From assembly GCA_001695645.1 (NCBI GenBank), contig LVZN01000012.1, positions 90,001 through 122,000 on the forward strand: a stretch of DNA of 32,000 nucleotides, written 5' to 3'. The position numbers and the translations under genes were made by a program. The notes beneath the pieces are model-generated. The model was not told the DNA's origin, did no database searches, and was given only the letters and a program-made list of their open reading frames with translations. Shown piece by piece: positions 1-32,000 of this stretch (its first letter is position 1; every line of letters starts with the position of its first letter). Origin of the DNA: Erysipelotrichaceae bacterium MTC7 (GTDB lineage Bacteria; Bacillota_I; Bacilli_A; Erysipelotrichales; Erysipelotrichaceae).

Positions 1-753
1 GAGGAGTTCTTTGAGAATCCAATAGATTACAGTTTTCTAGAAGCTCCTGTCGCACTTTCTATTATTTACGAAGATGCAAACATCTTGATTCTTGATAAGC
101 CAATTGGACTACTTGTGCATAGTGATATCAAAGCAGAAAAGGATACCTTGATACAACGAATTCTTCATTATCTTTATAAAAAGAAAGAGTATGATCCAAG
201 CAAGTCTCAAAGTTTTACGCCGGCTTTGGCTCATCGACTCGACCGAAATACACAAGGAATCATTATGGCAGCAAAAAATGCTGCAGCTTTACGTCATTTG
301 AATTTATTAATTAAAGAACGTGATGTGGATAAAGAGTATCTTGCTCTCATTGAAGGAAATTTAAAGAAAAAAACTGGAAATCTAGTTCACTATCATGAGA
401 AAGATAAAAATGGAAATGTTAGCATTCATGATGCACCTATGTCTGAAAAAAACAAAGAAGTACGATTGAAGTACAAAGTGCTGAAAACAACGAAAAAAAT
501 GGAAATGATTAATATCCATCTAGAAACAGGGAAATCTCATCAAATACGTGCTCAATTTGCATATATTGGACATCCTTTGGTCGGGGACACGCGCTATCAA
601 GCAAAGATTCACGATATGGACTATCAAGCACTCGCAGCATATCAAATTACATTTCATAGTAAAAATGATCGTGTATTTAGTTATTTAGACAATAAAAGCT
701 TTTGTATTCCAGAAACTGAACTGGAGAAATACTTTAAAGTAAAGAACAAGTGA
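1..753 (+). CDS. RluA-family pseudouridine synthase (5' end lies outside the window)
   Basis: Frame 1 is open from nt 1 (EEFFENPIDYSF...), so the TTG at 85 in the ORF track is internal. Motifs IIYEDANILILDKP, catalytic HRLDRNTQG and GKSHQIR are typical of RluA/RluD enzymes. Stop TGA at 751-753 is followed by a terminator. Confidence 0.85.
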   Translation, partial: EEFFENPIDYSFLEAPVALSIIYEDANILILDKPIGLLVHSDIKAEKDTLIQRILHYLYKKKEYDPSKSQSFTPALAHRLDRNTQGIIMAAKNAAALRHLNLLIKERDVDKEYLALIEGNLKKKTGNLVHYHEKDKNGNVSIHDAPMSEKNKEVRLKYKVLKTTKKMEMINIHLETGKSHQIRAQFAYIGHPLVGDTRYQAKIHDMDYQALAAYQITFHSKNDRVFSYLDNKSFCIPETELEKYFKVKNK

Positions 754-780
754 AAGTTTACATTTGTTCTTTTTCTTTCT
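743..780 (+). terminator. Rho-independent terminator after the pseudouridine synthase gene
   Basis: AGAACAA (743-749) pairs with TTGTTCT (764-770), followed by TTTTCTTTCT. Confidence 0.6.
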
Positions 781-892
781 AGTATGCTAATTTTTATATA
801 ATACAACGACATCTTATAAGTGAGTGTTTAGAACCGCGATGAACATTGGCTTATTTGATGATTTTAATTCCTACTAAAAAAAAGGACATGAG

Positions 893-920
893 TTGACATG
901 CGTTGGTTATATGCTATTAT
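893..920 (+). promoter_or_regulatory. Sigma-A-type promoter for the metalloprotease leader
   Basis: TTGACA (893-898), 16-nt spacer, TATTAT (915-920). Predicted start near 927, about 295 nt upstream of the ATG at 1223. Confidence 0.5.
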
Positions 921-922
921 TT

Positions 923-1222
923 AAGTAGGAAGTAGGGAAGGAAACAATTTCAAGCCTTTACATAGCCGCTCTTGCAGCGGCTATCGACAAAGGTTTAATT
1001 CCTACTTGATTCAAGGGTAATATGGTCTAAACCATGTAGGAAAGCCCATGAATAAAGGGATAAGCACTACATCTATTGTTGTCAGGGAAACAATAATGGA
1101 AAATCGTGAAAAGATTCATCATCCGGGAAGATTGATGGATAAAACAAAGTTCTTAATTCCTGCCGTTTGCGTGGGAAACATGGTCTAAGCCATGTAAAAG
1201 TGTGTGAAGGAGAGTCAAAGGG
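923..1222 (+). promoter_or_regulatory. Long structured 5' leader of unassigned class, with a duplicated bipartite motif
   Basis: 8-bp hairpin TAGCCGCT/AGCGGCTA (963-983). AAGTAGGA (923-930) is complementary to TCCTACTT (1000-1007), and the overlapping TTCCTAC (999-1005) is complementary to GTAGGAA (1036-1042). Units 989-1044 and 1146-1200 share TTAATTCCT, then 11 nt, then a 24-nt hairpin block matching at 21/24. Confidence 0.4.
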
Positions 1223-2338
1223 ATGAAAAAGCAATTGGGAATTGCCACTGCATTTGTGGTCGTCGCAATTGGTGCTTTTGTTTTTACAAGTCGTACCAGT
1301 GCCGACGAAATGTTGTATTCGCAAAAGGAAATGGTTGTTGAATACAATACGGAAGAAAAGATTAAACAGGACGTAAAACAAGCGTTGACGGAAGATGGGA
1401 AAGTGTTTCTACAATTTACAGAAGAAACAAAAGTGGACGCAAACGAATACAAGTTTATCGCAGAAGTAAAACAGTCAGACAATGAGATGGCGTATGCTGA
1501 TGAAATCGTAGAGGTGCTTGTGGATGTAGAAGATAGCCATGCACCAGTGATTGAAGCAAACACTGAACTTGTTGAACTTACAGAAGGTGATGCATTTTCA
1601 ATAGAAAGTTTAGAAATTAAGGCATATGATGTCATTGATGGTGAACTTGCATACAATATAACGGAAAATACTGTAGATACTTCTGCTGTTGGAGAACAAA
1701 AAATCGTGATTGAAGCAGTTGATGTAAATGAAAATACATCACGCAAAATCATTCAAGTACATGTAAAAGAGAAAGAGATTGTACAACCCGTACAACAAAG
1801 CAACGTACAAAGTGCCAATGAGGTACCTGTACAAAACCTAGCAAGTGCACAACCTGCACTTCCCGCACTTGATCGCAATAATTTATCTGTCAGAGGATGG
1901 AAAATCGTTGTCGGTGCAAATGTTAGCGACGATGTAATTCGCGCGTACATGTCAGAGTTAAACAACTTGCCAGGAAAGTATAATGCCAGTGTCTTACACA
2001 CGATTACCATTGATACCAGCATGCCATATCCATATTTAGGGATGGCCTATAGCGATGGAAGAATGTGGTTGAATGGTGCTAGTTATTATGCGACAACCGC
2101 TTTACACGAAGCAACGCACGCATATGATTTTGCGGCAAGAGCTTCACAGAATGGAGAATTCCAAGGAATCTTTCAAAGAGAAAGAGGACGTTTACCAATC
2201 AAGTTTAGTTCCAATATGAACGATAATGCGTATGAATGGTTAGCAAACGCCGTGGTCTTCTATTACTATGATCAAGGTACATTAGCTGCATCTGCTCCCG
2301 AAACTTATGCGTATGTAGCAAACAATGTATTGAGATAA
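1223..2338 (+). CDS. Secreted protein: signal peptide, Ig-like (DUF5011-type) domain and a C-terminal HExxH zinc-metalloprotease-like domain (anthrax LF / Pro-Pro endopeptidase-like)
   Basis: SD AAGGAGAG at 1207-1214. N-terminus MKKQLGIATAFVVVAIGAFVFTSRTSA looks like a signal peptide. The segment DSHAPVIEA...AYDVIDGEL...VDTSAVGEQKIVIEAVDVNENTS fits a bacterial Ig-like pattern. TTALHEATHAYDF is an HExxH motif. C-terminal NAYEWLANAVVFYYY...APETYAYV resembles the EFFAEAF...APxTFxFI tail of ATLF/M34-type proteases. Confidence 0.75.
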   Translation: MKKQLGIATAFVVVAIGAFVFTSRTSADEMLYSQKEMVVEYNTEEKIKQDVKQALTEDGKVFLQFTEETKVDANEYKFIAEVKQSDNEMAYADEIVEVLVDVEDSHAPVIEANTELVELTEGDAFSIESLEIKAYDVIDGELAYNITENTVDTSAVGEQKIVIEAVDVNENTSRKIIQVHVKEKEIVQPVQQSNVQSANEVPVQNLASAQPALPALDRNNLSVRGWKIVVGANVSDDVIRAYMSELNNLPGKYNASVLHTITIDTSMPYPYLGMAYSDGRMWLNGASYYATTALHEATHAYDFAARASQNGEFQGIFQRERGRLPIKFSSNMNDNAYEWLANAVVFYYYDQGTLAASAPETYAYVANNVLR

Positions 2339-2375
2339 ATAAAAACACAATTGGATCGCATAGCAATATGCAAAG

Positions 2376-2409
2376 AAAAACCTTGGTGCCCTCCGAAGGT
2401 TTTTTCTTT
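2376..2409 (+). terminator. Rho-independent terminator
   Basis: AAAAACCTTGG...CCGAAGGTTTTTTT stem-loop with a T-run. Confidence 0.65.
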
Positions 2410-2458
2410 ATCATATTGGTTTTAAATGATATACTTTTTGACATAAAGGAGCTATAGG

Positions 2459-3373
2459 ATGAAACTAGAGATAAAGAATATACACAAGAGTTTCGATGGA
2501 ACAGAAGTTCTACACGGAGTGAGTTTCTATGCAACAGAAGGCAGTGCATTAGGCTTGCTAGGTCGAAACGGTGCAGGGAAAACTACAACTATCCGCATTT
2601 TAATGGGTGTGTTTCATGCAAATGATGGAGAAGTCTTATTGGATGGGAAACCATTTGAACCAAATACACATAAAATCGGATATATGCCAGAAGAACGAGG
2701 CATGTACCCAAAGAAAAAAGTTCTTGAACAATTAATCTATTTTGGACAATTACGTAATGTTAGCAAACAAGAAGCTAAAGAAAATGCATTACGTCTATTA
2801 GATAAGCTAGGGATTCCAGAGTATGCAAATCGCAAACTTGAAACTCTATCAAAAGGTAACCAACAAAAAGTTCAACTTGTTCAAACTTTAATCAATGATC
2901 CGGAAATCATTATTTTAGATGAACCTTTTAGTGGTCTTGACCCAGTGAATTCGCAAATGTTAAAGGACCTAATTGAAGAAGAAATTACGCGTGGAAAACT
3001 GGTTATATTTTCTAGTCACCAGATGGGTTACGTAGAAGAATTTTGTAAGGATATCGTTATATTAAATAAAGGGGATGTCGTACTCAAAGGAGAATTGCGT
3101 AAAATACAAAAAGAGTATGGTGACCATAAGCTTATTTTAAATGCTAATAATATGACGACAAACGATTTGTCGAATCTACTTGAATCAAAATTAAAGGAAT
3201 GCATTCGAATGGTTGAAGTTAGAAAGGATTTCGTCATATTTGAAATTCTCGCAGGATATACAAAAAAAGAAATTACCCAAAAGGTGTTGGGCTTAGATAT
3301 CGATATTGATGTCTTTGGTGATTATAAACCAACATTAACAGACATCTTTGTAATGAAGGCGGGTGATGAATAA
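2459..3373 (+). CDS. ABC transporter ATP-binding protein (ABC-2 exporter type, YhaQ/NatA-like)
   Basis: Walker A GRNGAGKTT, signature LSKGNQQK, Walker B IIILDEP, plus a C-terminal extension. SD AAAGGAG lies upstream. The stop overlaps the permease start (ATAATG). Confidence 0.9.
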   Translation: MKLEIKNIHKSFDGTEVLHGVSFYATEGSALGLLGRNGAGKTTTIRILMGVFHANDGEVLLDGKPFEPNTHKIGYMPEERGMYPKKKVLEQLIYFGQLRNVSKQEAKENALRLLDKLGIPEYANRKLETLSKGNQQKVQLVQTLINDPEIIILDEPFSGLDPVNSQMLKDLIEEEITRGKLVIFSSHQMGYVEEFCKDIVILNKGDVVLKGELRKIQKEYGDHKLILNANNMTTNDLSNLLESKLKECIRMVEVRKDFVIFEILAGYTKKEITQKVLGLDIDIDVFGDYKPTLTDIFVMKAGDE

Positions 3374-4617
3374 TGAAACAGTTTCTATACATTCTACGCT
3401 GGGAGTTTTTAAATTTAGTAAAAGCCAAAGCTTATATAATTACTACCGTAGTTTTCATTATCATTGCACTTGTTGGCTTTTCAGTTCCAACGATGATGGG
3501 AGGAATTGGTGATTCAAATGCAGATACCGCAATTGTTGAGCAAGATATAGAAAAACGAAGTTATGCAGTTTATGATCCGACAAGCTTTTTAGCTGGAGCA
3601 GATATGACTTTACAGCTGTATTTACCCAATGCAACGTTTGTGGAAGTGAACTCTGATGATGCATTAAAACAATCAGTAACAGACAAAAAAGTTGATGCTG
3701 CATTATCCATACACGATGGTGGTGATTTTACTTATTATGTGAAAAACAATAGTTTAACCGATACATCGAAATATATACTTCAAGAAACGTTCTCACAAAT
3801 CAAGCGTAATCATGCATTTGCTGATGCAGGAATTGATGCAAATCAAGTCATGGACATTTATTACAGTAACACCGTTTCAGCGGATACTGTAAGCTTAGGG
3901 GCAGATGCAACCAATAGTATGATTTACACATTCCCATTAATTATGTTGATTTATATGGTCGTTGTATTGTACGGAAATATCATTGCAACAACTGTTGCTA
4001 GTGAAAAAGGTAATCGCACGATGGAACTGCTAGTAACCAGCGCAAACTCAAATGCGTTAATTTTTGGAAAGGTACTTGCAGGTGTACTTGCAGCAATTTT
4101 GCAAGTAGGTTTGTTTGTATCAGTAAGCCTCTTTGCATATTCAATCAATCGTGTAAGTTGGGGAGGTCTATTAGATTCTATTCTTAATATACCGATGGAA
4201 ATTATCGTGTCGTTTGCACTGTTTGGAATCTTTGGTTTTATCTTCTATGCATTTATATTTGGTGCAATCGGAGCACTGGTCTCTAAAAGCGAAGACGTAA
4301 ACAGCAGTGCAACACCACTTACATTTTTATTTTTGATTATTTATTTTGTTGTTTATTTTGGAGTTATGGTGGATCCTGGAGGAGTTATGTTTACCGCAGC
4401 ATCAATGATTCCATTAAGTTCGCCAATGGCAATGTTTGCGCGAATGGCAGTCGTTGATGTTCCTTTATATCAAGTAATTGTTGCATTTATACTTTTACTT
4501 GTATCTACTGTTTTGACTGGTTTTGGAGCGGCAAAGATTTACCGCAGAGGAACCTTAATGTATGGAAATCAAGTAAAGTTATCACATGCATTAAAATGGT
4601 TAAGAAAAAAAGATTAA
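3373..4617 (+). CDS. ABC-2 family permease (YhaP/NatB-like) with a large extracytoplasmic loop after TM1
   Basis: Translationally coupled to the ATPase. One N-terminal TM, then a roughly 150-aa hydrophilic loop, then 5-6 C-terminal TM segments. This architecture is typical of ABC-2 exporters. Confidence 0.85.
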   Translation: MKQFLYILRWEFLNLVKAKAYIITTVVFIIIALVGFSVPTMMGGIGDSNADTAIVEQDIEKRSYAVYDPTSFLAGADMTLQLYLPNATFVEVNSDDALKQSVTDKKVDAALSIHDGGDFTYYVKNNSLTDTSKYILQETFSQIKRNHAFADAGIDANQVMDIYYSNTVSADTVSLGADATNSMIYTFPLIMLIYMVVVLYGNIIATTVASEKGNRTMELLVTSANSNALIFGKVLAGVLAAILQVGLFVSVSLFAYSINRVSWGGLLDSILNIPMEIIVSFALFGIFGFIFYAFIFGAIGALVSKSEDVNSSATPLTFLFLIIYFVVYFGVMVDPGGVMFTAASMIPLSSPMAMFARMAVVDVPLYQVIVAFILLLVSTVLTGFGAAKIYRRGTLMYGNQVKLSHALKWLRKKD

Positions 4618-4623
4618 ACTCAA

Positions 4624-4656
4624 ATAGCAAACTTCCTAGTAAGTTTGCTATCTTTA
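4624..4656 (+). terminator. Probable terminator after the ABC-2 operon
   Basis: 11-bp stem ATAGCAAACTT/AAGTTTGCTAT (4624-4651). The T-run is weak (CTTTAT). Confidence 0.5.
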
Positions 4657-4757
4657 TATCTTGCGGCAAGTATATCAAGTATATATAGATAAATGTCGCT
4701 TGCGAGAATTATTCGTGTATAATCATATAGGATTACATAGGAAAGTCAGGTAATAAA

Positions 4758-6050
4758 ATGAAAATTGGATTTATATCATTAGGATGTAGTAAAAATTTAG
4801 TAGATAGTGAAAATATTATGGGTATGTTTCGTGGAGTTCACGAACTTGTGAATGATCCAAACGAAGCAGAAGCTATTGTTATCAATACATGTGGTTTTAT
4901 TGAGTCGGCTAAAGCGGAAGCCATTAATACCATTTTAGAGATGGCAGAGTATAAAAAGCAAAACTTAAAGAAATTAATTGTTGTTGGATGTCTTGCACAA
5001 CGTTATAAAGATGATCTAGAAGCAGAGATTCCAGAAGTTGATGCTTTTGTTTCAATTCGCGAATATCCACATTTACATGAAATATTGGAATATCATCTAG
5101 GAGAACCATTAAAAACTTATAATAAAAATGAACGTTTGCTTTCAAGTAAGCCATATACAGCATATATGAAAATTGCTGAAGGGTGCAGCAACTGTTGTAC
5201 GTTTTGTGCGATTCCTTTAATTCGTGGAGGTAATGTATCATATCCAAAAGAAGATTTGATCACACAGGCGAAAAACTTAGCTGAAACTGGTGTCAAAGAA
5301 CTTGTTCTAATTGCACAAGATACAACAAAATATGGATTGGACCTGTATGGTAAACTATCTTTGTTGGATTTACTAACTGAGTTAAATACCATTGATGGTC
5401 TTCATTGGATTCGTATTCTATATATGTATCCTGATGAAATTGAAGATTCACTTATTGATGGCATGAAGCAATTGGATAAGGTAATTCCTTATTTTGATAT
5501 ACCAATGCAACATGCAAATAACGATTTGTTAAAGAAAATGAATCGTCGTGGAACAAAAGAAGCAGTGATTGATACTATTGCAAAAATTCGTGCAACATGG
5601 AAGCACCCAACACTACGTACAACATTTATTGTTGGGTTTCCTGGTGAAACGGAACGTGACTTCGAGGAGCTTTGCCAATTTGTTAAAGATGCACGTTGGG
5701 ATCGTATGGGGGCATTTACGTATTCGCCAGAAGAAGATACAAAGGCATACGATATGGATGACCAAATTGCGGAAGATGTTGCACAGACAAGATTGGATCA
5801 ACTCATGCGTTTACAAAAAGATATAGCACTTGAAAACAATCGTGCTTTTATTGGTGAAACAGTTGAAGTTTTAGTTGAATCGCAAGAAGGATTAACTGGA
5901 AAGTATCGTGGACGCAGTAAGATGAACGCACCGGATGAAGTAGATGGACTGGTGATTTTTACAAGTGATAAGGTATTGCCATTTGGTAGTTTTGTAGAAG
6001 TAGAAATTACAGATGCACTGCCATACGATTTAATCGGAAAACAAGTGTAA
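4758..6050 (+). CDS. rimO: Ribosomal protein S12 methylthiotransferase RimO (radical SAM, MiaB/RimO family)
   Basis: N-terminus MKIGFISLGCSKNLVDSE is the RimO-type UPF0004 domain. Radical-SAM CxxxCxxC motif in EGCSNCCTFCAIP. C-terminal TRAM-like GETVEVLVE...FVEVEITDA. Length 430 aa. Confidence 0.85.
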   Translation: MKIGFISLGCSKNLVDSENIMGMFRGVHELVNDPNEAEAIVINTCGFIESAKAEAINTILEMAEYKKQNLKKLIVVGCLAQRYKDDLEAEIPEVDAFVSIREYPHLHEILEYHLGEPLKTYNKNERLLSSKPYTAYMKIAEGCSNCCTFCAIPLIRGGNVSYPKEDLITQAKNLAETGVKELVLIAQDTTKYGLDLYGKLSLLDLLTELNTIDGLHWIRILYMYPDEIEDSLIDGMKQLDKVIPYFDIPMQHANNDLLKKMNRRGTKEAVIDTIAKIRATWKHPTLRTTFIVGFPGETERDFEELCQFVKDARWDRMGAFTYSPEEDTKAYDMDDQIAEDVAQTRLDQLMRLQKDIALENNRAFIGETVEVLVESQEGLTGKYRGRSKMNAPDEVDGLVIFTSDKVLPFGSFVEVEITDALPYDLIGKQV

Positions 6051-6055
6051 TTACA

Positions 6056-6088
6056 AAGGTGTAGGCAATCGTTTACACCTTTTATTAT
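6056..6088 (+). terminator. Rho-independent terminator after rimO
   Basis: AAGGTGTA (6056-6063) pairs with TACACCTT (6074-6081), then TTTATTAT. Confidence 0.7.
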
Positions 6089-6156
6089 AAATAATCTAGC
6101 CTGTGACTTTGTAAAACACACAAATTATGTATAATTAAATTAGGGAAGGAATGTTT

Positions 6157-6318
6157 ATGAAGTTACTCAGCTATGTGTTTTTATTATTGATCATAATGGC
6201 AACTGTTGTCATATTAAATGGAAACCCGCACACGGTTACGGGTTTTATTATGATGTCTATTGCCGCTGCAGTCATCGTTATTTCCTTAGTAGCAATGTAT
6301 ATAGTTTGGCGTGAATAG
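6157..6318 (+). CDS. Small hydrophobic protein, 53 aa, two predicted TM helices (below the ORF-track size cutoff)
   Basis: Extended -10 TGTATAAT (6128-6135). SD GGGAAGGA (6143-6150) lies 6 nt before ATG 6157. Product MKLLSYVFLLLIIMATVVILNGNPHTVTGFIMMSIAAAVIVISLVAMYIVWRE. TAG at 6316-6318, then a weak hairpin and T7 run. Confidence 0.45.
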   Translation: MKLLSYVFLLLIIMATVVILNGNPHTVTGFIMMSIAAAVIVISLVAMYIVWRE

Positions 6319-6347
6319 TTGCTTTGGACCTGGACAAGGTTCTTTTT

Positions 6348-6590
6348 TTATGGTGTTGTACTTTCAATAAACCAGCGATTAATCTCATAAAACAGATTGC
6401 GCTCATTTTTGCCAATACGACAACGGTATAGAATTCCACAACCACCAACTTTACTTGCAGCTTTTCGTACTTCAAGAATACGATCGATCTTGTATTTTTC
6501 GCCATTGTGCCAAATGATATATACAGGAGTTAAACTTCCATATTCATCGCAGACAGTAATCACTTTAATGTACTTTTTAAAAAATTTCAT
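6348..6590 (-). CDS. 80-aa protein translationally coupled to the Y-family polymerase (putative TLS accessory subunit)
   Basis: ATG 6590 lies 2 nt after the polymerase TAA (minus strand ...GGTAGTTTATAATTATGAAA). Product MKFFKKYIKVITVCDEYGSLTPVYIIWHNGEKYKIDRILEVRKAASKVGGCGILYRCRIGKNERNLFYEINRWFIE. No family recognised with certainty. Confidence 0.7.
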   Translation of the reverse strand: MKFFKKYIKVITVCDEYGSLTPVYIIWHNGEKYKIDRILEVRKAASKVGGCGILYRCRIGKNERNLFYEINRWFIESTTP

Positions 6591-6592
6591 AA

Positions 6593-7855
6593 TTATAAAC
6601 TACCTTTTAAAAATCCAACCGGATGGGTGGTATGTGAACCTTTTGGATCAACGTGGCTTAAGTTTTTATCAACAAGTGCAGATGCTTGACTTACACTATA
6701 AAAACCGTACTTTTGGCGAATATCTTCTAACACAATTTCCACTTTTCTAGATTTTGCCTTCGCGATGGTATCTTCAAATAAACTAAGTTGATAATGCGTA
6801 TTTGTTTTTACAAGCCCAGAAACATGAACACCAATGCTGCGAATAGGTAAAACAAAATCATAACTTTCACCTAACAATTCCATAATAATAGATAAAATTT
6901 CATTACAAGTATCCAAGGCAACCTCAACTTTACGTTGATGGGTAAATCGATGAAGATTGGTGTCTCGCACAGACAGTGTAATGACTTTTCCCATTAACTG
7001 TTTTTCGCGTAGCCGGCATGCAACAGAATTGCTTAGTCGTTCCAATACGATTTTTGCTTCACTTGTGTTTGTAATATCTTTCGGTGTAGTCCAAGAATTG
7101 CCAATTGATTTTGGTGGTAATTCAAATGTTTCCAAAGTTACTTCACTTGTTTCCATTCCGTTTGCATAACTCCAAATTAAGACACCCATCTTACCTAATT
7201 TGTTTTTTAGTGTTGTTACAGAACTGTTTGCCAAGTCACCAATTGTTTTAATATTCATAAGTGCAAGTTTTTTAGCGGTTGAACGTCCAACCATCAATAA
7301 ATCATCAACCGGCATAGACCAAGCAAAGTCTTGAAAGTTGTCTTTTGTAATTTCAGTGATGGCATTAGGCTTTTTATAGTCGGATCCAAGCTTAGCAAAC
7401 ACCTTATTGAAACTGACACCGATGGATACGGTTAATCCGTACTCATGTAACACTCGTCTTTGAATCTCTTGTGCAATGGTAAGTCCATCCCCGAATACGT
7501 TAAGGGAGTCACTCACATCAAGCCAAGCTTCATCTAAGCCGAAATCTTCTACGCGATCAGTATACTCATGGTAGATTTCTTTTATTTTGGACGTATAGTA
7601 CAAATAATTTTGCATATTTGCTTGTACAATTTGTAACTCAGGACATTTCTTGAGTGCACTTCGAATGGGTTCTCCAGTAAGGATTCCATAGGGTTTGGCT
7701 TTTATGTTTTTAGCCAGGATAATGCCATGTCGTTGACTCTCATCACCACCAACGGCCATTGGTACTTCACGTAATGGAGGACAAAGCATTTCTTCAATTT
7801 GCGCGTAACAATGATTAATATCAATGTGTAATATCGTTCTCGATTTGTTTTCCAT
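6593..7855 (-). CDS. Y-family (UmuC/DinB/ImpB-type) translesion DNA polymerase
   Basis: N-terminus ILHIDINHCYAQIEEM..., FGLDEAWLDVS with catalytic acidic residues, SIGVSFNKVFAKLGSDYKKPN, and little-finger-like C-terminus. Strong SD AGGAGGA upstream of ATG 7855. Confidence 0.9.
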   Translation of the reverse strand: MENKSRTILHIDINHCYAQIEEMLCPPLREVPMAVGGDESQRHGIILAKNIKAKPYGILTGEPIRSALKKCPELQIVQANMQNYLYYTSKIKEIYHEYTDRVEDFGLDEAWLDVSDSLNVFGDGLTIAQEIQRRVLHEYGLTVSIGVSFNKVFAKLGSDYKKPNAITEITKDNFQDFAWSMPVDDLLMVGRSTAKKLALMNIKTIGDLANSSVTTLKNKLGKMGVLIWSYANGMETSEVTLETFELPPKSIGNSWTTPKDITNTSEAKIVLERLSNSVACRLREKQLMGKVITLSVRDTNLHRFTHQRKVEVALDTCNEILSIIMELLGESYDFVLPIRSIGVHVSGLVKTNTHYQLSLFEDTIAKAKSRKVEIVLEDIRQKYGFYSVSQASALVDKNLSHVDPKGSHTTHPVGFLKGSL

Positions 7856-7888
7856 GATCGTATCCTCCTATCTAGAGCATATCATAAA

Positions 7889-7917
7889 ATTACCAATTTT
7901 CAATGAAAAATGGTAAT
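7889..7917. promoter_or_regulatory. Candidate repressor operator in the divergent promoter region
   Basis: Inverted repeat ATTACCAATTTT-CAATG-AAAAATGGTAAT, arms matching 11/12. It is centred between the polymerase and repressor genes. Confidence 0.45.
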
Positions 7918-7942
7918 GAAATTATCTATTTTTTTATCAAGT

Positions 7943-7971
7943 TTGCATTGTTACAAATATAGTGATAATAT
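7943..7971 (+). promoter_or_regulatory. Candidate promoter of the repressor-SRAP operon, geometry implying a leaderless mRNA
   Basis: TTGCAT (7943-7948), 17-nt spacer, TG-extended TAATAT (7966-7971). The A of ATG 7978 is 7 nt after the -10. No SD precedes any of the first four Met codons. Confidence 0.4.
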
Positions 7972-7977
7972 AATGTC

Positions 7978-8568
7978 ATGAATAAAGATATTATGAAACA
8001 TCAAATGGATATGCTTAAAATTACACCAAAAGATATCTCAAAACATTTAGATGTCGGTGTCTCAAGCGTTTATCGTTGGTTAGATGGAACAACAAGAAAT
8101 ATTCCACAGGAAAAACAAGATCGTTTAGCAGAAATACTGCAACTTTCTTCACGTGCATTGGATGATGATGCACAAAACTTACTAAAGCCAATTTTAGGCA
8201 ATGTGAAAGCAGGGTATAATTTATATGCAAACGAAGACTTGCTTGGCTATGAAGAAGTCACTGAACTTGAAGCGTCGAAAGGGGATTATTATTTAAAGGT
8301 ACAAGGCGATTCGATGATAGGTGTTGGTATTTTCGATGGTGATCTTGTTTATGTGAAGCAATGCTCAGAAGTGGAAAATCACAAAATTGCTGTGGTATTG
8401 GTTGGGGAAGAAGTGACAATAAAAAAAGTCATCATGAAAGATGACGTCCTTATTTTAGAGGCTGCTAACCAAACTGTATCCAATCGTTTTTTTAATAAAA
8501 ATGAAATTGAAGTCCTACCTGTGCGTATCATAGGACAAGTTCTTCACTCAAAAAGGGATTTTTCCTAA
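7978..8568 (+). CDS. XRE-type HTH fused to an S24 (LexA/UmuD-like) autopeptidase domain; HdiR/CI-like damage-inducible repressor
   Basis: N-terminal HTH (ITPKDISKHLDVGVSSVYRWLDG). Ala-Gly cleavage site in GNVKAGYN. Ser nucleophile in VQGDSMIGVGI and Lys in VTIKKV. It lacks the LexA winged-helix N-terminus. Confidence 0.85.
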   Translation: MNKDIMKHQMDMLKITPKDISKHLDVGVSSVYRWLDGTTRNIPQEKQDRLAEILQLSSRALDDDAQNLLKPILGNVKAGYNLYANEDLLGYEEVTELEASKGDYYLKVQGDSMIGVGIFDGDLVYVKQCSEVENHKIAVVLVGEEVTIKKVIMKDDVLILEAANQTVSNRFFNKNEIEVLPVRIIGQVLHSKRDFS

Positions 8569-9122
8569 TGTGTGGTCGCTTTTTATCACTGAGTAAAGAG
8601 GATTGGCAGGAATTACTACAAGAAGCATATGACGAATCAAAAATCCCACCGATAAGCCAAGATATATATCCTTCACAATCATATTTGGTGAAAACCAACA
8701 CGGGTTTTCAAATGATGCACTGGGGGATTGAACCTTCATGGAAGAAGATGCGTATTATCAATGCGCGTGTTGAGACTGTACAAGAAAAAGCAATGTTCCG
8801 AAAACTTTATCAAGCGCAACGTTGCATCATATACGTCAAAGCGTTTTATGAGTGGGATAAACAAAAACATCAGTATATTGTGGATAAACCTAACGAAAAG
8901 GTGCTCGCATTGGCTGGTTTTTATGAAAAAAAAGAAGGCCAAAGTGAATTTGTTATTATGACACAAGCGGCCCCTAAGTCCTTTATGCATATTCATGATC
9001 GCTTACCGTGTATGTTATACAAAGAAATGCAAACGGCTTATACAAACGGTGTGACTTTAGATAATCAACAATACCAGCAACAACTAGTGAACATTGCATG
9101 GAAAGATATTTCAAATTTGTAG
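8568..9122 (+). CDS. SOS response-associated peptidase (SRAP; YedK/HMCES family)
   Basis: Starts MCGRF with catalytic Cys2. Also has INARVETV, AFYEW (Glu) and IHDRLPCML (His). The start overlaps the repressor stop (TAATG). Confidence 0.85.
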   Translation: MCGRFLSLSKEDWQELLQEAYDESKIPPISQDIYPSQSYLVKTNTGFQMMHWGIEPSWKKMRIINARVETVQEKAMFRKLYQAQRCIIYVKAFYEWDKQKHQYIVDKPNEKVLALAGFYEKKEGQSEFVIMTQAAPKSFMHIHDRLPCMLYKEMQTAYTNGVTLDNQQYQQQLVNIAWKDISNL

Positions 9123-9153
9123 AAGACAAGGTGTGAATGCCGTGTCTTTTTTT
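9123..9153 (+). terminator. Rho-independent terminator after the SRAP gene
   Basis: AAGACA...TGTCTT stem followed by a T7 run (9147-9153). Confidence 0.7.
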
Positions 9154-9159
9154 ATGAAA

Positions 9160-9187
9160 GCAAAATAAAAACCCTACTTGCAGGGTT
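9160..9187 (-). terminator. Rho-independent terminator (minus strand) immediately 3' of the tRNA-Arg fragment
   Basis: Minus strand reads AACCCTGCAAGTAGGGTTTTTATTTT. It resembles the terminator after the intact tRNA-Arg (CCCCTGC...GTAGGGGTTTTTATT). Confidence 0.6.
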
Positions 9188-9197
9188 GATTTGTTAA

Positions 9198-9224
9198 TGG
9201 CGTCCACGAAGGGATTCGAACCCC
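9198..9224 (-). pseudogene. tRNA-Arg 3'-end fragment (T-stem through CCA), not a functional tRNA
   Basis: The reverse complement GGGGTTCGAATCCCTTCGTGGACGCCA is 27/27 identical to 13346-13372 of tRNA-Arg(TCT). The 60 nt upstream on the minus strand (to 9284) retain only faint similarity (GTCCATC, CTTCATTTAGCG) and cannot form D or anticodon arms. Confidence 0.7.
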
Positions 9225-9367
9225 ATATCCGCTAAATGAAGATATGGTAGTGGTTTGCAAATATGTGCGTAATTTGAGATGGACTGAGGTATATGCTGTC
9301 AAATCATTGTGTGATCATTCCAATCAAAGTACAGCATATAACTCATAATTTTGTTACGATTTTGTTT

Positions 9368-9399
9368 CGAAGAAAAAGAAAAACCCTATTTCAAGGGCT
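9368..9399 (-). terminator. Probable terminator after tRNA-Lys
   Basis: Minus strand reads GCCCTTGAAATAGGGTTTTTCTTTTTCT. The stem is short and the T-run is strong. Confidence 0.5.
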
Positions 9400-9410
9400 T
9401 AAAATCAATA

Positions 9411-9486
9411 TGGTGTCCCCGTAGGGATTCGAACCCTAGACCCATTGATTAAGAGTCAATTGCTCTACCAACTGAGCTACGGAGAC
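9411..9486 (-). tRNA. tRNA-Lys (anticodon CTT)
   Basis: Hand-folded cloverleaf: acceptor GTCTCCG/CGGGGAC, D arm GCTC-AGTTGGTA-GAGC, anticodon arm ATTGA-CTCTTAA-TCAAT, T arm TAGGG-TTCGAAT-CCCTA, encoded CCA. 76 nt. Confidence 0.9.
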
Positions 9487-9587
9487 ATGATTGCACGAAT
9501 TGGTGCATTACTATTATATGCTTATTTCTTTGTTAAATCAACCAAAAAATTAGGATAAGTAAAAAACAGTTCCTACATATAATAGAG

Positions 9588-10283
9588 GTGAGTATTATCA
9601 AGGTAAAAGAACTAAAGGTGGATGAAAGACCGAGAGAAAAAGCTTTAAAACATGGAGTTGAAAAATTAAGTAATGTTGAACTACTTGCTGTACTTTTACG
9701 TTGTGGGTATCGCGGTGTATCAGCTATTGAGCTTGCAGATAAACTATTGACTGAAAGCGAAGGCTTGGTCTCACTGTTTTCAATGAGTTTTGAAGAGCTG
9801 ATTAAAATTAAAGGCATTTCCGCAATCAAAGCACTTGAGTTGATGAGTGTGTTCGAATTAAGCAAACGCAGTTCTTTTGCGAAAATCAACAATCAACCAA
9901 TATTTAACAACCCTGATATGGTATATGCGTACTTGAATAAGAAAATTGGCTTAAAGAAACAAGAGCATTTTTATGTGTTGTATTTGAACGTGAAAAATCA
10001 AATCATTCACGAGGCCACTGTCTTTGTTGGGACATTAAATGTAAGTGTGGTCCATCCACGAGAAGTGTTTAAGGCTGCCATTCAAAAACATGCCGCCGCA
10101 ATCATTGTTGCCCACAATCATCCAAGCGGGAGTCCAGAACCAAGCGAACAAGATCTTCAATTAACCAAAAAATTAATCGAAAGTGGTAAAATCATAGGCA
10201 TTCCCATCATTGATCACATCATCGTAGCCCAAAATAACCATTTTAGTTTTATTGAAAATGGTTTGATCCAACATGAAAAATAG
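9588..10283 (+). CDS. radC: RadC-family protein (JAB/MPN domain, UPF0758)
   Basis: IKELKVDERPREKALKHGVEKLSNVELLAVLLRCG, HhH-like IKGISAIKALEL, and JAMM motif HNHPSGSPEPSEQD. The start codon is uncertain: GTG 9588 abuts the only SD-like AGAGG. Confidence 0.88.
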   Translation: MSIIKVKELKVDERPREKALKHGVEKLSNVELLAVLLRCGYRGVSAIELADKLLTESEGLVSLFSMSFEELIKIKGISAIKALELMSVFELSKRSSFAKINNQPIFNNPDMVYAYLNKKIGLKKQEHFYVLYLNVKNQIIHEATVFVGTLNVSVVHPREVFKAAIQKHAAAIIVAHNHPSGSPEPSEQDLQLTKKLIESGKIIGIPIIDHIIVAQNNHFSFIENGLIQHEK

Positions 10284-10360
10284 GAAGATTTGCATTGTGA
10301 ATCTTCCTTTATTAATTGTTCTAGATAGTTTATAATGAAGGTCGTAAGAAAGGAATGTTT

Positions 10361-11215
10361 ATGCCAAAAATTACAAATCGATCAAATGAAACCGCGCGTT
10401 TTAATCGCACGCAAAAAATATTAATTTTTATATGTCTTATTCTAATTACATTCGGCTTTATCACACGTATTGTTGGAGGTAATGCTGCTTCAAAAAGTGG
10501 ATATGATTTATTCACCATGCTTCGTTACTCACTCATTGACCAACCAACGCGTACGGTGGTTAATTTTTCAGAGGATATTAGCAATCTTTGGAGCGTACAA
10601 AGTGAAAATGACGAATTACGTCAAGAAATCGCAAGTCAAAAATTATATAAAACAGAGCTTGAAGATACAAAACGTCGTCTAGCTGAACTAGAAGAGTTAC
10701 AAAAAATTTCAAGTAATGATCAATATGATAGCATTGGAGCAACAGTTATTGCTAGAGATACACAAGGATGGTCAAACATTATGACAATCAATGTTGGAAG
10801 TAATTCGGGTATTGAAAAAGACATGTCAGTCATCAATTCCAAAGGATTAATTGGACGCGTACTTGAAGTACACGCGAACACATCTAAAGTTCAATTGTTG
10901 ACTGCAGAGAAAACGGATTCTCAAGTATCTATCAAGATTGAACTAAGTAAAGAAAAAGCAACAACTGGTTCACTAGAAAAGTTTGATAAAACAACGGGTA
11001 CTTTCACAGCTAACATCTTTGATTCTACTGTTGAAATAAAAAAAGGGATGAGTGTAGTGACTTCTGGTATTGGCGGGCTAACACCATCAGGTATTCTAGT
11101 TGGTGAAGTAAAAGAGGTAGAAAAACTATACAATGCAGAAGGTGTTGAAGTGCGCATCAAACCTGCTGCTGATTTTAATGACTTTACGTACGTAAGTGTC
11201 TTGAAGGTAAAGTAA
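10361..11215 (+). CDS. mreC: Rod shape-determining protein MreC
   Basis: N-terminal TM, coiled-coil (ENDELRQEIASQKLYKTELEDTKRRLAELEEL), then beta-rich domain GLIGRVLEV...VVTSGIGG..P.GILVGEV. ATG 10361 is preferred over the track's 10355 because SD AGAAAGGA ends at 10354. Confidence 0.85.
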   Translation: MPKITNRSNETARFNRTQKILIFICLILITFGFITRIVGGNAASKSGYDLFTMLRYSLIDQPTRTVVNFSEDISNLWSVQSENDELRQEIASQKLYKTELEDTKRRLAELEELQKISSNDQYDSIGATVIARDTQGWSNIMTINVGSNSGIEKDMSVINSKGLIGRVLEVHANTSKVQLLTAEKTDSQVSIKIELSKEKATTGSLEKFDKTTGTFTANIFDSTVEIKKGMSVVTSGIGGLTPSGILVGEVKEVEKLYNAEGVEVRIKPAADFNDFTYVSVLKVK

Positions 11216-11770
11216 ATGATTATCCAATATCTATTTGTATTCGCTTGTTTCTTGATTGATGGGGTTATTGAAACCTGTTTTCCAATAAACTTTGCGATGA
11301 ACAGTGTATACTTTGTTTCATGTTTTGGAGTTTGCGCACTAATCTTAACTATCCGAAAAATGGATTTTATCGATGCCTTGCTGTTATCAATACTAAGTGG
11401 AATGTTCTATGACTTCTTCTTCACAAATTCTTTTTTGGTGTACGCAGTTATTTTTGTTATTTTATGCTTTATTGTTAAAGCATGGCAAAAACATGTGGGT
11501 GAATCGTTACTTGAAAGTATCATTTTAGCGATTTGTTCATTATTTACGATGCAATTATTGACGTATGGGTTGATGTGGTTTACAGGGAGTACACGCGTCA
11601 GTTTCTCTTCGTGGATTTATTATCGAATGTTTTTAACACTAGTTGTTAATGTGGGGTTTGTCATCGTATTGTATTTTTTAACAAACGTTCGCGATGACTA
11701 CTTGCGCATGCGTGATGTGAAAATCAGAAAAGAAGAAAAACTATCAACACGCCGTTTATCAGGGAGGTAG
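11216..11770 (+). CDS. mreD: Rod shape-determining protein MreD (polytopic membrane protein)
   Basis: ATG directly follows the mreC TAA. About five hydrophobic segments. Position and size fit MreD. Confidence 0.75.
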   Translation: MIIQYLFVFACFLIDGVIETCFPINFAMNSVYFVSCFGVCALILTIRKMDFIDALLLSILSGMFYDFFFTNSFLVYAVIFVILCFIVKAWQKHVGESLLESIILAICSLFTMQLLTYGLMWFTGSTRVSFSSWIYYRMFLTLVVNVGFVIVLYFLTNVRDDYLRMRDVKIRKEEKLSTRRLSGR

Positions 11771-11772
11771 AG

Positions 11773-12717
11773 ATGAAAAAAATAATGATTTGTGCTCTAC
11801 TACTCGCAAGTTTTATGGTGAATGGATGCACACGAGTAAATCATCAAATTGCAGTTACGGCATATCCTATTCAATATTTAGTACAACGAATTGGTGAACC
11901 ACATGTAAGTGTAGAAAATCTATCGAGTGATCAGGCGATTCAAACAGCAACGGTTCAAACGGATTATTTGGATATTATCAACGAGAGTGATGCACTTGTT
12001 TTTATTTCAGGAATGGAACCATACTTTGAAATTTATGGTAAGGAAATCCGCAGTGAGGCAAAAAGCTATTTGGACCTGCAAAGTTATGGTTATTACAATA
12101 ATTTTGCGCGATACACAAAAAATACAACGACAGGTGCACTTGTTCAAGAGCCATATTATGAAGGAAACCAATTTGCAAACATTAATACCTATACAAAAGA
12201 TCCATTTATTTGGATGGATCCACTTCAAATGATTTCAGCTTCTGAATCCATACGGGACTATATGATTGGTTTATATCCAGATTTAGAAGAAGAATTTAGA
12301 CAAAACTATGATGCACTGGAAATTGAGTTAACAAATTTGGATGCACAGTTTCAAACGTTAAAAAATCGCGATCTAAGTTTTGCGGCGGTAACACCTAGTT
12401 TTGGTAACTGGCAAAATACATACAACATGCATGTATATCCATTATGTCTTTCTAAGTTTGGTGCAACACCGACAGAAGACCAACTCGAAATTATTGTGCA
12501 ACGACTGCGTGATGATAATGTTCAATACATCTTACACGAACAGAACTTGAATGCAGAGATGGAAAAGCTATTTGAAACAGTTCGTGATGAACTTGGGCTT
12601 ATTTCAGTAGAAGTAAATAACGTATCAGCACTAACAAGTGATGATCGCGAGCAAAATCGTGATTATCTAACAATTATGTACGAAAACTTTAAAGTGCTAG
12701 AAGGAATTGAGAATTAG
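11773..12717 (+). CDS. Lipoprotein with ZnuA/TroA-type (cluster A-I) solute-binding fold, canonical metal ligands substituted
   Basis: Lipobox FMVNGC. Family-typical blocks are AVTAYPIQYLVQRIG, DALVFISGMEPY, DPFIWMDP, and DYLTIMYENFKVL. By-eye alignment places non-ligand residues where His/His/His/Asp(Glu) are expected. No ABC permease or ATPase is adjacent. Confidence 0.7.
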   Translation: MKKIMICALLLASFMVNGCTRVNHQIAVTAYPIQYLVQRIGEPHVSVENLSSDQAIQTATVQTDYLDIINESDALVFISGMEPYFEIYGKEIRSEAKSYLDLQSYGYYNNFARYTKNTTTGALVQEPYYEGNQFANINTYTKDPFIWMDPLQMISASESIRDYMIGLYPDLEEEFRQNYDALEIELTNLDAQFQTLKNRDLSFAAVTPSFGNWQNTYNMHVYPLCLSKFGATPTEDQLEIIVQRLRDDNVQYILHEQNLNAEMEKLFETVRDELGLISVEVNNVSALTSDDREQNRDYLTIMYENFKVLEGIEN

Positions 12718-12718
12718 T

Positions 12719-13183
12719 ATGAAAATTGTTGTTGTAAGTGATTCACACGGAATCCGGTCAAGACTAGATGATGTTTTGGCAGAAAACCAAGATGCAGATT
12801 TATTTTTGCACTGTGGAGATATTTGTCTAGATAGTTATGAGTATCCGCAGTTTGTGACGGTAACAGGGAATAATGATTATTATGATTATCCAAGTGAATT
12901 GGTTTTAAATGTTCCACACCATCGCATCATTATGTTTCATTCGCATTTGTTTGGATATTTCAATCGCGATAAACAAATGATTAAAAAAGCGAAAGAAAAG
13001 GGTTGTGATATCATATGCTACGGTCACACGCATATTGCAGATTATCGTAACATACATGATATGTATATTTTAAATCCTGGTTCTTTACAGATGTCACGAG
13101 ATGGAAAAGATCCATCATACGCCATCATGTATATTGATGAGCAAACAGGAGCGATTCAAGTAGAGTTTCGCTTTGTCGCATAG
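12719..13183 (+). CDS. YfcE/MJ0936-family metallophosphoesterase (YsnB-like)
   Basis: Motifs VVSDSHG, HCGD, GNNDYY, FHSH and GHTH. ATG 12719 (MKIVVVSD) is preferred over the track's 12707. Confidence 0.85.
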   Translation: MKIVVVSDSHGIRSRLDDVLAENQDADLFLHCGDICLDSYEYPQFVTVTGNNDYYDYPSELVLNVPHHRIIMFHSHLFGYFNRDKQMIKKAKEKGCDIICYGHTHIADYRNIHDMYILNPGSLQMSRDGKDPSYAIMYIDEQTGAIQVEFRFVA

Positions 13184-13295
13184 AAAAGTGTTTGCTAAAT
13201 CATAAAAGTTTGCTTTACGCGTATGCGAAATCCAAACTGAGCAAAAGAATTGCTTGCCAAAGATATGATTCTTTGTTATTATGATTTAGCATTAT

Positions 13296-13372
13296 GTCTA
13301 CGTAGCTCAGTCGGATAGAGCATACGCCTTCTAAGCGTACGGTCAGGGGTTCGAATCCCTTCGTGGACGCCA
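13296..13372 (+). tRNA. tRNA-Arg (anticodon TCT)
   Basis: Hand-folded cloverleaf: acceptor GTCTACG/CGTGGAC, D arm GCTC-AGTCGGATA-GAGC, anticodon arm TACGC-CTTCTAA-GCGTA, T arm AGGGG-TTCGAAT-CCCTT, discriminator G, encoded CCA. Upstream promoter TTGCCA-17-TATTAT. Confidence 0.92.
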
Positions 13373-13383
13373 TTATATAAATT

Positions 13384-13422
13384 ACCCCTGCGTACGCTTG
13401 TATGTAGGGGTTTTTATTATTT
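13384..13422 (+). terminator. Rho-independent terminator after tRNA-Arg
   Basis: ACCCCT (13384-13389) pairs with AGGGGT (13406-13411), then TTTTATTATTTT. Confidence 0.7.
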
Positions 13423-13493
13423 TACAGTCTGTAATCAAATACAGTAGGATTTGTAAAAAAAGTAAACTTTTTCAATTAATTGTTTCTATCCAC

Positions 13494-13522
13494 TTGACAA
13501 GGTAAGGATAATGAAATATAGT
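13494..13522 (+). promoter_or_regulatory. Sigma-A promoter upstream of the hypothetical-tig block
   Basis: TTGACA (13494-13499), 17-nt spacer, TATAGT (13517-13522). The hexamers and spacing are the same as at the hrcA promoter (31076-31104). Confidence 0.6.
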
Positions 13523-13523
13523 A

Positions 13524-13550
13524 ATAGCACTCTACTAGTGAAAGTGCTAA
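13524..13550. promoter_or_regulatory. CIRCE (HrcA operator) element
   Basis: ATAGCACTC-N9-AAGTGCTAA matches consensus TTAGCACTC-N9-GAGTGCTAA at 16/18 with exact 9-nt spacing. It starts 2 nt after the -10 hexamer. Confidence 0.7.
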
Positions 13551-13648
13551 AATGTAGAAGTTACCCCTTAAAATCAAATGAAGTTGATTCAAGGCGTATC
13601 AGTTTATTATTTATAGTACATCTTGTATAATATCAAAGAGGAAAATGT

Positions 13649-14374
13649 ATGGATTATTATGATCGCTTACTTAATGATGCAAAAGCACTCATTAAAGATG
13701 AAAAGTTTACTGAAGCAAAGCAATTGCTCGAAGTTGAGTTAAAGATGCCTTATGTTCCATTGCAATATGAAGAAACGTATCAAGAATTATTTCGATATTG
13801 CAATCAACAACTTGCAAGCGAATTAAAAACTAAGAAATACGACTACGAAGATATTGAAGCATTGTTATTTGGAAGTGTGGATCAAGCAAGTATGGCTTGT
13901 GAAATTCTTGCTTCAAGTAATGTTCGTCAACACCTTGAATTGGTGGAACGTTATTTAAGTGACAATCCAAATGTTTTGATTCGAACGTTGTTAATTGAAA
14001 TCCTTATTGATCAAAACATACACGAAGAAATCAAGCTAAACTATGATGGCTTGCGTGTAGAGTTTATCGCTGCTTATGTTGAGCCTGTTGCTGAACGTGA
14101 GAGCACAGAAATCATGGTAAATATGCTTAGCGATGCATTTGCAAATGATAACCCCACATTTTACAAAATGTGTATTGATAGTTTAGTGAAAGAATTGTAT
14201 TTCAGACTCCCATTTAGCGTCGAGGAGGAAGAAACAACATACCTTGTCACTGCAATTGTTGCTTATGTATATGAATCTTTGGGTGATGAAGCCCAATTTG
14301 ATGCGTATATAAGCGAAAAAGACCTTGCAAAGTATGTGGGTTATGACTTAAAATTGAAAGAGTATCGTGTTTAA
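13649..14374 (+). CDS. Hypothetical helical protein (TPR-like N-terminus), upstream partner of tig
   Basis: SD AGAGGA at 13637-13642. The 241-aa acidic helical protein has no catalytic motif I recognise. Confidence 0.65.
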   Translation: MDYYDRLLNDAKALIKDEKFTEAKQLLEVELKMPYVPLQYEETYQELFRYCNQQLASELKTKKYDYEDIEALLFGSVDQASMACEILASSNVRQHLELVERYLSDNPNVLIRTLLIEILIDQNIHEEIKLNYDGLRVEFIAAYVEPVAERESTEIMVNMLSDAFANDNPTFYKMCIDSLVKELYFRLPFSVEEEETTYLVTAIVAYVYESLGDEAQFDAYISEKDLAKYVGYDLKLKEYRV

Positions 14375-14394
14375 ACACTGGAGGTTAAAAAATT

Positions 14395-15678
14395 ATGAGT
14401 TCAAAATGGAAATTGTTAGAAAATTCTCAAGGAGAATTGAAGATTAAAGTTGAAGGTGAAAAATGGTTAAAAGCCCAAGAAGCAGCTTTCAAAAAATTAG
14501 CGAAAGACATTGAAGCTAAAGGATTTAGAAAAGGGCAAGTACCTGAAAAAATCGCTCGTCAAAAAATTTCAGAACAAAGCATTCTGATGGAAGCAATTGA
14601 TGAAGTTGCAGGACACGCTTTACAAGAAGGAATTAAAGAACATGATTTATGGATCATTTCTCGTCCAGAATTAGCTGTTGATGAAATCACAAAAGAAGCA
14701 GTTATGTTAAAATTCAACGTGACTGTAAAACCAGAAGTTACATTAGGTGAATACAAAGGTCTAAAAATTAAAAAAGACAAAACAACAGTTACAGCAAAAG
14801 AAGTTAACGAACAACTTGAACAATTGCAAGCACGTTTCTCTGAACTTGTAGTTAAAGATAAAGGAACTGTAGAAAACGGTGACACAGCTGTTATCGATTT
14901 CGAAGGATTTAAAGATGGAGTTGCATTCGAAGGTGGAAAAGGTGAAAACTATCCATTGGAAATTGGATCTGGTTCATTCATTCCTGGATTTGAAGAACAA
15001 CTTATTGGTTTAAAAGCTGAAGAAGAAAAAGATATTCAAGTAACATTCCCTGAAAACTACGGAGCACCAGACTTAGCTGGTAAAGAAGTAACTTTCAAAG
15101 TAAAAGTTCACGAAATTAAAACAAAAGAACTTCCTGAAATTAACGATGACTTAATTAAAGATGCAGAAGTTAAAGATGTAGAAACTGTAGAAGACTACAA
15201 AAAATACGTGAAAAAGAACTTAAAAGAACAAAAAGAACAAGAAGCTGAAACAAACTTCGAAAACGAAATGTTAAAACAACTTGTTGATAATGCAAAAGTT
15301 GATGTACCACAAGTGATGGTTGATGATGAAGTTAACCAAATGGTAAATGATTTTGCACAACGTTTATCTGCACAAGGATTTGGTGTAGAACAATACTTCC
15401 AAATGACTGGAACAACAATGGAACAATTGCAAGAACAAATGCAACCAGAAGCACAAATGAAAGTTAACGTTCGTTTAGTTCTAGATAAAATTGCTGAAGT
15501 AGAAAATGTTGAAATTAGTGACAAAGATGTTGAAGTAGAATACGAAAACATCGCAAACAAATACGACATGGAAGTTGACAAAGTAAAAGAAGCTGTAAAT
15601 GCAGATGCTTTACAATATGACTTAAAACTTCAAAAAGCTGTTGAAATCGTAAAAGACAGCGTTGTACTAGAAAAATAA
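14395..15678 (+). CDS. tig: Trigger factor (ribosome-associated PPIase chaperone)
   Basis: N-terminal ribosome-binding region GFRKGQVP, central FKBP-like domain (GDTAVIDFEGFKDGVAFEGGKGENYPLEIGSGSFIPGFEEQLIG), and C-terminal arm domain. Confidence 0.92.
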   Translation: MSSKWKLLENSQGELKIKVEGEKWLKAQEAAFKKLAKDIEAKGFRKGQVPEKIARQKISEQSILMEAIDEVAGHALQEGIKEHDLWIISRPELAVDEITKEAVMLKFNVTVKPEVTLGEYKGLKIKKDKTTVTAKEVNEQLEQLQARFSELVVKDKGTVENGDTAVIDFEGFKDGVAFEGGKGENYPLEIGSGSFIPGFEEQLIGLKAEEEKDIQVTFPENYGAPDLAGKEVTFKVKVHEIKTKELPEINDDLIKDAEVKDVETVEDYKKYVKKNLKEQKEQEAETNFENEMLKQLVDNAKVDVPQVMVDDEVNQMVNDFAQRLSAQGFGVEQYFQMTGTTMEQLQEQMQPEAQMKVNVRLVLDKIAEVENVEISDKDVEVEYENIANKYDMEVDKVKEAVNADALQYDLKLQKAVEIVKDSVVLEK

Positions 15679-15700
15679 AAGACGCTAAAGCGTCTTTTTT
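15679..15700 (+). terminator. Rho-independent terminator between tig and lon
   Basis: GACGC-TAAA-GCGTC followed by T6. It ends 20 nt before the lon ATG. Confidence 0.7.
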
Positions 15701-15720
15701 GACCCATAAAGGAGGTAGTT

Positions 15721-18033
15721 ATGGAACAAGTAAAAATCGACTTGCCAATAGTTTGTACTAGAGGCGTCATTGTGTTTCCAAACAATGAAATCATTATTGA
15801 TGTTGGACGTAAGAAAAGTGTTTATGCCATTGAAGAAGCACAAGAACACTTCCAAAATCAAATCGTATTAGTTGCACAAAGAGATTTAACATTAGAAGAT
15901 CCTCGAATGAGTGATTTATATGAAGTTGGAACGATTTGTAACATTATGCATATCCGCCACATGGATGGGTACATGCGTGTAAAATTCAAAGGAGTTGAAC
16001 GTGCACGAATCCAAACATTAGAGTTCGGAGGAGATATGGTTTTTGGTAGTGTATTACCACTTGCTGATATTCAAGAAAATGCACAAGAGGAACTTGCTTT
16101 AGTTCGTCGTATCGCACACCAACTTGAAGATGTTGAAGGGTTTACACATGATTTACCAAAAGACATGATTAGTAAACTAGCTGAAGGTATTAGTGCAAAA
16201 CAATTGGCTGACCAAGTTGCACAAGTGTTCCCATTTTCAGTTGAAGCAAAACAACGTATTTTAGAAGCGGAAAAAGTAAATGACCGTTTACTATACATTA
16301 TCCAAGAGATGGAAAATGAAAAACAAATCAGTGATTTAGACAACCTAATTAATGATAAAGTAAAACAACGCTTGGATGAAAACCAACGCGAGTATTACTT
16401 ACGTGAAAAACTTCGTGCCATTAAAGAAGAATTAGGTGATGTGGCAGATCGCGATACGGATACAGAAGAGTACCGTAAAATGATCAATGAAAACCCATAT
16501 CCAGAAAACATTAAAGAGAAAGCGCTTGAAGAACTTTCTCGTTATGAAATGTTACCAAGTGCATCTGGCGAAAGTGGAGTTGTGAAAACATACCTTGATT
16601 GGTTGTTGAAACTTCCTTGGTGGCAAGAAAGTAAAGATAACGAAGATTTAAATAAAGCACAACAAGTGTTAGATGATGATCACTATGGTCTAGAAAAAGT
16701 AAAAGAAAGAATCATGGAATACCTTGCGGTAAAAACGATGACCAATTCTTTGAAAGCACCAATTATTTGTTTAGTTGGTCCTCCAGGTGTAGGGAAAACA
16801 TCATTGTCTAAATCGGTTGCACGTGCACTTGACCGTGAATTTGTTAAAATCTCCTTAGGTGGGGTAAAAGACGAAAGTGAAATTCGTGGACACCGTCGTA
16901 CCTATTTAGGTTCTATGCCTGGACGTTTCATCCAAGGTATGAAAAAAGCTGGTACGGTAAACCCTGTCTTCTTGATTGATGAAATCGATAAGATGGGTGC
17001 AGACTATAAAGGTGATCCTGCAAGTGCGATGTTAGAGGTGTTAGACCCAGAACAAAACTCATTCTTCTCTGATCACTATCTTGAAGAACCATATGATTTA
17101 AGTAAAGTTATGTTCATTGCAACAGCAAACTACTTGGATAATATTCCACATGCACTACAAGACCGTTTAGAAATTATTCAATTATCAAGTTATACTGAAA
17201 TTGAAAAACTGGAAATTGCAAAACGTCACCTTGTGCCTAAGCAATTGAAAGAAAACGGTTTAACTGACAAACAGTTTAAAATCTCTGATGATATGTTGAT
17301 GTATGTGATTAAACACTACACAAGAGAAAGTGGAGTACGTCAGTTAGAACGTGTGATTGCAAAATTGATCCGTAAAACAGTTCTAGTTATCTTGAAAAAT
17401 CAAAAGAAATCATTGACGATGACAAAGAAGAAAATTCAAGAATTCCTAGGAAAAGAAATTTTTGACTATGGACGAAAAGAGAAAAAAGACCAAGTTGGAA
17501 CGGTAACTGGATTGGCGTATACTTCATTTGGTGGAGACATCTTACAAGTGGAAGTTAACCACTTCGATGGAACAGGTAAACTTGTTGTTACAGGACAACT
17601 AGGTGATGTAATGAAAGAAAGTGCAAGCATTGCATACGATTATGTTAAAGCAAATGCTGACAAGTATCACATTGATCACAAGATGTTTAAAACGCAAGAT
17701 GTGCATATTCACGTACCCGAAGGAGCAGTACCAAAAGATGGTCCAAGTGCTGGAGTTACACTTACAACAGCCTTAATCTCTTCGTTATCAAACCAACCAG
17801 TGAAATCCGATTTAGCGATGACTGGGGAAGTTACACTACGTGGTAATGTTTTACCAATTGGTGGATTGAAGGAAAAATCAATGGCTGCACACCGCTCTGG
17901 AATCACGACGATTGTTATGCCAAAAGATAACGTAAAAGATCTTGATGATTTACCTGAAACAGTCAAAGAAGCAATTAAATTTATCCCTGTTGATCATGTA
18001 TCACAAGTGCTAAATGCTGCACTCGTGAAATAA
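15721..18033 (+). CDS. lon: ATP-dependent Lon protease (LonA)
   Basis: Lon N-terminal domain, Walker A GPPGVGKTS, Walker B FLIDEIDK, and catalytic PKDGPSAG with a downstream Lys. SD AAAGGAGG. Confidence 0.95.
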   Translation: MEQVKIDLPIVCTRGVIVFPNNEIIIDVGRKKSVYAIEEAQEHFQNQIVLVAQRDLTLEDPRMSDLYEVGTICNIMHIRHMDGYMRVKFKGVERARIQTLEFGGDMVFGSVLPLADIQENAQEELALVRRIAHQLEDVEGFTHDLPKDMISKLAEGISAKQLADQVAQVFPFSVEAKQRILEAEKVNDRLLYIIQEMENEKQISDLDNLINDKVKQRLDENQREYYLREKLRAIKEELGDVADRDTDTEEYRKMINENPYPENIKEKALEELSRYEMLPSASGESGVVKTYLDWLLKLPWWQESKDNEDLNKAQQVLDDDHYGLEKVKERIMEYLAVKTMTNSLKAPIICLVGPPGVGKTSLSKSVARALDREFVKISLGGVKDESEIRGHRRTYLGSMPGRFIQGMKKAGTVNPVFLIDEIDKMGADYKGDPASAMLEVLDPEQNSFFSDHYLEEPYDLSKVMFIATANYLDNIPHALQDRLEIIQLSSYTEIEKLEIAKRHLVPKQLKENGLTDKQFKISDDMLMYVIKHYTRESGVRQLERVIAKLIRKTVLVILKNQKKSLTMTKKKIQEFLGKEIFDYGRKEKKDQVGTVTGLAYTSFGGDILQVEVNHFDGTGKLVVTGQLGDVMKESASIAYDYVKANADKYHIDHKMFKTQDVHIHVPEGAVPKDGPSAGVTLTTALISSLSNQPVKSDLAMTGEVTLRGNVLPIGGLKEKSMAAHRSGITTIVMPKDNVKDLDDLPETVKEAIKFIPVDHVSQVLNAALVK

Positions 18034-18626
18034 TGAGAACGATACAAAACTGTGAGCTTGTGACATCTGCGCCAGATAAAAGTTTTTGGCCGGAGTCACA
18101 ACTCCCAGAAATTGTTTTAGCAGGGCGTAGTAATGTTGGTAAAAGTAGTTTTATTAACACCATGGTAAATCGTAAGAAACTTGCCTACGTGGGGAACACT
18201 CCAGGTAAAACAAGATTGTTGAATTTTTTCAACATTGACAATACGTTTCTGTTTGTAGATGTGCCTGGTTATGGATATGCCAACATTAGCAAACGTCAAT
18301 TACAGGCTTTTGGACAAATGATGGAGGATTACTTTGGTACACGTGAACAAAAAGTAGGATTGATCTTACTTGTTGATGCACGTCATAAACCAAGTGAAGA
18401 TGACATCACGATGATGGAGTATGCAAGATACCATCATTTACCAGTTGTTGTAGTTGCCACGAAAATTGATAAAATCAAGCGTAGTGAGATTACGAAAAAC
18501 ATGCGTAAGATTGCAATAACACTAGAAATTCCAGAAACTGAAATTATTCAATTCTCAAGTGAAACATCAAAGGGAAGAGAAGCTGTCTGGAAAAAAATCG
18601 ATGAATTATTAGAAAGTGCTGCATAG
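18033..18626 (+). CDS. engB: Ribosome biogenesis GTPase EngB/YsxC
   Basis: G1 GRSNVGKSS, G3 DVPGYG, G4 TKIDK. The start overlaps the lon stop (TAATG). Confidence 0.9.
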   Translation: MRTIQNCELVTSAPDKSFWPESQLPEIVLAGRSNVGKSSFINTMVNRKKLAYVGNTPGKTRLLNFFNIDNTFLFVDVPGYGYANISKRQLQAFGQMMEDYFGTREQKVGLILLVDARHKPSEDDITMMEYARYHHLPVVVVATKIDKIKRSEITKNMRKIAITLEIPETEIIQFSSETSKGREAVWKKIDELLESAA

Positions 18627-18636
18627 CACTTTTTTA
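18615..18636 (+). terminator. Rho-independent terminator after engB
   Basis: AGTGCT-GCAT-AGCACT followed by a T-run. It overlaps the stop codon. Confidence 0.7.
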
Positions 18637-18738
18637 TATTGATGATAAACTTTAAAATCATTCGATGAATAAAGCAATTTGGTTGAAATCGCACGTATAA
18701 TTGCCTATACTTAATGGGAAAGACAGGAGTGCATATAT

Positions 18739-19932
18739 ATGAAATATTTACAGATCACAGATGATTTTTACTGGATAGGTGTTGAAAACCCAGATTTACG
18801 TCGATTTGACATTATCATGGAGACAGAATTTGGAACAACTTACAACTCATACCTATTGAAAACAACAGAAGGAGTTGTGCTATTTGAAACGGTGAAAGAT
18901 AAATTCTTTGACGTTTATTTAGAAAAGGTAAAAGAACTGGTGAAACTTGAAGATATCAAGTATATCGTATGTAACCACACAGAACCAGATCACTCGGGTT
19001 CAATAGAAAAATTCTTAGAACTTAATCCAAACATTGAAATTCTTTCTACAATTGCTGCCCAAAATAACTTGAAGGAAATTGTTAATGGACCATTCAATGG
19101 ACGCATTGTTAAAGACCAAGAAGAACTTACAATCGGAGGACGTACGTTACGTTTTATTATGGCACCAAACTTACATTGGCCAGATACGATGTACACATAC
19201 ATCGTAGAAGAAGAAATTTTAATTACATGTGACTCATTTGGAGCGCACTATGCTACCAATGAAGTCTTACTTTCACAAGTTGCTAATCGTGAAAACTACG
19301 AACGTGCCTTTACGTACTATACAAATATGATTATGGGACCGTTTAAACCGTTTGTCGCAAAAGCGATGGATAAAATCCGAGATTTACCAATTCGTTATAT
19401 TGCAACAGGACATGGTTGCTTAATTGACCAGGAAGTTGAAGACTTTATCAAACGTTACGATGACTTTACAAAGGTAAAGGTAAATGAAGTGAAGAAGGTT
19501 GTTATTGCGTATGTGACAGCATATGGATATACGCGTGAAATGGCAAATATCATTAAAGCAGAATTAGAACAGCACAACCTACATGTTGAAATTTATGATC
19601 TTGTTGAAGACGATAATGATAAAGCTTATGAAGCGATTGTACAAGCTGACGGAGTTCTTTATGGATCTTGTACCATTGTTGGAGATGCACTTCCACCAAT
19701 TTGGCAATTAATGAACCGTGTCTTGACTGCTTATGATGGTATTAAAGTCGCTAGCGCTTTTGGAAGTTATGGATGGTCAGGAGAAGCAGTTCCAAACTTA
19801 ATGGTTCGTTTAAAACAACAAAAAATGAAACTTGTAGACGAAGGGTTACGCGTTAAATTTAAACCAAGTGAAGCACAAAAAGAAGAAATACGTGCTTATG
19901 CAGAAAACTTTGCAAAGGCACTTGTTGATTAA
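18739..19932 (+). CDS. Flavodiiron protein (FprA-type: metallo-beta-lactamase-like domain plus flavodoxin domain)
   Basis: Di-iron ligand motif NHTEPDHSGS, and a C-terminal flavodoxin-like VVIAYVTAYGYTREMA...GSCTIVGD. About 400 aa. Confidence 0.85.
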   Translation: MKYLQITDDFYWIGVENPDLRRFDIIMETEFGTTYNSYLLKTTEGVVLFETVKDKFFDVYLEKVKELVKLEDIKYIVCNHTEPDHSGSIEKFLELNPNIEILSTIAAQNNLKEIVNGPFNGRIVKDQEELTIGGRTLRFIMAPNLHWPDTMYTYIVEEEILITCDSFGAHYATNEVLLSQVANRENYERAFTYYTNMIMGPFKPFVAKAMDKIRDLPIRYIATGHGCLIDQEVEDFIKRYDDFTKVKVNEVKKVVIAYVTAYGYTREMANIIKAELEQHNLHVEIYDLVEDDNDKAYEAIVQADGVLYGSCTIVGDALPPIWQLMNRVLTAYDGIKVASAFGSYGWSGEAVPNLMVRLKQQKMKLVDEGLRVKFKPSEAQKEEIRAYAENFAKALVD

Positions 19933-19954
19933 AGTGAAAATCTTGGTATAATAG

Positions 19955-20180
19955 AGAAATAAAATACGATGAATAGAAGGAGTACTTACAAAGATTTAAT
20001 AGAGAGCTGTTGGTTGCTGAAAAACAGTAAATGGATGTAAGGAAGGTAGTCTAGGAGTAGATGTTCTGAGTTTAGTAAGAATGTCCGGTTACAGCCGTTA
20101 TCTGTTTAAGGCATACATTGTATGCAAATTAAGGTGGTACCACGAGCATTCGTCCTTTGGGATGGATGCTTTTTATTTTA
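19955..20180 (+). promoter_or_regulatory. T-box riboswitch leader, candidate valine (GUA) specifier
   Basis: Extended -10 TGGTATAAT (19944-19952). Stem I has GATGA, AGTA and AGAGAG elements. The upper helix CTTACA/TGTAAG flanks specifier loop GAAGGTAG (GUA at 20046-20048). T-box sequence AATTAAGGTGGTACCACG lies at 20127-20144 (UGGU complements ACCA). An 11-bp terminator at 20145-20170 is followed by TTTTATTTT. Confidence 0.85.
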
Positions 20181-20193
20181 ACAAGGAGCACAT

Positions 20194-20730
20194 ATGGAAC
20201 AACGATTTCAAATCGAAACGGATCGTTTACTTTTACGACAAATGAATCGTTCAGACTATGATGATTTAAAGAACATCTTGGCTGATCCAGAAGTGATGTA
20301 TGCTTATGAAGGTGGCTTTAGCGATACAGAAATTCAACAGTGGTTTGAAAAGCAACAAACACGCTACCAAAACGATGGGTTTGGTTTATGGGCTGTTGTG
20401 CTTAAACAAACTGGTAAGATGATTGGAAACTGTGGTTTAACCTACCAGCAAACACCGTGGGGAACTGTTTTAGAAGTTGGCTATCTATTTGCCTACGCAT
20501 ATTGGAATCGCGGGTATGCAAGTGAAGCAGCACGTGCTTGTGTCAATTATGCGTTTACACAACTGAAAGTTGATACGGTGTACGCTTTGATACGCGATAC
20601 CAATCAAGCTAGTATCCGTGTGGCAAAAGCGCTGGGGATGAAGGAAGAAAGTGAACGTAGCTTTGATAAACACTATCGTGGTGTAACCATGCGACACGTT
20701 ACATATAAATTAATAAAGAAGGAGAATCAG
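20194..20730 (+). other. GNAT domain portion of the fused ORF (would be a stand-alone 179-aa protein if a stop were present)
   Basis: SD AAGGAG lies 6 nt before ATG 20194. The reading frame continues ...AAG GAG AAT CAG ATG AGA... with no stop codon. Confidence 0.8.
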
Positions 20731-23349
20731 ATGAGAAACACATTAGAAGCAAAATATGATCATCAGAAAATTGAAAGCAAATACTATGATCATTGGGTAA
20801 AAAATGGCTATTTTACAGCAGGAGATACAAGTAAAACACCATATGCAATGGTGATTCCGCCGCCAAATGTAACAGGTAAGTTACACCTTGGACACGCCTG
20901 GGATACGACGTTACAAGACATCGTAGCTAGATACAAACGTTTGCAAGGATTTGATGTACTGTGGCTAGCAGGAATGGATCATGCGGGAATTGCAACGCAA
21001 GCAAAAGTTGATGAACGCCTAAAAACACAAGGGATTTCACGTTACGATATCGGACGTGAAAAGTTCTTGGAGCATGCGTGGAACTGGAAAGAAGAATATG
21101 CAAGCCATATTCGTGAACAGTGGGCAACTTTAGGATTGTCGCTTGATTATACAAGAGAACGTTTTACTTTGGATTCAGGGTTGAATCAAGCAGTAAACAA
21201 AATCTTTGTTGATTTATACAACGATGGATTGATTTATCAAGGGGAACGAATTATAAACTGGGACCCAGAAGCAAAAACTGCTTTATCAAACATCGAAGTT
21301 ATTCATAAAGAAATTGAAGGTGCAATGTATACCTTCAACTATAAAGTAGTGGAAACAGGACAAGAATTACAAGTTGCAACAACACGACCAGAAACAATGT
21401 TTGGCGATGTTTGTGTTGTGGTTCATCCAGATGATGCACGTTATAAAGATGTTGTTGGTTTACATGTCATCAACCCAGCAAATGGGCAAGAATTACCAAT
21501 TATTACCGATGACTACATTGATGTAGAATTTGGAACAGGAGTGATGAAATGTACACCTGCACATGATCCAAATGACTTTGTAATTGGTCAAAAATATCAT
21601 TTACCAATGCCAATTTGTATGAATCCTGATGGAACGATGAATGATTTGGCTGGAAAATATGTTGGAATGGACCGCTTTGCTTGTCGTAAAGCTCTAGTTG
21701 AAGATGCAAAAGCAGCTGGAACTTTGATCAAAATTGAAAAACATATGCACCAAGTAGGTCACTCGGAACGAACGGATGCGATTGTTGAACCATATCTTTC
21801 AAAACAATGGTTTGTAAAGATGCGCCCATTAGCGGATGAAGTAATTAAAAATCAAGAAATTGAAGATCAAAAAATCAACTTCACACCAAAACGATTTGAA
21901 CATACATTTAATCAGTGGTTAGAAAAAATTGAAGACTGGTGTATCTCACGCCAATTGTGGTGGGGACACAGAATTCCCGCTTGGTATCACAAAGATACTG
22001 GAGAAATCTATGTTGGATTACAAGCACCTGAGGATATTGATAACTGGCAACAAGATGAAGATGTATTGGATACATGGTTCTCAAGTGCACTATGGCCATT
22101 CTCAACACTTGGGTGGCCTGAAGAAACACCTGATTTTGAACGTTACTATCCAAATGATACATTAGTTACAGGATATGACATTATCTTCTTCTGGGTAGCT
22201 AGAATGGCATTTCAAGCACGCTATGCAACGCACAGTCGTCCGTTTAAAGACGTATTGATTCATGGGCTTGTTCGTGATGAACAAGGTCGTAAGATGTCTA
22301 AATCGCTTGGTAATGGAGTTGATCCGATGGATGTTATTGCAAACCATGGTTGTGATGCAATGCGTTTCTTTTTAACGACAAACTCTACACCGGGACAAGA
22401 TTTACGTTACATTGATGAAAAAGTAGATAGTTCAAGTAACTTTATAAACAAAATCTACAATGCATCAAAATTTGTTCTTATGCATATCACAGATACATTT
22501 GATCATGAAAGCATTGACTTAAGTAAAGCAACAACAATTGATAAATGGATTATTAAACGCTTTAATGAGACACTTAAAAATGTAAGTGAAAACATGGACC
22601 GTTTTGAGTTTGCTTTAGTTGGTAATGAATTGTATGCATTTATTTGGAACGACTTCTGTAACTGGTACATCGAATTAAGTAAAGCAAGTTTACAAAGTGA
22701 TGATCCAGGAGTAAAAACTGCTGCTAAATCGACACTATTACTGGTACTAGAAGGTATCTTAAAAATGCTTTCACCATTTATGCCATTTGTGACAGAAGAG
22801 ATTTATTTATCACTTCCACACATGCAAGAATCGATGAATCTTGAAACATGGCCAAGTGCAATTGCAACAGATATCATGGATGTAGAAATGGAAGAAGTAA
22901 AACGTTTGATTTCCATGGTTGAAGCAGTACGTGAAGTAAAAGCAACGTATAAACTTAAACCAAGTGCACCAGTAGAAGTACTTGTTAAAGATAGAGAAGA
23001 AAACGTTGAAGCTACGAATACCTTCATTAATGCATTCCTTGAACAAATGTGTAAAGCAACTTGGGTAACTGATGCAAAAGCAGAAGAAATGGTTGTACGA
23101 CCAGTGTATCAAGGTTCGATTTCAATTCCTTTGGCATCATTAATTGATATTGAAGAAGAAAAGAAAAAATTGGAATCTGACAAGAAAAAACTTGAAGGTG
23201 AAATCAAACGTGCGGAAGGTATGCTTGCCAATCCAAATTTCACCAACAAAGCTCCAGAAGCTAAAGTTCATGCAGAAAAAGAGAAGTTGGAAAACTATAA
23301 AAACCAATATGATATTGTTGTAAAGCGATTATCAGAATTACAAAAATAA
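20194..23349 (+). CDS. valS: GNAT N-acetyltransferase (RimJ/RimL/Acetyltransf_3-type) fused in frame to valyl-tRNA synthetase
   Basis: One uninterrupted 1051-codon ORF. Residues 1-179 form a GNAT (ETDRLLLRQMNRSDYDDLKNILADPEVMYAY, WNRGYASEAARACVNYAF). From Met180 it is canonical ValS (PPPNVTGKLHLGHA, KMSKS, C-terminal coiled coil). An internal SD AAGGAG lies 7 nt before ATG 20731. Confidence 0.9.
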   Translation: MEQRFQIETDRLLLRQMNRSDYDDLKNILADPEVMYAYEGGFSDTEIQQWFEKQQTRYQNDGFGLWAVVLKQTGKMIGNCGLTYQQTPWGTVLEVGYLFAYAYWNRGYASEAARACVNYAFTQLKVDTVYALIRDTNQASIRVAKALGMKEESERSFDKHYRGVTMRHVTYKLIKKENQMRNTLEAKYDHQKIESKYYDHWVKNGYFTAGDTSKTPYAMVIPPPNVTGKLHLGHAWDTTLQDIVARYKRLQGFDVLWLAGMDHAGIATQAKVDERLKTQGISRYDIGREKFLEHAWNWKEEYASHIREQWATLGLSLDYTRERFTLDSGLNQAVNKIFVDLYNDGLIYQGERIINWDPEAKTALSNIEVIHKEIEGAMYTFNYKVVETGQELQVATTRPETMFGDVCVVVHPDDARYKDVVGLHVINPANGQELPIITDDYIDVEFGTGVMKCTPAHDPNDFVIGQKYHLPMPICMNPDGTMNDLAGKYVGMDRFACRKALVEDAKAAGTLIKIEKHMHQVGHSERTDAIVEPYLSKQWFVKMRPLADEVIKNQEIEDQKINFTPKRFEHTFNQWLEKIEDWCISRQLWWGHRIPAWYHKDTGEIYVGLQAPEDIDNWQQDEDVLDTWFSSALWPFSTLGWPEETPDFERYYPNDTLVTGYDIIFFWVARMAFQARYATHSRPFKDVLIHGLVRDEQGRKMSKSLGNGVDPMDVIANHGCDAMRFFLTTNSTPGQDLRYIDEKVDSSSNFINKIYNASKFVLMHITDTFDHESIDLSKATTIDKWIIKRFNETLKNVSENMDRFEFALVGNELYAFIWNDFCNWYIELSKASLQSDDPGVKTAAKSTLLLVLEGILKMLSPFMPFVTEEIYLSLPHMQESMNLETWPSAIATDIMDVEMEEVKRLISMVEAVREVKATYKLKPSAPVEVLVKDREENVEATNTFINAFLEQMCKATWVTDAKAEEMVVRPVYQGSISIPLASLIDIEEEKKKLESDKKKLEGEIKRAEGMLANPNFTNKAPEAKVHAEKEKLENYKNQYDIVVKRLSELQK

Positions 23350-23567
23350 AACACGAAACGTAAGCTATATCAAAAAAGCGTATTCCTTAGAAACGAAACA
23401 GTTCCTGAGATAACGCTTTTTTTATTTGCATATTTTACCCAAAATTTCCAAATATCCTACCGTTTATGACCACTCGCTATGGGTGTCAGTGGTATTCACT
23501 GTATAGTTTCGATATAATAATACTTGTGAAAACGATTACACAGTTGATTGATAAGGAGGTCCTATAT

Positions 23568-26201
23568 ATGGGGGATAAATTTGTTTATTCATTTCATGAA
23601 GGAAATGAAACAATGCGAAACTTGCTTGGAGGTAAGGGAGCAAACTTAGCTGGTATGATTAATTTGGGAATGCCAGTTCCTAATGGGTTTACCGTTACAA
23701 CCGAAGCTTGTAACAAGTATTACGATGATGGTGAAAAGATTGATAATGCAATTGTTAATGAGATTTTTACACATCTAGAAGAATTAGAAAAAACATCAGG
23801 CAAAGTATTTGGTGATCCGAACAATCCATTACTTGTATCTGTACGTAGTGGTTCACGGGCAAGTATGCCTGGAATGATGGATACCATTCTTAACTTAGGG
23901 TTGAATGATGATGTCGTGGAAGGTCTTGCAAAACTTACCAATAATCCAAGATTTGCATATGATTCATATCGTCGATTTATTCAAATGTTTGCGGATGTTG
24001 TTATGGGATTATCAAAATCGAAATTCGAAACGGTAATCGATGATATTAAAGCTGAACGTAAAGTGGAATTGGATACCGATCTTACAACCGACGATTTAAA
24101 AGAAATGGTTCGTCGTTTCAAATCGTTCTATCATGCTGAATTAAAAGCAGATTTCCCATTAGATCCTAAAGAACAACTTGCTTTAGCGATTGAAGCCGTT
24201 TTTAAATCTTGGAACAATCCTAGAGCGATCTACTATCGTAAAATGAACGATATTCCTTCAAGCTGGGGAACTGCAGTTAACGTGCAAATGATGGTCTTTG
24301 GAAATATGGGAGATACATCTGGTACGGGAGTTGCCTTTACACGTAACCCAAGTACAGGGGAAAATAAACTGTATGGTGAATTCTTAATGAATGCACAAGG
24401 TGAAGATGTTGTTGCTGGTATTCGTACGCCAAACCACATCAGTGAACTAAAAAAGGTTATGCCTGAAGCTTACGACGAGTTTGTGGCAATCGCGAAACGT
24501 TTGGAAGAACACTATCATGATATGCAGGATATGGAATTTACCATTGAAAATAAAAAACTGTATATGCTACAAACACGAAACGGAAAACGTACAGCTAAAG
24601 CAGCATTAAAAATTGCATGTGACTTAGTGGACGAAGGTTTACTAACAAAAGAAGAAGCAATTCTAATGGTCAATCCTAATCAATTGGATGCATTATTACA
24701 TCCACAGTTTGATATGGACGATATAAAAGGTGAAACACCAATTGCTACTGGTCTTCCGGCTTCACCAGGGGCTGCAACAGGGCAAGTTGTCTTCAATGCA
24801 GAAGATGCAACAGCATATGCTTTAAAAGGTCACAGAGTGATTCTTGTGCGTCTAGAGACATCTCCAGAAGATATTGAAGGTATGAACTCATCAAAAGGTA
24901 TTTTGACGGTTCGTGGTGGTATGACGAGTCACGCAGCTGTTGTTGCGCGTGGTATGGGAATTTGTTGTGTTTCTGGAGTTGGTGAAATCAAAATCAACGA
25001 AGAAAACAAAACGTTTACCGTTGGAGGAAAAACATACAAAGAATACGACTATATCTCACTTGATGGATCAACTGGACATGTGTATGGTCGTGAACTAAAA
25101 ACAGTACCTGCTTCCATTCAAGATGAATTCCAAACATTTATGGATTGGGCAGATGAATTTAGAACATTAAAAGTACGAACAAATGCAGATACGCCTAGAG
25201 ATGCAAAACAAGCATTGTCGTTTGGTGCAGAAGGAATTGGACTTGTGCGTACGGAACATATGTTCTTTGAAGGGGAACGAATCAAAGCAATTCGTGAAAT
25301 GATTGTTTCAAAAACAAGTGATCAAAGAAAACGTGCACTTGCAAAATTATTGCCAATGCAAAAAGGTGACTTCGAAGCGATTTATGAAGCGATGGAAGGA
25401 CGTCCAGTCACAGTTCGTTACTTAGATCCACCATTACATGAATTCTTACCAACATCTTCATACGATATTACACAACTCGCACTGGATATGGGAATGGAAG
25501 TTGACGAATTAAAAGGAATCATTCAAGGATTGCATGAATTCAACCCAATGATGGGACATCGTGGAGTACGTCTTGATATTTCTTATCCAGAAATCGCAGA
25601 AATGCAAACACGCGCAGTTATTGAAGCAGCTATCGCGGTAAACAAGCGCAATGCTAACTTTAAAGTTGTGCCTGAAATTATGATTCCGCTTGTAGGTGAC
25701 GTGGCAGAATTACGATACGTAAAAGCTGTAGTGAAGAAAGTCGCTGATGAAATCATAGCTGAAGCTGGCATAAAACTTGAATACTTGGTAGGTACGATGA
25801 TTGAAATTCCTCGTGCTGCGTTGACTGCAGATGAAATTGCAGAAGAAGCAGAGTTCTTCTCGTTTGGAACGAATGACCTTACACAAATGACATTTGGATT
25901 CTCACGAGATGATGCTGGTAGTTTCTTAAATGACTACTATGACAAACACATCTATGAACAAGACCCATTCCAACGCTTGGACCAAAAAGGGGTTGGAAAA
26001 CTTGTAAAAATGGCAGTTGAACTTGGGCAAAAAACAAGACCGAATATCAAACTTGGTATTTGTGGGGAACATGGTGGAGACCCATCAAGTATTGAGTTCT
26101 GTCACAATGTTGGACTTCAGTATGTTTCATGTAGTCCATTTAGAGTACCGATTGCACGTCTTGCAGCAGCGCAAGCAGCAATTCGTCAAAACAATAAATA
26201 G
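23568..26201 (+). CDS. ppdK: Pyruvate, phosphate dikinase
   Basis: SD AAGGAGG precedes ATG 23568 (MGDKFVYSFHEG...), so the track's 23466 start is upstream read-through. Motifs LGGKGANLAGM, phospho-His GGMTSHAAVVARG, and C-terminal PEP-utilising domain GICGEHGGDP. Confidence 0.93.
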   Translation: MGDKFVYSFHEGNETMRNLLGGKGANLAGMINLGMPVPNGFTVTTEACNKYYDDGEKIDNAIVNEIFTHLEELEKTSGKVFGDPNNPLLVSVRSGSRASMPGMMDTILNLGLNDDVVEGLAKLTNNPRFAYDSYRRFIQMFADVVMGLSKSKFETVIDDIKAERKVELDTDLTTDDLKEMVRRFKSFYHAELKADFPLDPKEQLALAIEAVFKSWNNPRAIYYRKMNDIPSSWGTAVNVQMMVFGNMGDTSGTGVAFTRNPSTGENKLYGEFLMNAQGEDVVAGIRTPNHISELKKVMPEAYDEFVAIAKRLEEHYHDMQDMEFTIENKKLYMLQTRNGKRTAKAALKIACDLVDEGLLTKEEAILMVNPNQLDALLHPQFDMDDIKGETPIATGLPASPGAATGQVVFNAEDATAYALKGHRVILVRLETSPEDIEGMNSSKGILTVRGGMTSHAAVVARGMGICCVSGVGEIKINEENKTFTVGGKTYKEYDYISLDGSTGHVYGRELKTVPASIQDEFQTFMDWADEFRTLKVRTNADTPRDAKQALSFGAEGIGLVRTEHMFFEGERIKAIREMIVSKTSDQRKRALAKLLPMQKGDFEAIYEAMEGRPVTVRYLDPPLHEFLPTSSYDITQLALDMGMEVDELKGIIQGLHEFNPMMGHRGVRLDISYPEIAEMQTRAVIEAAIAVNKRNANFKVVPEIMIPLVGDVAELRYVKAVVKKVADEIIAEAGIKLEYLVGTMIEIPRAALTADEIAEEAEFFSFGTNDLTQMTFGFSRDDAGSFLNDYYDKHIYEQDPFQRLDQKGVGKLVKMAVELGQKTRPNIKLGICGEHGGDPSSIEFCHNVGLQYVSCSPFRVPIARLAAAQAAIRQNNK

Positions 26202-26204
26202 CAT

Positions 26205-26239
26205 AAAAAACGATGTCGTTGAGTTGACATCGTTTTTTT
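26205..26239. terminator. Bidirectional terminator between convergent ppdK and the DUF853 gene
   Basis: ACGATGTC (26210-26217) pairs with GACATCGT (26226-26233). The stem is flanked by an A-run and a T7 run. Confidence 0.75.
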
Positions 26240-26253
26240 GTATATGATATTTC

Positions 26254-27801
26254 TTACTTCTTTCGGGTTCCAAAGATACCGCGAATGATACTGTTTCCGA
26301 CATTACGACCGATAGAACTAAGTGTATTGCCGACTAGACGATCAATTTGACGATTGCGACGATCGATCTTCTTTTGTTCCGCTTTTTCTTTTCGAGCTTG
26401 TTCCTTTTGTTGTAGTTTTTCAAGTTCTTTAGCTTTTTTAGCATCTAACTTTGCTTGCTCTTTTGCTTGTTTTTCAGCTTCATTGGCTGCTAGTTTTTCA
26501 GCTTGTAACGTTTCTGTTTTTTCTTGCAAATCTTCGTATGCGGATTTACTATCTACAGCATTGCGATATTTTGCTTCCACTGGGTTGTTGCGAATGAGGT
26601 TGTCAATGGTTGCTTCATCTGCGACACCCATACTGCTTCGTGGAGGAAGTACCATGGCACGTTGCACCATTTGCGGGATTCCTTTTGTATCAAGAAAAGA
26701 GATAAGAGCTTCACCAGTACCGAGTTCTTGTAAAGCCGTCTCCGTATCAAAGCTTGGATTGATCCGAAATGAAGCTGCAGTTGCTTTAATCGCTTTTTGA
26801 TCCGCTGGTGTATATGCGCGTAGTGCATGTTGGATTTTATTACCAAGTTGACTTAATACGCTATTTGGAATATCGGTAGGTTGTTGACTAATGAAGTAAA
26901 CACCAACTCCTTTGGAACGAATGAGTTTCACAACTTGCTCAACTTTATCTAATAGGGCTTTTCGTGCATCTTTAAATAAGAGATGCGCTTCATCAAAGAA
27001 GAAGACCATTTTTGGTTTATCCAAATCACCAACTTCTGGCAACGTTTCGTAAATTTCTGATAATAACCAAAGTAAGAATGTCGAATACAGTGGTGGGTTT
27101 TGCGCAAGTTTTACTGCATGTAGGATATTGATGATTCCTTTGTTTGTGGCAGGGTCACTCACAATCCAATCTTTGATATCAAGTTCGGGTTCACCAATAA
27201 ACAAATTTCCATCTGCTGCTTCAAGCGCAACCAATGCACGCATGATAGAGCCAGTTGTTGCTGAAGCGATGTTTCCGTAATCTTTTTGAATGCTTTCACG
27301 ATTTGCGTCTACATACTGTAACATTGCTTTTAAATCTTTGATATCAAATAATAACAGTTGATTTTCATCGGCAATTTTAAATATCACCTTTAACACGGAT
27401 GCTTGAAGTTCGTTCAACTCAAGAATTCGTGCAAGTAAATCTGGACCTAAATCAGAAATTGTTGTTCGTACGGGAGTTCCTTTTTCTCCATAGACATCAT
27501 AAAAACGTACGGGATATCCGCTAAAACTCCAATCGTTTATTTTCATTGCATCAACGCGTTCCTCCACGTTTTTGTTGGGTTCTCCAGGGATGGCTAATCC
27601 AGAAACATCACCTTTAATATCCGCTAAAAACACTGGCACGCCAGCATCACTAAACCCTTCTGCGAGCACTTTTAAGGTCACCGTCTTTCCAGTTCCAGTT
27701 GCTCCAGAAATTAGTCCATGGCGATTTGCCATTTTTGGTAATAGGTAGACAGGGGATTCACCAGTAGCTACCCAAATTTCGTTTTGATCTTTTACAAACA
27801 T
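26254..27801 (-). CDS. HerA-like P-loop ATPase of the DUF853 (YjgR) family
   Basis: Walker A GATGTGKT, Walker B-like MVFFFDEAH, and a K/E-rich coiled C-terminal tail ending in a basic amphipathic segment. SD AGGAAAGGA upstream. Confidence 0.85.
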
Positions 27802-27942
27802 AAATATGTCCTTTCCTAAATTATGAATACATCATCATTCTAACAATCTTTACTAGCTTTGTATAGAAAAGTAACCAGGTTGTTAGATACTTTCAATGCA
27901 ACTTAATTCATAGTATAATAGGGAAACGACAAAGGAGTGTCT

Positions 27943-29172
27943 ATGGCATTATTAGCAAAACTATTTATCAAAAATTATAAAAACTTTAACGATCCAAAGG
28001 TACGTTCTGCTTACGGTCGAATGGCAAGCATCTACGGTATCTTTTGGAACCTTTTACTATTTCTTGGGAAACTAATCGTGGGGATTTTATTTCACAGTGT
28101 TTCCATCCAAGCAGATGCATTTAATAACTTAAGTGATGCTGGTAGTTCGATTTTATCGTTAATTAGCTTTATCTTTGCATCACAGCCTGCAGATAAAGAA
28201 CACCCATTTGGACATGAACGATTGGAATACATTTTTTCTATGATTATTTCATTTATTATTCTGTTTTTTGGAATTCAGTTGATTACAACTTCCATTGAAA
28301 ATATCATTCATCCCAAAAATGTAGAAATGAACCCTGTGATGCTTGGAATGTTAATTGCATCCATCGTTGTCAAAATATACATGTATATGTACAATACCCG
28401 TTATGGAAAACGTATTGGTTCAACCGTCATGCAAGCAACTGCTATTGATAGCTTTAGTGATGTTCTTGGAACTAGTGTTGTATTAATTGGGTTAACAATC
28501 TCGTATTTCTTTGCTATCCAACTCGATGGATATTTAGGGATTGTTGTTGCTTTATTTGTTTTAAAATCAGGTTGGGATATTGTGAGCGAAACCTTTAATA
28601 AATTAATTGGGGAAGCACCAAGTGTTGATTTTACAAAAAAAGTTGCTGCTAAAATTTTATCGTATCCAGGTGTCCTGGGCGTTCATGAGATGATTGTTCA
28701 TAATTATGGGCCTGATCAAACATTCGTGACGATTCACGTAGAAATTGATAGCAAAGAAGATATGATGGAAGCCCACTCAACCATTGATGGAATTGAGCAT
28801 GATTTCTTGGAACAAGATAACATTCATTTGGTTATTCATATGGACCCAATTGATATTGACGATCCATATACGAATGAAATGCGCGAGCAAATGGAAAAGG
28901 TTCTTGCTGAAATTGATCCATATTTATCACTTCATGATTTTCGTGTGGTAAAAACAAAAACGCATAACAATTTTATCTTTGATGTTGAAATTCCAATTGA
29001 TTATAAAATGAGTGAACAGGAACTTATTGATTTGATTGAAGCAAAGGTACCACAAGGAAATATTCCAAACTATGCCATTGTTGACGTCGATCGTGCTTAT
29101 GCACCAATGAAAGATTATGAAGTCGAAGCAAACGAGAACAATGAACAAGAAAAACAAGACCTAACAAAATAA
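27943..29172 (+). CDS. Cation diffusion facilitator exporter, Mn-type ligand signature
   Basis: Six TM segments and a cytoplasmic C-terminal domain. TM2 has NNLSD (NxxxD) and TM5 has DSFSD (DxxxD), the quartet I associate with MntE-like Mn-CDFs. HPFGHERLE motif. ATG 27943 fits SD AAGGAG better than the track's GTG 27937. Confidence 0.85.
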   Translation: MALLAKLFIKNYKNFNDPKVRSAYGRMASIYGIFWNLLLFLGKLIVGILFHSVSIQADAFNNLSDAGSSILSLISFIFASQPADKEHPFGHERLEYIFSMIISFIILFFGIQLITTSIENIIHPKNVEMNPVMLGMLIASIVVKIYMYMYNTRYGKRIGSTVMQATAIDSFSDVLGTSVVLIGLTISYFFAIQLDGYLGIVVALFVLKSGWDIVSETFNKLIGEAPSVDFTKKVAAKILSYPGVLGVHEMIVHNYGPDQTFVTIHVEIDSKEDMMEAHSTIDGIEHDFLEQDNIHLVIHMDPIDIDDPYTNEMREQMEKVLAEIDPYLSLHDFRVVKTKTHNNFIFDVEIPIDYKMSEQELIDLIEAKVPQGNIPNYAIVDVDRAYAPMKDYEVEANENNEQEKQDLTK

Positions 29173-29187
29173 GTGAGTCTAAAGTAA

Positions 29188-29226
29188 AATCCCGTATATA
29201 GGTAACTATATACGGGATTGTTTTTA
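29188..29226. terminator. Bidirectional terminator between the CDF gene and pgeF
   Basis: 13-bp stem AATCCCGTATATA/TATATACGGGATT with loop GGTAAC, flanked by T-runs on both strands. Confidence 0.75.
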
Positions 29227-29982
29227 TTTCTGTAAGATAAAGGTTAAGTTGCGGCCAGTATCTTTGTTTTTACGGTAAGAGAAGAAATTCTCAGTATCCT
29301 CATATGTATCTTCCGGTTGCATAATAATGTTGGTGTCAGGTATACCTGCATCACGTAGCATTTTATGGTTTAAACCTTTCAAGTCTAAATAATACGTATC
29401 ATTACCTTTAGACATGTAATACACAGATGTATCGAAATCTAGTTTTTCAACTTCATCGATAACTTCTTGTCCGACTTCGAAACTGGTGAAATCAATTGCA
29501 GGCCCAATAATTACACGTAATGCACTTGCTTCACAGTTTTCATCAGTAAGTAGGGTATTGACCATTTTTTTGGTGATTTGACCTACAGTGCCTTTCCATC
29601 CTGCGTGTATAGCTGCGATGATGTGTTGATCTTGATCGTGAATTAAAATTGGCACGCAATCGGCAGTAAACACACCAATTAGAACATTGTGTAAATCTGT
29701 ATATAATGCATCGCAATCAGGAATGGCATCTTTTGTGCTAAATGCACCAGCTCCAATATCCTCCTTTGTGACTTTGTGAATGTTTGTACTATGTGTTTGG
29801 TTTGCAAATGTACATTTACTTAAGTCAAAATCAAGTTCATTCATAAAGTCTTTACGATTGGAAATGACTTCTTCACTTTGATCAGTTGTGTGTAAAGCAA
29901 GGTTGTTGTCTTGTGGTTTGGATGGGTCTTTTAATGTTGTACCAGCATAGACTTCGCTAACTTGTGAATAATTTATATGCAT
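29224..29982 (-). CDS. pgeF: YfiH/PgeF family (DUF152, laccase-domain) protein
   Basis: Motifs NQTHSTNIH, FTADCVPIL and AAIHAGWKGT. SD AAAGGAG precedes ATG 29982 (MHINY...). The track's longer ORF overlaps the upstream gene. Confidence 0.85.
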   Translation of the reverse strand: MHINYSQVSEVYAGTTLKDPSKPQDNNLALHTTDQSEEVISNRKDFMNELDFDLSKCTFANQTHSTNIHKVTKEDIGAGAFSTKDAIPDCDALYTDLHNVLIGVFTADCVPILIHDQDQHIIAAIHAGWKGTVGQITKKMVNTLLTDENCEASALRVIIGPAIDFTSFEVGQEVIDEVEKLDFDTSVYYMSKGNDTYYLDLKGLNHKMLRDAGIPDTNIIMQPEDTYEDTENFFSYRKNKDTGRNLTFILQK

Positions 29983-29992
29983 ATGGGCTCCT

Positions 29993-30922
29993 TTATTCAT
30001 ATTTACTTTGTTGATAAGCTGCAAACACATCGTTTAGTTCAGCTATTAAATTTGGTGAGTTAACTATACCATCAGTAAAAATAGCAATCAAGTATGGATG
30101 TTTTGTATATACGATTCCATAGTCGTGAACATAGCCACCATATTCACCATATTTGTGTGCAACTTCATAATCTTGAGCAACATCACTAGCTTGTAAAAAC
30201 TGACCAGCCGTTGCTTTTTTCATAAGTTGAATCAGGGAAGTATAGGTCTCTTGGTGATTATATAAATAACGAAGCACGTGCATGCTACTATTTGCAGTGG
30301 ATACATTGCTATACATTTCATCAGTACTAAATTGACTTGCGCCATAGTTTGTAAAATATTGATAGGTTTCAACGACGCCAGTGTTATATAGTAACATCAA
30401 AGCTGCAGTATTATCACTATTTACAATGGATTGTTCTAGCAGATAGGATAGGGGAACATATTGACCAACTTCAAAGTTTGTGGATACACCTTCGCCTTCA
30501 ATAAACGCATCACCCATAAGGGGAAGCGTACTTTGTTCGCTGTAAACTCCTTGTGCAATTAAGTCGTAGTAATACATAGCTAGTGGTAATTTGTAAGTAC
30601 TAGCCGCTAACATCTTCTGATTCTCGTTTACGTTTATACTTTCTTCATCATTAGGGTCGTAATACATATACGAGAGTTGTGTATCATCAAATGTGTATTT
30701 CTTTAACACTTTATCTATCTCATGTTTCAACTTGTTTTCACTCCATGGGCTTATCTTGGAAGTCGTTTCTTCTTTTTTTATGGTTTCTGTTGATGGCGTC
30801 TTTGTTTCTTTTCCGGTATCGGTATTGGTCGAACCATCGTGCAAAAGTGCAATCAAAAACCCCTCAAACAGCAAACAACAAACAATGATGATTAAGAGGA
30901 TAAATTTCTTATTTGTTTTCAT
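29993..30922 (-). CDS. Membrane-anchored serine hydrolase related to class A beta-lactamases
   Basis: N-terminal TM anchor. SxxK motif in AASTYK, SDN in VNSDNTAA, and a KTG-like HKYG. Confidence 0.72.
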   Translation of the reverse strand: MKTNKKFILLIIIVCCLLFEGFLIALLHDGSTNTDTGKETKTPSTETIKKEETTSKISPWSENKLKHEIDKVLKKYTFDDTQLSYMYYDPNDEESINVNENQKMLAASTYKLPLAMYYYDLIAQGVYSEQSTLPLMGDAFIEGEGVSTNFEVGQYVPLSYLLEQSIVNSDNTAALMLLYNTGVVETYQYFTNYGASQFSTDEMYSNVSTANSSMHVLRYLYNHQETYTSLIQLMKKATAGQFLQASDVAQDYEVAHKYGEYGGYVHDYGIVYTKHPYLIAIFTDGIVNSPNLIAELNDVFAAYQQSKYE

Positions 30923-31061
30923 ATGTATAGTTTAGCACTATTTCAATTTTCTGTCATAAAATCGCTTTTTCATGTCGTGAAAGTCATGTACAACGTATCG
31001 TTTTATGAAACAACGTACATGCATTACAAATAAAAAAAGAAAAAATAAAAATATTCAGAAA

Positions 31062-31088
31062 ATTAGCACTTTATGCTTGACAGTGCTA
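31062..31088. promoter_or_regulatory. CIRCE element 1, overlapping the hrcA -35
   Basis: TTAGCACTT-N9-CAGTGCTAA matches consensus at 16/18. It contains TTGACA (31076-31081), which pairs with TATAGT (31099-31104) at 17-nt spacing. Confidence 0.7.
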
Positions 31089-31105
31089 ACTACCTGGTAT
31101 ATAGT

Positions 31106-31132
31106 ATTAGCAGATGCTCATAAAGAGTGCTA
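31106..31132. promoter_or_regulatory. CIRCE element 2, downstream of the hrcA -10
   Basis: TTAGCAGAT-N9-GAGTGCTAG matches consensus at 15/18 with exact spacing. Confidence 0.65.
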
Positions 31133-31145
31133 GAAAGGGTGTAAT

Positions 31146-32000
31146 TATGCAACTAACGGATAGACAATTATTAATCTTTAAAACGATAGTTGACGAGTTC
31201 ACAAGAACTGCAGAACCTGTTGGTTCAAAAAATTTGATGAACTTACTCGATATCAAAGTTTCAAGTGCAACCCTTCGAAATGAGATGGCTGCGTTAGAAG
31301 AGTTTGGCTTATTAGAAAAGACGCATACATCAAGCGGTCGTGTACCTTCAAGTCAAGGTTATCGATTCTATGTAGAGCATCTGATGGACAAAAAATTAGA
31401 TAGTAATGTTGAAAATGCATTAAGTGAAGTGTTCCATGAACGTCATTACAGCATTGAAGAAATCGTCAAACGTAGTTGTGATATTCTTTCGCAAATGACA
31501 AACTTGACTTCCGTGGTCCTTGGGCCAGAAACAAGTTCACAAAATTTGAAACATATTCAAATCTTTCCAGTGAACGAAAAAAGTGCTGTTTGTGTCTTTA
31601 TCACTGATCAAGGACACACCGAAAACAAAATGTTTCATTTTGAAGAAAATGTCAGTTTAAATGATATTCAAACATGTTGTAACATTATGAATGATCATTT
31701 GGCAGGGACACCCATTAATGAATTATCAAACAAACTAGAAGAAATTAAACCACTGTTATCAAGTCAAGTGGTTCGTCATGAAGTCTTATTCCAAGCATTC
31801 GTTAGTGCATTTGTAAAATTCGCTAGTGATAATGTTTATACTTCAGGAGCATCAAATATGCTTTATCAACCAGAGTTTGCGGACATTGAAAAACTTCGAG
31901 AACTGATGAAGTTCTTAGAAGATAGCAATGTTTGGCGTCAACTTGGAAGTAGTGATGAAGATATTTCGATTCGTATTGGAAATGATGATAATCAAGTGAT
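31146..32000 (+). CDS. hrcA: Heat-inducible transcription repressor HrcA (3' end lies outside the window)
   Basis: MQLTDRQLLIFKTIVDEFTRTAEPVGSKNL...SSATLRNEMAALEEFGLLEKTHTSSGRVPSSQGYRFYV. The frame is open to nt 32000. Absent from the ORF track because there is no stop in the window. Confidence 0.92.

Follow-up and report, generated by a model that had tools for sequence, protein, structure and literature searches.

The open reading frame at positions 20194-23349 (+) of the window, the 32,000-nucleotide stretch of DNA analysed here, raises the question of whether a valine-tRNA ligase (ValS) is genuinely fused to a GNAT acetyltransferase, how such a fusion came about, and what the acetyltransferase would do there. 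This single frame encodes 1051 aa, made up of an intact PF13302 GNAT followed by an intact ValS, with the protein junction ...KKENQ-MRNTLEAKYD.... Pfam places PF13302 (Acetyltransf_3) at aa 11-150 of the fusion with E values of about 2e-36 to 1e-34, and the match of 126 bits (gathering threshold 25.4) covers profile positions 1-138 of 138, that is, the full domain. The ValS part contains the Pfam domains tRNA-synt_1, Anticodon_1, and Val_tRNA-synt_C, and aa 186-1043 of the fusion match the ValS equivalog models NF004349 and TIGR00422 of NCBIfam with 1139 bits (cutoff 704) and 1085 bits (cutoff 612), respectively. The ORF list, Pfam, and NCBIfam all agree with the original prediction, made from the letters of this DNA, that the GNAT is fused in frame to a complete ValS. 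When the fusion is modelled with AF2, the GNAT fold extends to residue 174 and the first ValS helix begins at residue 190, with coil at residues 175-189; in this model the join, about 12-15 residues long, looks flexible. The ValS core is poorly modelled in the whole fusion (pTM 0.46), and no inter-domain geometry is readable from it.

The hosts are among the insect-gut Breznakia. The features of the locus are collected in Table 1.

Table 1. Features of the T-box-GNAT-valS locus, in positions of the window
Feature	Position	Strand	Basis or remark
Promoter-like site TTGATT-16-TGgTATAAT	19925-19952	+	10/12 consensus matches, TG before the -10 hexamer; consensus match only
T-box leader RNA	19960-20160	+	Rfam RF00230, E 9e-33
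T-box specifier codon GUA (Val)	20046-20048	+	RF00230 alignment register
Intrinsic terminator of the T-box, 12-bp stem then U tract	20144-20181 (hairpin 20144-20171)	+	Terminator-like hairpin, predicted
Shine-Dalgarno AAGGAG of the GNAT start	20183-20188	+	5 nt before ATG 20194
GNAT (PF13302) coding part, 178 codons	20194-20727	+	Pfam, family alignment
Internal Shine-Dalgarno AAGGAG for valS	20719-20724	+	Within GNAT codons K-K-E; 6 nt before ATG 20731
Junction codon CAG (Gln179)	20728-20730	+	TAG in L007-L010 and L093; position 20728 is the T/C difference
valS, valine-tRNA ligase, 872 aa	20731-23349	+	Start ATG is that used in all relatives

The RF00230 match scores 145.1 bits (gathering score 93) and spans model positions 1-219, the full length of the model. 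In the RF00230 register, the 3' side of the specifier loop has eight unpaired bases, GAA-G-GUA-G, from which the specifier is read as GUA (Val). This motif is common to all relatives in the leader alignment, the last aligned stretch of which is exactly the terminator U tract, and the T-box leader is kept in L005, L007, L091, and L092. The T-box sequence AAGGTGGTACCACG overlaps the 5' arm of the terminator hairpin, which points to an expression platform upstream of the regulated gene, and the promoter-like site shares positions with the end of the ODP/flavodoxin gene upstream. The GNAT Shine-Dalgarno sequence is kept in L003, L006, and L007, and both the internal Shine-Dalgarno sequence and the valS ATG are identical in fused and stop-containing relatives, whose ValS proteins, like those of the other relatives, are 871-875 aa long and start with MRN(T/I)LEAKYD. 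A valine T-box, a terminator, and a Shine-Dalgarno sequence had been proposed ahead of the GNAT start at 20194, and the RF00230 match, the GUA specifier, and the hairpin support this; a second AAGGAG had been placed before the ValS Met, where it is indeed found, but at a spacing of 6 nt rather than 7 nt. The layout is that by which T-box leaders (RF00230) control valS and other aaRS operons in Bacillota, with a sigma-A-type promoter, a Val-specifier leader, and a terminator/antiterminator followed by valS, whereas the window has an extra GNAT cistron between the terminator and valS, fused in frame to the latter.

The GNAT-ValS fusion is confirmed as genuine. Compared with the metagenome contigs L001 and L002, the window has 84 differences over 11156 positions (0.75%), and all 26 differences within the fused ORF are synonymous, with no nonsynonymous ones, since the fusion proteins are identical. 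The in-frame CAG junction is also present in L003, L004, and L006, which come from read sets of a B. blatticola-like sister species, and four NCBI isolate accessions of the sister species hold a 1050-aa fusion protein with a CAG-type junction. Assembly error was rejected because the CAG junction codon occurs in independent strains and species. One of the supporting assemblies (ERZ15185563 NODE_89) has a low coverage, 2.1 as written in the contig name, but it represents a strain different from that of the window, with 84 differences in 11 kb, and CAG is present in both, as well as in the three additional read sets and the four isolate proteins. The chance that the window genome really has the stop codon and that the fusion is a sequencing or assembly artefact is therefore negligible.

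Close relatives show how the two domains come to be joined. L007-L010 and L093, which are 2.7% divergent from the fused L003 over valS and the ODP gene, read ...AAT TAG ATG... at this point, and they have a separate GNAT gene whose stop codon abuts the valS ATG. B. blatticola L005, at 3.5% divergence from L003, has no GNAT, and the same is true of L092, L095, and L096; in the GNAT-less relatives the T-box leader directly precedes valS, and the GNAT is dispensable. In B. pachnodae (L091 and L094), a separate GNAT occupies the same slot, 9-10 nt before valS. Judged from these sequences, the two-gene layout is probably the older arrangement. Some close relatives carry TAG and others have no GNAT; the fusion therefore reflects one base that varies between strains in an otherwise ordinary two-gene operon with translational coupling, and not a conserved domain architecture. 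The original prediction had advised looking for a separate GNAT ORF in close relatives, and L007-L010 and L093 have one; a stop codon in close relatives had been named as a sign of an assembly error or an ordinary operon, and the TAG of these loci is such a stop codon, but the CAG junction is both real and recurrent.

The polarity of the TAG/CAG difference costs the same by parsimony in either direction, as one loss plus one regain and two parallel losses need two changes each. The CAG allele is shared by two species that are 16.5% apart, and the fused state could therefore be old and maintained. We infer the loss of the GNAT in B. blatticola from pairwise DNA distances only, and the 51-nt linker of this species, aligned as a remnant of the two ends of the GNAT, scores no better than shuffled controls. 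Between B. pachnodae and the window, which stand for two Breznakia clades, the GNATs are 51% identical, the ValS proteins 82%, and the ODP proteins 65%, and in an NJ tree the two Breznakia slot GNATs are not sister to each other, their joint clade having 0% bootstrap. Two distant members of one family in a single slot suggest repeated capture or replacement, and hence that selection in some way ties this GNAT family to expression with valS under the T-box.

The window GNAT belongs, at full length, to a family whose members are free-standing acetyltransferases some 170-185 aa long, and it has all of the residues that are invariant in the family (38/38). The dN/dS of the GNAT is 0.09-0.11, fused lineages included, and by this sequence measure the GNAT is functional, expressed, and under purifying selection in the fused lineages as well. 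Its AF2 model has a pLDDT of 94.7. PA3944 of Pseudomonas aeruginosa (PDB 6EDD and 7KPS) is the best PDB match both by sequence (E 3e-18) and by fold, where Foldseek superimposes the predicted model with a TM of 0.90 and an rmsd of 1.8 A at 28% identity. In vitro, PA3944 transfers an acetyl group to the 3-Dab amine of polymyxin B/colistin, and it also acetylates the analogue NANMO; S148 and E102 are its catalytic residues (PMC8072286). S140 and E94 of the window GNAT align to these two residues, and both are invariant in the GNAT family alignment. The GNAT is thus best described as a PA3944-like amine N-acetyltransferase, with its chemistry predicted from the alignment; it differs from PA3944 in that the identity is only 28% and PA3944 is free-standing and has no known link to an aaRS.

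The GNAT had originally been assigned to the RimJ/RimL/MccE type, an assignment that holds at the level of PF13302 and the GNAT superfamily but no further. RimL and MccE2, the C-terminal domain of MccE, acetylate processed microcin C and aminoacyl-nucleotides (PMC8323819), alpha-amine acetylation being the chemistry originally proposed for the window GNAT, but the resemblance stops at PF13302 membership and the GNAT fold. Against E. coli RimL, BLASTP returns an insignificant E value of 2.2; hhalign gives a probability of 82% with 24% identity over 89 columns; and in the Foldseek ranking RimL is 39th, with MccE outside the top 50. No RimL chain is found at E <= 0.01 in PDB sequence or profile searches, and no MccE chain at E <= 0.001 in the PDB sequence search or at E <= 0.01 in the family-profile search. 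Nor does the GNAT match an NCBIfam equivalog for RimJ, RimL, or RimI.

The family was surveyed elsewhere in 160 homologue loci, 80 from GTDB and 80 from metagenomes. In none of the 160 does a T-box motif precede the GNAT (0/160), and none has an operonic link between the GNAT and an aaRS. The 128 neighbours are a mixed set with 133 Pfam families, and the most frequent among them are other GNATs. A conserved GNAT-aaRS neighbourhood across the family was not found in these loci. The sole aaRS among these loci is a valS 1.2 kb away in L070 (a Microbacterium MAG), which was discarded as an operonic link because an AbiEi/DUF559 gene on the opposite strand lies in between.

The locus is probably best explained as a T-box(Val)-GNAT-valS operon in which the fusion is a tolerated, roughly neutral stop-loss variant and not a new catalytic device. 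In this explanation, an accessory GNAT gene would have been placed between the leader terminator and valS, and so under the control of tRNA-Val starvation. Uncharged tRNA-Val causes antitermination at T-box leaders. In the window species and in part of the sister species, CAG stands where the other GNAT-carrying loci of this clade have the GNAT stop codon. Ribosomes that initiate at 20194 would necessarily make the 1051-aa GNAT-ValS polypeptide, and those that initiate from the internal Shine-Dalgarno sequence could make a free 872-aa ValS; it is reasonable, given these two predicted starts, to expect both products. The fusion would be a covalent version of a pre-existing 1:1 translational coupling. 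The stop-loss fusion is probably recent and tolerated, and it is most likely roughly neutral. Stop-codon loss between translationally coupled genes is a general route to gene fusions, and this locus conforms to it in that a single T-to-C change in the in-frame TAG ATG of the relatives gives the fused ORF. It departs from the general case in that one partner is an essential synthetase and in that TAG, CAG, and GNAT-less states coexist among loci only 2.7-3.5% apart.

The function of the GNAT itself can be read in several other ways. It might acetylate a free amino acid or a valine analogue, such as a non-protein amino acid open to misactivation by ValS, or another small amine that accumulates in valine limitation, with the fusion being incidental. 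The T-box(Val) ties expression to valine or tRNA-Val limitation, the catalytic Ser and Glu of the PA3944-like fold are conserved, PA3944 acts on small primary amines, and purifying selection acts on the GNAT, but family neighbourhoods elsewhere yield no metabolic clue, and we consider this possible but unlikely. It is also doubtful, at a rather low probability, that the GNAT is an adaptive antidote, such that uncharged tRNA-Val signals the inhibition of ValS to the T-box, the induced GNAT N-acetylates the ValS inhibitor, be it a valyl-adenylate mimic or another compound, and the tether gives local protection. The control of the GNAT by a Val T-box, its translational coupling or fusion to ValS, and the apparently independent entry of the family into the valS slot twice are consistent with this, and the nearest characterised relatives, PA3944 (on polymyxin; PMC8072286) and BlmB/TlmB, act on antibiotics at primary amines, while MccE2 is a GNAT able to detoxify aminoacyl-nucleotides (PMC8323819). 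Against these points, the window GNAT has no specific similarity to MccE or RimL, very close relatives lack it, the stop/sense state is polymorphic, family members elsewhere have no operonic aaRS or T-box link, and the gene tables show neither a cluster for making such an inhibitor nor a transporter of it adjoining the locus. Aminoacyl-adenylate detoxification, an idea to which the sequence, fold, and neighbourhood comparisons lend no specific support, is similarly improbable.

An action on the translation machinery, whether on ValS, on Val-tRNA-Val as in TacT/AtaT/ItaT, or on a ribosomal protein as in RimJ/RimL, which would regulate translation in valine starvation, is very unlikely. PF13302 is the family that includes RimJ and RimL, and the GNAT is physically coupled to ValS; however, the missing RimJ/RimL/RimI equivalog match and the BLASTP result against RimL given above argue against it. 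As for type II toxin-antitoxin GNATs, no antitoxin gene (DUF1778/RHH) and no antitoxin-like small ORF adjoins the GNAT, which is flanked by the T-box leader and valS, and it is implausible that a toxin would be induced together with an essential synthetase and be freely lost in sister strains.

If the fusion is only a tolerated stop loss, it is a clean natural example of a multidomain synthetase formed in one mutational step from a coupled operon, with the no-GNAT, two-gene, and fused states all still segregating among close relatives. If the coupling of the GNAT to valS is selected, as hinted by one GNAT family recurring in one slot, the locus would represent a T-box-gated resistance or housekeeping function against ValS inhibitors or valine analogues. 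It is conceivable, though improbable, that it is an inducible self-defence module, in which a valyl-adenylate mimic or valine antimetabolite from gut competitors would inhibit ValS and raise uncharged tRNA-Val, and the T-box would in turn elicit more ValS together with a GNAT, tethered at the target, that disarms the inhibitor by acetylation; the two distant GNATs in one slot in two Breznakia clades would then reflect selection for the coupling. Every one of these genotypes is represented by isolates, and selected coupling can therefore be tested directly.

T-box valS operons are already known, and what is new here is the GNAT-ValS fusion as a stop-loss variant of a T-box-controlled GNAT-valS operon. 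The original prediction knew of no described GNAT-ValS fusion, and none emerged from the literature searched or from the best 150 of 1.84 billion cluster representatives retrieved with a junction query, although fusions inside clusters may exist; nor did the literature searched describe any aaRS-GNAT fusion or T-box-regulated GNAT. A word-indexed search for fusions failed to return even the window fusion and carries no weight here. Three long candidates were set aside as unrelated: P0377 is GuaA with GNAT inserts, and P0503 and P0504 are ValS proteins whose N-terminal extensions have no Pfam match. A curated precedent for a class Ia aaRS with a GNAT domain is NCBIfam NF040702 ('isoleucine-tRNA ligase, N-acetyltransferase domain-containing'), for which no describing paper was found in the literature searched. 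The whole-protein score of the fusion against this model is about 250.6 bits (cutoff 1999), and the fusion is not a member; the GNAT is internal to IleRS in NF040702, whereas it is N-terminal on ValS in the window. The window GNAT nevertheless matches the GNAT segment of NF040702 at model positions 281-430 (E 7e-10).

The window GNAT is read in frame into a complete ValS within a single ORF, as had been proposed from the DNA. The protein junction reads ...YKLIKKENQ/MRNTLEAKYD..., Pfam places a complete PF13302 GNAT at amino acids 11-150 and finds the ValS domains as well, and the NCBIfam ValS equivalog matches amino acids 186-1043 with 1139 bits (cutoff 704). The valine T-box expected ahead of the GNAT is recovered by Rfam, and its specifier is assigned as GUA (Val) because the 3' side of the specifier loop is GAA-G-GUA-G in the alignment register. 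A second SD precedes the ValS Met as expected, with a spacing of 6 nt instead of the 7 nt first counted. The GenBank ValS of Erysipelotrichaceae bacterium MTC7 (OCN05238.1, here P0122; 872 aa) begins at this internal ATG and matches the synthetase portion of the window fusion residue for residue; that record may lack an annotation of the GNAT part. The downstream ppdK encodes 877 aa in loci of the B. blatticola-like sister species (the blatticola group) and 875-886 aa in more distant relatives, and judging by these lengths its true start in the window is probably ~34 codons downstream of the first ATG.

Coordinates of features in the window and in compared loci
Locus	Feature	Position	Strand	Detail
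Window	Promoter-like TTGATT-16-TGgTATAAT	19925-19952		
Window	T-box leader, full	19960-20160		Rfam, 145 bits vs 93
Window	Specifier GUA (Val)	20046-20048		T-box alignment register
Window	T-box leader terminator hairpin, then U tract	20144-20171		
Window	AAGGAG	20183-20188		5 nt ahead of GNAT ATG
Window	GNAT-ValS ORF	20194..23349	+	Single ORF, 1051 aa
Window	GNAT slot	20194-20730		Between T-box terminator and valS
Window	AAGGAG	20719-20724		Ahead of ValS ATG (20731)
Window	ValS from internal ATG	20731-23349		P0122
Window	ppdK ORF	23466-26201		911 aa if counted from first ATG
L091	GNAT slot	2466-2990		Between T-box terminator and valS
L094	GNAT slot	1967-2491		Between T-box terminator and valS
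L091	valS-ppdK interval	5754-7586		
L094	valS-ppdK interval	5254-7086		
L092	valS-ppdK interval	5632-6033		
L096	valS-ppdK interval	5270-7510		
L070	Locus	about 1-8334		NZ_JASGHZ010000001.1
L070	Class Ia aaRS-like region	2530-11	-	
L070	Exact T-box core motif GGGTGGTACCGCG	2774	-	With class Ia aaRS-like region
L070	GNAT homologue	4001-4507	+	
L070	'alt_ValS'	5722-8334	+	

The fusion is real. A metagenome contig (L001) and an independent read-set assembly (L002) encode exactly the same 1051-aa protein, and their contigs show 84 differences from the window over 11156 positions; the 26 that fall inside the ORF are all synonymous. The contigs are thus distinct from the window, and two strains of the window's species both have the junction codon CAG. 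The 90%-identity cluster of the fusion protein also takes in a fusion of 1050 aa, annotated in four isolates listed at NCBI as 'unclassified Breznakia' (MDH6367435.1 and three sister accessions), and a 1102-aa version of it called from an upstream start. The DNA encoding these proteins, in the loci L003, L004, and L006, has the same junction (...AAT CAG ATG...). The suspicion that a stop codon had been lost through an assembly error is removed by CAG in the second strain and in these three loci, and the probability that a sequencing or assembly artefact lies behind the fusion is practically nil.

Relatives differ in what lies upstream of valS. The GNAT is fused in frame through CAG in the window, L001, L002, L003, L004, and L006. 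A separate GNAT ORF, which the original prediction had suggested looking for in close relatives, is found in five read sets (L007-L010 and L093), where a 178-aa GNAT ends in ...AAG AAG GAG AAT TAG ATG... with its stop abutting the valS start, but not in L005 (B. blatticola), which has no GNAT and in which the T-box U tract is followed by a 51-nt linker and then valS. At the junction, the TAG loci differ from the fused ones in a single base, T in place of C at window position 20728. The GNAT is also absent from L092 (Breznakia sp. PF5-3), L095, and L096, and L091 (B. pachnodae) and L094 carry a separate 174-aa GNAT with its stop 9-10 nt before valS. DNA distances computed over valS and the upstream ODP/flavodoxin gene are 16.5% between the window and the blatticola group, 2.7% between L003 (fused) and L007 (stop), and ~3.5% between L005 and either of these; B. 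pachnodae and PF5-3 are ~25% away. Loci no more than 2.7-3.5% apart thus include the fused, the two-gene, and the GNAT-less state. Two histories with two changes each would produce this pattern, one with CAG ancestral and the stop regained, and one with CAG arising twice. The valS-ppdK interval also varies among Breznakia, containing an HTH regulator and an ABC transporter in one clade, a Polyketide_cyc2 protein in another, and TipC, DUF6577, and AbiEii genes in L096. The valS surroundings in Breznakia seem to be an insertion-prone spot.

The pairwise dN/dS is 0.09-0.11 in the GNAT, ~0.045 in ValS, and 0.03-0.09 in the ODP gene. In the GNAT part, the two strains of the window's species, both fused, show five synonymous and no nonsynonymous differences. 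The window GNAT has the full length of its well-conserved family, whose members are free-standing proteins of 170-185 aa, share 50-60% identity with it, and occur in Bacillota, Coriobacteriia, Bacteroidales, and spirochaetes. It has all 38 family-invariant residues; the conserved core of the family stops at window residue 173, and the tails are variable. Judged by its substitution pattern, the GNAT is a working gene, also where fused. Because it is under selection and has no stop of its own in the fused genomes, we infer that these produce the 1051-aa polypeptide.

AF2 models the GNAT part of the fusion confidently (pLDDT about 90, residues 10-170), followed by a coil at residues 175-189 and, from 190 on, the first ValS helix. 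The ValS core is poorly modelled, so that the inter-domain geometry is not readable from this model. The GNAT had been called RimJ/RimL/MccE-type. Its membership in PF13302 stands, but a specific likeness to RimL or MccE does not. The nearest solved structures by sequence are 3FBU (function not known) and PA3944 of P. aeruginosa, followed by BlmB and SpeG-type enzymes, and sequence and family-profile searches of the PDB return no RimL or MccE chain at E 0.01. Comparison with E. coli RimL gives a BLASTP E of 2.2, and profile comparison with RimL aligns 89 columns at no more than 24% identity. Modelled on its own by AF2 (pLDDT 94.7), the GNAT domain matches the fold of PA3944 with a TM of 0.90 and an rmsd of 1.8 A; the following matches fall near 0.78-0.80, RimL ranks 39th, and MccE is not found in the top 50. 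The type therefore holds at the Pfam-family level only. In PA3944, Ser148 is catalytic and Glu102 positions the substrate (PMC8072286). These residues align to S140 and E94 of the window GNAT, both of which are family-invariant. We judge the GNAT to be an accessory, putative PA3944-like amine acetyltransferase that would be expressed on valine or tRNA-Val limitation.

By the established T-box mechanism, the antiterminator is stabilised by uncharged tRNA-Val. Antitermination by uncharged tRNA-Val would allow the transcript to reach through the GNAT and valS. In the TAG strains, ribosomes leaving the GNAT would stop at the TAG adjoining the valS ATG, with the SD for valS embedded in the last GNAT codons, an arrangement expected of classic translational coupling. 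In the window, where CAG replaces the stop, ribosomes initiating upstream would make GNAT-ValS, and the intact internal SD and ATG would still allow free ValS. Because the GNAT can be lost and the stop or sense state differs between near-identical strains, we lean towards regarding the fusion as a tolerated variant, not a new device. The original prediction saw in it a synthetase-tethered GNAT that could protect ValS from inhibitors; the likeness to RimL and MccE drawn there extends to the shared Pfam family, and we consider this antidote role quite unlikely. It is unlikely that the PA3944-like enzyme targets valine analogues or other small amines, and very improbable that it acts on ValS, tRNA, or ribosomal proteins.

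In two Breznakia clades, exactly one and the same slot, after the valS T-box terminator and ahead of valS, holds a B. pachnodae-type GNAT in one and a window-type GNAT in the other. The two types are 51% identical, compared to 82% for ValS and 65% for the ODP protein of the same genomes. In a short, weakly resolved NJ tree (171 columns), the two Breznakia GNAT types are sister in 0 of 300 bootstraps, and among the 38 neighbours of the pachnodae GNAT the window GNAT comes 35th. The window and L003 agree more closely in the GNAT (92%) than in the ODP protein (86%), and the synonymous divergence between them is 0.46 for the GNAT, 0.92 for ValS, and about 2.9 for ODP; between L003 and L007, it is 0.21 for the GNAT and 0.11 for ValS. 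This uneven dS is a hint that lineages have exchanged the GNAT segment by recombination, and two GNAT types in one slot suggest that descent was not simply vertical. These sequence patterns suggest recombination, with repeated capture or in-situ (xenologous) replacement of a family GNAT behind the valS T-box. Such events would not be expected if the GNAT were a purely accidental passenger, and they would be a clue for a functional GNAT-valS link, which the shortness and weak resolution of the tree keep at the level of a lead.

The GNAT-valS link is not general in the GNAT family. A T-box motif upstream of the GNAT is found in 0 of 160 loci encoding family members. The immediate neighbours of the homologues (n = 128) belong to 133 Pfam families, with other GNATs the commonest, and no aaRS family is among those common to at least two homologue loci. 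A valS near a GNAT homologue occurs in only one of the 160 loci (L070, Microbacterium sp. MAG), 1.2 kb downstream of the GNAT and past an opposite-strand AbiEi/DUF559 gene. The GNAT homologue there sits between two aaRS-related features, and a pentapeptide-repeat ORF also intervenes. No Rfam T-box is detected in L070 at the gathering score, and the assembly is ONT-based and may carry frameshifts.

When 1.84 billion cluster representatives were queried with a sequence spanning the junction, the best 150 matches included no other GNAT-ValS fusion; further ones may be hidden among the members that these representatives stand for. An aaRS carrying a GNAT has precedent, since NCBIfam curates NF040702 ('isoleucine-tRNA ligase, N-acetyltransferase domain-containing'), in which the GNAT lies at model positions about 281-430. 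A literature search found no publication on this family, which may represent a conserved aaRS-GNAT architecture. The GNAT-ValS fusion appears to be undescribed, as does a GNAT cistron within a valS T-box operon. Each part is familiar, as is the manner of joining; the fusion is polymorphic as well as lineage-restricted. Two other proteins, P0503 (1595 aa) and P0504 (1628 aa), consist of a full ValS preceded by about 760-790 N-terminal residues without a match to any Pfam family. The protein P0377 (1653 aa) has an N-terminal GATase, three or more PF13302 GNAT domains mid-protein, and a C-terminal GMP synthase; it could be a gene-calling artefact, and it resembles a guaA that has been split by, or joined to, an array of GNATs from the same family.
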